Positions 1 to 32,000 of a stretch of DNA of 32,000 nt are shown one piece after another. The number at the start of each line of letters is the position of its first letter. Position 1 is the stretch's first letter. Source of the stretch: Methanobacteriota archaeon (GTDB lineage Archaea > JAADCQ01 > Methanopyri > Methanopyrales > Methanopyraceae); contig JAMOPY010000023.1 of assembly GCA_027064305.1 (NCBI GenBank), positions 16,569 through 48,568 on the forward strand, written 5' to 3'. The notes beneath the pieces were generated by a model that saw only the letters and a list, made by a program, of their open reading frames with translations, did not search any database and had not been told where the DNA came from. The position numbers and the translations under genes were made by a program.

Positions 1-10
1 GCTGGGCGAC

Positions 11-400
11 GTGACCACCATCTGGCACGGGGGCGCGGTCCTCCGCCTCCGCACCGGCTACCCGGACCGGGTGAAGACGGCGCGCATCCCCCTCCCCGAA
101 CGCACCCTCACCGTGGAACGACCCGTCCCCCTGGACACCCGACGAGAGCTGCCCCGACTGGACCGGAGCCGGCTCGAACCCGCGCTGGCCTACACCCAGC
201 TCCTCACCCGCCGCCCGGACCCCGACCTCGCCCTCCGCCTCGCCCGCCGGTTCGCCCGACGCCTCGGGCTGAACCCGCCCCGGAACGGCTCCATCGCCCT
301 CCTCAGCCGCACCCGGTTCCGCCCAGGGGACGAGGGGACGGGACGCCGGTTCCGCGTCTCCCTTCGGCCCTTCCCGAAACTGATATCATTGATCTCCTGA
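11..400 (+). CDS. Hypothetical Arg-rich protein, probably truncated at its 5' end by the window edge
   Basis: The frame stays open back to nt 2 (LGDVTTIW...), so the GTG at 11 may be internal. No family motif recognised. The next gene follows after 22 nt with a GGGGTGA SD. Confidence 0.3.
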   Translation: MTTIWHGGAVLRLRTGYPDRVKTARIPLPERTLTVERPVPLDTRRELPRLDRSRLEPALAYTQLLTRRPDPDLALRLARRFARRLGLNPPRNGSIALLSRTRFRPGDEGTGRRFRVSLRPFPKLISLIS

Positions 401-422
401 ACGGTGTTACGGGGTGACACCG

Positions 423-599
423 ATGTGTGAGTTCCGGGTGCGGCTGGACGGCGAGACGGTGGCCGAGGACGTGCTCTACCTGGAGGTGCAGGAGGACGGG
501 ATCCTCCTACGCGACATCACGGGCGAGGAGCGGTTCATCGAGGGCGCCCGGGTGAAGCGGGTGGACATGGACGAGCACGTGGTGGAACTGGAGCGGTAG
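423..599 (+). CDS. CooT-like small nickel-binding / putative RNA-binding protein
   Basis: MCEFRVRLDGETVAEDVLYLEVQEDGILLRDITGEERFIEG..V matches the MCE-start, about 60-aa CooT family pattern. ATG at 423 is preceded by GGGGTGA. The track start at 414 is an upstream GTG. Confidence 0.6.
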   Translation: MCEFRVRLDGETVAEDVLYLEVQEDGILLRDITGEERFIEGARVKRVDMDEHVVELER

Positions 600-621
600 G
601 GCTCGGGGCTCACAGGGCTCT

Positions 622-1308
622 TCATTCGTCCCCGTCCGTCGGCCTGGAACTCCTCATCGCCCGAACCAGATCCTCCACCGCCCGCTCCGGATCCTCGGCC
701 CGGGTGACCGCCCGACCCACGATCTCGAAGTCGGCCCCGGCCTCCAACGCCGAGCCCGGCTCCGCGCCCTGAGCGCCCACGCCCGGGCTGATTATGACCT
801 TGTCGGTGAGCTCCCGCACCGCGCGCACCTGAGCCGGCCGCGTGGCCGGGGCCACGAACCCCACCACACCGTCCAGGTGCTCGCAGACCCGAACGACCTC
901 CCGGCACACCGGATCGTAGAACCGTCGCGCCCCCGGGTGGCTCATCGTCGCCACGACCACGACCGGCGCCTCCCGAGCGCACTCCCGGACGACGTCCCGG
1001 CCCACGAACCCGTGCACGATCACGGCGTCCGCGCCGCGCTCCGACACGGCGGCGACGATGCGCCGCGAGACCTCGGGAATGTCGGCCACCTTCAGGTCCA
1101 CCAGCACGAAGGACTCCCTCACCGCGCGGGCCACCTCCCGCACGCCCTCCGCGCCCGCCTCCAAAACGACGTCGTATCCGATCTTAAACCCGTCCACGCG
1201 CCCATCCAGCCGCTCCGCCAGCTCCACCGCCCGCTCCAGACCCACGTCCAGCGCCACGATGAGGCGCGTCCTCGGCTCGAACAACCCACCGCACCCCCAC
1301 GAGCTCAC
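622..1308 (-). CDS. pyrF: Orotidine 5'-phosphate decarboxylase
   Basis: LIVALDV...DGFKIGYDV...LVDLKVADIPE...AVIVHGF...ATMSHPG...IISPGVGAQG...IVGRAV are canonical archaeal OMPDC motifs. The start is GTG at 1308 (alternative TTG at 1284). Confidence 0.85.
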   Translation of the reverse strand: MSSWGCGGLFEPRTRLIVALDVGLERAVELAERLDGRVDGFKIGYDVVLEAGAEGVREVARAVRESFVLVDLKVADIPEVSRRIVAAVSERGADAVIVHGFVGRDVVRECAREAPVVVVATMSHPGARRFYDPVCREVVRVCEHLDGVVGFVAPATRPAQVRAVRELTDKVIISPGVGAQGAEPGSALEAGADFEIVGRAVTRAEDPERAVEDLVRAMRSSRPTDGDE

Positions 1309-1765
1309 CCGCGTGGTACCCGAGATCGAACGCCAGCGCGGCCACCGTCACGCCCCAGTCCAAAAGCCCCGCGAGCCACCCCACCACCACGCCCACCTTC
1401 AGGACGGGACGCAGACCCCACGGATCCCACGGATGCACCAGCTCGTCCACGGCCGCGAGCAGGGCGATCAGGAGGAGCGGGACCGCGCCCGGCCCCCGGG
1501 GAGCCAGCAGCACCGCGCCCACGGTGACCGCGACCGCGGCGACCCAATGACAGGGCTCGTCGAGCTTCCCCACCACCCCGTTCCCCAGGGTCAGCCCCAG
1601 GTAGAGCTCGGGGCCCACCCCCATAGGGACGGAGGCGACGGCGACCAGCGCGGCGAGCGCCCCGGGCAGCAGCGCGGCGCGCCGCCGACCGGCCCGATCC
1701 ACCAGGTCGTCGGCCAGCTTCAGCAGCGCCCCGGAGACCGCGGCCAGCAGCGCCCCGGTCAGCAT
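1184..1765 (-). CDS. Hypothetical integral membrane protein (4-5 predicted TM helices)
   Basis: Hydrophobic Ala/Leu/Val/Gly-rich segments. The ATG at 1765 overlaps the stop of the upstream deoxyhypusine synthase gene (ATGCTGA). The Gly/Arg-rich tail overlaps pyrF by about 100-125 nt, so the 3' part is of doubtful biological meaning. Confidence 0.5.
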   Translation of the reverse strand: MLTGALLAAVSGALLKLADDLVDRAGRRRAALLPGALAALVAVASVPMGVGPELYLGLTLGNGVVGKLDEPCHWVAAVAVTVGAVLLAPRGPGAVPLLLIALLAAVDELVHPWDPWGLRPVLKVGVVVGWLAGLLDWGVTVAALAFDLGYHAGELVGVRWVVRAEDAPHRGAGRGSGAGGGAGGAAGWARGRV

Positions 1766-2622
1766 CTCCCGATCCCCAGCCGCTGTAGGACGCCCGTTAC
1801 GAGCAGGGGGAACAGGACCGTGTAGTCGCCGATCACCGTGGCCACCTCCGCGTCCTCCCGCACCTTGTCCCAGGACTTACCCTCCTCCAGCGGCGCCCCG
1901 CTAAGGCTCCCCGTCTCCGGCCGGTCCATCGTGATCTGAACCGCGTAATCCAGCCCGCCGCGGAGCATGGCCGCGCCCATCGCGAAGTGCTTGGGCACGC
2001 TCCCCCCGAGCATGATCGCGCCCAGCTCATCCGCCTCGAACACCAGGTCGGCCAGGTGGTGCATGTCGTCCACCAGGTCCAGCTCCAGCCGGTGATCCTG
2101 CGCGTACAACCACACGTGCAGCCCGACCATCGAGTCCAGCAGGCCCGGGGAGTAGACCGGGACCCCCTCCTCGGCCGCGGCCCGCAGGAACCCGTCCTCC
2201 AATCGCCGCCCCATCTCCCAGAGCAGCTCCCGCCCCGAGACCCGCTCGGGCAGGTCCCTCAACACGCCGCGCATGAACCGCTCGAAGCGCTCGAACGCCT
2301 CCATGGGCACGTGCACGTCGTACACGCGCCCGTACCCGTCCACGTTCCTCCGACCCTTGACCACGTGCACGCCGCCCAGGGCCTCCAGCGCGTCGTGCAC
2401 GACGTTCGCCCCGGACGTGATGACCGCGTCCACCAACCCCTCCCGGATGAGCAGCTCGAACAGGTCCCGCAGCCCGCCCGCGACGGCCGGGCCGGCCACC
2501 GTCAACAGCACCGTCGCGCCCGAGTCCCACATCCGCTCGAGCACCTCCGCCGCGCGCGCCAGCCGACCCGCCCCGAGCGCCCCCACCTCGCCCATGCGCC
2601 GCAGGAAGTCGTCCACGCTCAT
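1759..2622 (-). CDS. dys: Deoxyhypusine synthase
   Basis: MSVDDFLRRMGEVGALGAGRLARAAEVL..., ITSGANVVHD, GGSVPKH and EEGKSWDKV (catalytic Lys region) are present. The ATG at 2622 was chosen. The upstream part of the 441-aa track ORF is a Gly/Arg-rich read-through overlapping the agmatinase gene. Confidence 0.85.
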   Translation of the reverse strand: MSVDDFLRRMGEVGALGAGRLARAAEVLERMWDSGATVLLTVAGPAVAGGLRDLFELLIREGLVDAVITSGANVVHDALEALGGVHVVKGRRNVDGYGRVYDVHVPMEAFERFERFMRGVLRDLPERVSGRELLWEMGRRLEDGFLRAAAEEGVPVYSPGLLDSMVGLHVWLYAQDHRLELDLVDDMHHLADLVFEADELGAIMLGGSVPKHFAMGAAMLRGGLDYAVQITMDRPETGSLSGAPLEEGKSWDKVREDAEVATVIGDYTVLFPLLVTGVLQRLGIGRC

Positions 2623-2654
2623 GTCCGGATCGTACCGGAAGTGCCGCCGCTCGC

Positions 2655-3428
2655 TCAACCCTCCAAGAACCCCTTCAGGTACTCCCCGATCAGCCGGCAG
2701 GCCACGACCGGGGTCACGTGGGACTCCACCTCCGGGCACAGCTCCACCACGTCCAGGTGCGCGCCCGCGCGACCCGCCTCCCGCACGATCCGCGCCACCT
2801 CCTCGAACCCCAGCCCCCCGGGCTCCGGGGTGGTCACGCCGGGGGCGACCGACGGGTCCAGCGCGTCCAAATCCAGCGACACGTAGTCCGCGCGGCCCGC
2901 CGCCTCCACGGCCTCCTCCGGGGAGAGCAGCCGGAGCCGATCCGACCCCTCCAGCTCCTCCCACTCCCGCCGCGACCAGGCCCGGACGCCGACCAGACCC
3001 GCCCTTCCCACGCGCCTCAGGCAGGCGCGCAGGGCCCCGTCGTGCCGCTCCGAGGGAAGCAGGTCCGGGTGCGCGTCCAACCACAGGAGGCGGCGCGGGC
3101 GCAGCCGGGACACGGCCCGCGCGGTAACGGTGTGATCCCCACCCAGGATCAGGAAGGCCCGGGGCCGGGTGCGCGGACGGAAGTCCGGGAGGTCGCCCTC
3201 GTCCACGAGGGTCAGCTCCTCCAGCGGGTCGCCCAGGCCGGGCTCGAAGAAGTCCAGGCCGCGCGCCGCTCGACGGATCACGCCGGGGGCCCGGGCCTGG
3301 CCGCGCGGGTACCCGGGCAGCACGCGCTCCGAGGGCAGGCCGAGCACGGTGACGTCCGGGGAGCGCACGTCCGAGGGGGAGAACGAGAGGGGGAATCGGG
3401 GGCTACTCCTCCTCCTTGATCCCGACAA
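2655..3428 (-). CDS. speB: Agmatinase / ureohydrolase family protein (short form)
   Basis: Mn-binding motifs of the arginase fold are present: [41 protein letters not shown]. The maximal ORF starts at TTG 3428, inside the end of aIF5A. GTG 3368 ([13 protein letters not shown]...) is an equally plausible start. Confidence 0.8.
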
Positions 3429-3807
3429 TCTTGCGCTTGCCCGCCGCCTCCATGTACTCGACCATCACGCCCTCCTCCAGCTGCGAGGCCAGCTCCTCGT
3501 CCTCCGGCTTCGGTACCTCGAACGTCTCGTAGGTCTCCATGTCCATCAGCTGCACCGTGTCGTCCATGACCGAGATCACCTGCGCGGTCTTCCGCTCGAT
3601 CACCGGCACGTCCACCTTCGCGTCCACCGGCTTGGTGATCGTCCGCTTCTTCCCGTCGAAGAGCCCCACCGCGACGATCCGCGCCTTCGCCGACCCGTGC
3701 TTGCCCGGCGAGGACGTCGTGTACTCCACGATCTTGCAGGGCTCGTCGTCGATCATGATGTACTTGCCCTTCTTCAGCTGGCGGACCTCCACCTTCTTGA
3801 CCGCCAT
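3403..3807 (-). CDS. eif5a: Translation initiation factor 5A (aIF5A)
   Basis: [44 protein letters not shown] carries the hypusine-site GKHG loop. ATG is preceded by GGGGGA. Confidence 0.95.
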
Positions 3808-3845
3808 CCGGCATCCCCCGAGGGGACGCGCTCCCCGGCGGTCCC

Positions 3846-3859
3846 TTACTAATAATACT
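3846..3859. promoter_or_regulatory. AT-rich TATA-like element in the divergent aIF5A / pdaD intergenic region
   Basis: TTACTAATAATACT is the only AT-rich stretch in the 75-bp spacer. It lies about 25-35 nt upstream of the pdaD ATG (3883) and about 40-50 nt upstream of the aIF5A ATG (3807) on the other strand. Confidence 0.4.
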
Positions 3860-3882
3860 CGGCCTCGGGACCGGGGGTCCCG

Positions 3883-4362
3883 ATGTCGACCGTCCGGTAC
3901 GCCCTGGTGACCGGCACCGGGCGGGCGGACACCTCCCTGGCCGCGTTCGACGCCGCGCTGCTCGACGCGGGCATCGGGAACTGGAACCTGGTAACACTCA
4001 CCAGCATCCTCCCACCGAACGCCGAGGAGGAGGACGCGCCCCCGCCCCTACCCCCCGGCGCGATCGTCCCCGCGGTCCTGGCCCGGTCCGTGGACCGGGG
4101 CCCGGTGGCCAGCTGCGTGTGCGTGGCCCGCCTCGAGTCGGGGTTCGGCATTATCGCGGAGCGATCCGACGCCTCGGACCCGGACCGGGCGGAGGAGCTG
4201 GCCCTCCGGGACGTGGAGGAGATGGCGAGGGCGCGCGGCGAGGAGATCCTCGAGGTCAAGACCGCGACCGCCTTCAACGAGCCGGAGGAGGACGAGTGGG
4301 CGGCGGCCGTATCCGCGGTCGTCCTGTGGGGGCGAATCCCCGTTGGAGTCCCTCAGGAGTGA
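3883..4362 (+). CDS. pdaD: Pyruvoyl-dependent arginine decarboxylase
   Basis: [35 protein letters not shown] matches the PdaD N-terminus, including the self-cleavage serine region. The size of about 159 aa is typical. Confidence 0.9.
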
Positions 4363-5365
4363 GCTCGAGCGGATCGTGACGGAACGGGTCCTCCCCCGCG
4401 TCCCCCGCGTCGAGCGGGGCTGGGAGAAGGTGGGGCGCGGCGCCGACGGCACCCCCACCATGCGGGTGGACGAGATCGCCGAGCGGGCCTTCCTCCGCGG
4501 GCTCGAGGACCGGGGCCTGGAGGTCCGGGTGATCAGCGAGGAGTCGGGCGAGGTGACCGTCGGGGAGGAGCCGGAGGCCACCCTGGTGCTGGACCCGCTG
4601 GACGGCTCCCACAACGCCTCGCGGGGGCTCCCCTTCTACTGCGTCTCCATCGGCCTCGCGGATCCCGAGGCCGAGTCGCTGGCGGACGTGGAGGACGGGC
4701 TCGTGATCTCGGACCTGATCACGTTCGACTCCGAGGGGGCACCGGAGGATCGCCCGAGCGGCCGTCCCACGGTCGCGATGTATTACTACGGGACCGAGCG
4801 GCTCCCCACCACCCTGCAGCGCCGGTTCAAGCTGCGGTGCCTGGGCTCCGTGGCGCTGGAGCTGGCGATGACGTGCCGCGGCATCCTCGACGGGTTCGTG
4901 GACGTGAGGGGCAGCCTCCGACCGACGGACGTGGCCGGGGCCTTCGGGCTCGGTCGAGGGGACACCGCCTTCCTGTTCTTCCGGGAGGGGAGGGAGCTAG
5001 AGCCGGAGGACGTGCCCCTGCGGCCCGACTTCCGGTTCGAGCTGGCGGCCGCCCGGGACGAGGGGTTGGCCCGGGAGCTCTACGACGGGCTGCGGCGGGA
5101 CGTGGGGCTGCGCCGGCTCCAGGCGCTGTTCGGCCGGCACCCGGAGGGGTTCGATCTCCACGGGCTGTGCGGGAAACTGGGGGAGGAGTGCGCGGAGCTC
5201 GCGCACGCGGTGGGCCGGGGCGAGGGGTACGAGGGGGAGCTGGCGGACGTGCTGGCCCTGGTCCTGAACCTCGCCAACGAGCTCGAGGTGGACCTCTTAG
5301 ACGCGCTCCAGCGCAAGTTCCGGAGGGTGTTCGAATGCCGCGAGCCCCGCGAACGGTCGGGGTGA
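4343..5365 (+). CDS. Inositol-monophosphatase-fold (NADP-phosphatase-like) protein fused to a C-terminal MazG/HisE-like all-alpha NTP pyrophosphohydrolase domain
   Basis: IMPase motifs are VISEESG, LVLDPLDGSHNA and RPTDVAGAF. The C-terminal GKLGEECAELAHAV...GELADVLALVLNLANELEVDLLDALQRKF carries the EExxE...ExxD MazG signature. The TTG start at 4343 overlaps the end of pdaD. Confidence 0.7.
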   Translation: MESLRSELERIVTERVLPRVPRVERGWEKVGRGADGTPTMRVDEIAERAFLRGLEDRGLEVRVISEESGEVTVGEEPEATLVLDPLDGSHNASRGLPFYCVSIGLADPEAESLADVEDGLVISDLITFDSEGAPEDRPSGRPTVAMYYYGTERLPTTLQRRFKLRCLGSVALELAMTCRGILDGFVDVRGSLRPTDVAGAFGLGRGDTAFLFFREGRELEPEDVPLRPDFRFELAAARDEGLARELYDGLRRDVGLRRLQALFGRHPEGFDLHGLCGKLGEECAELAHAVGRGEGYEGELADVLALVLNLANELEVDLLDALQRKFRRVFECREPRERSG

Positions 5366-6162
5366 CCGGACGCACGGACCTGGACCGGGCCCTCGAGGTC
5401 GCGCGCCTGGTCTGCCGCCTGTGCCGGGAGCACGGGCTCGAGGTCATCGCGGACGAGACGCTGGGCCTGGAACGGGTCGAGGCGACGGACCTCCGCTCGC
5501 TGGGCGAGCTCTCGGACGTGATCGTCACCGTCGGCGGCGACGGTACCATCCTCCGCGTCTCCCGCCTCACCTCCGAGCACGAGGTGCCCCTCCTGGGCGT
5601 CAACTTGGGAAAGTTCGGGTTCCTCACCGAGGTGAGCGAGCGCGAGGTCCCGGAGGCGATCCGCCGGCTGGCCGAGGGGGACTTCACGGTGGAGGAACGG
5701 GACAAGCTGCTCGTGGAGGTGGGGGAGGAGGAGCGGGAGGACGTGCTCAACGAGGTGACCGTGACCACCAGCCGACCCGCCAAGATGATCCAGTACGGGC
5801 TGATCATCGACGGGTTCGAGGTCGAGCGGGCCTGGGCCGACGGGGTGCTGGTCTCGACCCCCACGGGCTCCACGGCCTACTCCCTGTCCGCGGGCGGCCC
5901 CATCGTGGAACCGTCCGTGGAGTGCATGATCATCACCCCGCTCAACCCGTTCAAGCTCGAGGCGCGCCCCATGGTCGTCTCCCTGAACCGTCGGGTGGAA
6001 ATCGAGGTTCACGACCCCGAACGCGCCGAGGTCGTGCTCGACGGCCAGAAGTACCTGCCCTTCCGCGAGCCCGTGGTCGTGACCCGGTCCGCTCACCGGG
6101 CCCGGTTCGTGCGCTTTGACTCCTCGTACTTCGAACGCCTCCGGGAGAAGTTCCTGGGGTGA
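5335..6162 (+). CDS. nadK: NAD kinase
   Basis: VTVGGDGTILR, GVNLGKFGFLTE, NEVTV and DGVLVSTPTGSTAYSLSAGGPIV are present. The ATG at 5335 lies 31 nt inside the upstream gene. The upstream part of the 441-aa track ORF is low-complexity read-through. Confidence 0.85.
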   Translation: MPRAPRTVGVTGRTDLDRALEVARLVCRLCREHGLEVIADETLGLERVEATDLRSLGELSDVIVTVGGDGTILRVSRLTSEHEVPLLGVNLGKFGFLTEVSEREVPEAIRRLAEGDFTVEERDKLLVEVGEEEREDVLNEVTVTTSRPAKMIQYGLIIDGFEVERAWADGVLVSTPTGSTAYSLSAGGPIVEPSVECMIITPLNPFKLEARPMVVSLNRRVEIEVHDPERAEVVLDGQKYLPFREPVVVTRSAHRARFVRFDSSYFERLREKFLG

Positions 6163-6264
6163 GGACCGTGGGCCGCGCCCGATCCACCCTCGCCCGCCTC
6201 GGAGGCTCGATCCTACGGTTCATGATGTGCGGCCGGATCGTCCCCGCACTCTCGCGGGCGTCCC

Positions 6265-6540
6265 TCATCCTCTGGAGGCTCCTCTACCGCGAGGGACGTC
6301 GAGCGAGGATACCACCCTGAGCGCGCGCACGGCCATCCGCACGTCCTCCTCCCGAACGGTCTTCCGACCCGCGTGCCGCGCGGCGAGCACCGACAGCTCC
6401 GCCAGCATCCGACCGAGCTCCTCGATCAGCCGAAAGTACTCCTCCTTCGCCTCCATCCGCACCCCCACGACGTCCCCGCCCGCCCGGGCCGACTCCCTCA
6501 GAATCCGCTCCAGCACGTTCGTCGGCAGGTCCACCTCCAT
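6265..6540 (-). CDS. Histone-fold protein (single fold, archaeal histone-like)
   Basis: DLPTNVLERILRE...EAKEEYFRLIEELGRMLAELSVLAARHAGRKTVREEDVRMAVRAL matches the LP..v.Ri...A.hagRKTv..eDi..A pattern. The ATG at 6540 follows GGTGG. The track start at 6549 is an upstream GTG. Confidence 0.7.
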   Translation of the reverse strand: MEVDLPTNVLERILRESARAGGDVVGVRMEAKEEYFRLIEELGRMLAELSVLAARHAGRKTVREEDVRMAVRALRVVSSLDVPRGRGASRG

Positions 6541-6557
6541 CCCAACCACCGCCCGGG

Positions 6558-6956
6558 GTGCCCCGGTTGCGATCCTACGTCCTGGACGCCTCGGCCTTCA
6601 TCAAGGGTGCCGTCCCGGACCGGGGCCGCCTCTACACCGTCCCCGAGGTCGTCGACGAGCTGCGCGACCCCCTCTCCCGCGCCCGGTTCGAGACCGCCCC
6701 CGTCCACGTCCGCGAGCCCGCAGGCTGGGCCGTCCGACGGGCCCGCAGGCGCGCCCGGCTCACCGGCGACGCGGATCGCCTCTCCATCACCGACCTAAAG
6801 GTGCTGGCGCTCGCCGTCGAACTCCGGTCCGAGGGCCGGGACGTCACCATCATCAGCTCCGACTACGCGCTTCAGAACGTCGCGAGATCCCTGAAGCTCG
6901 ACGTCTACGGCCCCGTGCACGGGGAGATAAGGGAGGTAAGGGGACCGACCCGATGA
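6558..6956 (+). CDS. Nob1-like PIN-domain endoribonuclease (no C-terminal zinc ribbon)
   Basis: YVLDASAFIKG...YTVPEVVDELRD...LTGDADRLSITDLKVLALAVEL...IISSDYALQNVA is the Nob1-type PIN pattern. The start is GTG 6558 or TTG 6567. The stop overlaps the next ATG (ATGA). Confidence 0.7.
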   Translation: MPRLRSYVLDASAFIKGAVPDRGRLYTVPEVVDELRDPLSRARFETAPVHVREPAGWAVRRARRRARLTGDADRLSITDLKVLALAVELRSEGRDVTIISSDYALQNVARSLKLDVYGPVHGEIREVRGPTR

Positions 6957-7813
6957 ACACCGTCGGCATCACCACCACCGTCACCGTGGCCGGGCTCACC
7001 GGGACCAAGCGGGTCACCGCCCGCGTGGACACCGGCGCCCGCTACGACGCCCTCGACTACACCCTCGCCGCCAAGATCGGGGCCGGCCCCGTCCTCGACG
7101 TCAAGAAGATCCGCTCCGCCACCGCCTCCCGCCTCAAGGCCGAGCGCCGACCCGTCGTTCCCCTCACCCTCAAGCTCGGCGACCGGCTCGTGCACACCCG
7201 CGCCACCCTCGCCGACCGCCGTGGGATGAGGTACCCGCTCATCATCGGCCGCGAGACCCTCCGCCGGGCCGGCGTCCTCGTCGACCCCACCCGACGATCC
7301 ACCGGGCGGGACGAGCGGGACCGCGACCCCGGGCGACGGGCCGCCAGCATGCTGCGCCTGCACACCGAGCTGCGCCGCGCGGTCCCGAAGGAGCGCGCCA
7401 TCACCCCAGCCATCCTGGCCCTACAGCACGGCGGCGCCTGGTCCTACCGGGACGAGGACGTCGTCTCCGTCGCCGTGCCCGTCCGGGAGGAGCGGGACGG
7501 GGTCGTGATCGAGCGACTGTACCTGCTCCTAGACCCGCGGATCGAGCGCTCCGAGGGCCGCATCGTCCGGCTGGAGAAGTGCGGCGAGGAGGACGTGCGA
7601 CGGGTGGCCGAGCGCCCCCGACTCCTGGAGGTCCGCCACGAGGGCGGGGCCACCGTGCGCATCGACCCCCACCGCCGCACCCTCCGCGTCACCCGGCTCG
7701 AGCCCGGCCGGATCACCTTCCGAGGCACCGCCGCGGCCAACGTCCACCACGAGCTCGCCCACCTCACGGAGGAGGAGCCCGGCCCCACCATCCTGGACTT
7801 CAAGATCGAGTGA
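6953..7813 (+). CDS. Retropepsin-like (RimB / 'ATP-dependent zinc protease' family) domain fused to an uncharacterised C-terminal domain containing HELAH
   Basis: The N-terminal VTARVDTGARYDAL...RRPVVPLTLKLGD...ATLADRRGMRYPLIIGRETLRRAGVLVDP matches the DTGA retropepsin-like family. The C-terminal 150 aa matches no recognised family but carries an HEXXH motif (VHHELAHL). ATGA coupling to the PIN gene. Confidence 0.65.
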   Translation: MNTVGITTTVTVAGLTGTKRVTARVDTGARYDALDYTLAAKIGAGPVLDVKKIRSATASRLKAERRPVVPLTLKLGDRLVHTRATLADRRGMRYPLIIGRETLRRAGVLVDPTRRSTGRDERDRDPGRRAASMLRLHTELRRAVPKERAITPAILALQHGGAWSYRDEDVVSVAVPVREERDGVVIERLYLLLDPRIERSEGRIVRLEKCGEEDVRRVAERPRLLEVRHEGGATVRIDPHRRTLRVTRLEPGRITFRGTAAANVHHELAHLTEEEPGPTILDFKIE

Positions 7814-7828
7814 CGGGAGGGCCTCGCG

Positions 7829-8719
7829 ATGCCCCGAATCCTCCGCGTCGCCACCCGCTCCAGCCGGCTCGCCCTCACCCAAACGCGCGAGTTCCTGGAA
7901 CACCTCCGCAGCGAGCTCCCCCACGACGTCGAGTTCAAGCTGATCAAGACCCGGTCGAAGGGCGACCGCGTCCGGGACCGACCGCTCCACCGGCTCGGCG
8001 AGAAGGGGGTCTTCGTCAAGGCCGTCGACCGGCTCGTGCTGGAGGGGCGCGCCGACTGCGCCGTGCACAGCGCCAAGGACGTGCCCTCCGAGCCCGACTA
8101 CCCCGTCACCTTCGCCGCCGTACCCCCCCGCCGCGACCCCCGCGAGTGCCTCGTCTCGCGCACCGGGGCCCGGCTCAAGGAGCTCCCGAGCGGCTCCGTG
8201 GTGGGCACCAGCAGCCCCCGCCGCCGCGCCCAGATCCTCCTCGAGCGACCGGACCTCCGGGTCGAGCCCCTACGCGGGAACGTGGACACGCGCGTCCGGA
8301 AGGTGGAGCGTGGGGAGTTCGACGCCACCGTGCTCGCCAAGGTGGGGCTCGAGCGGCTCGGCCTGGAGGCCCGCATCTCCGAGGTGTTCGAGCCGGAGGA
8401 GTTCGTGCCGCCCGCCGGGCAGGGCGCGCTGCTGGTCACCTGCCGCCCCGACGACGACCGGACCCGAAGGCTGCTGGAGCACGGGGACGATCCCCGGAGC
8501 CGGGTCGAGGTGGAGGTGGAGAAGGAGATCGTGCGGCGGCTGGGGGTCGGCTGCGCCGAGCCCGTGGGCGTGTACGCCCGCGCCCGAGGGTCTCGAGTCC
8601 GGGTGGTGCTGAAGCTGCTCGACGGGGAGGGCACCCGGGCCCGACTGCTCAGCGAGCGCGGGAGCCCGGAGGAGGTGGTGGAGAGGATCGTCACCCGGGC
8701 CCGGGGAGCGTGGGCTTGA
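7829..8719 (+). CDS. hemC: Porphobilinogen deaminase (hydroxymethylbilane synthase)
   Basis: RVATRSSRLALTQT, IKTRSKGD, GEKGVFVKAVD, DCAVHSAKDVP, VGTSSPRRRAQ and LRGNVDTR are present. GGGAGGG SD lies 7 nt before the ATG. Confidence 0.9.
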   Translation: MPRILRVATRSSRLALTQTREFLEHLRSELPHDVEFKLIKTRSKGDRVRDRPLHRLGEKGVFVKAVDRLVLEGRADCAVHSAKDVPSEPDYPVTFAAVPPRRDPRECLVSRTGARLKELPSGSVVGTSSPRRRAQILLERPDLRVEPLRGNVDTRVRKVERGEFDATVLAKVGLERLGLEARISEVFEPEEFVPPAGQGALLVTCRPDDDRTRRLLEHGDDPRSRVEVEVEKEIVRRLGVGCAEPVGVYARARGSRVRVVLKLLDGEGTRARLLSERGSPEEVVERIVTRARGAWA

Positions 8720-9519
8720 GCGAGCGCGTCCTGTACCTCGTCGGGGCGGGCCTGGCCGACGTGCGGGACCTCACCGTCCGCGCCCTGAGGACGCTGGCCC
8801 GGGCGGACCTCGTGCTGGTGGACACGTACACGAGCGTGTACGAGCTCCGGGAGCGGGAGCTCCGGCGCCTACTGCGGGCGCTCGGACACGATCCCCCCGA
8901 GATCCGACCGTGCTCGCGGGAGGAGCTCGAGGAGCGGTTCTTCGAGGTGGTGGGGGAGGCCGAGCGGGTGGCCGTGCTCTCGCCGGGGGACCCGATGGTC
9001 GCCACGACGCACGCCACCCTGGCCGTGGAGGCCGCCCGGCGCGGCTGGTCGGTGAGGATCGTGCCCGGCGTGTCGATCCTCACCGCCGGGCCCGGTCGGG
9101 CGGGGCTGGAGCTGTACCGCTTCGGCCGGACCGCCACGATCCCGCTCCGCGTGCGGTCCGTGTACCCGTACGACGTGCTGGAGCGGAACCGGGACGCCGA
9201 CCTGCACACCCTGTTCCTGCTCGAGGCGGCCTCGGAGCGGGAGTACGTGTCCGTGGCGGACGCGGTCCGGTACCTGCTGGAGCTGGAGCGGGAGGAGGGT
9301 CGGGGCGTGGTCTCGCCGGACGACGAGGTGATCGGCGTGCTCCGGCTGGGGTTCGAGGACGAGCTGGTGGTCCGGGGGACGGTCCACGAGATGTCCGGGT
9401 GTTGGGACCCCGGGCCGCCGCAAGCTCTTATATATCCGGCCCGGCTGAGGGGGCCGGAGCGGGAGTTCCTCGAGCTCCTGGTCCCACACGTGCGAGACGC
9501 GCGGAGGCGTGGTGAGTGA
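8710..9519 (+). CDS. dphB: Diphthine synthase
   Basis: [56 protein letters not shown] and [11 protein letters not shown] are present. GTG at 8710 follows GGGGAG (alternative TTG 8716). It overlaps the end of hemC. Confidence 0.85.
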
Positions 9520-9878
9520 CCTTGGCCGAGGGTGAGGGTGGGGACTACCACGTCGTGCTGGAGGCCGCGTGGATCGTGTACAACGTGGACAGCGAGGACG
9601 ATGCCATCAACATCGCCATCGCGGAGGCCGGCAAGCGCCTGAACCGCCACGGCCTGGACTACGTGGACATCGACGTGGGCTTCTTCGAGTGCCCGGAGTG
9701 CGGCGAGGAGATCGAGGGCGTGTGGATCGTGGCCAACACCGCGCTGGTCAGGCTCCTCCTCTCCATGCGCGTGTTCAACGCCGAGAACGAGGAGCACGCG
9801 ATCCGGATCGCGAAGTACGAGATCGGCCAGGCGCTGGAGGACGTGCCGCTCGAGGTCGTGGAGGTCACCCCGATCTAG
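9516..9878 (+). CDS. UPF0212 / DUF555 family protein with CPECG zinc knuckle
   Basis: [30 protein letters not shown]...ECPECGEE...[32 protein letters not shown] matches the archaeal UPF0212 pattern. GTGA overlap with dphB. Confidence 0.7.
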
Positions 9879-10990
9879 AGCCGGTACCGCGCGATCACGT
9901 GCCCCCAGATCAGGGACGACAGCAGGGTGAAGGTGGCCAGCGCGAAGGAGTTCATCGCCCGCGAGAACAGGAAGGCGCCGATCAGGGACTGGATGGAGAA
10001 CGCCATCAGGCACCCGAACAGCAGGGCCTCCCGCGCCGCCAGCTCGGAGGAGAACTCGTACCGCCGGCGCCCCACGTACTCGGACAGGCACCTCGACCCC
10101 ACGTACAGCGTGATCCCGACCCAGAGCGACAGCAGGAACGCGCCCACGTACCCGAAGTCGAACGCCCAGACGAACACGCCCGGGAGCATGTAGTCCAGCA
10201 GGTCCTTCCTCGCGACCAGCGCGCCGTGCAGCGTGGGCACGTTCAGGTTGAACATGACCAGGTACCCCACGGGCAGCGTCACGAACCCGTCCCCGAACCC
10301 GCACCAGTGGTAACCCGCCGGGAGAGACTTGGTGGAGTGGCCCACCAGGTACGCGTTCTTGCGGATGAAATCCAGGCCCGGCACGGTGTACTCCGCGAAC
10401 CGCTTCACCCGCAGCGCCGGGCTGAGCACCGGCTTGTTCAACACCCGAGCCGCCGCCTCCATCAGCAGCAGGAGCCCCACCCCGATCGCGGAGACCGCGG
10501 CGATCACCCGCCGACTCATCTGGCCCGCGCGCGCGGCGAGGGCCCCGATCCTCGTCCCCACCTCCAGCTGCCGCGAGATCAGGTACTCGGTCCCGATCCA
10601 GCAGAGCAGCCAGGAGAGCAGGTAATCCCGGTGCATCACGCCCCCGAAGATCCCGGTGAACAGCCAGAGCGTGTTCAGCACCGGCCGGGTTCGGCGGGCC
10701 GCCGAGATCCCGCGCGCCTCCAGCAGGCCGATCAGGTACCGGGCCGAGGCCCACGCGGCGAGGGTCAAGGGCCCGAACGGGTGCGTGAACTCGTGCCTGG
10801 GGAGGGGGAGGAACAGCGACAGCATGTCCACGAAGAACATCAGCATCAGGACGGCCAGGAGGAGGATGGACAGGGACAGCACGCGCTGGATGGTCACGCT
10901 GGAGTAGGCCAGCGTGAGCGGGACCACGGTGTGGGTCATCAGGAGGAAGTCCACCAGCGCCTCGCCCGTGTTGTGCGGCACCAGGTACAA
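9875..10990 (-). CDS. Polytopic membrane protein (about 8-10 TM) of unknown family, last gene of the cell-wall cluster
   Basis: Multiple long hydrophobic segments plus one large loop ([51 protein letters not shown]). The TTG start lies 1 nt after the upstream stop, behind GAGGGTGG. Confidence 0.65.
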
Positions 10991-10991
10991 G

Positions 10992-12263
10992 CTACCACCC
11001 TCTCACGCGCCGGTACATCAGCTCCCTGACGCACCCCAGCACGATCAGGGTGACGCCCAGGGCGGAACCCACCAGGCCCAGCGCGTGCAGCACCTCCGTC
11101 GGCACGGGCGACTTCATCGGATGCTTCTTGTACCCGCGGGGTAGCGGTCGCATGTACACGGTGACCACGTTTGCCTTCTTCTCCACCTTCACGTCGCTCG
11201 GCAGCACGTAATCGTACCCCAGCAGGGTGTTGTTGTCGATCGCGTTGTCGATGGCCCGCGCGATGTCCTCAGGATCCCGCTTCCCGTGCTGGATCAGCGA
11301 CTGCACGATCTCCACGATGGTCGCCTTGTCGTGGGGGCCCCGAACCCCGTACACGCGCACCACCGGCTGGTTCCGACGCACGGTGATCAGGTCACGCGCC
11401 ACCTGCCAGGCGTACTCGGTCTTCAGCGGCGACCCGCACACCGGGCACCGCGTGTACCGGGCCGCCGTCGGGAAGGGCGCGCTCCACCCGCACTTGGTGC
11501 ACGCCTTCCGGTACGGGGCGTCCATCGGGAACCCCCGCTCGTTGAGCCGGGCGGGCACGAACGTGTCACCGGTGGAGAGGCCGGCGGTGATGTTCACGGC
11601 GCCGCCCCCGTACTTCTCACCGGACTTCTTGGCCACGTACCCCATCACCCGGGCGAGCACCTCCGTCGCCGGCAGCCCGTCCCGGATCATGCGGCCCGCC
11701 ATGATCGCCGCCTCGACGCGGACCCTCGTCGCCGTACCGTAGAGCGGGTTGCCCGGCGTGTTACGCAGGTGAATCACCGCGCACTTCACGTTCGGGGGGA
11801 TCTTGACGATGTTCGGGCCCGAACCGCTGTGATACTGCCGAATGATGATCTTGTTCCCCTTCACGAGGACCACGGCGATGTCGTAGCTACCGCCCACCAC
11901 GATGCCCCGGCGCGGTCCACCCACCAGCAGTCGATCCGTGGGCGACTTCTCGATCCCGGCCCGCACCGCCTCCTCCAGGGGCATCCCCAGCTCCAGCCGC
12001 CGAATGCACGCCAGGATCGCCTCCAGTCGCGCGGTACCCTTACCCAGACCACCCGCCAGCACGGCCACGTGCAGCTTCTTGGACACGAGGAACGTGGACT
12101 GGAACATGTTGGGGGCGAACGACATCGAGCCCGCGGCCGCGCCGTTCGGATCCTTGCCGCTGGGGTCGGTGATGACGATCATGTTAAACGTGGCCGAGGC
12201 GGCCGAGGGAAGCGCGACGAGCAGGGCCAGAACCGCGATCCACCACCGCTCGATGGTCCCCAC
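10992..12263 (-). CDS. Secreted, C-terminally membrane-anchored protein: Ntn-hydrolase-like N-terminus + Cys4 zinc ribbon + unknown domain
   Basis: A Sec-type signal peptide (WWIAVLALLVALPSAASA|TFNMIVITDPSG) would expose Thr as the first residue. CTKCG...CPVCG forms a zinc ribbon. The C-terminal TM helix is LHALGLVGSALGVTLIVLGCV followed by basic residues. The GTG start follows GAGGGGG. Confidence 0.65.
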   Translation of the reverse strand: MGTIERWWIAVLALLVALPSAASATFNMIVITDPSGKDPNGAAAGSMSFAPNMFQSTFLVSKKLHVAVLAGGLGKGTARLEAILACIRRLELGMPLEEAVRAGIEKSPTDRLLVGGPRRGIVVGGSYDIAVVLVKGNKIIIRQYHSGSGPNIVKIPPNVKCAVIHLRNTPGNPLYGTATRVRVEAAIMAGRMIRDGLPATEVLARVMGYVAKKSGEKYGGGAVNITAGLSTGDTFVPARLNERGFPMDAPYRKACTKCGWSAPFPTAARYTRCPVCGSPLKTEYAWQVARDLITVRRNQPVVRVYGVRGPHDKATIVEIVQSLIQHGKRDPEDIARAIDNAIDNNTLLGYDYVLPSDVKVEKKANVVTVYMRPLPRGYKKHPMKSPVPTEVLHALGLVGSALGVTLIVLGCVRELMYRRVRGW

Positions 12264-12269
12264 GCCCCC

Positions 12270-12689
12270 TCAGCGCGGCAGTCCGTAATCCTCGGTCACC
12301 CGGACGACCACGACCCCCGACCTCTTGACCGTGATGTGGACCGACTTGATGGGCTTGATCTTGGTGCCCGGGATCACGCTACGCATGGCGTAGATCCGAG
12401 CCTTACGAATCGCCTCCTGCAGCGGGATGCGCTTACCGTCCGGGGTGATCAGGACCCCGTTCCGCACGACCGACCCCGGGCGCAGTCCCGCCGCCATTAC
12501 GTTGCTCCTCACCACCTCCTCGGGCAGGAAGTCGCACCCGACCACGTCCACGCCGATGATCCTGATCCCCTCCTGCTTGGGCAGCGGCCGGCTCGCCCAC
12601 GCCGTGTACTCGGACAGTCGGCCCAACGCGAACAGGAGCGCGCCCAGCAGCATGATGGCCAGGTTACGCCTCGACACCCTGACTATCAT
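12270..12689 (-). CDS. Bitopic membrane protein with FtsQ/DivIB-like POTRA domain (tentative)
   Basis: MIVRVSRRNLAIMLLGALLFALG gives a short N-terminus and one TM helix. IRIIGVDVVGCDFLPEEVVRSNVMAAGLRPGS...IKSVHITVKRSGVVVVRVTED resembles the FtsQ POTRA pattern (I.V.G...ls.eeV......g.......V.s..V.r..P..l.I.V.E). The ATG at 12689 follows GGGGGTGGTGGG. The longer track ORF start is Cys/Trp/Arg-rich read-through. Confidence 0.5.
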   Translation of the reverse strand: MIVRVSRRNLAIMLLGALLFALGRLSEYTAWASRPLPKQEGIRIIGVDVVGCDFLPEEVVRSNVMAAGLRPGSVVRNGVLITPDGKRIPLQEAIRKARIYAMRSVIPGTKIKPIKSVHITVKRSGVVVVRVTEDYGLPR

Positions 12690-14142
12690 CGCCCACCACC
12701 CCCATCTCCCGCAGGATCCTCCGGGCCGGCTCCATCCCCTGCGCCCCACCCAGCAGCACGACCGTGTCCTCATCACTGAGCTCCAGCGCCCGCTCCAACG
12801 CCTCCTCCAACCGCTCGAAGTGCTCCCAGCTCACCCCACCGCGCCGCAGCTCCTCCAGGAACGCCTCCCGCTCCTCCTCCCGCACCACGTTCGCCTCGTC
12901 CACCAGGCCCTTCGAATCCGTGACCAGGATGCGCACCTCCATCCCCTCCCGCTCCAGCTCCCGGGCCCCCTCCACCAGCGCCCGCGCGATCTCCCGGTTG
13001 ATCTCCGTCCCGCGCGACCCTCGGATGGCGAAGACGATCACGGCCCGGCCCTTACCCAGCCTCCTCAACGCTCGCACCGTCGCCAGGACGCCGTCCGGGT
13101 TGTGACAGAAGTCGTCCACGATCAGCGGGTCCTCCGACAACCGCTCGAACCGGCGCTTCAGCGGCCGGTACGTGCGCAGCCCCTCCGCGACGTCCTCCTC
13201 CCCCACGCCCAGTGCGTGGGCGGCCGCGGTCGCGGCGAGCGCGTTGTACAGGAAGTGATCCACCGGCAGCGGGAACTCCCGAACGGGGATCAACGGCTCG
13301 TCCTCCAGCAGGATCCACTCCTCCCCGTCCACCTCGCTGATCCGGGCGACGCCCTCCTCCCACCCGTACCACACCACGTCCGGCGCGAGCGAGGCCATCT
13401 TCGCCACGCGCTCATCGTCCGCGTTCAGCACCGCGACCCCGTCCTCCAGCGCCCGCACCACCCCGGAGACGGCCTCCGCCATCTCCTCCAGCGAGGAGAC
13501 CAGGTTCGTGTGATCCACGCCCACGTTCGTCACCACGGCCACCTCGCAGCCCAGCGCCCGGGCCATCCGGTACGCGTGATCCTCCATGACCCGGCCGGTC
13601 GGCAGGCCCTGCACCTCCGAGACCTCCACGCACAGGGCGTCCCGCGGCCGGGCCTCGCGGAGCTCCATCGCCACGACGGGATCGATGAGCGTGTTCTTCT
13701 CCGACCGGAAGTCCGTGTTGCAGTACACGTCCCGGCCCGCGACCCGCAGGATGTGCGCCAGCAGGTGGTTGGTGGTGGACTTCCCGTTCGTCCCCGTCAC
13801 GCACACGGTGACGGCGTCGGCCGCGTACCTCCGCTTCGCCAGCCGCAGCGCGTACTCGTTCGCCCGATCCACCTCCGTCAGCACGAGCGGCAGGTCGCGG
13901 CGCCGGCACTCCTCCCGGAGCCGCCCCCGGGGCTCCTCGGTGACCAGGCACGCCACGCCGCGCTCGTCCGCCAGCTCCGCCCCGCGCTCGTCGAGCCACC
14001 ACCGGATCACCACGTCCCCCTCGCCCGCCCGGCCGAGCGTGGAGAACCAGCCGCGGATCCTCCGCTCGGGGTCCCCGACGACCAGCCTCCCGTCCACCCG
14101 CTCGGCCAGCTCCCCCACGGTGAGGTCCAGCAGCGCGATCAC
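12664..14142 (-). CDS. Mur-ligase family peptide ligase (MurE/MurF-like; pseudomurein-type)
   Basis: P-loop VCVTGTNGKSTT, VVTNVGVDHT, VLNADD, HFLYNALAATAAA, RRFE and DDFCHNPDG give the full three-domain Mur ligase layout. GTGA overlap with the upstream MraY-like gene. Confidence 0.85.
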   Translation of the reverse strand: MIALLDLTVGELAERVDGRLVVGDPERRIRGWFSTLGRAGEGDVVIRWWLDERGAELADERGVACLVTEEPRGRLREECRRRDLPLVLTEVDRANEYALRLAKRRYAADAVTVCVTGTNGKSTTNHLLAHILRVAGRDVYCNTDFRSEKNTLIDPVVAMELREARPRDALCVEVSEVQGLPTGRVMEDHAYRMARALGCEVAVVTNVGVDHTNLVSSLEEMAEAVSGVVRALEDGVAVLNADDERVAKMASLAPDVVWYGWEEGVARISEVDGEEWILLEDEPLIPVREFPLPVDHFLYNALAATAAAHALGVGEEDVAEGLRTYRPLKRRFERLSEDPLIVDDFCHNPDGVLATVRALRRLGKGRAVIVFAIRGSRGTEINREIARALVEGARELEREGMEVRILVTDSKGLVDEANVVREEEREAFLEELRRGGVSWEHFERLEEALERALELSDEDTVVLLGGAQGMEPARRILREMGVVGDDSQGVEA

Positions 14143-15206
14143 CCCGCGAGCCAGAGGGCGATGCCCGCGCAGACGGCGCCGGCCATCCAGTGCAGCGCCA
14201 CCACGACCGGCTCGGGCAGGTCGTACTTGTACTGGAGGTGGTGATGCAGCGGCTCCACCGCGAGCTTGATCACGCCCGCCCGGTGCAGGAGGCTGATGAT
14301 CGTGGACCCGACGGGCACGCCCAGGGCGACGACGGCGGGCACCTCGATCTTGTAGTACAAGGCACCGGCCGCGTACGCGGCCCCCAGGAAGCAGCTGCCC
14401 GTGTCACCCATGAAGATCTTGGCCGGGTACCGGTTGTGGAACAGGAAGCCCAGGGAGGCGCCGGCGAGCGACGCGAAGAACGCGGCCCCGGGGAGCTGGT
14501 TGTGGACCAAGCACACCCCGGAGCACGCCAGAGAGGCGAGGAACAGCAGCCCCGCGGCCAGCCCGTCCATCCCGTCGATCAGGTTCACCGCGTTGGTGGC
14601 CCCGACCACGCCGAAGATCGCCAGCGGGTAGAACAGCCAGGACAGGTCGATCGCGCCGAGGTGCGGGAACCAGAGCCACGTGGCGGGCACGATGGGGAGC
14701 ACGAACAGGGCGGCCCCGGCCTGCAGCGCCAGCTTCTCCCGCTCGCTCAGCTCCTTCTTGACCGGGACCTCACCCACGATCTCGATCTTGTCCGGGGCCT
14801 CCCGCATCAGCCGCTTCAGGTCCCGCTTGGCCCGCTCCGTGGCCACGCGCGCCTCCTCACCGGGCTGCAGCACGAGCCGACCGATCCGGATCGGCTCATC
14901 GGAAACGTTCTTCACCACCTTCTGAAACTCCTTCACCTGCAGCCCGAGCAGGTCGTCCACCACGCCCAGCACCAGCATCGGGAGCGCCGAGGCGACCGGA
15001 GGGAGCGCCTGGATCGACACCAGGAGCGGCCCCGCGACCGTGCCCAGCAGGATCCCGAACCCTCCCATGATCGGCGTGCCGGCCTTGTGCGAGTGCTCCG
15101 TGACGATCGGACGGTCCACCACCCTGGCCTCCCGCATGTACCGGCGAAGCAGCCGCACGGTGACCCAGGACGTCACCGTGGAGATCGAGAACGTCTCCAC
15201 GATCAA
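14139..15206 (-). CDS. MraY-type polyprenyl-phosphate phospho-sugar/peptide transferase (GT4 family)
   Basis: DRPIVTEHSHKAGTPIMGG, LGVVDDLLGL, NAVNLIDGMDGLAAG, HNRYPAKIFMGDTGS and the MraY-specific EPLHHH motif are present. The TTG start follows GGGGAGGAG. Confidence 0.85.
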   Translation of the reverse strand: MIVETFSISTVTSWVTVRLLRRYMREARVVDRPIVTEHSHKAGTPIMGGFGILLGTVAGPLLVSIQALPPVASALPMLVLGVVDDLLGLQVKEFQKVVKNVSDEPIRIGRLVLQPGEEARVATERAKRDLKRLMREAPDKIEIVGEVPVKKELSEREKLALQAGAALFVLPIVPATWLWFPHLGAIDLSWLFYPLAIFGVVGATNAVNLIDGMDGLAAGLLFLASLACSGVCLVHNQLPGAAFFASLAGASLGFLFHNRYPAKIFMGDTGSCFLGAAYAAGALYYKIEVPAVVALGVPVGSTIISLLHRAGVIKLAVEPLHHHLQYKYDLPEPVVVALHWMAGAVCAGIALWLAG

Positions 15207-15222
15207 CGCGCTCCTCCCCGCC

Positions 15223-16362
15223 CTACAGGAACTTGCCGGCCTCCCTGATCCTCAACTCAAACTCCTTCTCCGCCAGCCGCACGTTCGCGCCCGCCGCCCG
15301 GAAGGCCGACCGCAGCCTCTCGAACGCCTCCTTAAACGATTCACCCCGGACGGTGATCCTCCCGGCCACGTCCATCCGGCCCCGGTACTCGTAGAACACG
15401 TGGTACGCTCCCCCGTCGAACCGCTCCCTAAGGGGCTCCCGACGGGACGCGTTCCACACCGGACACTCGATCGCGTGCCAGACCTTCCTGACCCGGGGCG
15501 GCCGCCAGCGCCCCACCACCATGTCCACGAGCTCCCGCAGCGGCCAGACTCCGGAACAGCCCGAGGTCATGTACCGCGTGCCGCTGGGCCGCGGGTTGAA
15601 CTCCAGGAACCAGAACTCATCCTCCCGCACCACCACGTCGAAGTCGACCGTCCCCTCCAGCCCCAACCGCTTCACGAGCCGAACCGCGCAGCGCTTGATC
15701 CCCCGCTCCACCGACCCGTCCAGCGGGGCCGGCGCCAGCCGCATCCGCTCGATCGGGTGATCCTCGTCCAGCGTCGAACCCTTGAACACCGGCACGAGCG
15801 GCACGACCTCCCCGTCCCAGGACAGCACCTCGATCGACACCTCCGCCCCCTCGACGAACTCCTCCACCAGCCGCCTCCCGTGCACCCGGGGCACCGACCG
15901 CTCGTACACGTTCACGTTGATCCCGGCCTGCGACCTCGGATCCTTCACCACGAGCGGCGGGCGCAGCCGGGGCCGCTCATCCTCCACCACCTCCCACTCC
16001 GGCGTCGGGATGTTCAGCTCCTCGAACGCCCGCTTCGCCCGGATCTTGTCCACCCCGGTCCGCGTCCCCTCCAACCCCGAGGCGGCGACGGGGATCCCCT
16101 CCGACTCCAGCCGCTCCTTCATTTCCGCCACCTCAAGCAGCGGATCGTCCACGCCGATGAGCGGGACCACCCCGTCCACCTCCCGCTCGAGCGCGATCCG
16201 CGCCGGGTGCTCCATGCCCCGGGGCACGAAGTGCACCTCGTCCGCCAGCTCCCAGTCCCAACTCTCCGGGTTCGACTCGGTCAGGATCCGGTACACCCCG
16301 GTGGACCCGGCGTACTCCGCCACGTCCCGGAACAGCCGGGCCCCCACGAACAGGACCCTCAA
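15223..16362 (-). CDS. ATP-grasp ligase (Ddl / CarB-like)
   Basis: KIRAKRAFEELNIPTPEW, PLVVKD, LVEEFVEGAEVSIEVL and WFLEFNPRPSGT show the ATP-grasp fold pattern. A TTG start at 16362 is inferred from the GGAGGAGGG SD and a TTGA overlap with the upstream stop. The track ORF start at 16593 is Gly/Arg read-through. Confidence 0.8.
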   Translation of the reverse strand: MRVLFVGARLFRDVAEYAGSTGVYRILTESNPESWDWELADEVHFVPRGMEHPARIALEREVDGVVPLIGVDDPLLEVAEMKERLESEGIPVAASGLEGTRTGVDKIRAKRAFEELNIPTPEWEVVEDERPRLRPPLVVKDPRSQAGINVNVYERSVPRVHGRRLVEEFVEGAEVSIEVLSWDGEVVPLVPVFKGSTLDEDHPIERMRLAPAPLDGSVERGIKRCAVRLVKRLGLEGTVDFDVVVREDEFWFLEFNPRPSGTRYMTSGCSGVWPLRELVDMVVGRWRPPRVRKVWHAIECPVWNASRREPLRERFDGGAYHVFYEYRGRMDVAGRITVRGESFKEAFERLRSAFRAAGANVRLAEKEFELRIREAGKFL

Positions 16363-17897
16363 CCCTCCTCCCCCAGCTCCTCCTCGAGCTCCCTCAGCAC
16401 GTCCTCCTTGAACTTCAGCGCCGCCTCCCCGAACACCACGATCACCTCGCACCCCGACTCCAACGCCGCCCGCAGCCCGTCCAGCACCTGCTCCCGGGAG
16501 GCGCCCAGCGTCCCCCGCTTCTCGAACCGCTCCGCGGCGCTCTCCGCCGCCACCACGTTGTCCGCCCCCACCTCCTCGAGCACCCGGTAGCACGCGTGCG
16601 AGGCCGCGATCACCCGGTCCGCGATCCGGGCCGCCCGCTCCAGGATCTCACGATCCCCCTCCGGGCCCAGCTCCGAGGCCACCGCGATGACCGCGCACAG
16701 GCGCCGGTCCGGGTACGCCTGCCTCAGGCACCGCAGGGTCGCCTCCACGCCCGCCGGGTTGTGACCGTAGTCGACGATCACCACCCGCTCCCCATCGTCC
16801 CACACGACGTCGAGCCGACCCTCCACCCCCTCGAACGAGCCGAGGGCCCGCGCCACCTCCTCCGGGTCCAGGTCCAGGAACTCGATGCAGACGGCCGCGG
16901 CCGCCACGGCGTTGTACACGTTATGCAGCCCCATCACGGGCAGGCCAACCTCGAACTCACCCTCCGGGCAGGCCAGCGTGAACCCGTCCAGAGAGACGTC
17001 CACGGCCAGGTAGTCCGGGGACGGCGTCTCCAACCCGCACTCGCACCGGAAGTCGCCCACCCACGGAAGGATCTCCCTCACCTCCGCCCGCCCACCGCAC
17101 CAGCACTCCTTCTCCACGGTCCCCACGGGCTCCGCCTCCACCCCGAAGTAAACGACCTCCCCCTCGAACCCCACCTCCTCCGGCGCGCCCACCACCAGCG
17201 GATCCTGCGCGTTCAGCACGGCCACCTCCACCGAGTCCGGCTCGAGCAGCTCGATCTCGCACCGCGCGTACGTCCGGAAGTCCCCGGCCTTGTTCAGGTG
17301 ATCCGGCGTGATGTTCGTCAGGCACGCGCACTCCACCTCCGCCCACCTCGCCGCCTCCAGGATCTCCCCCCGCTCCCCGAACGTCGCGATCTCCAGCACG
17401 CTCACGTCACCCGGCAACCGCGCCTGCAGCGGGGGCAGGTACCCCACGTTCCCCTGCATCCCCGGCAGCCCGTGATCCCGCACCTCCAGCCCCAGCTCCC
17501 GGCACACGTGCCGTATCATCGCCACGGTCGTCGTCTTCCCGTTCGTACCCCCCACGCCCACCACCGGCCGGGTGGGGGGAATCCGCTCGAGCACGTCCTC
17601 CACCTCGTACACCCGGCACCCGTACCGACGGGCCAGCCGGTACGGAGGTGACCCCTCCTCCAGGCTGGGCGGCGGGACCACCGCGTCCGCCCGCCGAAAC
17701 AGCCACTCCGGGTGGCCCCCCAGCACGACCTCCACGTTCGGGTACTCCAGCAGCGGGTCCAGCAGCTCGCACTCCTCCTCGTCCTTCACGTCCGAGGCGA
17801 TCACGTGGTAGTCCCGCTCCGCGAGCACCCGGGCCACCAGGTTGCACACGGGCCCGCACACGCCGATCACCAGCACCGTGCGCCCCTGCACGCGCAT
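16359..17897 (-). CDS. Mur-ligase family peptide ligase (MurD/MurC-like N-terminal Rossmann domain; Cys4 insertion)
   Basis: RTVLVIGVCGPVCNLVARVL (MurD-like domain 1), VGVGGTNGKTTT, LTNITPDHL, VLNAQD, GLHNVYNAVAAAA and VDYGHNPAG are present. The ATG at 17897 follows GAGGGGG. The upstream 332 aa of the 844-aa track ORF is out-of-frame read-through of the PP-loop gene. Confidence 0.85.
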   Translation of the reverse strand: MRVQGRTVLVIGVCGPVCNLVARVLAERDYHVIASDVKDEEECELLDPLLEYPNVEVVLGGHPEWLFRRADAVVPPPSLEEGSPPYRLARRYGCRVYEVEDVLERIPPTRPVVGVGGTNGKTTTVAMIRHVCRELGLEVRDHGLPGMQGNVGYLPPLQARLPGDVSVLEIATFGERGEILEAARWAEVECACLTNITPDHLNKAGDFRTYARCEIELLEPDSVEVAVLNAQDPLVVGAPEEVGFEGEVVYFGVEAEPVGTVEKECWCGGRAEVREILPWVGDFRCECGLETPSPDYLAVDVSLDGFTLACPEGEFEVGLPVMGLHNVYNAVAAAAVCIEFLDLDPEEVARALGSFEGVEGRLDVVWDDGERVVIVDYGHNPAGVEATLRCLRQAYPDRRLCAVIAVASELGPEGDREILERAARIADRVIAASHACYRVLEEVGADNVVAAESAAERFEKRGTLGASREQVLDGLRAALESGCEVIVVFGEAALKFKEDVLRELEEELGEEG

Positions 17898-17902
17898 CCC
17901 CC

Positions 17903-18922
17903 TCAGACCCGCGTCCCCGGGATCCTCCGACCGTACTCCCGCAACAGTTCCCGCATCAACGCCCGCGTCCCCTCCAGGAGCCTCCGGGCCGTCCCCTCGT
18001 CCCGCTCCACGGCGAGCCGGGGCAGGTGCTCGTACCCTAAATCGTCGACCCGATCGTCGATCTCGGAGTACTCGTAAAGCACCGCGTGCAGCTGCGCGAA
18101 CCGCTCCGTCCGCACGATCCGGTTCAACGTCCCGCTCAGGTACGACCGCAGCGCCCGCTCCAGGAACATCAGCAGCCGGTACGTGAGGTCGCGCACGATC
18201 TCTTCCTCGTCCCTCGGACCCTCCGGCACCCCACCCTCGAACACCCGGTGCAGCTCCAATCCCAGCCGCTCCTCCACCTCTCCCGCGTCCCACTCCGGGG
18301 TCTCCGTCTCGATCAGGTACTCCAGGCACGCCCGCGGCGAGGCCACTCGCTCCACCATCAGCGAGCAGGCGCGGCCCGTGAGCGGGTTGTACCCGACCCG
18401 CTCGATGAACCGGTGCACCCCGTAGGGTCGGATGGGGCACGTGTACCCCTCGTCGAACCAGCCCAGGCCCGAGACGATCTCGCCCACGTCCTCCCACGTC
18501 CACCGGCGCAGCGCCGGGTACCGGACCATCGTCACCCCGGGCGGGTACGGGTGCGCCACCCGCCGCCCGTACTTCCCCTTCAGCTCGTGGCCCGTGAGGA
18601 CCGTGAGCAGCCCCAGTCGCTTGGCCCGCAGGCAGGCGGCGGTCAGCACCGTCCGGGCGCACTTGGTGCAGATGGGCAGGCCGCGGCGCAGGGCGCGGCG
18701 GAACCACCCCCGCAGGCGCACCCGAACGAGCTCGTGCCTCAGCCCCAGCCGCTCCGCGCACCGACGGGCGTTCTCCAGGCACGTCCCGTCCAGGAACTCG
18801 TGCACGACCGTGACCGCCGCCTCCACCCGCCAGCGCTCGGACGCGTGCAGGGCCGTGGCCACGCTGTCCCGACCGCCGGAGAGGGCCACGCACGCCGGGT
18901 TGCTGGGATCAGTCGTGCGCAT
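17903..18922 (-). CDS. PP-loop (SGGxDS) ATP pyrophosphatase superfamily protein with helical C-terminal domain
   Basis: ACVALSGGRDSVATALHA is a canonical PP-loop. CTKCARTVLTAACLRAKRLGLLTVLTGHE resembles the adenine-nucleotide alpha-hydrolase core. The C-terminal roughly 150 aa is acidic, helical and unassigned. The ATG lies 14 nt inside the end of gltX. Confidence 0.7.
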   Translation of the reverse strand: MRTTDPSNPACVALSGGRDSVATALHASERWRVEAAVTVVHEFLDGTCLENARRCAERLGLRHELVRVRLRGWFRRALRRGLPICTKCARTVLTAACLRAKRLGLLTVLTGHELKGKYGRRVAHPYPPGVTMVRYPALRRWTWEDVGEIVSGLGWFDEGYTCPIRPYGVHRFIERVGYNPLTGRACSLMVERVASPRACLEYLIETETPEWDAGEVEERLGLELHRVFEGGVPEGPRDEEEIVRDLTYRLLMFLERALRSYLSGTLNRIVRTERFAQLHAVLYEYSEIDDRVDDLGYEHLPRLAVERDEGTARRLLEGTRALMRELLREYGRRIPGTRV

Positions 18923-20627
18923 ACACGGCCCTCACACCGCTCGGTCGACACTCCTCGATCCGGGCGAAGTACAGCCGCTCGAACTGCACGGTGCGTCCCG
19001 GCTCCTCCCGCTCCACGTTCGCCTCCACGTAGCCCTCGTCCACCGACCCGTCCGGCCGTAGCACCCGGCACGGGATCGCCTGGTCCGTCGGCACCCAGTG
19101 CACGATCCGGGCCCCCTCACGCCGCGCGGCCCGGTAGTCCTCCCCCTCGTACCGGCCCCGCACGACGCCCTCACCCACCTCCTCGACCCTCACGTTCACC
19201 GCGTTCATCAGCCGGATCAGCTCACCCTCCTCCAGCGCCTCCCCGTCCTCCCGATCCAGCCAGACCCGGCAGCCGCCGTCCTCCGGGTGCAGCACGAGCG
19301 CCCGCTCGCCCCGGTCCTCGTCCGGGTGCAGCGGCAGCGTGGCCGCGAACGGCTCCTCCAGGCCCTCGATCCACAGCTCCACCGGGTCCCGGACGAGGAA
19401 GTACCGGTTGGACTTCGGATCGATCAGGCGCCGGTTGCGCGCGTACAGCTGCTCCCAGCTGAAGGTCGCGTCCACCTCCGTCAGCCCGATCTCCAGGATC
19501 GTCTCCCGGAGCGCCTCGGGCTCGATCCCCCGCCGCCGCAGCGCGCGCAGCGTCGCCGTCCGCACGTCGTCCCAGCCCGTGAGCTCGCCGGACTCGATCC
19601 CCTCCCGGATCCTGGACGTGCTCAGCACGGTCCCCTCCACCTTCAGGATCCCGTAGTGCACGTACTCCGGCGGCTCCCAGTCCAGGTGCCGGAACACGAA
19701 CTCCTGCCGGCGCGTGTTCGACTCGTGATCCTTCCCGCGCAGGACGTGCGTGACCTCCATGAAGTGATCGTCCACGGCCACGGCGAAGTTCATTGTCGGC
19801 CAGACGAGGTACCGGTCGCCCACCATCGGGTGCTCCCGCTCCACGATCCGGAACGCGACCCACTCCCGCGCGGCCGGGTCCGGGTGGTCCACCCGCGTCT
19901 TCACCCGAACGACCGCCTCCCCCTCCGAGAACGCCCCGTCCAGCATCTCCTCCCACAGCTCCAGGTTCTCCTCCGGATCCCGGGACCGGCACGGGCAGGC
20001 CTGGCCCCGATCCCGCAGCCGCCGAAACTCGTCCGCGTCGCACGTGCAGACGTACGCCCCGCCCCGCTCCAGCAGCTCCTCCGCCACCCGGTAGTACAGC
20101 TCCATCCGGTTCGACTGCACGTACCGCTCGTCCACCCGCACGCCCAGCCACTCCAGGTCCTCCTCGATCATGTCGTACGCCTCCGGGTCCACCCGCCGCG
20201 GGTCCGTGTCCTCGAAGCGCAGGATCAGCGCGCCGTCGTACCGGCGGGCGTACTCGTCGTTGAGCACCGCCGCCCGCGCGTGACCCAGGTGCAGCGGGCC
20301 CGACGGGTTGGGGGCGAACCGCAGCCGAACCTCGCCCTCCCGGGCGCCGGGCAGCGGCTTCAGGCCGCCCTCCTCCTCCGACCGCTCCTCCTCCACCCCG
20401 CCCAGCTCCTCCAGCTCCCGCCGGATCTCCTCCAGGGACATCCGGTTGACCTCCTCGACCACCTCCCGGACGAGCCGGAGCACCTCCTTGGCCCGATCCC
20501 GGTACTCCTCGTGCTCCCGCATCACCTTCTTCATGACCGCGTTCGGGTTCGCCCGGCCGTCGTACTTGGCCGCGTTCTCCAGCGCGTACCGGCGGATCAC
20601 CTCCCTCAACTCCTCCAGCTCGCTCAC
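18909..20627 (-). CDS. gltX: Glutamyl-tRNA synthetase (archaeal type)
   Basis: RFAPNPSGPLHLGHARAAVLN (HIGH), LRFEDTDP, HVLRGKDH and GTVLSTSRIR are present. GTG at 20627 was chosen because GGGGAGG lies 7 nt upstream. The 45-aa N-terminal extension in the track is Pro/Gly/Arg-rich. Confidence 0.9.
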   Translation of the reverse strand: MSELEELREVIRRYALENAAKYDGRANPNAVMKKVMREHEEYRDRAKEVLRLVREVVEEVNRMSLEEIRRELEELGGVEEERSEEEGGLKPLPGAREGEVRLRFAPNPSGPLHLGHARAAVLNDEYARRYDGALILRFEDTDPRRVDPEAYDMIEEDLEWLGVRVDERYVQSNRMELYYRVAEELLERGGAYVCTCDADEFRRLRDRGQACPCRSRDPEENLELWEEMLDGAFSEGEAVVRVKTRVDHPDPAAREWVAFRIVEREHPMVGDRYLVWPTMNFAVAVDDHFMEVTHVLRGKDHESNTRRQEFVFRHLDWEPPEYVHYGILKVEGTVLSTSRIREGIESGELTGWDDVRTATLRALRRRGIEPEALRETILEIGLTEVDATFSWEQLYARNRRLIDPKSNRYFLVRDPVELWIEGLEEPFAATLPLHPDEDRGERALVLHPEDGGCRVWLDREDGEALEEGELIRLMNAVNVRVEEVGEGVVRGRYEGEDYRAARREGARIVHWVPTDQAIPCRVLRPDGSVDEGYVEANVEREEPGRTVQFERLYFARIEECRPSGVRAVYAHD

Positions 20628-20843
20628 GGGCACCCTCCCCGTCGCCTCCCTCTCCGGACAAGCAGCGGTGATCGTGAGGGACGGGGGTGTCCCCCGCCCT
20701 CCGGTCCCGGGCTCATTGAACGGCGACGGCCGCCTCACCCGGGGGACCCAGACGGGGGTCATCCTTTTGGAGGATCTGACCCCCGTCCCGCCGCCCCGGG
20801 CGGGGTTTAAGTAGTTCCCCGGAGCCCGGCCCGCGGAGAAAGG

Positions 20844-20851
20844 TTTTTATA
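20844..20851 (+). promoter_or_regulatory. TATA box of the tRNA-Lys promoter
   Basis: AAAGGTTTTTATAC. The TTTTTATA element lies about 31-38 nt upstream of the mature tRNA 5' end, in otherwise very GC-rich DNA. Confidence 0.55.
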
Positions 20852-20881
20852 CGACGCGGCGCCCCCGCGTGAACGGACGCC

Positions 20882-20959
20882 GGGCCGGCAGCTCAGTCTG
20901 GCTAGAGCGCGGGACTTTTAATCCCGTGGTCCCGGGTTCAAATCCCGGCCGGCCCACCA
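20882..20959 (+). tRNA. tRNA-Lys: tRNA-Lys (anticodon UUU), genomically encoded CCA, C at position 8
   Basis: Hand-folded cloverleaf. Acceptor stem GGGCCGG/CCGGCCC, D stem GCTC/GAGC, anticodon stem CGGGA/TCCCG with loop CTTTTAA, variable loop TGGTC, T stem CCGGG/CCCGG with loop TTCAAAT, discriminator A, then CCA. Confidence 0.9.
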
Positions 20960-20967
20960 CCGGAAAT

Positions 20968-21006
20968 CGTTACGAAGTTCGTAACGTTCCGCCCCGAGAC
21001 GGGGCG
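20968..21006. terminator. Two adjacent hairpins between the convergent tRNA-Lys and argS 3' ends
   Basis: CGTTACGAAGTTCGTAACG (20968-20986) is a near-perfect palindrome. CGCCCCG-AGA-CGGGGCG (20990-21006) is a 7-bp GC stem. Their role in termination is inferred only. Confidence 0.35.
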
Positions 21007-21010
21007 AGGC

Positions 21011-22789
21011 CTACATCCGCTCGAGCGCCGGGACGCCCAGGAGGTTCATGACGTTCTCCATCACGATGGTGAACGCCTCCACCAGTTTCAGTCGCGCCTT
21101 CCGCACCTCCTCGTCCTCCGCGTGCAGTACCGGCACCTCCTCGTAGAACGTGTGGAACGCCCGGGCGAGCTCGTAGGCGTACTCCGCCAGGATGTCCGGA
21201 CGCCGCTTCCGCACGCACTGGGCCACCTGCCGCGGGAACATGGACATCCGGAAGACCAGCTCGAACGAGTGATCGTCGTCCAGGTGAGCCGCGTCGAACC
21301 GCTGCACGTCCTCGTCCGCCCGCCGGAGGATCGACCGGGCGCGCGCGTAGGCGTACTGGATGAACGGACCGCCCCGCCGGAAGTCCAGCGCCTCGTCCCA
21401 GTCGAACTCGATCGGCTTGTTCGGGCTCACGCGGGCGATGGCGAACCGGACCGCCCCGATGGCCACGTTCTCCGCGATCTCCTCCCGCTCCTCCTCGTCC
21501 AGATCCTCCGCCACGCCCGCCTCCCGCATCTTCTCCAGCGCGCGCCGCTTGGCCTCGTCCAGGAACTCATCCAGGGTCACGTACCGACCCTTCCGCGTCG
21601 ACATCGAGCCCTCCGGCAGGTGAATGAACTCGTAGAAGATCACGTCCACGCGGTCCGGATCCGCGTCCAGCAGGTCGAGCGCCGCCTTCAGCTGCTGCAC
21701 GGCGAGCTTGTGATCCGCCCCGAGCACGTCGATAACGAACGCGGCCCGCCCGAGCTTCCACAGGTGGTACGCGATGTCCCGCGTCGTGTACAGGGTCGTC
21801 CCGTCGCTCCGCGTGAGCACGAGCTCCTTGTCGATCCCGTAGTCCTCCAGATCGAGGACCACGGCCCCGTCGTCGCGCTCCTCCGCCGCGCCCATCTCCA
21901 CGAGCTTCTCGACGATCTCGACCGCATCCTCCACGAACTCGCTCTCGTACACGAACCGGTCGTGGGCCACGCGGAGCCGCTCCAGGGTCTCGATGTGCCC
22001 CCTCAGGCACTCCTCCACCACGGTCTGAAACGCCTCCGCGATGCGCTCCGCCCGGGACTCCTCCTCCAGCAGATACCGCTCGTAGGAGCGCAGGAACCGC
22101 TCCACCACCTCCTCCAGCTCGGGATCCTCCTCGATCTCCCTCGCCGCCTCCGCGTACAGCTCGCCGAAGAACTCGTCCGGCTTCCTACCCTCCGGGACCT
22201 CCGGCCGCCCCTCCTTGATGTACTTCCACGCGAGCATCGCGATCTGCTTGCCCATGTCGTTCACGTAGTACTGGACCTCCACGTCGTAGTTCGTGAACAC
22301 CATGCACCGGGCCAGGATGTCCCCGATGATCGCGTTCCGGCCGTGGCCAATGTGCAGCGGGCCGTTCGGGTTCGCGCTCGTGTGCTCCAGGATCGCGGGC
22401 CGACCCATCCCCAGGTCCAGCGACCCGTACTCCTCCCCGTAGTAGAAGACGGACCGGAGGACGAGGGCGGCGTACTGAGGCCGGTTCAGCCGGATGTTGA
22501 TGTACCCGGGCCCCTCCACCCGGGCCTCGTCCACGAGCACGACCTCGTCCAGGTCGGACTCCTCCAGGATCGTCTCCGCGACCCGCCGGGGCTCCTCGCC
22601 CACCTCCTTCGCCAGCGAGAGGGCGACGGGCGTGGCCACGTCCGCGTCCTCCACCGGCGGCTCCGGATCCACCGGTACCTCCACGGGCTCGTCCACGTCG
22701 TACGCCGAGGAGACGGCGTCCCGGATCGAGGTCCGGATCGTCCGGACGAGGAGCGAGTACGGATCGTGCGGTGGCGCCTCCTCCGCCAA
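21011..22789 (-). CDS. argS: Arginyl-tRNA synthetase
   Basis: HTSANPNGPLHIGHGRNAIIGD (HIGH), GADHKLAVQQLKAAL, EGSMSTRKGRYV and the DALR-type anticodon-binding C-terminus are present. The TTG start lies 15 nt after the aRF1 stop. Confidence 0.9.
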   Translation of the reverse strand: MAEEAPPHDPYSLLVRTIRTSIRDAVSSAYDVDEPVEVPVDPEPPVEDADVATPVALSLAKEVGEEPRRVAETILEESDLDEVVLVDEARVEGPGYINIRLNRPQYAALVLRSVFYYGEEYGSLDLGMGRPAILEHTSANPNGPLHIGHGRNAIIGDILARCMVFTNYDVEVQYYVNDMGKQIAMLAWKYIKEGRPEVPEGRKPDEFFGELYAEAAREIEEDPELEEVVERFLRSYERYLLEEESRAERIAEAFQTVVEECLRGHIETLERLRVAHDRFVYESEFVEDAVEIVEKLVEMGAAEERDDGAVVLDLEDYGIDKELVLTRSDGTTLYTTRDIAYHLWKLGRAAFVIDVLGADHKLAVQQLKAALDLLDADPDRVDVIFYEFIHLPEGSMSTRKGRYVTLDEFLDEAKRRALEKMREAGVAEDLDEEEREEIAENVAIGAVRFAIARVSPNKPIEFDWDEALDFRRGGPFIQYAYARARSILRRADEDVQRFDAAHLDDDHSFELVFRMSMFPRQVAQCVRKRRPDILAEYAYELARAFHTFYEEVPVLHAEDEEVRKARLKLVEAFTIVMENVMNLLGVPALERM

Positions 22790-22804
22790 CGGGCACCGAC
22801 CCCG

Positions 22805-24040
22805 TTACCCCGGTCGGAACCTCAGCAGCGCACCCAGGCCGCCGAACGCCTGGTGGAACTGCGCGCCCTCCTCCGTCTCGGTTGAAATTATCTCCACCCG
22901 AGCCCCCGTCCGCTCCGCCAGCTCCAGGTAGTAGTCCACGAGCTCCTTCACGTCCTCCACCTCCAGCTCGGCCTCACCGCACTCCGGGCACTCCCCGGCC
23001 CGCTCCCTCGCCTCCTCCTTGCTCCGAACCGTGACCACCTCCTCGTGACCGCACTCCGGGCACCGGAGCACCGCCTTGTACCCCTCCAGCTCCTCCGAGA
23101 TCAGCAGCGTCTCCACGGCCCCCATCCGCAGCATCCTCTCCACCTCATCCTCCCCGTACGCCGCCAGATCCCCGTTGACCGCCTCCTCCATGAACCGCCG
23201 CACCAGCCGCTTCTCCCGGACCAGCTCCGCCTCCTTGAGCGCGTCCTCCGCCTTGTTCAGCGCCTCCCGGATCCCCGACTCGTCCGTGTTCCCCACATCC
23301 ACCACGGCGATGACCTTCTCCTTCAGGTCCTTGGGCAGGTAGTCCCCCTCCAGGAACTCCTCCTTCGTCGGGCCCGGACCGCCCACGATGATCCCCTTCA
23401 GGTTCTCCACCTCCTCGAAAACCTCCCGCGCGGCCTCACCCACCTCCTGGTAGAACTCGTGCGCCGCGTGCTCGATCAGCCGATCGAAGCGCCGCTGCGA
23501 CTGCCCGCCCGCCTTGTGCTTACCCGGCACATCCGACTTAAGCCGCTTCTTCACCTCAACCCGCTTACCCTTGACCAGCCCGATCGTCGCCTCCCGACGG
23601 TCCATGACCAGCACGCCGTACACATCCTTATCCTCGAGACACTCCTTCAGGGGCTCCAGGTAAAACCTGGAATCGCACCGGTAAATGAACCGATCCACCG
23701 GCTCGGGCGGCTCGATTAGCTCCGCCACCATCTTCTCCTTCGTGCCTTCTTTAACCGTACCGACCAACACCACCAACCCGTTCTCCGGGGTCTCACCCAC
23801 GGTCTTGAGCCTTTGAATAACCACCTCAATTGCGGACTGAACGTTCTTCCGCGTCCTCTTACTCTTGATATTACTCGCCTGAGAGTACTCCTCCCTCATC
23901 ATTGCGATCACATCGCTCAACCGCTTCTCCGGCGGAATGTATATCGTGATCAGCTCCGTACCCTCGCCCTCCAGGCTCTCCAACCGCTCTAGCATTCTTT
24001 TGAACTTGTACCGTTCCACGCTCTCGGAGGTCGCCTCCAA
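22805..24040 (-). CDS. prf1: Peptide chain release factor aRF1
   Basis: The NIKS motif (QASNIKSKRTRKNV), GGQ motif (KHKAGGQSQRRF) and GTELITIYIPP are present. The C-terminal domain carries a CPECG...CPECG zinc-ribbon mini-domain. The TTG start follows GGGGGAG. Confidence 0.95.
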   Translation of the reverse strand: MEATSESVERYKFKRMLERLESLEGEGTELITIYIPPEKRLSDVIAMMREEYSQASNIKSKRTRKNVQSAIEVVIQRLKTVGETPENGLVVLVGTVKEGTKEKMVAELIEPPEPVDRFIYRCDSRFYLEPLKECLEDKDVYGVLVMDRREATIGLVKGKRVEVKKRLKSDVPGKHKAGGQSQRRFDRLIEHAAHEFYQEVGEAAREVFEEVENLKGIIVGGPGPTKEEFLEGDYLPKDLKEKVIAVVDVGNTDESGIREALNKAEDALKEAELVREKRLVRRFMEEAVNGDLAAYGEDEVERMLRMGAVETLLISEELEGYKAVLRCPECGHEEVVTVRSKEEARERAGECPECGEAELEVEDVKELVDYYLELAERTGARVEIISTETEEGAQFHQAFGGLGALLRFRPG

Positions 24041-24057
24041 CCGGGCTCCCCCAGGGG

Positions 24058-24738
24058 GTGATCGGGCTGTACGCGGTCGTGGCGCTCGGCGGGTCCGTGC
24101 TCAACGTGCGGAACCCGGACCGGATCCGGGAGGCCGCGGACCTCATCTCCGAAGCGCTGGAATCCGGGCTGAAAACCTGCGTCGTCGTCGGTGGGGGCCC
24201 CGTCGCCCGTGAGTACATAAACGTAGCGCGAGACCTCGGGGCGCCCGAGACCGCCCTCGACGAGCTCGGCATCACGGTGACCCGACTGAACGCCGCCCTC
24301 CTCAACCTCGCGCTCGGCCGGCCCGGGACCGACGTCCCGGAAACCCCCTCGGAAGCCGCGGAAACGGTCCGCCGGGAGGGCGTGGCCGTCTGCGGGGGCA
24401 CGCACCCGGGCCACACCACCGACGCCGTCGGGGCCATGATCGCCGAGCTCCTGCAGGCCCCGCTCATCATCGTCACCAACGTGGACGGGATCTACGACCG
24501 GGACCCGAGCGAGCCGGGCGCCCGGAAGTTCCGGGAGATCAGCGCCCGCGAGCTCGAGCGGCTGGCCTTCGAGGCCGACCTGGAGGCCGGCGGCAGCTTC
24601 GTGGTCGATCCCGTCGCGACCAAGATCATCCGCCGCGGCCGCGTGACCACCCACGTCCTGTCCTGGGATGACTTCAAAAGCGCCGGGATCCGGGGGACCC
24701 TCCGGGGCCGGCACGACGGCACGATCGTCCGGGGGTGA
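24058..24738 (+). CDS. pyrH: Uridylate (UMP) kinase, archaeal type
   Basis: VVALGGSVL, VVVGGGPVAREY, GGTHPGHTTDAVGAMIAE, VTNVDGIYDRDP and VVDPVATKII are present. GTG start. Confidence 0.9.
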   Translation: MIGLYAVVALGGSVLNVRNPDRIREAADLISEALESGLKTCVVVGGGPVAREYINVARDLGAPETALDELGITVTRLNAALLNLALGRPGTDVPETPSEAAETVRREGVAVCGGTHPGHTTDAVGAMIAELLQAPLIIVTNVDGIYDRDPSEPGARKFREISARELERLAFEADLEAGGSFVVDPVATKIIRRGRVTTHVLSWDDFKSAGIRGTLRGRHDGTIVRG

Positions 24739-24742
24739 CCGG

Positions 24743-24940
24743 GTGTCGGAGCGCGAGCGCGTCCCCCCGCACTCCCACTGCATCGTCTGCGGGGCCGCGA
24801 TCCCCGAGGGAGAACGCTTCTGCAGCGAGAGATGCCGGCGCGAGTACGAGCGCCGACGTCGGCGGGCCACCCTCACCCACTGGATCCTCGCGGGCGGCCT
24901 GATCGCCCTCGGCATCGTCCTCATGCTCCGCGGGGTCTAG
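24743..24940 (+). CDS. Small DUF2116-like zinc-ribbon protein with C-terminal TM helix
   Basis: HCIVCGAAIPEGERFCSERCRREYERRRRR is followed by the TM helix WILAGGLIALGIVLML. The GTG at 24743 lies just after the pyrH stop. The longer track ORF overlaps pyrH. Confidence 0.55.
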   Translation: MSERERVPPHSHCIVCGAAIPEGERFCSERCRREYERRRRRATLTHWILAGGLIALGIVLMLRGV

Positions 24941-25662
24941 ACCCGCAGCGACTCCAGCCCCTCCCCACGACGACCACGAACGACCTCCCCCGGCGTCCTC
25001 ACCCGGAGTCCCGGGCAGAAGACCTCCGAGCCCCCCGCCACGAGCCCGCCGTACTCCACCCACGTCAGGAACTCGTACCCCGGCCCCGGGGTCTCGTACT
25101 CGAACTCCTTCGGGATCCGCCCCTCGGTTCGGATCACCTCGAGCGGCTCCGCCCCGCGCACGTCCGTGGGCGCGTACCGGGGCGTCCGCGGCGGGTCCTC
25201 CAGCGGTCGCCGCCCGATCCGCACCTCCGGGGGCAGCACCCGGGGCCCGTACCGCTCCAGCGCGGCGTTCACCACGTCCACGAAGTCCTCCTCCAGCAGC
25301 AGCGTGTCGATCATCTCGCAGACGATCACGTCGGCGTTCACCTCCACGCGCCGCGCGTCGGCCCGCACCACCTCCCACCGCACGTCCCTCGGCGCGTACC
25401 TCCTGAGGTTCCGCTCCAGCAGCCGGGCCCTCCTGGGATTCCGCTCCACCGCGACGACCCGACGGGCGCCCGCGTTCGCGGCGACCACGGAGAGCGGTCC
25501 CGTCCCGGCGCCCAGGTCGGCGAACTCGGCCCCGTCGGCGTGGTCGCACACCATGCGGACGAACGCGCCCGTCCGCTCCCGGTCCCGCAGCAGGTCGTCC
25601 TGGTAGGCGTCCACGAGCAGCCGGAAGCTCCCGACCGGGGTGCGGAGCGTCCGGACCAGCAT
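24937..25662 (-). CDS. Class I SAM-dependent methyltransferase (PRMT-like / archaeal 'predicted RNA methylase' type)
   Basis: YQDDLLRDRERTGAF, FADLGAGTGPLSVVAANAGARRVVAVERN and VIVCEMIDTLLLEED form the motif I/post-I/II arrangement of PRMT-like methyltransferases. The ATG lies 2 nt after the upstream stop. Confidence 0.75.
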   Translation of the reverse strand: MLVRTLRTPVGSFRLLVDAYQDDLLRDRERTGAFVRMVCDHADGAEFADLGAGTGPLSVVAANAGARRVVAVERNPRRARLLERNLRRYAPRDVRWEVVRADARRVEVNADVIVCEMIDTLLLEEDFVDVVNAALERYGPRVLPPEVRIGRRPLEDPPRTPRYAPTDVRGAEPLEVIRTEGRIPKEFEYETPGPGYEFLTWVEYGGLVAGGSEVFCPGLRVRTPGEVVRGRRGEGLESLRV

Positions 25663-25664
25663 GG

Positions 25665-26177
25665 TCAGCCTTCCGCGGCCTGCTGCTGCCGCTTCTTCGC
25701 CTCCTCCTCCCGCGCCTCCTCTTCCCTCCTCCCCGTCTTCAGCTTGATCACGTAGTCGGCGGCGTTCTGCAGGGCCGTGCTGAACCCCGGCTCGGCCCCG
25801 ATCACGATGGTCACCTTGCCCCGCTCCTTCGCCTTCGCGATGATGGGCAGGAAGTCCGTGTCCCGCGTCATCAGGGCCAGCGCGTCCACGCTGTCGCTGT
25901 AGATGATGTCCATCGCCTCCACGGCGAGGTACACGTCCACGTCCCCCGGGATGACCCGGGGCACGAACCCCTGGTTCGCCACCGCCTCGATGAGCTTGTC
26001 CGACGCGTACTGGTTCAGGAACGCCAGGCCGATGCGGATCGTGCCCAGCTCCTCGACGAGCTCCCGGACCTCCTTCAGACTGATGTCGAACTCGCGCCGG
26101 AGCATGTTCGGCCCGTCGATCAGCATCGCGATGTCCAGATCGCCCCGCTTGGTCTTGCGCTTGATCACGCCGCTCAT
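25665..26177 (-). CDS. NYN (LabA-like) domain ribonuclease-fold protein with Lys/Glu-rich tail
   Basis: IAMLIDGPNM, DVDVYLAVEAMD and LMTRDTDFLPIIAKAKERGKVTIVIG show the NYN acidic-residue pattern. The ATG at 26177 follows AAGGA. The track start at 26246 overlaps the upstream gene. Confidence 0.75.
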   Translation of the reverse strand: MSGVIKRKTKRGDLDIAMLIDGPNMLRREFDISLKEVRELVEELGTIRIGLAFLNQYASDKLIEAVANQGFVPRVIPGDVDVYLAVEAMDIIYSDSVDALALMTRDTDFLPIIAKAKERGKVTIVIGAEPGFSTALQNAADYVIKLKTGRREEEAREEEAKKRQQQAAEG

Positions 26178-26203
26178 GTAGTCCTTAACGGTATCCAGCA
26201 AGA

Positions 26204-26956
26204 TCAACCACCCGCGAACACGCGCACTCGGGTTTCTCCCGGGCAAAAGTGGAAGGGGAAGGATTCCACGATCGCCGCGTCCACAACGCCGGCACGGGTG
26301 AGCAACGGGACCAAGTGCGTGCAGGACTGGGCGTACAGCGCGATGGGACCGCGGTGACGGGTCACGATGCGCTTGAACGAGCCGTTCACCAGCACCATGC
26401 CGGTGGCCAGTAGCGGGAACTCGCCCAGCCTCGCGCGCCGCGGGACCCCCACCCGGGGATCCGCGTCCACCACCCCCCGGAGCAGCCCCCGTCGCTCCAG
26501 CTCCCGACGGAGGGCGCCGGAGTATCCAATCAGGAGCACCCTCTCTCCGAACCGGTCCTCCACCGTATCCGCTATGATGCGGGCCCGCTCCTTTTCAGCC
26601 TTCCTGTAACTCCTGGGCAGCCGCTCGGAGAGCAGCGGCGAGACCTCGCCGGCCCGGGCGCTGGCCATGGCGTCCAGGGTCAGGGCGCTCGTCGGCGGGT
26701 CCGAGGACGAGCGCCACACGGCCTTCAACCGGCGGCCCAGGAGGCCCGAGTCCGAGGGCGGTCGGGGGTGCAGGACGGTCCCCTCGAGCCCCCCATCCGT
26801 TTTGATCATTGTAACGATATCGTCGTGGACGCGGTCCCCGTCCGGGGGTCGACGCGCCCCCGTCAGCGTGAGCACGGCGGCGATTCGATCGTCCGACCCC
26901 TCACTCCTCACCAGGCTCCTTACCACCCTGGAATAGCGCCTCCAGCGCCCGGTCAT
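26204..26956 (-). CDS. DUF364-like (Rossmann-like 'putative chelation' domain) protein
   Basis: VTMIKTDGGLEGTVLHP resembles the N-terminal domain of DUF4213/DUF364 proteins. VLLIGYSGALRRELE...LLATGMVLVNGSF...LYAQSCTHLVPLL..GVVDAAIVE resembles the C-terminal domain. The start is uncertain (ATG 26956 or GTG 26911 behind AAGGAG). Confidence 0.5.
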   Translation of the reverse strand: MTGRWRRYSRVVRSLVRSEGSDDRIAAVLTLTGARRPPDGDRVHDDIVTMIKTDGGLEGTVLHPRPPSDSGLLGRRLKAVWRSSSDPPTSALTLDAMASARAGEVSPLLSERLPRSYRKAEKERARIIADTVEDRFGERVLLIGYSGALRRELERRGLLRGVVDADPRVGVPRRARLGEFPLLATGMVLVNGSFKRIVTRHRGPIALYAQSCTHLVPLLTRAGVVDAAIVESFPFHFCPGETRVRVFAGG

Positions 26957-27233
26957 CGCACTCCCCCGGCGCGTCCCGCCTCCCCACCCGCACCTCCGGC
27001 CTACCGTAGCGCTCCAGCACCGACCTCACGACCCCGCCGGGATCGCCCGGGCCGACCACGTCCGCCAGGATCACGTACTCGCGGGCGGGGCGGCCCCCGG
27101 CGAGGATCACCGCCCCCTCGCTCACCAGCACGCGCTCGACCTCGAACCCCGCCGCCCGGAGCGCTCGCTCCAGCCGCTTCCTCAGCTCGCGCGGGCGGAG
27201 CGGTTTGGTGGCGAGGAGGTGGGCGTCGACCAT
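26901..27233 (-). CDS. Small hypothetical protein (110 aa)
   Basis: This is the C-terminal part of the 312-aa track ORF, from ATG 27233, 8 nt after the PhoH-like stop. Its composition is normal, unlike the Gly/Arg-rich upstream part. It fills an otherwise 285-nt gap in a tightly packed operon. No family recognised. Confidence 0.45.
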   Translation of the reverse strand: MVDAHLLATKPLRPRELRKRLERALRAAGFEVERVLVSEGAVILAGGRPAREYVILADVVGPGDPGGVVRSVLERYGRPEVRVGRRDAPGECDDRALEALFQGGKEPGEE

Positions 27234-27241
27234 GCGCCGGC

Positions 27242-28384
27242 TCACGCCTGCTCGACCTCCAGGCCCATGCCGAGGAGCTCCTGCAGTACCTCCTCGACGA
27301 ACCGGGCGTACCGGCCGCGCTGCCCCATGAACGGGCCGAAGTCCCGCCGGTCGATCCACACCTTCAGGTTCGGGCCCGCGATGTCCACGTCGACGATGCG
27401 CTCCCCGATCCACGGGACCGGGTGGATGTCCGCGATGAAGTCGATGAAGTCCAGCGTCAGGTGCGTGACGACGATCCGCATGTTCGTCTCCGCCTCGATG
27501 TTCTCGATCCGCTCGCCCCCCGTGCCGACCACCCGGCCCACGTGCCCCTCCTTGGTCACGATCACGGCCTGCGGCACGTTCTCCGTGTCGATCTCCAGGT
27601 CCTCGGCGATGGGCTCCACGTACAGGACCGTGAGCACGTCGGCGTCCGGCGCCTCCACCCGGACCACGTCCATGATCTCCCGCTCCACGTCGTTCAGCTC
27701 GCGGTTGCGGACGCGGATCTCCAGCTGCAGGTGCACGCCCCGCTCCGCGCCCGGCCGCACGATGTCCCGCGTGCCCAGGTCGATCACCGCGGCCTTGGGC
27801 TCCTCGGCCAGGATCTCCCGCATGACCGTCGCGCCGCACCGCTCCACGTCGATGTCCTTCTGGAAGACCGGATCGCCCGTGATCAGCAGGCGCGAGTTGT
27901 GACCCATCCGCGCCAGTACCTCGCCCGCGTTCTCCGGCAGCATGTTCTGAACCTCGTCCAGCAGGATCACGGCGTCGTCGAACGTGCGCCCCCGGACGAA
28001 GTGCGTGTCCACGATCATGATCTTCTCCTCATCGATCATCCGCCGGAGCTCCTTCCGCCCCGTGAACTGCGAGAGCACGTCCATCACCGGCGTGACGACC
28101 ATCTCCTCGAACTTCTCCGGCACGTCGGCGGAGCTCATCTCCTCCTTCGTCGCCACGTCCACGAGCGGCCGCGTGACGATGAACCGATCGTACTCGCCCT
28201 CCATCACCGCCTTCACGCCGTACGCGGCGCAGAAGAGCGTCTTACCCGTACCCGTCGGCCCGAACGCGGCCACGATCTCGTTCTCCTCGTCCAGCAGGGC
28301 CTCGTACAGCTCCTTCTGACCGTCCGTCTGGGGCTCCACCCCGAGCAGGTCCTCCACCATCCGCCGCGCACCCCCGGCCGTCAT
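27242..28384 (-). CDS. PhoH-like P-loop ATPase fused to two KH (RNA-binding) domains
   Basis: AAFGPTGTGKTLF (Walker A) and AVILLDEVQN (Walker B) follow the PhoH pattern. GHVGRVVGTGGERIENIE and GPFMGQRGRYARFVEEV are KH GxxG loops. ATGA overlap with the uppS stop. Confidence 0.8.
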   Translation of the reverse strand: MTAGGARRMVEDLLGVEPQTDGQKELYEALLDEENEIVAAFGPTGTGKTLFCAAYGVKAVMEGEYDRFIVTRPLVDVATKEEMSSADVPEKFEEMVVTPVMDVLSQFTGRKELRRMIDEEKIMIVDTHFVRGRTFDDAVILLDEVQNMLPENAGEVLARMGHNSRLLITGDPVFQKDIDVERCGATVMREILAEEPKAAVIDLGTRDIVRPGAERGVHLQLEIRVRNRELNDVEREIMDVVRVEAPDADVLTVLYVEPIAEDLEIDTENVPQAVIVTKEGHVGRVVGTGGERIENIEAETNMRIVVTHLTLDFIDFIADIHPVPWIGERIVDVDIAGPNLKVWIDRRDFGPFMGQRGRYARFVEEVLQELLGMGLEVEQA

Positions 28385-29160
28385 CTACCGAACCTTCGCT
28401 CCCGCTTCTGAAACTCCCGGATCGCCCGGAGCAGATCGATCTTGCGGAACTCCGGCCAGTACACGTCCACGAAGTACAGCTCGGAGTACGCGGAGTACCA
28501 CAGGAGGAAGTTACTCAACCGCTCCTCACCGCTCGTCCGGATGATGAGCTCCGGATCGGGCAGGTCACCCACGTAGACGTACTCGCGGAACGTCTCCTCG
28601 TCTATGCTGCGAGGATCGAGCCGGCCCGATTTAACGTCTTGGGCGATCTCTCGCACCGCGTCGATGATCTCCTGACGGCCCCCGTACGCCACCGCCACGT
28701 TCAGGAACCGCTCCGAGTACTCCCTCGTCGCCTCCTCCGCCTCCCGAATCGCCTCCCGCACCCGACGCGGCAGCAGGTGCAACCGACCCATCGCCCGCAC
28801 GGCGACCCGACGCCGATGAATCCGCTCGCTCCGGGCCAGCTCCCTGAACCGCTCCTCCATCAGGTCGAACAGATGACGCAGCTCCTCCTTCGGCCGGTTC
28901 AGGTTCTCGGTGGAGAGCGCGTAAACCGTGACGATCCTAACCCCGATGTCGAAGCACCATTCCAGCACCTGCTCCAGCTTATCCGCCCCGTACCGGTGCC
29001 CCTCCCAGGGCTTCAGCCCCAACTCGCGGGCGAACCTACGATTCCCATCCATGATGATGCCCACGTGCTCGGGCACCTTACCCCGACGCACCCTCCGCTC
29101 CAACATCCTCTCGTACATCTTATATACCGGCTTGAGGGAGGCCCGGACGACCTGCCTCAT
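28381..29160 (-). CDS. uppS: Undecaprenyl/polyprenyl diphosphate synthase (cis-prenyltransferase)
   Basis: PEHVGIIMDGNRRFA, VTVYALSTENLNRP, NVAVAYGGRQEI, PDPELIIRTSGEERLSNFLLWYSAYSELYF and WPEF are present. The ATG at 29160 was chosen by comparison with archaeal UppS N-termini (..LKPVYKMYE..). The track start is at 29271. Confidence 0.85.
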   Translation of the reverse strand: MRQVVRASLKPVYKMYERMLERRVRRGKVPEHVGIIMDGNRRFARELGLKPWEGHRYGADKLEQVLEWCFDIGVRIVTVYALSTENLNRPKEELRHLFDLMEERFRELARSERIHRRRVAVRAMGRLHLLPRRVREAIREAEEATREYSERFLNVAVAYGGRQEIIDAVREIAQDVKSGRLDPRSIDEETFREYVYVGDLPDPELIIRTSGEERLSNFLLWYSAYSELYFVDVYWPEFRKIDLLRAIREFQKRERRFGR

Positions 29161-29239
29161 CGCGCGACGCGGATTCACGGACGCGATGCGACCGAACGCG
29201 GACGTTAACCCCTCCCACCCCCTGACGGGGGTTGAACCG

Positions 29240-29734
29240 TTGATCGGGCTGATCTCGGACACCCACGACAACCTGCGAGCCGTGCGCGAGCTGGCGGACC
29301 GAATGAACGACGAGGGCGTCGAAGTCGTGCTGCACGCCGGCGACTACGTCGCTCCCTTCACGCTCCCCGAGCTCGCGAAAATCGACTGCGAGGAGTTTAT
29401 AGGCGTTTTCGGAAACAACGACGGGGAGCGCGATTTCCTCCGCGAGAAGGCGGAAGAGGTCGGCTTCAACCTGGTCGGCGAGGTCTTCACGGGCGAGGTC
29501 CTGGGACTGAAGGTCGCCATGGTGCACGGGACCGAGGAGGCCATCGTCGAGGCCCTCGCCCGCTCCGGCCAGTACGACGTGGTCGTCTACGGCCACACCC
29601 ACGAGCCCGAGGAGCGCCGGGTGGGCGACACCCTCGTCGTGAACCCCGGCGAGGCCTGCGGGTACGTGACCGGCCGCCGCACCGCGGCCCTCCTGGACCC
29701 CGACGAACGAACGGTCAAGCTGATCGAGTTCTGA
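29240..29734 (+). CDS. MJ0936/YfcE-type metallophosphoesterase
   Basis: IGLISDTHDN, VLHAGDYV, GVFGNNDGE, MVHG and VVYGHTHEP are the calcineurin-like phosphoesterase motifs. TTG start at 29240. Confidence 0.8.
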   Translation: MIGLISDTHDNLRAVRELADRMNDEGVEVVLHAGDYVAPFTLPELAKIDCEEFIGVFGNNDGERDFLREKAEEVGFNLVGEVFTGEVLGLKVAMVHGTEEAIVEALARSGQYDVVVYGHTHEPEERRVGDTLVVNPGEACGYVTGRRTAALLDPDERTVKLIEF

Positions 29735-29746
29735 CCCCGCACTCCG

Positions 29747-30952
29747 ATGACGAGCACGGCCTTCACCCGACGGGGTGATGACATCCACCCGAGCCGAGGA
29801 GCCCGCCCCTTCGCCCGCCCCGACCTGGACGACCCCAGGCTGGCGAACCTCCTCCAAGCCCGCACCCCCGACTACCCGACCCTCCTCGCCGCCCTCATCG
29901 CACCCGTCCGCTGGTACACGCTCCGCGTGAACACGCTGAAGGCGGACCCGGAGGACGTCCTGGAGCTCCTGTCCCGGGAGCTACCGGACCACCGCGTCCG
30001 ACCCTCCCCGTACTCCGAGCACGCCGTGGAGATCGAGGTGAAGGGACCCCACCGAGTGCGCCCCGACGAGGAGCGGGTCGTGGTGGCCGACAAGTTCGCC
30101 GCCGAGAGCGTGTACGTGGGGGCCGACCTGTACGCCCCCGGGGTGCTCCGGGCCGAGGGCGTGAGGCGGGGCGATCGGGTGCTCGTCGTCTCCGAGCGGG
30201 GCCACCCCGTGGCCCTCGGCGTGGCCGAGATGGACGGGGACGAGATGGAGGATCGGGACCGGGGGCTGGCCGTCCGCGTCGACCGACCCGTGTACCGGGC
30301 CCCCAAGGTGCGCGCCACCCGGGCCTACGCCCGGGGCTGGATCTACTCCCAGGGCCTCCCCTCCATCCTCGCCGTCGAGGCCCTCGACCCGCGACCCGGA
30401 GAGTCCGTCATCGACCTCTGCGCGGCCCCCGGGGGCAAGTGCTCCCACGTCGCCCAGCTCACGGGCCCCGACTCCAAGATCGTCGCCATCGACCGGTCCA
30501 AACCCCGGCTGGAGCGGATGGAACGACGATTGCGACGGCTCGGCATCGACTGGGTCCGGGTGATCCACGGGGACGCCCGACGCGTCTGCCGCCGACTCCG
30601 GGAGCGGTTCGACGTGGCGATCGTGGACCCGCCCTGCACCGCCCTGGGCGTGCGACCCAAGCTGTGGATCGAGGCCACCTACGAGGAGTGCCTGGGCCTA
30701 CCCTCGTACCAGTTCTCGCTGCTCCGAGCCGCCCACCGGGTCCTAAGACCGGGCGGCCGCCTCCTCTACGCCACCTGCACGCTGACCCGCGAGGAGAACG
30801 AGCTCGTCGTCCGCCGAGCGGTCGAAGAGCTAGGCATGGAGCCGATCACCGAGGCACTTAAGCCCGCGAACCCCGCCGGGGACGGCGCGCTCTTCCTCCC
30901 TCACCGAGCGGACACGCCCGGGTTCTTCTACGCCGTGCTCAGGAAGGAATAG
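29747..30952 (+). CDS. NOL1/NOP2/Sun-family RNA cytosine-C5 methyltransferase with PUA domain (archaeal Trm4-like)
   Basis: The PUA-like segment is VVVADKFAAESVYVGADLYAPGVL...GDRVLVVSERGHPVALGVAEM. The methyltransferase motifs are DLCAAPGGK, AIDRS, IVDPPCTALG and LLYATCT. Confidence 0.85.
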   Translation: MTSTAFTRRGDDIHPSRGARPFARPDLDDPRLANLLQARTPDYPTLLAALIAPVRWYTLRVNTLKADPEDVLELLSRELPDHRVRPSPYSEHAVEIEVKGPHRVRPDEERVVVADKFAAESVYVGADLYAPGVLRAEGVRRGDRVLVVSERGHPVALGVAEMDGDEMEDRDRGLAVRVDRPVYRAPKVRATRAYARGWIYSQGLPSILAVEALDPRPGESVIDLCAAPGGKCSHVAQLTGPDSKIVAIDRSKPRLERMERRLRRLGIDWVRVIHGDARRVCRRLRERFDVAIVDPPCTALGVRPKLWIEATYEECLGLPSYQFSLLRAAHRVLRPGGRLLYATCTLTREENELVVRRAVEELGMEPITEALKPANPAGDGALFLPHRADTPGFFYAVLRKE

Positions 30953-30964
30953 GCGGGTAGCGCG

Positions 30965-32000
30965 GTGGACCTCTGGAAGCTCAACCGGAAGATGGCGCTG
31001 GCCACGGCCGCCGGCGTCGCCCTCCTCGCCCTGATGATCTGGTCGTTCAACCCGAGCCAGATAGCCTCCGCGCTCCGACGAGCGAACCCGTACATCCTGG
31101 TGCTGGCCACCCTCGCCCAGCTCGCCGACCTCCTCCTCTGGGCCGCCCGGTGGCACTTCGTGCTCCAACGAGCCGGCATCCGGGCCCCCTTCCGCCTCAC
31201 CTTCCTGATTAATAACGCGTCGATGCTCATCAACAACGTGACCCCGAGCGCCCGCAGCGGGGGCGAGCCCCTGCGCATCTACCTGCTCTCCCGACTCACC
31301 GGGTGCCGGGCCCGCGACGTGGCCTCCTCCGTGGTCATAGACCGGATCCTGGACTACTTCCCCCTCGTCGCGCTCCTGCTACTCGGACTCGCGTCGCTGC
31401 TCCAAAGCGGAAGCCGCATGACCCGACTGCTCGCGGCGGGCGTGCTGGTACTCACGCTCGCGCTCGCGTTTTCCGTCTGGATCATGGCCAACGAGAGGAT
31501 AATTCTCCGTTTCGGCACGCTCCTCTCCCGACTCCTGTCCCGAGCCCGACGGGACGACGTCGACGCGCGCCGCGTCGAGCGCTGGGTCCGGCGCTTCGTC
31601 CGCAACTTCCGGCGGCTGCTCTCCGACCCGTGCACGCTGGCCTGCGGCACCGCGATCTCCTCCGCCATCTGGACCTGCGAGGTCCTCCGCACCTACCTCG
31701 TCTTCACCGCCCTGGACCGCGCCGTGCCCCTGTCCGTGATCGTGGTGGGGTTCGCCGTCTCCATGCTCGTCGGCGCGCTGCCCCTGCTCCCCGGCGGCCT
31801 GGGCGCGATCGAGGTCTCCGCGGCCTCCGCGTACGCGGCGCTGGGCGTCGATCGGGGCATCAGCGCCGCCGCGGTCCTACTTGACAGGGTAATCTCTTAT
31901 TGGATGGTCAACGCGGTCGGGCTGGCGAGCCTACTGCACATCTCTCGCAGGAGGGGCAGGGGAGAGCTGCACGATGCCGTACGAGCTGGGCAAAGTGGAG
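30965..32000 (+). CDS. UPF0104 / lysyl-PG-synthase-TM ('flippase-like') family membrane protein, 3' end beyond the window
   Basis: Not in the ORF track because there is no stop within the window. My translation is VDLWKLNRKMALATAAGVALLALMIW...LLWAARWHFVLQRAGI...INNVTPSARSGGEPLRIYLL...LPLLPGGLGAIEVS, with 7-8 TM helices and the family P.r.GGE..R motif. The start is GTG 30965 or ATG 30992. Confidence 0.7.
   Translation, partial: MDLWKLNRKMALATAAGVALLALMIWSFNPSQIASALRRANPYILVLATLAQLADLLLWAARWHFVLQRAGIRAPFRLTFLINNASMLINNVTPSARSGGEPLRIYLLSRLTGCRARDVASSVVIDRILDYFPLVALLLLGLASLLQSGSRMTRLLAAGVLVLTLALAFSVWIMANERIILRFGTLLSRLLSRARRDDVDARRVERWVRRFVRNFRRLLSDPCTLACGTAISSAIWTCEVLRTYLVFTALDRAVPLSVIVVGFAVSMLVGALPLLPGGLGAIEVSAASAYAALGVDRGISAAAVLLDRVISYWMVNAVGLASLLHISRRRGRGELHDAVRAGQSG

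Follow-up and report, generated by a model that had tools for sequence, protein, structure and literature searches.

The Methanopyrales arrangement of a published pseudomurein gene cluster, with fold-level leads for three of its proteins

A run of eight tightly packed genes (g1 to g8, all on the minus strand) in a 32,000-nucleotide stretch of DNA (the window) from an uncultured Methanopyrus relative with 70% GC is the already published pseudomurein cluster, named Gene Cluster 2 in Subedi 2021 (PMC10117817) and cluster A in Lupo 2025 (PMC11915815), and no new system. The locus is very probably best explained as the Methanopyrales arrangement of that cluster, with roles for g6, g7 and g8 inferred from fold, a first gene (g1) probably unrelated to the wall and a likely nine-gene transcription unit. 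A sequence-only reading of this DNA had proposed a pseudomurein biosynthesis cluster, which the NCBIfam models and both papers bear out; it presented the cluster as if new, and of the four genes it treated as ‘unknown’, three are the already named candidates Mfer763 (g6), Mfer764 (g7) and OG0000796 (g8).

All eight packed reading frames lie where that reading had placed them, with the junctions it described from g1 to g8: a 5-nt gap, a TTGA overlap, a 16-nt gap, a GTGA overlap, a 26-nt overlap, a 6-nt gap and a 1-nt gap. The g1 ATG lies, also as described, 14 nt inside the 3′ end of gltX (glutamyl-tRNA synthetase; 18909..20762, minus strand; Pfam tRNA-synt_1c, E 6e-83), an overlap evident in the coordinates. 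Third-position GC was 0.84–0.98 in seven of the eight frames; that of g2 fell outside this filter and was confirmed as pMurC by its NCBIfam match. Purine-rich sequences of GGAGG/GAGGG type precede nearly all of the starts, and the start codons agree with the family models (residues 1–136 of g6 correspond to positions 1–135 of the 137-position Mfer763 profile), while g8 and g1 matched database proteins of equal length, fitting the chosen starts. The run does not consist of chance open reading frames, because the order gltX, g1 to g8 and a convergent DUF555 gene is repeated in five other Methanopyrales-type genomes at 53–97% amino-acid identity. The locus proteins are 53–84% identical to those of Methanopyrus-type contigs (L002–L004) and share 78–97% identity with their counterparts in two ‘Methanobacteriota archaeon’ metagenome-assembled genomes; g7 is 78% identical to a Methanopyrus kandleri protein.

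Curated NCBIfam pseudomurein models were the best matches for six genes, five of which scored under the equivalog cut-offs. These were g2 (pMurC, a pseudomurein peptide ligase of the Mur ligase family; 16359..17897; NF053645, 609 bits against a cut-off of 560), g3 (an ATP-grasp protein, Ddl_archaea/small CPS-like, homologous to Mfer760; 15223..16362; NF053643, E 3e-97, 326 bits, below the cut-off of 500; Pfam ATP-grasp_3), g4 (an archaeal MraY-family transferase homologous to Mfer761; 14139..15206; NF053644, E 9e-132, 439.5 bits, cut-off 450; Pfam Glycos_transf_4, E 2e-34), g5 (pMurE, a pseudomurein peptide ligase homologous to Mfer762; 12664..14142; NF053648, E 7e-169, 562.5 bits, cut-off 600), g6 (NF053641, E 4e-47) and g7 (NF053642, E 8e-162). 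For the four enzymes g2 to g5 the lead over the second-ranked family was 200–500 bits, and neither g6 nor g7 had a meaningful second NCBIfam match. The earlier label of g2 as a MurD-type ligase gives way to pMurC, since the NCBIfam pMurD1 model reached only 76 bits against the 609 of pMurC. Both pMurC and pMurE are ligases of the stem peptide: a pMurC orthologue is reported to add Ala or Thr to UDP-Glu, and a pMurE orthologue Lys to UDP-Glu-Ala (PMC12996149).

The order ATP-grasp protein, MraY-like protein, pMurE, Mfer763, Mfer764 is identical to the published one (Mfer760 to Mfer764); pMurC belongs to the locus too, a feature shared with some of the cluster types already described, and OG0000796 lies directly downstream, as already published for Methanopyrus sp. 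KOL6. The locus differs in coming from an uncultured, 70%-GC lineage. Neither PMC10117817 nor PMC11915815 discusses the conserved upstream gltX–g1 pair, which overlaps into the cluster, and no earlier report of the fold-level leads for g6, g7 and g8 given below was found in the literature open to searching.

Across 84 loci compared, the five-gene core was near-universal (71–83 loci), with the ATP-grasp gene in position in 71 and an Mfer763-family gene in 81; pMurC accompanied the core in 14. Both g1 and g8 adjoin the cluster only in the five Methanopyrales-type loci, and in Methanobacteriales g8 is unlinked to it. The families of g6, g7 and g8 are restricted to pseudomurein-walled archaea (Lupo 2025, PMC11915815); the distribution expected of wall genes in the sequence-only reading, presence in other pseudomurein producers and absence elsewhere, is thus what is found for these three.

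That reading had also held that the cluster mirrors a bacterial dcw cluster far more completely than its ligases alone would, which overstates the case: the gene order is unlike that of E. coli dcw (mraZ to ftsZ), and PBP/FtsI, MurG, FtsL/B, FtsA and FtsZ are missing here. Both have Mur-family ligases, an ATP-grasp ligase and an MraY-family transferase, and by fold only the likeness extends to a protein with a POTRA domain (cf. FtsQ) and a polytopic one resembling FtsW and WaaL. However, pseudomurein ligases work on UDP-Glu in place of UDP-MurNAc, the exported enzyme here is Ntn-like rather than a penicillin-binding protein, and no FtsQ, FtsW or FtsI orthologues were found in these archaea (Subedi 2021, PMC10117817). 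‘Dcw-like’ is valid as a functional analogy alone.

The last gene, g8 (9875..10990, minus strand), is the polytopic membrane protein it had been taken for, with nine hydrophobic transmembrane helices; residues 184–270 form a large outer loop that is conserved. Its homologues are confined to Methanopyrus and Methanobacteriaceae, within the pseudomurein orders. At sequence level g8 showed no relation to SEDS proteins: a Pfam search gave no match, and the hhalign probability for a SEDS profile of 80 sequences was 0.3%. In a Foldseek search with its AF2 model (pLDDT 83, pTM 0.83), the fold resembled FtsW and WaaL only (8bh1_A, probability 0.99; 7tpg_B, 0.96), the rest of 350,542 chains falling below 0.2. 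With SEDS proteins (FtsW, RodA) and WaaL, g8 shares a polytopic helical bundle, conserved charges on the outward face and a large outer loop preceding the C-terminal helix bundle; it differs in having nine hydrophobic helices rather than 10 or 12, in the absence of a recognisably conserved HTDF catalytic motif or detectable sequence homology, and in a TM-score of 0.41 to each of FtsW and WaaL. Of 34 conserved polar residues, 22 lie on the outer face, and the invariant residues include D263, D266, D278, H66 and E67. The model suggests a testable role: once the MraY-like enzyme has transferred the precursor to a lipid carrier, g8, whose conserved acidic, basic and His residues point outward, would work on the lipid-linked product at the outer face of the membrane, most likely as a glycan polymerase.

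The exported protein g7 (10992..12263, minus strand) comprises a signal peptide, Thr25 at the predicted cleavage site, an Ntn-hydrolase-like alpha-beta-beta-alpha domain, a Cys-knuckle, a small alpha/beta domain and a C-terminal membrane anchor. What had been called a Zn ribbon has only two invariant Cys, the remaining two positions being Cys or Asp across the family. The proposal of an exported enzyme is backed by the AF2 model (pLDDT 84), by Foldseek and by conservation around the cleavage site: T25 is present in 41 of 41 family sequences and A24 in 40, and the first beta-strand starts at T25, right after the conserved signal-peptidase site. All eight of the best Foldseek matches were to Taspase-1 in circularly permuted form (E 3.5e-6 to 3.9e-5, probability 1.0), and PP2C phosphatases, of similar sandwich fold, also matched (E 1e-3); TM-scores for g7 were 0.29–0.43. 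Like type-2 asparaginase and Taspase-1, g7 has a Thr at the point where the mature chain enters its first strand; known members, however, are alpha-beta precursors whose Thr is exposed by autoproteolysis, whereas g7 has a permuted order, predicted Thr exposure by signal-peptide removal and an extra Cys-knuckle, alpha/beta domain and membrane anchor, and gave no Asparaginase_2 or other Ntn signal at sequence level, in Pfam or otherwise. The model suggests a cross-linker or a hydrolase, a role open to testing: as an anchored Ntn-type amidase whose nucleophile is bared by signal peptidase, g7 would react with the stem peptide to give an acyl-enzyme, which would then either be passed to a Lys amine, cross-linking the wall, or be hydrolysed.

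Both matches could be generic ones, to any alpha-beta-beta-alpha sandwich or helical bundle, with g7 and g8 serving structural or other non-catalytic roles. The low TM-scores, the lack of sequence-level support and the PP2C matches of g7 fit such an account, but we consider it unlikely: FtsW and WaaL, alone above 0.2 probability for g8, both act on lipid-linked glycans, the permuted Taspase-1 matches start at the nucleophile, in agreement with the invariant Thr at the signal-peptidase site, and both families are rich in the invariant polar motifs typical of enzymes.

A stronger, though still doubtful, contender accepts catalysis and assigns it differently, making g7 a pseudomurein hydrolase or maturation peptidase (a sacculus-opening autolysin or stem trimmer) and g8 a flippase or a WaaL-like ligase attaching glycan to wall or protein. 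Hydrolases rather than transferases make up most of the characterised Ntn enzymes in the Taspase/asparaginase class; yet pseudomurein contains gamma-glutamyl bonds, and gamma-glutamyl transpeptidase, also an Ntn enzyme, carries out transpeptidation on bonds of this kind. The match of g8 to the ligase WaaL is as good as that to FtsW, and transglutaminases and a sortase E-like protein have already been published as cross-linker candidates. Against it, a separate flippase homologue is listed by Subedi 2021 (PMC10117817), and a polymerase is missing in these archaea because no FtsW or FtsI (PBP) orthologues were found in them (same source).

For g6 (12270..12689, minus strand), an N-terminal membrane anchor followed by one extracytoplasmic POTRA-like domain, the earlier description as a POTRA-like protein is supported by its family profile, whose sole PDB matches were BamA POTRA domains (best E 3.7e-4, marginal); the hhalign value for the POTRA was 0.7%. 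This suggests a testable scaffold role, in which the bitopic single-POTRA protein would hold g7 and g8 together.

The PP-loop ATP pyrophosphatase-like protein g1 (17903..18922, minus strand) is probably not a wall gene, because it overlaps gltX. It carries an SGGxDS motif and invariant C85-x-x-C88, C97 and C162, lies below every Pfam and NCBIfam cut-off and has a helical C-terminal region for which no relatives could be recognised. Its best solved-structure match was the Pyrococcus horikoshii tRNA thiolase TtuA (PH0300; E only 0.019), aligned over the PP-loop, PxCxxC and GH motifs; unlike TtuA/TtcA-type enzymes, it has no TtuA zinc-finger extensions, and its C-terminal half is unrelated. Searched exhaustively, a set of 1.84 billion proteins yielded a single representative cluster, from Methanopyrales only. 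Here the distribution expected of a wall gene failed: g1 is absent from all Methanobacteriales loci in the 84-locus comparison and from Methanobacteriales generally, and its distant kin occur in Thermococcus, Methanothermococcus (1.6 kb from gltX) and unclassified archaeal metagenome-assembled genomes, the two named genera being without pseudomurein.

In bacteria, stem peptides are amidated by PP-loop enzymes of the asparagine-synthetase type, and the pseudomurein of Methanopyrus is reported to be chemically distinct in having ornithine, so a lineage-specific modifier is conceivable. On that footing all eight genes would form a dedicated dcw-like wall operon, each unassigned gene supplying a missing pseudomurein step and g1 stem modification. 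The tight packing of g1 on pMurC (a 5-nt gap here, a 4-nt overlap in L002) and its place in all five Methanopyrales-type loci speak for this; its distribution, the TtuA match with CxxC included, its linkage to gltX and a gene order and content unlike dcw make it distinctly improbable. In the reading we prefer, g1 would be a TtuA-like enzyme co-transcribed with gltX and unrelated to the wall.

The gltX–g1 overlap is also present in L002–L006, and an AT-rich scan found TATA-like elements GTATAAAAAC and TACTTAAA (20806..20852, minus strand) 45–90 nt upstream of the gltX ATG, a candidate promoter for the whole unit. Rather than the eight-gene operon of the sequence-only reading, the predicted transcription unit probably comprises nine genes, starting with gltX; from its promoter region to the g8 stop, the scan found one further element with at least seven of eight positions A/T.

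The eight minus-strand reading frames numbered g1 to g8 in transcription order lie exactly where the sequence-only reading, which took them for a dcw-like wall operon with four members of no known function, had placed them. Their junctions are likewise as it described: g1 (17903–18922) overlaps gltX (18909–20762, minus strand) by 14 nt and is followed by a 5-nt gap, g2 (16359–17897), a TTGA overlap, g3 (15223–16362), a 16-nt gap, g4 (14139–15206), a GTGA overlap, g5 (12664–14142), a 26-nt overlap, g6 (12270–12689), a 6-nt gap, g7 (10992–12263), a 1-nt gap and g8 (9875–10990). The G+C content of the window is ~70%, and third-position GC is 0.84–0.98 in seven of the eight frames; the remaining frame, g2, fell outside this filter and was confirmed as pMurC by NCBIfam. 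Purine-rich motifs of the GGAGG/GAGGG type precede nearly all starts.

Curated pseudomurein NCBIfam models matched six of the eight genes (g2–g7), each as the top match by a very large margin and essentially over the full length, except for g3, where positions 1–362 of the 367-position model were covered by residues 1–348. The g2 protein passed its cut-off (pMurC, 609 bits; cut-off 560) and scored only 76 bits against pMurD1, so its former label of MurD-type ligase was wrong. The other five matches were below their curated cut-offs: g3 to the ATP-grasp model Ddl_archaea (325.9 bits; cut-off 500), g4 to MraY_archaea (439.5; 450), g5 to pMurE (562.5; 600), g6 to Mfer763 (159.7; 170) and g7 to Mfer764 (538.6; 560). 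These cut-offs appear to be tuned to Methanobacteriales, and orthology still finds support in the conserved synteny and in the 78% identity between g7 and the Methanopyrus kandleri protein.

The ATP-grasp, MraY-like, pMurE, Mfer763 and Mfer764 genes are co-linear in the window, in the order of Gene Cluster 2, which comprises Ddl/CarB (Mfer760), MraY (Mfer761), pMurE (Mfer762), Mfer763 and Mfer764, at times with pMurC or pMurD1 (Subedi et al. 2021, PMC10117817), and which was named cluster A by Lupo et al. 2025 (PMC11915815). In Methanopyrus sp. KOL6, the polytopic, pseudomurein-archaea-specific protein OG0000796 is encoded directly downstream of the Mfer764 homologue (PMC11915815), and g8 occupies the same position in the window. 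What the window contains is thus the published pseudomurein cluster in the version of a new lineage; the cluster, its limitation to pseudomurein lineages and the standing of Mfer763, Mfer764 and OG0000796 as candidates were all in the literature before, and what we add is three fold proposals and the removal of g1.

An 84.6-kb JGI metagenome contig encodes proteins identical to those of the window. Among genomes, the nearest are two metagenome-assembled ones labelled ‘Methanobacteriota archaeon’ (L005 and L006), with 94–97% and 78–92% amino acid identity, followed by three Methanopyrus-type contigs (L002–L004; 53–84% identity to window proteins); the flanking genes DUF555, hemC, eIF5A, agmatinase-like and argS are also syntenic with Methanopyrus. 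We mapped all proteins onto 84 genome loci, 80 around Mfer764 homologues and 4 others around g8 homologues. The core of ATP-grasp, MraY-like, pMurE, Mfer763 and Mfer764 genes was found in 71–83 of the 84, in the same order in at least 58, while pMurC lay inside the cluster in 14; gltX, g1, g8 and DUF555 adjoined it only in the five Methanopyrales-type loci (L002–L006). The expected confinement of g7 and g8 to the pseudomurein orders held, in that named homologues came only from Methanopyrus, Methanobacterium, Methanobrevibacter or Methanobacteriaceae, with the label of one locus as the exception, and Mfer763, Mfer764 and OG0000796 are reported to be exclusive to pseudomurein archaea (Lupo 2025, PMC11915815). 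The exception (L009, JBNGDB010000017.1), from a ‘Methanomicrobiales archaeon’ metagenome-assembled genome, has a pseudomurein cluster typical of Methanobacteriaceae, in which the g7 homologue is 45% identical; a wrong label or a contaminated bin is the probable explanation, not pseudomurein in Methanomicrobiales.

The claim that the cluster mirrors a bacterial dcw cluster was not supported. The Escherichia coli dcw order does not correspond to that of the window cluster, and the genes and pairing that characterize dcw (ftsI, ftsW, murG, ftsQ, ftsA and ftsZ, with murD–ftsW–murG) are not those seen here; no PBP, MurG, FtsA or FtsZ gene was found in the window cluster. The order of Gene Cluster 2 has also been noted to differ from dcw, and pseudomurein methanogens to be without FtsL, FtsI, FtsQ and FtsW orthologues (Subedi et al. 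2021, PMC10117817). The functional guesses attached to the dcw comparison fared better, gaining partial support from the Ntn, FtsW/WaaL and POTRA fold leads described below; the inclusion of g1 did not.

From the gltX ATG to the g8 stop, a scan of this GC-rich DNA for AT-rich elements found only one with at least seven of eight positions A or T, and two TATA-like boxes lie 45–90 nt upstream of gltX, within a 120-nt spacer bounded by a tRNA-Lys(UUU) gene (20882–20959, plus strand; ARAGORN; Rfam 67.9 bits) that sits between argS and gltX and is divergent from the latter. Because of this single internal element and the upstream boxes, the transcription unit probably consists of nine genes, gltX through g8, as judged from sequence, although internal promoters could also be active within it. 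At the far end, a DUF555 gene (9516–9878, plus strand) converges on g8 and the two ends overlap by 4 nt (9875–9878), leaving no room for a terminator in between. This convergent arrangement is conserved in all five Methanopyrales-type loci.

The first gene after gltX, g1, is the only one in the cluster without literature coverage. It has the SGGxDS motif of PP-loop ATP pyrophosphatases at the N-terminus of a Rossmann-like domain (S15-G-G-x-D19-S20, invariant in eight of eight homologues), together with C85xxC88, C97, a GHE motif and C162, and QueC, LarE and TtuA gave weak matches over the PP-loop segment. A word-seeded search returned eight homologues, all Methanopyrus-like, and when 1.84 billion representative proteins were searched exhaustively with a profile, a single family cluster scored below E 1e-30; more distant relatives (E 1e-26 to 1e-12) came from archaeal metagenome-assembled genomes, Thermococcus (annotated as ‘TilS-like type 2’ or QueC) and Methanothermococcus, hosts that to our knowledge do not make pseudomurein. 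The best solved relative was the tRNA thiolase TtuA, at an E-value of only 0.019, with the PP-loop, PxCxxC and GH motifs aligned: C85xxC88 falls on the PxCxxC of the TtuA/TtcA [4Fe-4S] thiolases and C162 is a candidate third ligand. A role for g1 in amidating or otherwise modifying the stem peptide was dropped as the leading reading, as both the phyletic pattern and the TtuA-like motifs speak against it, and g1 fails by the refuting condition that came with the sequence-only reading (unassigned genes absent from other pseudomurein producers, or equally present in archaea without pseudomurein). The likeliest role of g1, given with moderate confidence, is that of a PP-loop enzyme that modifies nucleotides or tRNA and shares a transcript with gltX, which it overlaps in every Methanopyrales locus; it can be taken off the list of pseudomurein candidates. 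In one Methanothermococcus locus (L172, 1744–5933), a distant g1 relative and gltX are 1.6 kb apart on opposite strands, echoing the Methanopyrales adjacency; this was the sole hint from the neighbourhoods of the distant relatives.

For g7, an AF2 model from 42 sequences (pLDDT 84) adopts the alpha-beta-beta-alpha sandwich of Ntn hydrolases. In Foldseek, circularly permuted human Taspase-1 accounted for each of its best eight matches (E 3.5e-6 to 3.9e-5, probability 1.0), which we take to be an engineered form whose chain starts at the nucleophile Thr, and further matches included other Ntn hydrolases: proteasome beta, plant asparaginase beta and PRPP amidotransferase. PP2C phosphatases also matched, with E-values 100- to 1000-fold worse. 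Family members begin with a hydrophobic signal sequence followed by [V/A/S]-x-A and T25-x-N27, with A24 in 40 of 41 sequences and T25 in 41 of 41, and the first beta-strand of the model (E25-31) starts at T25, directly after this conserved, predicted signal-peptidase site. At the level of sequence, Pfam gave no match, to Asparaginase_2 or otherwise, for any of the 42 family members, hhalign against E. coli IaaA gave 0.5% probability, and the PDB profile search of the family was empty. The simplest reading of the model is that g7 is an exported Ntn-type amidase in which signal peptidase, not autoproteolysis, uncovers the predicted catalytic N-terminal Thr; a C-terminal helix with a positively charged tail would serve as its membrane anchor. 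In the Zn ribbon previously assigned to g7, C255 and C273 are the only invariant Cys residues, and the residue at positions 258 and 276 is either Cys or Asp. Residue 26, next to the putative nucleophile, is Cys (T-C-N) in 30 of the 42 members and Phe in the window, its two closest genomes and M. kandleri.

Homologues of g8 were found by search in Methanopyrus and Methanobacteriaceae only, and the OG0000796 family is present in all five pseudomurein archaea tested and exclusive to them (Lupo 2025, PMC11915815). An AF2 model from 36 sequences was confident (pLDDT 83, pTM 0.83), and when compared by Foldseek with 350,542 PDB chains it gave only two matches above probability 0.2: chain A of 8bh1, the FtsWIQBL divisome core (probability 0.99, TM only 0.41), which we infer to be FtsW from chain length and the all-helical match, and the O-antigen ligase WaaL (7tpg; probability 0.96, TM 0.41). 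FtsW and WaaL are members of a single structural class of lipid-linked-glycan transferases. By the positive-inside rule, g8 has nine hydrophobic transmembrane helices and an 87-residue outer loop, and of its 34 conserved polar residues 22 are on the outer side (D55, H66, E67, H70, H120, R121, E178, R194, R197, H218, K262, D263, D266, Y267, D278, Y281, Q334 and R344 among others), a clustering that is consistent with a SEDS-like outward-facing conserved cavity. Sequence comparisons did not extend this likeness to family membership: Pfam gave no match, to FTSW_RODA_SPOVE or otherwise, for any of the 36 family members, the PDB profile search was empty, hhalign against E. coli FtsW gave nothing, and hhalign of the family against an 80-sequence SEDS profile, built from a metagenome scan, gave 0.3% probability. 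On this last value we rejected SEDS membership and treat as unproven a by-eye alignment of FtsW ‘LEYLP...GEELGYVG’ with g8 ‘LDYMLP...AFDFGYVG’. The model suggests that g8 plausibly works like an FtsW- or WaaL-type enzyme, without being a demonstrable SEDS member. In three Methanobacteriales genomes the g8 homologue is unlinked to the cluster and each time directly follows a co-oriented DUF1002 gene (L001, 8960–11083; L087, 5046–7083; L088, 2191–4483), a conserved pairing that makes DUF1002 a possible functional partner; the order there is a radical-SAM wyosine gene, DUF1002, then g8.

The small protein encoded by g6 had been called ftsQ-like, of which the POTRA-like part stands and FtsQ membership does not. 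Against the PDB, a profile of 21 family sequences matched BamA POTRA domains only (6j09_A at E 3.7e-4, and three more below E 1), and one member matched Pfam POTRA at E 0.049. FtsQ/DivIB proteins are bitopic, with a POTRA domain followed by a C-terminal beta domain; g6, at 139 aa, has room for one domain only and is therefore too short to carry the second, no FtsQ_DivIB_C signal was found in the family by Pfam scan, and hhalign placed the g6 domain on the POTRA segment of FtsQ at only 0.7% probability. These profile comparisons make g6 a POTRA-like protein outside the FtsQ family.

Pseudomurein was described in the 1970s, and how its strands are polymerized and cross-linked outside the cell has been a puzzle ever since; pseudomurein archaea, as far as we know, have no penicillin-binding proteins and no recognizable SEDS enzymes. 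In the pathway that we propose, the cytoplasmic ligase and MraY-like steps follow what has been shown or published: pMurC, pMurE and perhaps the ATP-grasp enzyme would act on the UDP-activated stem peptide, and the MraY-like enzyme would pass the precursor to a polyprenyl phosphate carrier. A UppS-like cis-prenyltransferase encoded 9.5 kb upstream of the cluster (28381–29343, minus strand; Pfam Prenyltransf, E 4e-82) could supply this carrier. The later steps are drawn from the folds: at the outer face, g8 may polymerize or ligate the lipid-linked unit, the N-terminal Thr of g7 may be acylated with the stem peptide before transfer to a Lys amine or hydrolysis, and g6 may serve as a scaffold for both. 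A tentative and rather doubtful extension is that g6, g7 and g8 form an archaeal counterpart of the FtsQ–FtsI–FtsW synthase core built from different parts, with g8 as an FtsW/WaaL-fold glycan polymerase, g7 as an Ntn-type, beta-lactam-insensitive transpeptidase with its Thr unmasked by signal peptidase, and g6 as a minimal single-POTRA scaffold. Such a core, if real, would provide the long-missing extracellular steps of pseudomurein assembly.

The literature that we searched held no Ntn, FtsW/WaaL or POTRA fold assignment for Mfer764, OG0000796 or Mfer763, respectively, and we regard these three as new, moderately strong leads. With them, genes so far called ‘conserved hypothetical’ become hypotheses that name catalytic residues. 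How the polymer is assembled bears on the search for compounds that selectively inhibit methanogens of the gut and rumen, and on the debate on a common ancestry of murein and pseudomurein.

Elsewhere in the window, an LPG_synthase_TM-family membrane protein is encoded at 30953–31999 (plus strand) and aRF1 (eRF1) at 22805–24100 (minus strand). Domain 3 of aRF1 has 136 residues versus the 106 positions of its model and also matches Zn-ribbon models (Elf1-like, HypA), which suggests a Zn-ribbon insertion. The stretch encoding it has the lowest GC in the window (0.62) and several AT-rich elements; those at 23.7–24.0 kb seemed periodic, but all lie within the aRF1 gene and no repeat array was found there. 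Among the compared loci, many Methanobrevibacter contigs (L014, L018, L020, L022, L024, L029 and others), whose loci span roughly 16.4–17.5 kb, stop ~5–6.5 kb downstream of the Mfer764 homologue, which suggests that a recurrent repeat, conserved in its distance to the cluster, breaks the assemblies.

Follow-up and report, generated by a model that had tools for sequence, protein, structure and literature searches.

A membrane-tethered Mfer764-family protein with a predicted Ntn-hydrolase-like fold is a candidate enzyme of pseudomurein assembly

Introduction

The extracellular polymerisation and cross-linking of pseudomurein pose a long-standing question, raised again by a gene lying inside a pseudomurein ligase operon in a Methanopyrus-lineage contig. 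The structure and biosynthesis of pseudomurein were worked out from the late 1970s to the early 1990s. No orthologue of a penicillin-binding protein (PBP)-type or other transpeptidase, or of a transglycosylase, is known for this polymer (PMC10117817), and the published cross-linking candidates are transglutaminase-like proteins (PMC10117817, PMC11915815).

The gene belongs to the Mfer764 family, which was published earlier as conserved and pseudomurein-specific, without an assigned function (PMC10117817, PMC11915815). A literature search returned no fold or function assigned to the family, and no paper tying pseudomurein to an Ntn enzyme or a SEDS protein. As a pseudomurein candidate the family is therefore already in the literature, while its reading as an Ntn enzyme appears to be new. 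That reading was first made from the sequence alone, as an exported, Ntn-hydrolase-like protein whose N-terminal Thr would be unmasked by signal peptidase. Here, we ask how far the family, the predicted fold and the genomic setting agree with it. The window is the whole stretch of 32,000 nucleotides that was analysed; all coordinates refer to it, and all features described lie on its minus strand.

Family membership and distribution

The gene (10992..12263, stop codon 10992–10994) encodes 423 amino acids from a GTG start codon. The protein matches the NCBIfam model NF053642 with an E-value of 7.8e-162 and 538.6 bits, residues 24–418 aligning with positions 1–391 of the 393-position profile. 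This score is 21 bits under the curated equivalog cutoff of 560, for which the divergence of the Methanopyrus lineage likely accounts. There are 339 homologues, which together with the NF053642 match put the signal beyond chance; judged from sequence, this is a real gene, and it represents Methanopyrus in the Mfer764 family (NF053642; OG0001472 in Lupo et al. 2025; ‘Con Pro’ in Subedi et al. 2021). The window protein shares with the family a full-length match, a place downstream of pMurE and Mfer763, a signal peptide and a single transmembrane segment. Methanobacteriales members are 43–49% (∼45%) identical to it, and despite this modest overall identity ∼70 residues are invariant.

Every homologue with a named source comes from Methanopyrus or the Methanobacteriales. 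An exhaustive HMMER search of 1.84 billion representatives gave 64 matches (two full-length clusters, the rest fragments) and no distant relatives outside the pseudomurein methanogens. The lone non-family match, P0181, is a repetitive Ig-like protein and was discarded as an artefact. This restricted range agrees with the expectation that orthologues would not be widespread beyond pseudomurein archaea.

Signal peptide and mature N-terminus

The signal peptide occupies residues 1–24 (12192..12263) and ends in S-A-S-A, the junction in the window protein reading MGTIERWWIAVLALLVALPSAASA before the predicted cleavage site and TFNMIVITDPSGKD after it. Its n-region, hydrophobic core and [V/S/A]-[A/S]-A motif are kept across 119 Mfer764-family orthologues, with Ala at position −1 in 118 of the 119 and Val, Ser or Ala at position −3 in every one. 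Published SignalP results assign Sec/SPI and one transmembrane segment to the orthologue of Methanopyrus sp. KOL6 (PMC11915815 supplement), and ‘OTHER’ to two of four Mfer764-family orthologues (PMC11915815). The Sec signal peptide ending in SAASA that had been noticed in the sequence is thus a conserved feature of the family, and the KOL6 result agrees with it.

The residue at +1 is Thr in 119/119 orthologues. In the window protein this is Thr25 (codon 12189..12191), the predicted mature N-terminus and proposed nucleophile; its conservation and its place directly after the conserved AxA site are as the sequence-only reading had supposed. Asn27 is equally invariant, and both residues precede Met28, at which two database gene calls (P0001 and P0003) begin to give a protein of 396 amino acids. 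We rejected this internal ATG as the start, as it has no ribosome-binding-like site and would cost the protein its conserved signal peptide together with the invariant Thr25 and Asn27. The GTG, in turn, lies 6 nucleotides downstream of the stop codon of the preceding gene and follows the sequence GAGGGGG.

The window protein has no propeptide besides the signal peptide, and so differs from an Ntn-type autoproteolytic precursor; unmasking of Thr25 would therefore fall to signal peptidase, which we infer to cleave at the AxA/Thr bond. One Methanopyrus-like metagenomic orthologue, which has no canonical start codon, carries Pro at position −1. Signal-peptidase cleavage immediately in front of Thr sits poorly with such a residue, and that protein might need another route to a free Thr.

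Predicted fold of the N-terminal domain

The AlphaFold2 model of the window protein (pLDDT 86, pTM 0.74) contains an N-terminal catalytic-type domain, residues 25–249 (11517..12191), built as a four-layer αββα sandwich. Its elements follow in the order four strands, two helices, six strands, two helices and one strand, and strand 1 (DSSP E25–31) starts at Thr25. The alignment behind the model was shallow (Neff ∼2), so the fold may be over-confident.

A Foldseek search of the PDB with this model gave nine matches at E ≤ 1e-3, all of them Ntn hydrolases (permuted taspase-1 and NAAA). The best is an engineered circularly permuted taspase-1 (E 7e-7, probability 1.0), which carries its nucleophile Thr at chain position 2; NAAA follows at E 5.5e-4. 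HslV, Anbu and proteasome subunits match at E-values of 2e-3 to 6e-2. The HslV chains (168–178 residues) align over 204–213 columns with TM-scores of 0.55–0.60, a length equal to the query span 25–∼230, which implies that the alignment begins at about Thr25. Matches to the bile salt hydrolase fold are weak (probability ∼0.3). Conservation is highest in the blocks 31–60, 121–130, 161–170 and 191–200, with the peak for the whole protein at residues 31–60, right behind the mature N-terminus. Structure prediction thus returned the αββα sandwich that had been expected, with Ntn hydrolases as the top PDB matches, and the N-terminal domain is predicted to be Ntn-hydrolase-like in fold.

Profile searches with the same family gave no such link. 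Pfam returned no Ntn family for 20 full-length members at E ≤ 1 or for three isolated N-terminal domains at E ≤ 10, and the likeness to DUF1028 (PF06267) suggested by the sequence-only reading found no match in these searches. Pfam matches to PF00227 (Peptidase T1) and PF01112 (type-2 asparaginase/taspase) were likewise absent. The family profile found no Ntn protein among PDB sequences, its sole match being a zinc ribbon at E 2.7. With hhalign there was no similarity to Escherichia coli HslV (probability 0.2%), to EcAIII rearranged into beta-then-alpha order (0.5%) or, in local and global mode, to a 31-sequence archaeal proteasome-beta profile (≤0.3%). Several motif pairs picked out by eye were dropped as evidence: K62...AGG71-72 with Lys33...Gly47, G176-T177 with Gly128-Ser129, ‘EKYGGGAVN’ with the proteasome ‘RDAYSGGAVN’, and ‘HLRNT’ with the EcAIII ‘HLRNP’. 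Since hhalign paired another glycine-rich hairpin (residues 120–134) with the proteasome motif, such matches evidently arise by chance.

Zinc-ribbon-like region, C-terminal domain and membrane anchor

A zinc-ribbon-like knuckle pair follows at residues 250–284 (11412..11516), modelled by AlphaFold2 with three short strands. The four cysteines (C255, C258, C273 and C276) lie in CTKCG...CPVCG at residues 255–276. Pfam matches to zinc ribbons are weak, the best being to DZR, with E 0.023 in the window protein itself and down to 0.0035 in orthologues. The Cys4 ribbon seen in the sequence is therefore present in the window protein, but only part of it is fixed in the family: C255 and C273 are invariant, whereas positions 258 and 276 are Cys or Asp (patterns CCCC, n=89; CCCD, n=20; CDCD, n=10). 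Asp can substitute for Cys as a metal ligand, and the Cys/Asp pattern in the sequences favours a metal site over disulfides; the disulfide reading was rejected, as CCCD would leave one Cys unpaired.

The third domain, noted earlier as rich in Asp, Asn and Ile, does exist, as a C-terminal ecto-domain at residues ∼285–375 (11139..11411). It is modelled as a small α/β domain (H285–293, E301–305, H310–325, H331–343, E358–361 and E366–370), and has no Pfam family match. It is followed by the predicted transmembrane anchor, a hydrophobic helix in the AlphaFold2 model at residues 391–412 (11028..11093), and by a basic tail, residues 413–423 (RELMYRRVRGW; 10995..11027), predicted to be cytoplasmic. 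Conserved residues at the helix are G396, G403, L406 and R413. Averaged over the family, the segment following the helix carries a net charge of +3.9 and the one preceding it −0.9, a bias that would place the tail inside the cell and the ectodomain outside, in keeping with the anchor and basic tail first read from the sequence.

Gene cluster

The cluster runs in the order pMurC, ATP-grasp, MraY, pMurE, Mfer763-like and Mfer764-family gene, and NCBIfam matches confirm the claimed placement inside a ligase operon. pMurC (16359..17876, start approximate) matches NF053645 at E 3.1e-182, above the cutoff; the match covers residues 341–832 of the 844-residue ORF 16359–18893, and the true start, given here approximately, is internal. 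The pseudomurein ATP-grasp (Ddl_archaea) protein (15223..16593) matches NF053643 at E 3e-96 over residues 79–425, and its ORF is probably over-extended at the 5′ end. The archaeal MraY-family transferase (14139..15206) matches NF053644 at E 9e-132, and the pseudomurein peptide ligase pMurE (12664..14142) matches NF053648 at E 6.7e-169.

Directly upstream of the Mfer764-family gene lies that of a small exported or anchored Mfer763-family protein (12270..12689; NF053641, E 8.6e-47, residues 30–165), which likely begins at Met30 of the 168-residue ORF. A Sec signal peptide has been reported for this family (PMC11915815). The two genes are always adjacent, in this order, in Methanobacterium, Methanobrevibacter and Methanopyrus lineages, and the order pMurE–Mfer763–Mfer764 is the same in Methanobacterium, Methanobrevibacter and three Methanopyrus-lineage contigs; in the literature, the Mfer764-family gene is placed downstream of MraY, pMurE and Mfer763 (PMC10117817). 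The order seen in the window thus recurs in other lineages.

On the downstream side, 9875..10990 encodes a 371-residue polytopic membrane protein, a candidate SEDS/WaaL-like glycan polymerase or ligase. Its AlphaFold2 model (pLDDT 83, pTM 0.83) has ∼10 transmembrane helices and a large loop at residues 213–280. The top Foldseek match is FtsW (8bh1_A; probability 0.99, E 0.029, TM-score 0.41) and the second WaaL (7tpg_B; probability 0.96), with all others below a probability of 0.2. Neither Pfam, FTSW_RODA_SPOVE included, nor NCBIfam gave a match to this protein, and hhalign found no link to E. coli RodA (probability 0.1%); one homologue matched Pfam Wzy_C_2 at E 0.03. Homologues occur in Methanopyrus and Methanobacteriaceae only, and the gene adjoins the Mfer764-family gene in Methanopyrus lineages.

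Proposed function and alternative explanations

None of the conditions named as refuting the sequence-only reading was borne out, and that reading is partly supported. The genomic context suggests a role in cross-linking or trimming. We propose, tentatively and at a little short of an even chance, that the Mfer764-family protein is a tethered Ntn-type amidase or acyltransferase of pseudomurein assembly with Thr25 as its nucleophile, cross-linking being preferred over trimming. As a type-I membrane protein it would be exported by Sec and cut by signal peptidase after SAASA, giving Thr25 a free N-terminus, while the C-terminal helix would keep the ectodomain tethered to the membrane's outer surface. 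With the residue's own free α-amino group as activator, the hydroxyl of Thr25 could then attack an amide bond in the stem peptide of lipid-linked or nascent pseudomurein. Within the stem Glu-gamma-Ala-epsilon-Lys(-gamma-Glu)-Ala, the terminal Lys–Ala bond would be the most plausible target. Release of the leaving group would yield an acyl-enzyme ester, which the amine of a neighbouring stem would resolve into a cross-link (the preferred reading), or water into carboxypeptidase or endopeptidase trimming. The reaction would proceed outside the cell without ATP, as its energy would come from a bond already formed in the cytoplasm. The zinc knuckle and small C-terminal domain may serve as a pedestal, or as a module binding the wall or a partner; the likely partner is the co-translated Mfer763-like protein and, in Methanopyrus, the adjacent FtsW/WaaL-like protein could be a further one, by analogy with polymerase–transpeptidase pairs.

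Transfer chemistry of this kind has precedents among Ntn-type enzymes. γ-Glutamyl transpeptidase is an extracytoplasmic Thr-Ntn enzyme that passes a γ-glutamyl acyl-enzyme on to an amine or to water. A second precedent is the archaeal Connectase, a monomeric proteasome-beta homologue that works as a transpeptidase (PMC7980362).

A wider reading, which we regard as somewhat unlikely, makes the Mfer764 protein the missing pseudomurein transpeptidase, a sequence-orphan Thr-Ntn enzyme acting with a previously unrecognised SEDS/WaaL-like glycan polymerase and Mfer763. The three would form an archaeal equivalent of the bacterial FtsL–FtsI–FtsW module, with an Ntn fold in place of the penicillin-binding fold. 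The signal-peptidase-unmasked enzyme would cross-link all-L stem peptides, and the polymerase would be encoded next to it in Methanopyrus and in one or two copies elsewhere.

The alternative that survives best, itself unlikely, keeps the fold and the Thr nucleophile and makes the chemistry purely hydrolytic: a tethered pseudomurein endopeptidase, carboxypeptidase or amidase that forms no cross-links. Such an enzyme could open cross-links to make space, or trim stems (for example, of the terminal Ala) near the membrane during growth. The fold relatives recovered (taspase, NAAA, HslV, the proteasome and bile salt hydrolase) are hydrolases without exception, the best of them from the type-2 asparaginase/isoaspartyl peptidase family, which cleaves iso-peptide-type bonds. 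In bacteria, hydrolases of the wall tend to be redundant and dispersed, and it is the cross-linking enzyme that lies within the core synthesis cluster; the Mfer764-family gene is universal, occurs as a single copy and keeps its place in the synthesis operon, which argues against a hydrolase. That the literature gives cross-linking to transglutaminase-like proteins would also favour hydrolysis here, but by established chemistry a transglutaminase requires a Gln donor and the pseudomurein stem has Glu.

A non-catalytic role as scaffold or regulator is quite unlikely; here the protein would be an Ntn-like pseudo-enzyme serving to position or activate the polymerase or another synthase, like the FtsQLB-type bitopic proteins of bacteria, or to bind nascent pseudomurein. 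No catalytic motif is detectably shared with any Ntn family, the zinc knuckle and small α/β domain suit interactions, and the gene is always paired with that of the small exported partner. Against this stand the extreme conservation at the mature N-terminus and in the loops, more typical of an active site, and the invariant +1 Thr, hard to account for without chemistry.

A PP2C-like or metal-dependent domain, acting as a phosphatase or pyrophosphatase on a lipid-linked precursor or wall-polymer linkage with Thr25 purely structural, is very unlikely. PP2C/SpoIIE/RsbU phosphatases are interleaved among the weaker Foldseek matches from E 1.5e-3 upward (3ke6_B, E 1.5e-3; 3pu9_A, E 2.3e-3; 2xzv, TM-score 0.48), a viral structure library gave no significant fold match and a PPM-type match among those returned, and many Asp, Asn, His and Glu residues that such an enzyme would use are invariant (D33, D38, H165, N168, D195, E216, N224 and D233). 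The matches at E ≤ 1e-3 are nonetheless all Ntn, and those to PP2C have lower TM-scores or very high r.m.s.d. Pfam PP2C, PP2C_2 and SpoIIE give no match even at E 10, and the positions of the ‘DGxGG’ and ‘DN’ aspartates are, judged by eye, Ser/Ala and variable. Moreover, the invariant Thr at the signal-peptidase junction would be left unexplained.

Least probable of all is an uncleaved signal anchor, or a cytoplasmic tail-anchored protein started at Met28, in which Thr25 is never a free N-terminus: the two database gene calls and the ‘OTHER’ SignalP results point that way and an intracellular site would suit the zinc ribbon (zinc ribbons are mostly cytoplasmic), but the canonical signal peptide upstream of Met28 is kept in ∼100 full-length orthologues, the ribosome-binding-like site stands at the GTG and not at Met28, the charge bias places the C-terminal tail inside the cell, and strict anaerobes could hold extracellular Cys-metal sites reduced.

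Significance and comparison with known systems

The preferred reading, of a Thr25-dependent enzyme that cross-links pseudomurein, gives the ‘conserved hypothetical’ of two genomic studies a hypothesis that covers fold, nucleophile, maturation, topology and, in Methanopyrus, an adjacent FtsW-like candidate polymerase. If true, it would add a third chemistry for wall cross-linking beside those of the Ser-PBPs and the Cys L,D-transpeptidases, and explain at the level of an enzyme why pseudomurein archaea are insensitive to penicillin. It would also offer an inhibitor target in rumen and gut methanogens, as covalent warheads that act on Ntn threonine enzymes are already available. If wrong, the Mfer764-family gene is an ordinary, already catalogued, lineage-specific gene.

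Among known systems, the taspase-1/type-2 asparaginase family has its Thr nucleophile at a strand start, as proposed for the window protein, and its members cleave iso-peptide-type (β-aspartyl) bonds. Natural members are alpha-then-beta precursors that undergo autoproteolysis, whereas the window protein matches the permuted order only; they are also soluble and have neither zinc knuckle nor transmembrane anchor, both of which are predicted here. HslV, the proteasome beta subunits and Anbu share the chain order of the window protein, Thr first and then β-β-β-β-α-α-β...α-α-β. Profile similarity to HslV and proteasome beta is absent, however, as is any sign of ring assembly; no Asp17/Lys33-type catalytic set could be placed in the window protein, which is predicted to be extracellular and membrane-tethered.

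γ-Glutamyl transpeptidase serves as a working analogy: it is not among the Foldseek matches listed, has no sequence similarity to the window protein and, unlike it, is an autoprocessed heterodimer. For the maturation step a parallel may be the Gram-negative choloylglycine-hydrolase-type penicillin V acylases, in which removal of the signal peptide, not autoproteolysis, reportedly bares the N-terminal nucleophile. These acylases, unlike the window protein, use a Cys nucleophile and are soluble periplasmic tetramers.

With the class B PBPs (FtsI, PBP2) and their SEDS partners (FtsW, RodA), the analogy is functional and genomic only. Class B PBPs have an unrelated fold, a Ser nucleophile in SxxK and an N-terminal anchor, where the Mfer764 protein is anchored C-terminally, and they use a D-Ala-D-Ala donor that is absent from pseudomurein. 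Like the Mfer764-family protein as predicted here, they are single-pass, outward-facing proteins encoded beside Mur ligases and MraY.

The target gene lies in a pseudomurein precursor cluster

The target gene (10992–12263, − strand) is a single open reading frame of 423 aa with a GTG start. Its product matches NCBIfam NF053642 ('Mfer764 family protein') over residues 24–418 (E = 7.8e-162, 538.6 bits, which is 21 bits below the equivalog cutoff), and the frame is a real gene. A protein search returned 339 homologues, with the closest named one from Methanopyrus kandleri (78% identity) and the remainder from Methanobacterium, Methanobrevibacter and Methanobacteriaceae at 43–49% identity.

A reading made earlier from the sequence alone had placed the gene inside a ligase operon, and this context is correct. 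The genes for pMurC (about 16359–17876), a pseudomurein ATP-grasp protein (15223–16593), an archaeal MraY (14139–15206), pMurE (12664–14142) and, between pMurE and the target, a small Mfer763-family protein (12270–12689) are all co-directional with the target on the − strand, and a gene for a polytopic membrane protein of 371 aa (9875–10990, −) follows downstream. The longest Mfer763-family frame (12270–12776, −) and the end of pMurE have 113 nt in common; the family model begins at Met30 of that frame (MIVRVSRRNLAIMLLGALLFALG…), giving a protein of ~139 aa with a signal or anchor at its N-terminus. Its stop lies 6 nt from the target start, a spacing that suggests coupled translation of the two genes. 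Below the cluster, the opposite (+) strand bears an ORF (6116–7813) encoding a retropepsin-like RimB/RloA aspartic peptidase domain and a gene for a DUF555 protein (9516–9878), with hemC (7829–8719) between them. This arrangement is kept in other Methanopyrus-lineage contigs, and the gene after hemC corresponds in position to one that encodes a TP_methylase domain in related contigs.

When 1.84 billion cluster representatives were searched exhaustively with HMMER, only 64 proteins reached E ≤ 1e-3 against the family profile, comprising two full-length clusters (one Methanobacteriales, one Methanopyrus) and, for nearly all of the others, short fragments. The single outlier, P0181 (1027 aa, tandem Ig-like repeats), was rejected as a relative; its E of 5e-5 is a repeat-summation artefact arising from ten weak repeat matches to profile positions 200–236. 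Contigs from Methanobacterium, Methanobrevibacter and, in three cases, the Methanopyrus lineage share one gene order, in which ATP-grasp, MraY and Mur ligase(s) are followed by the small protein (143–156 aa) and the target, and across the compared lineages the stop of the small gene often adjoins or overlaps the target start. The target is, by these computations, restricted to pseudomurein organisms and obligatorily linked to pseudomurein precursor genes. Subedi et al. (2021) reported that Mfer763 and Mfer764 always lie downstream of pMurE, carry TM segments and are without homology to annotated proteins, and the observed distribution and synteny are also consistent with Lupo et al. Both the family and its candidacy for a part in pseudomurein synthesis are already published.

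A signal peptide precedes an invariant threonine

In 119 aligned orthologues, the N-terminus comprises an n-region rich in K/R, a 12–14-residue hydrophobic core and a c-region, with V, S or A at position −3 in all and Ala at position −1 in 118. The predicted first mature residue, Thr25, is Thr in all 119; position +2 is Phe in Methanopyrus and Cys in most Methanobacteriales, and position +3 is an invariant Asn. The sequence-only reading had proposed an exported protein with a signal peptide ahead of an N-terminal Thr, and it is borne out by this conserved n/h/c pattern, by the cleavage-site residues and by the conservation of Thr25 itself.

The upstream stop is followed after 6 nt by the GTG at 12263, which has GAGGGGG ahead of it and is a better start than Met28. 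The latter, annotated for the database homologues P0001 and P0003 (two Methanopyrus assemblies; 396 aa), lacks a GAGGGGG-like site and deletes a conserved segment (window 12182–12263, −), so that the signal peptide is lost together with Thr25 and Asn27, both invariant. SignalP results in the supplement of PMC11915815 list the Methanopyrus sp. KOL6 orthologue as Sec/SPI plus one TM segment and two of four orthologues as 'OTHER', which truncated annotated starts may explain. The orthologue on a Methanopyrus-like metagenomic contig (L004:5941–6090) reads ...ALQPVSP immediately before TCN, with Pro at −1, which makes a poor signal-peptidase site. Its annotated start region is weakly hydrophobic, and from the upstream stop to that start neither ATG nor GTG nor TTG occurs. 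A signal-peptide-like frame (IRRFLAILVAL…) extends upstream, again lacking a canonical start codon. This oddity may stem from a fault in sequencing or annotation, or may mark a lineage that unmasks the Thr by another route.

The N-terminal domain is predicted to adopt an Ntn-type fold

An AlphaFold2 model built from the 119-sequence alignment had a mean pLDDT of 86 and a pTM of 0.74, where the high pLDDT may overstate certainty because the alignment is shallow (Neff about 2). In the model, a signal-peptide helix and a low-confidence linker (19–22) lead into a strand (residues 25–31) that begins exactly at Thr25. The N-domain is made up, in order, of four strands, helices 76–91 and 96–106, six strands, helices 178–194 and 199–214, and a strand at 218–224. 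It is followed by three short strands around cysteines, a small α/β domain (285–375) and a TM helix.

A Foldseek search of the PDB produced nine matches at E ≤ 1e-3, all of them Ntn (N-terminal nucleophile) hydrolases: eight circularly permuted human taspase-1 chains (E = 7e-7 to 4e-6, probability 1.0) and NAAA (5.5e-4). Next came HslV from three species (target-normalised TM 0.55–0.60, rmsd 4–5 Å), and then ClpQ, Anbu, proteasome subunits and bile salt hydrolase. Residues 179–246 of E. coli EcAIII, which start at its nucleophile, align to positions 2–75 of 6ugk_A, placing the nucleophile Thr of the permuted taspase at chain position 2, so the target's best match is an engineered, nucleophile-first Ntn enzyme. 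The HslV chains (168–178 residues) align over 204–213 columns, and since this count equals the target span 25–~230, their alignments most likely begin at Thr25. The Ntn fold and nucleophile-first order anticipated from the sequence thus agree with the predicted model, in which Thr25 opens strand 1.

A rival reading, which we keep, is a PP2C-type N-domain. PP2C-type phosphatases do appear among the Foldseek matches from E = 1.5e-3 upward, but with lower TM or very large rmsd, and the isolated N-domains matched no PP2C Pfam model even at E = 10, nor any Ntn or DUF1028 model. We consider an Ntn-type sandwich fold probable, with good confidence.

At the sequence level, Pfam detected only sub-threshold zinc ribbons in the family, the family profile retrieved nothing from PDB sequences but one zinc ribbon (E = 2.7), and hhalign of the family with HslV, with EcAIII rearranged as beta-alpha, and with a profile of 31 archaeal proteasome beta subunits gave probabilities below 1% in each case. 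By-eye motif resemblances to Ntn enzymes were dropped, as hhalign matched another glycine-rich hairpin to the proteasome motif, which indicates how easily such matches arise. The resemblance to DUF1028 that had been noted at the mature N-terminus is unsupported as homology; the other tests run on the sequence-only reading were favourable, and as an interpretation it is supported in part, with the catalytic role and the reaction still putative. Very low mutual sequence similarity is normal among Ntn families (PMC5474475), and the assignment of the target draws on the predicted fold and the conservation pattern.

A putative metal knuckle and a C-terminal anchor

C255 and C273 are invariant in the 119 orthologues, and C258 and C276 are either Cys or Asp (CCCC in 89, CCCD in 20, CDCD in 10). 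Because of this alternation, the patterns fit a metal knuckle rather than two disulfides; the four cysteines of the previously proposed Cys4 ribbon are present, but only half of them are conserved. Such a putative extracellular Cys/Asp knuckle would be unusual, yet plausible in strict anaerobes.

A hydrophobic helix (391–412) is followed by RELMYRRVRGW, and the family-wide mean net charge is −0.9 on the N-terminal side of the helix and +3.9 on the C-terminal side. This bias, in keeping with the TM anchor and basic tail described from the sequence, predicts a cytoplasmic tail and a protein body outside the cell. Just before the helix, Methanobacteriales carry a conserved W-[D/N]-L-P-[I/V]-[D/S]-x-x-[I/V] motif (residues 381–389; window 11097–11123, −), most commonly as WDLPIDGNI or WDLPVDGNI, and Methanopyrus has SPVPTEV at this site. 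Speculatively, the motif taken with the helix and tail that follow it is reminiscent of a sortase-type sorting signal, and Lupo et al. describe a pseudomurein-specific 'Sortase E'-like gene. The predicted combination of Ntn domain, metal knuckle, small α/β domain and C-terminal anchor would be a new architecture.

A proposed role for Thr25 in pseudomurein assembly

Our computations show export signals together with an Ntn-like predicted fold, an outward topology and, where the mature chain is predicted to begin, an invariant Thr, and we regard the target as very probably an exported, membrane-tethered component of pseudomurein assembly. That Thr25 is its catalytic nucleophile is somewhat favoured. 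Signal peptidase, rather than autoproteolysis, would free Thr25, whose hydroxyl, with its own alpha-amine as base, would attack an amide of the stem peptide, which is Glu-gamma-Ala-epsilon-Lys-Ala with Glu gamma-linked on Lys (PMC10117817). The acyl-enzyme could be resolved by the amine of another stem, giving a cross-link with the terminal Lys-Ala bond spent, or alternatively by water, resulting in trimming or space-making.

These outcomes are not separable by computation, and we prefer transfer over hydrolysis because the gene occurs in a single copy, is universal and stays fixed within a synthesis operon, as is typical of bacterial transpeptidases and not of autolysins; because we know of no other pseudomurein transpeptidase candidate with suitable chemistry; and because Ntn enzymes, gamma-glutamyl transpeptidase among them, catalyse transpeptidation. 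The archaeal Connectase is a further Ntn enzyme with this activity (PMC7980362). Cross-linking as the reaction of the target is put forward tentatively, as a possibility well short of probable.

The searchable literature contained no paper giving the Mfer764 family an Ntn fold or tying pseudomurein to Ntn enzymes. To the extent of our searches, three points appear to be new: the Ntn-type fold, an invariant Thr that signal peptidase would expose, and a neighbouring gene whose product is FtsW/WaaL-like. The family would represent an Ntn fold without detectable sequence relatives and with an unusual activation route. Its interest is high because the long-standing question of the extracellular steps of pseudomurein synthesis becomes open to direct experiments on one residue, Thr25.

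The downstream membrane protein shows a marginal fold likeness to FtsW and WaaL

The gene for the 371-aa protein starts at 10990, one base after the target stop codon. Family searches with the protein returned no match, and its homologues are found in Methanopyrus and Methanobacteriaceae only. In the model (pLDDT 83, pTM 0.83), about ten TM helices are accompanied by a long loop (213–280) in which invariant residues abound (K262, D263, D266, Y267, D278 and Y281). Foldseek against the PDB matched FtsW of the FtsWIQBL complex (8bh1_A; probability 0.99, E = 0.029, TM 0.41) and the O-antigen ligase WaaL (7tpg_B; probability 0.96), with all remaining matches below probability 0.2; the structural likeness is marginal, and sequence methods gave no confirmation of it. 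Both of these proteins are glycosyltransferases working at the outer face of the membrane with undecaprenyl-diphosphate-linked donors, FtsW being a SEDS peptidoglycan polymerase. The 371-aa protein is a candidate for polymerising or ligating the pseudomurein glycan. It is probably the orthologous group OG0000796 of Lupo et al., which is specific to pseudomurein archaea, has 9–10 TM segments and one or two copies per genome, adjoins the cluster in Methanopyrus only, and is carried as function-unassigned in the literature searched. If the FtsW/WaaL reading is right, the Methanopyrus cluster would resemble the bacterial dcw arrangement in combining Mur ligases and MraY with a small bitopic protein, a bitopic enzyme that faces outward and a polymerase of the SEDS-like type.

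Follow-up and report, generated by a model that had tools for sequence, protein, structure and literature searches.

What does a PP-loop enzyme do when its gene lies between a glutamyl-tRNA synthetase gene and a Mur-type peptide ligase in Methanopyrus? An earlier note on this window (the whole 32,000-nucleotide stretch analyzed here) had placed the gene at the head of the Mur-ligase operon and connected its product with pseudomurein. The genes that bear on the question are as follows.

12664..14142, minus strand: second Mur-type ligase (Mur_ligase_M and Mur_ligase_C)
14139..15206, minus strand: MraY-like glycosyltransferase family 4 protein (PF00953, E 2e-34)
15223..16362, minus strand: ATP-grasp/CPS-like protein of pseudomurein cluster A (ATP-grasp_3, CPSase_L_D2), with a TTG start and a 4-nt overlap with the Mur ligase stop
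16359..17897, minus strand: Mur-type peptide ligase (Mur_ligase_M and Mur_ligase_C)
17903..18922, minus strand: PP-loop/tri-Cys protein gene, 339 aa, ORF with an ATG start and its stop codon at 17903-17905
18909..20633, minus strand: gltX, encoding GluRS (Pfam tRNA-synt_1c, E 5e-83), likely true start GTG 20633
20839-20854, near tRNA-Lys(UUU): TATA-like element, the one strong example in the region (AT-rich scan)
20882..20959, plus strand: tRNA-Lys(UUU), divergent from gltX (ARAGORN and Rfam, 67.9 bits)
21011..22789, minus strand: argS, encoding ArgRS, the upstream neighbor (tRNA-synt_1d, DALR_1, Arg_tRNA_synt_N)

Reading the sequence bore out the ORF and both of the junctions described earlier. 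The ATG is embedded in the last codons of gltX (minus strand ...GTG TAT GCG CAC GAC TGA), which gives a 14-nt overlap with the gltX stop, and between the TGA of the PP-loop gene and the ATG of the Mur_ligase_M/Mur_ligase_C protein stand the letters GGGGG, a gap of 5 nt. All sampled lineages of Methanopyrus have the gene in this position, tightly coupled to gltX on one side and to a Mur-type ligase on the other. An overlap with gltX is preserved throughout (14, 29 and 8 nt), and the physical coupling to GluRS is real; the junction with the Mur ligase varies from the 5-nt gap to a 4-nt overlap (L001) and a 52-nt gap. For gltX itself, orthologue lengths of 571-572 aa and the upstream GGAGAGGGAGG point to a start at GTG 20633. 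AT-rich promoter-like elements occur only upstream of gltX, at 20806-20854, and the scan returned none between 15341 and 20806. To judge from these sequence elements, the string of tightly coupled genes appears to start with gltX and not with the PP-loop gene, contrary to the earlier note. We propose that the PP-loop gene is the second member of a gltX-led, overlapping string that continues into pseudomurein cluster A (composition from PMC11915815), an arrangement that would be specific to Methanopyrus. The immediate upstream neighbors are translation genes (eRF1, ArgRS, tRNA-Lys(UUU) and GluRS). Methanopyrus genomes are collinear over the whole region of ~20 kb, so that the conserved adjacency is a poor guide to function.

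The PP-loop gene is genuine and under constraint, with a dN/dS of 0.29 against a 94% orthologue and 0.17 against an 89% orthologue; orthologues of its product fall into eight clusters of 52-100% identity. The following elements of the protein could be located.

18863..18880, minus strand: PP-loop ATP-binding motif S15-G-G-R-D-S20, with S15, G16, G17, D19 and S20 at least 90% conserved (n=64 relatives)
18659..18670, minus strand: C85-T-K-C88, the first two cysteines of CxxC...C, without variation in alignment A2 and conserved to at least 90% in A4
18437..18439, minus strand: C162, the third of the conserved cysteines, without variation in A2 and conserved to at least 90% in A4
17906..18238, minus strand: C-terminal helical extension, residues ~229-339 (helices at pLDDT ~96, no family match)

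The SGGRDS loop is present as described before, preceded by 14 residues rather than 13, and the CxxC noticed in the core is C85-T-K-C88. Only S15, G16, G17, D19, S20, C85, C88, G111 and C162 are conserved to at least 90% in the 64-sequence alignment. C85-T-K-C88 aligns with the CxxC of PhTtuA, MmNcsA and the [4Fe-4S] LarE 8cnz, and C162 aligns with the distal cysteine of 8cnz in the profile alignment. The CxxC-C motif binds the [4Fe-4S] cluster required for sulfur transfer in LarE(Tm) (C92, C95, C172), TtuA, TtcA, NcsA and CtaC (PMC9283937; PMC8584467; PMC6772006). No further CxxC pairs and no N- or C-terminal zinc fingers of the TtuA/NcsA type were found in the protein, which starts 14 residues before the PP-loop. 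As for the acidic helical domain of about 150 aa proposed earlier, residues 191-339 are indeed helical in the model (pLDDT ~96) and acidic (net charge -9, pI 5.0), but only residues ~229-339 are unique to the small family, while 191-228 are common to relatives. This C-terminal extension is common only to Methanopyrus and two metagenomic archaeal lineages (P0009, P0152). The core, residues 1-190, carries a net charge of +15 (pI 10.2), and all orthologues have a basic catalytic core (net +5 to +15); pI values of the soluble neighbors tested (two Mur ligases, ArgRS and eRF1) are 4.5-5.0.

Motif, profiles and predicted fold uphold the earlier assignment to the PP-loop adenylating enzymes, and together they show that the gene encodes a protein belonging to the CxxC...C class of adenine-nucleotide alpha-hydrolases. 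None of the Pfam and NCBIfam models matched the protein at threshold. TIGR00268 (LarE), whose cut-off is 150 bits, was its top NCBIfam match with 21.6 bits, and none of the curated sulfur-insertase models (NF049949 TtuA, NF047749 NcsA, NF007972 TtcA, TIGR00268 LarE) was passed, NcsA scoring 11.8 against 500 bits. The placement by profile HMMs that the earlier note had suggested yielded no passing model, and the true affinities lie with the tri-Cys class (TtuA, NcsA, [4Fe-4S] LarE) and the N-acetyl sugar amidotransferases. Against the PDB, the family profile matched the [4Fe-4S] LarE of M. maripaludis best (8cnz, E 2e-17, with CxxC and third cysteine aligned), together with PhTtuA (E 1e-13) and MmNcsA (E 5e-13); a profile built from Methanopyrus only ranked TtuA first (E 0.019), with PP-loop, CxxC and TGH aligned. 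An AF2 model from an 8-sequence alignment (pLDDT 67) gave nothing significant in Foldseek and was replaced by one from the 64-sequence alignment (pLDDT 94.6), which alternates strand and helix and matches PP-loop structures. The leading Foldseek match was the Fe-S-cluster structure of TtuA (5b4f, E 6e-5), followed by LarE and MnmA, with TM-scores of only 0.35-0.48 against the [4Fe-4S] sulfur-inserting enzymes. The longest structural alignment was to the N-acetyl sugar amidotransferase 8wex (306 columns, TM 0.47).

Orthologues are confined to Methanopyri, and an exhaustive profile search found none in Methanobacteriales. The look into other pseudomurein genomes that the earlier note had called for thus gave an arrangement kept across the sampled Methanopyrus and no Methanobacteriales orthologue. 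The core pseudomurein set is found in Methanopyrales and Methanobacteriales and nowhere else; the PP-loop gene does not share this distribution and is not in clusters A/B of PMC11915815. The nearest family (hhalign E 7e-38, 32% identity over residues 7-226) occurs widely among Methanococcus, Methanocaldococcus, Thermococcus, Pyrococcus and Palaeococcus. Thermococcales and Methanococcales are without pseudomurein. Many members of this family carry the PGAP name '7-cyano-7-deazaguanine synthase', which is a widespread mis-naming as QueC. In the loci of the nearest family and other relatives that were examined, a Mur ligase was never adjacent. The earlier note had regarded orthology to a tRNA-modification enzyme that also occurs outside pseudomurein archaea, away from Mur ligases, as contrary to its proposal; relatives are indeed common in the Thermococcales and Methanococcales and never lie beside Mur ligases, but the related family is without a known tRNA function. 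Because relatives occur in archaea without pseudomurein, the link to pseudomurein comes from Methanopyrus gene order only, and a pseudomurein role drawn from adjacency alone is possible.

More distant relatives are found in NRPS or radical-SAM clusters, or within NRPS proteins, that is, in small-molecule and peptide contexts. Repeating the word-indexed search for homologues with A2, a divergent alignment, returned almost solely the known Methanopyrus set. Several candidates were rejected. P0015, a protein of 1510 aa matched in six stretches, is a false positive, being a repetitive surface protein with DUF7507. The ThiF-family gene beside P0009 lies convergently on a 1-kb contig and is too weak for use. 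A small ORF downstream of relatives, considered as a ThiS/TtuB-like sulfur carrier, has no C-terminal GG and shows sub-threshold similarity to Pcc1 (E 0.086). The proximity of a Methanothermococcus relative to GluRS, considered as a second gltX link, is taken as coincidence, since M. maripaludis, Methanocaldococcus vulcanius and Thermococcus do not show it. A QatC-like defense-system reading found no match in PADLOC.

On this evidence we tentatively favor, as a proposal somewhat short of probable, an Fe-S-type PP-loop enzyme of the CxxC...C kind that adenylates its substrate before attack by sulfide or another nucleophile, and that retains a function inherited from outside pseudomurein synthesis in a gltX-led setting. 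By family precedent, ATP would be bound at S15GGRDS20, and a carbonyl oxygen of the substrate (amide, lactam or carboxyl) would be adenylated with release of PPi. A nucleophile presented at the three-cysteine site (C85, C88, C162) could then displace the activated oxygen; this site most probably holds a [4Fe-4S] cluster with sulfide bound at its free iron, again by analogy with the family. The product might be a thio-compound, as with TtuA, NcsA, the Thermotoga LarE and CtaC. Alternatively, ammonia could serve as nucleophile in the second half-reaction, as in the N-acetyl sugar amidotransferases. We lean towards a function inherited from non-pseudomurein relatives over a dedicated pseudomurein step, and this inherited function may be the thiolation of an anionic, nucleotide-type substrate, possibly tRNA. 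The favored reading is supported by the basic core, by the translation-gene neighbors, and by the kept overlap with gltX as against the variable Mur-ligase junction. The orphan tRNA thiolations s2C17 and s2U33 have been reported from P. furiosus and M. maripaludis (PMC7668247), and we found no enzyme for s2C17 in the literature. The match of these modifications to the host orders of the related family is a lead only.

Other observations run against the favored reading. The tri-Cys motif alone does not decide between sulfur and nitrogen chemistry; it is present in one PGAP-named N-acetyl sugar amidotransferase and missing from another. The Zn ribbon is thought to aid tRNA binding by enzymes of the TtuA/NcsA type (PMC8584467); the PP-loop protein has no such ribbon, and its added C-terminal domain is acidic. 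Homology to the amidotransferases (residues 7-227) extends beyond that to LarE (8-170), and the NRPS and radical-SAM contexts of the more distant relatives also count on this side.

A rather unlikely alternative is a wall-tailoring step specific to Methanopyrus, in which an amide carbonyl (the N-acetyl group of GalNAc or N-acetyl-talosaminuronic acid, or a peptide bond) is converted to an amidine or thioamide. This would suit the tight coupling to the Mur ligase (5-nt gap here, 4-nt overlap in L001) within the same promoter-less gene string as the cluster A genes, and an architecture, lacking the Zn ribbon and bearing the C-terminal extension, that is nearly confined to Methanopyrus. Methanopyrus pseudomurein was reportedly found by Kurr et al. 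in 1991 to be chemically distinct, with ornithine present and GlcNAc absent. Homology to the N-acetyl sugar amidotransferases over residues 7-227 (hhalign E 7e-22) and the longest structural alignment, to 8wex, point the same way, and precedents exist: in M. maripaludis, MMP1081 puts an acetamidino group on a uronic-acid sugar (PMC2952790), and CtaC is a precedent for peptide thioamidation (PMC6772006). However, the other pseudomurein order yielded no orthologue, the gene lies outside the pseudomurein-specific gene groups of PMC11915815, Mur ligases never adjoin relatives, and adjacency is weak evidence given the collinearity of ~20 kb among Methanopyrus. The hallmarks of the amidotransferases (tetracysteine Zn motif, TIGR03573 score and hisH/hisF-like partners) are also absent. 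We know of no report of an amidine or thioamide in pseudomurein. That Methanopyrus pseudomurein or its nucleotide-linked precursors carry such a group undetected, set by the Fe-S PP-loop enzyme on one of these two N-acetyl groups or on a peptide bond, seems quite unlikely to us.

We consider it very unlikely that the protein is a LarE-like or other small-molecule sulfur insertase that makes a thiocarboxylate or a thio-cofactor (the nickel-pincer nucleotide, for example) and has nothing to do with either neighbor. The [4Fe-4S] LarE of M. maripaludis is the best PDB profile match and the LarE model TIGR00268 tops the NCBIfam list, though at 21.6 against 150 bits; moreover P0152, the sole homologue of the same architecture with a gene context, lies 8 kb from a LarA gene. 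Yet transposases separate LarA from P0152, LarE homology ends at residue 170, and M. maripaludis carries LarE (8cnz) plus a separate member of the related family (P0177).

The proposal of the earlier note, amidation or adenylation of a stem-peptide carboxylate in the manner of AsnB/LtsA or MurT/GatD, or GluRS-coupled activation of Glu or another amino acid for an N-alpha-UDP-glutamate route, is highly improbable: PP-loop enzymes such as LarE can adenylate carboxylates (PMC9283937) and the gene does lie between gltX and a Mur ligase, but Asn_synthase (PF00733) reaches 13.5 bits against a cut-off of 21, over the PP-loop only (residues 8-69), there is no glutaminase domain (for which a protein beginning 14 residues before its PP-loop has no room at the N-terminus) and no partner gene within 10 kb, MurT has the Mur-ligase fold and not a PP-loop, the published candidate for nucleotide activation is a MobA-like nucleotidyltransferase of cluster B (PMC11915815), and the phyletic pattern does not track pseudomurein.

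The pseudomurein comparative-genomics literature that we examined does not discuss the PP-loop gene despite its place inside the main Methanopyrus cluster. Ruling it out as a core pseudomurein gene averts a tempting mis-annotation, and the gene remains a concrete candidate for a lineage-specific wall modification. Our analysis also exposes an uncharacterized three-Cys PP-loop family conserved in Thermococcales and Methanococcales. Because tRNA thiolations without an assigned enzyme are reported in these lineages, the family is a candidate that could be tested genetically in tractable hosts. If the conversion of wall amides to amidines or thioamides were true, the protein would be the first of the AANH enzymes to tailor an archaeal cell wall, and Methanopyrus would have a specific chemical feature invisible to classical acid-hydrolysis analyses.

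Among known systems, the AsnB-type enzymes AsnB1 and LtsA share with the PP-loop protein only the generic logic of PP-loop adenylation; they combine Asn_synthase with an N-terminal glutaminase domain, and the PP-loop protein meets neither. The N-acetyl sugar amidotransferases (TIGR03573: WbuX, WbpG, PseA, AglX/MMP1081; 8wex) are homologous over residues 7-227, with an identity of only 17%. Before the PP-loop they characteristically carry a tetracysteine Zn motif, CXXCXn[GN]XCXXC (PMC10607449); the nearest family has this motif, as do the amidotransferases of loci L023 and L024, and the PP-loop protein lacks it. TIGR03573 (cut-off 203 bits) did not match the protein at E up to 1 and scores 49-165 bits in relatives. 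HisH/HisF-like partners that supply ammonia flank the amidotransferases in L023 and L024, and none was found within 10 kb in the Methanopyrus loci. The [4Fe-4S] sulfur-inserting AANH enzymes (TtuA 5b4f and 5mkp; NcsA 6scy; LarE of T. maritima and of M. maripaludis, 8cnz; CtaC) are alike in the PP-loop and the CxxC...C at similar spacing in a Rossmann-like core. In contrast to them, the PP-loop protein passes no curated model and has no Zn fingers, and the region past its third cysteine and its C-terminal domain are unrelated. The closest likeness is to the nearest family, an uncharacterized group of archaeal Zn-ribbon proteins that includes the T. nautili 'TilS-like type 2' protein (WP_285519436, P0012) and the 'putative ATP binding related protein' of M. 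maripaludis C5 (P0177). This family shares with the Methanopyrus protein the PP-loop, the CxxC at +70, TGHE, the third cysteine and an R-G...AL...PE...LGL tail. The nearest family has an N-terminal CxxC...CxxC ribbon of 55-90 aa, which the PP-loop protein is without, and ends at about residue 226 of the Methanopyrus protein, which adds ~110 helical residues. We propose that the PP-loop protein is the Methanopyrus version of this family, which would have lost the N-terminal Zn ribbon and gained the helical C-terminal extension of ~110 aa.

Judged from its sequence, the minus-strand ORF at 17903-18922 encodes a genuine PP-loop enzyme of 339 aa whose three-cysteine site is conserved. Across 64 aligned relatives, conservation reaches 90% or more solely at S15, G16, G17, D19, S20, C85, C88, G111 and C162. 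Direct reading places the PP-loop motif SGGRDS at residues 15-20 and CTKC at 85-88. The start codon (ATG) falls inside GTG TAT GCG CAC GAC TGA, giving a 14-nt overlap with gltX, and the TGA of the gene is followed by GGGGG and then by the Mur-ligase ATG; the sequence-level statements of the earlier note are confirmed. The gene is under purifying selection, with a dN/dS of 0.29 against a 94%-identity orthologue and 0.17 against an 89%-identity orthologue. The protein contains 4 lysines versus 50 arginines, and lysine is almost fully replaced by arginine in the proteins of the window. This Methanopyrus-type sequence has a G+C content of 70%, clearly above the 61-62% or so published for M. kandleri AV19, and probably represents another Methanopyrus lineage.

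In a string led by gltX that runs on into the published pseudomurein gene cluster A, the PP-loop gene comes second. The genes of this region, in minus-strand order, and the adjacent tRNA gene are:

22805-24040, minus: eRF1
21011-22789, minus: ArgRS (argS)
18909 to about 20633, minus: GluRS (gltX)
17903-18922, minus: 339-aa PP-loop ORF
16359-17897, minus: Mur-type ligase
15223-16362, minus: ATP-grasp/CPS-like gene
14139-15206, minus: MraY-like GT4 gene
12664-14142, minus: second Mur ligase
20882-20959, plus: tRNA-Lys(UUU), between argS and gltX and divergent from gltX

Neighboring genes within the string either overlap or are separated by no more than 16 nt; the Mur-ligase stop and the ATP-grasp start, for example, share TTGA (a 4-nt overlap). 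An AT-rich scan of this 70% G+C DNA located promoter-like elements near the string only at 20806-20854, upstream of gltX, and none between 15341 and 20806. This region includes a TATA-like element at 20839-20854 and is the sole strong one in the vicinity of the gltX-led string; it lies beside the gene for tRNA-Lys(UUU), one of the three tRNAs in which position 34 is normally 2-thiouridine. Since promoter-like elements sit only upstream of gltX, we infer that the transcription unit is headed by gltX and not, as previously proposed, by the PP-loop gene. Two mechanically called ORFs are affected by start choice. The 617-aa GluRS ORF (18909-20762, minus, ATG 20762) is probably too long, its orthologues having 571-572 aa, and a candidate start is the GTG at 20633, preceded by GGAGAGGGAGG. 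The 456-aa ATP-grasp ORF (15223-16593, minus) is likewise too long, and its start is most likely TTG 16362 (379 aa, 'LRVLFVG').

The gene order eRF1-ArgRS-GluRS-PPloop-Mur-ATPgrasp-MraY-Mur is kept among Methanopyrus lineages with identities as low as 52%. This conserved adjacency discriminates little, because all other genes over about 20 kb are likewise collinear. In an 89%-identical lineage (locus L010, about 7021-7040) the Mur-ligase ATG is replaced by ATA; translation must therefore begin at a GTG two codons downstream, and the PP-loop/Mur junction is thus less fixed than the gltX/PP-loop overlap. Outside Methanopyrus, Mur ligases never adjoin the relatives at the loci compared (Thermococcus, Methanothermococcus, M. 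maripaludis, Methanocaldococcus, another archaeon, and P0152, which is flanked by several transposase genes in L012). The published pseudomurein gene sets, including that of PMC11915815, contain no PP-loop protein, and the link of this protein to pseudomurein is positional only.

Within the tri-Cys PP-loop enzymes, the protein belongs to a subfamily that lacks the Zn ribbon and has an extended C-terminus. None of the Pfam and NCBIfam models reached threshold, weak matches (DUF7411, QueC, Asn_synthase, LarE and others) being confined to the first ~70 residues; the subfamily is covered by no curated model. Its close homologues fall into eight clusters, all of them from Methanopyrus (52-100% identity). 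When 1.84 billion representatives were searched exhaustively with a HMMER profile, only two proteins of the same architecture emerged beyond that genus, P0009 and P0022, on archaeal contigs of 34% and 47% G+C. P0009 is incomplete, ending at a contig edge. The start of P0022 (gene at L006 6453-7397) and of its near-identical variant P0152 is mis-called: an intact in-frame SGGIDS lies just upstream in L012, and the re-read P0152 gene (about 9870-10945, ~374 aa) lacks a Zn ribbon, like the Methanopyrus protein. Scanning GTDB genomes and JGI metagenomes by pattern found Methanopyri only; the architecture is lineage-restricted.

The next-nearest relatives bear an N-terminal Zn ribbon. This uncharacterized family of Thermococcales and Methanococcales (P0012, P0177, P0184 and about 180 further clusters) conserves Zn ribbon, PP-loop and CxxC...C and is not rare, occurring in Methanothermococcus, Methanococcus, Methanocaldococcus, Thermococcus, Pyrococcus and Palaeococcus. 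Its public names are inconsistent (most often QueC, TilS/MesJ or 'PP-loop domain protein', but also PAPS reductase, DUF7411 and Dph6-related). A 75-76-aa ORF lies directly 3' of the related gene in Methanothermococcus and M. maripaludis (L014 8971-9198, L025 6873-7103) and shows weak, sub-threshold similarity (E 0.086) to the KEOPS/t6A subunit Pcc1; in Methanocaldococcus vulcanius the related gene lacks this downstream ORF. A more distant relative occurs in an NRPS and radical-SAM cluster, and many distant profile matches (P0024, P0028, P0034) are PP-loop/CxxC domains inside multi-module NRPSs, which suggests undescribed backbone-tailoring domains, possibly forming thioamides or amidines. Other distant matches stand alone, adjoining NRPS, radical-SAM/SPASM and methyltransferase genes (L019 7001-7909).

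We tentatively favor a function inherited from non-pseudomurein relatives, which may consist in thiolating tRNA or another substrate of the nucleotide type. As a lead only, the host orders of the Zn-ribbon family include P. furiosus and M. maripaludis, for which orphan s2C17 and s2U33 modifications have been described (PMC7668247), and the family is amenable to genetic testing. A Methanopyrus-specific tailoring of pseudomurein, by amidine or thioamide formation, is a less probable but viable alternative; amidotransferase-like homology (hhalign E 7e-22, residues 7-227) and the archaeal precedent MMP1081 (PMC2952790) speak for it. The AsnB analogy of the earlier note finds no backing in the Pfam/NCBIfam results, where the Asn_synthase match is weak, and neither these searches nor the published pseudomurein gene sets bear out its MurT/GatD analogy or amino-acid activation.

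The enzyme, a clean biochemical target, would adenylate a C=O group of its substrate, whose oxygen would be substituted at an Fe-S site, most likely by sulfur. By hhalign, it matches the Zn-ribbon family best (E 7e-38, 32% identity, residues 7-226) and LarE-like proteins over residues 8-170 (E 2e-20). An AlphaFold model from a deeper alignment (pLDDT 94.6, pTM 0.91) retrieved Fe-S TtuA first in Foldseek (E 6e-5), with LarE and MnmA next; the amidotransferase 8wex of Legionella gave the longest structural alignment (306 columns, TM 0.47). All orthologues combine a basic catalytic core (net +5 to +15) with an acidic C-terminal part; the soluble neighbors tested (two Mur ligases, ArgRS, eRF1) have a pI of 4.5-5.0. 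The tri-Cys motif cannot decide between sulfur and nitrogen chemistry, because one of two PGAP-named N-acetyl sugar amidotransferases (L023 1441-2610, L024 1432-2637; both adjoining hisH/hisF-like genes) has the three cysteines: the Rhodobacteraceae protein carries CxxC and the third Cys, and the Massilia protein neither. The family profile aligns CxxC and the third Cys with those of the [4Fe-4S] LarE of M. maripaludis (8cnz, E 2e-17) and also matches Pyrococcus TtuA (E 1e-13) and M. maripaludis NcsA (E 5e-13). The CxxC-C arrangement holds a [4Fe-4S] cluster in LarE(Tm), TtuA, TtcA and NcsA (PMC9283937, PMC8584467), as well as in the peptide thioamide synthetase CtaC (PMC6772006), and the sulfide attacking the adenylated substrate sits on the open iron of this cluster (PMC9283937, PMC8584467, PMC6772006).
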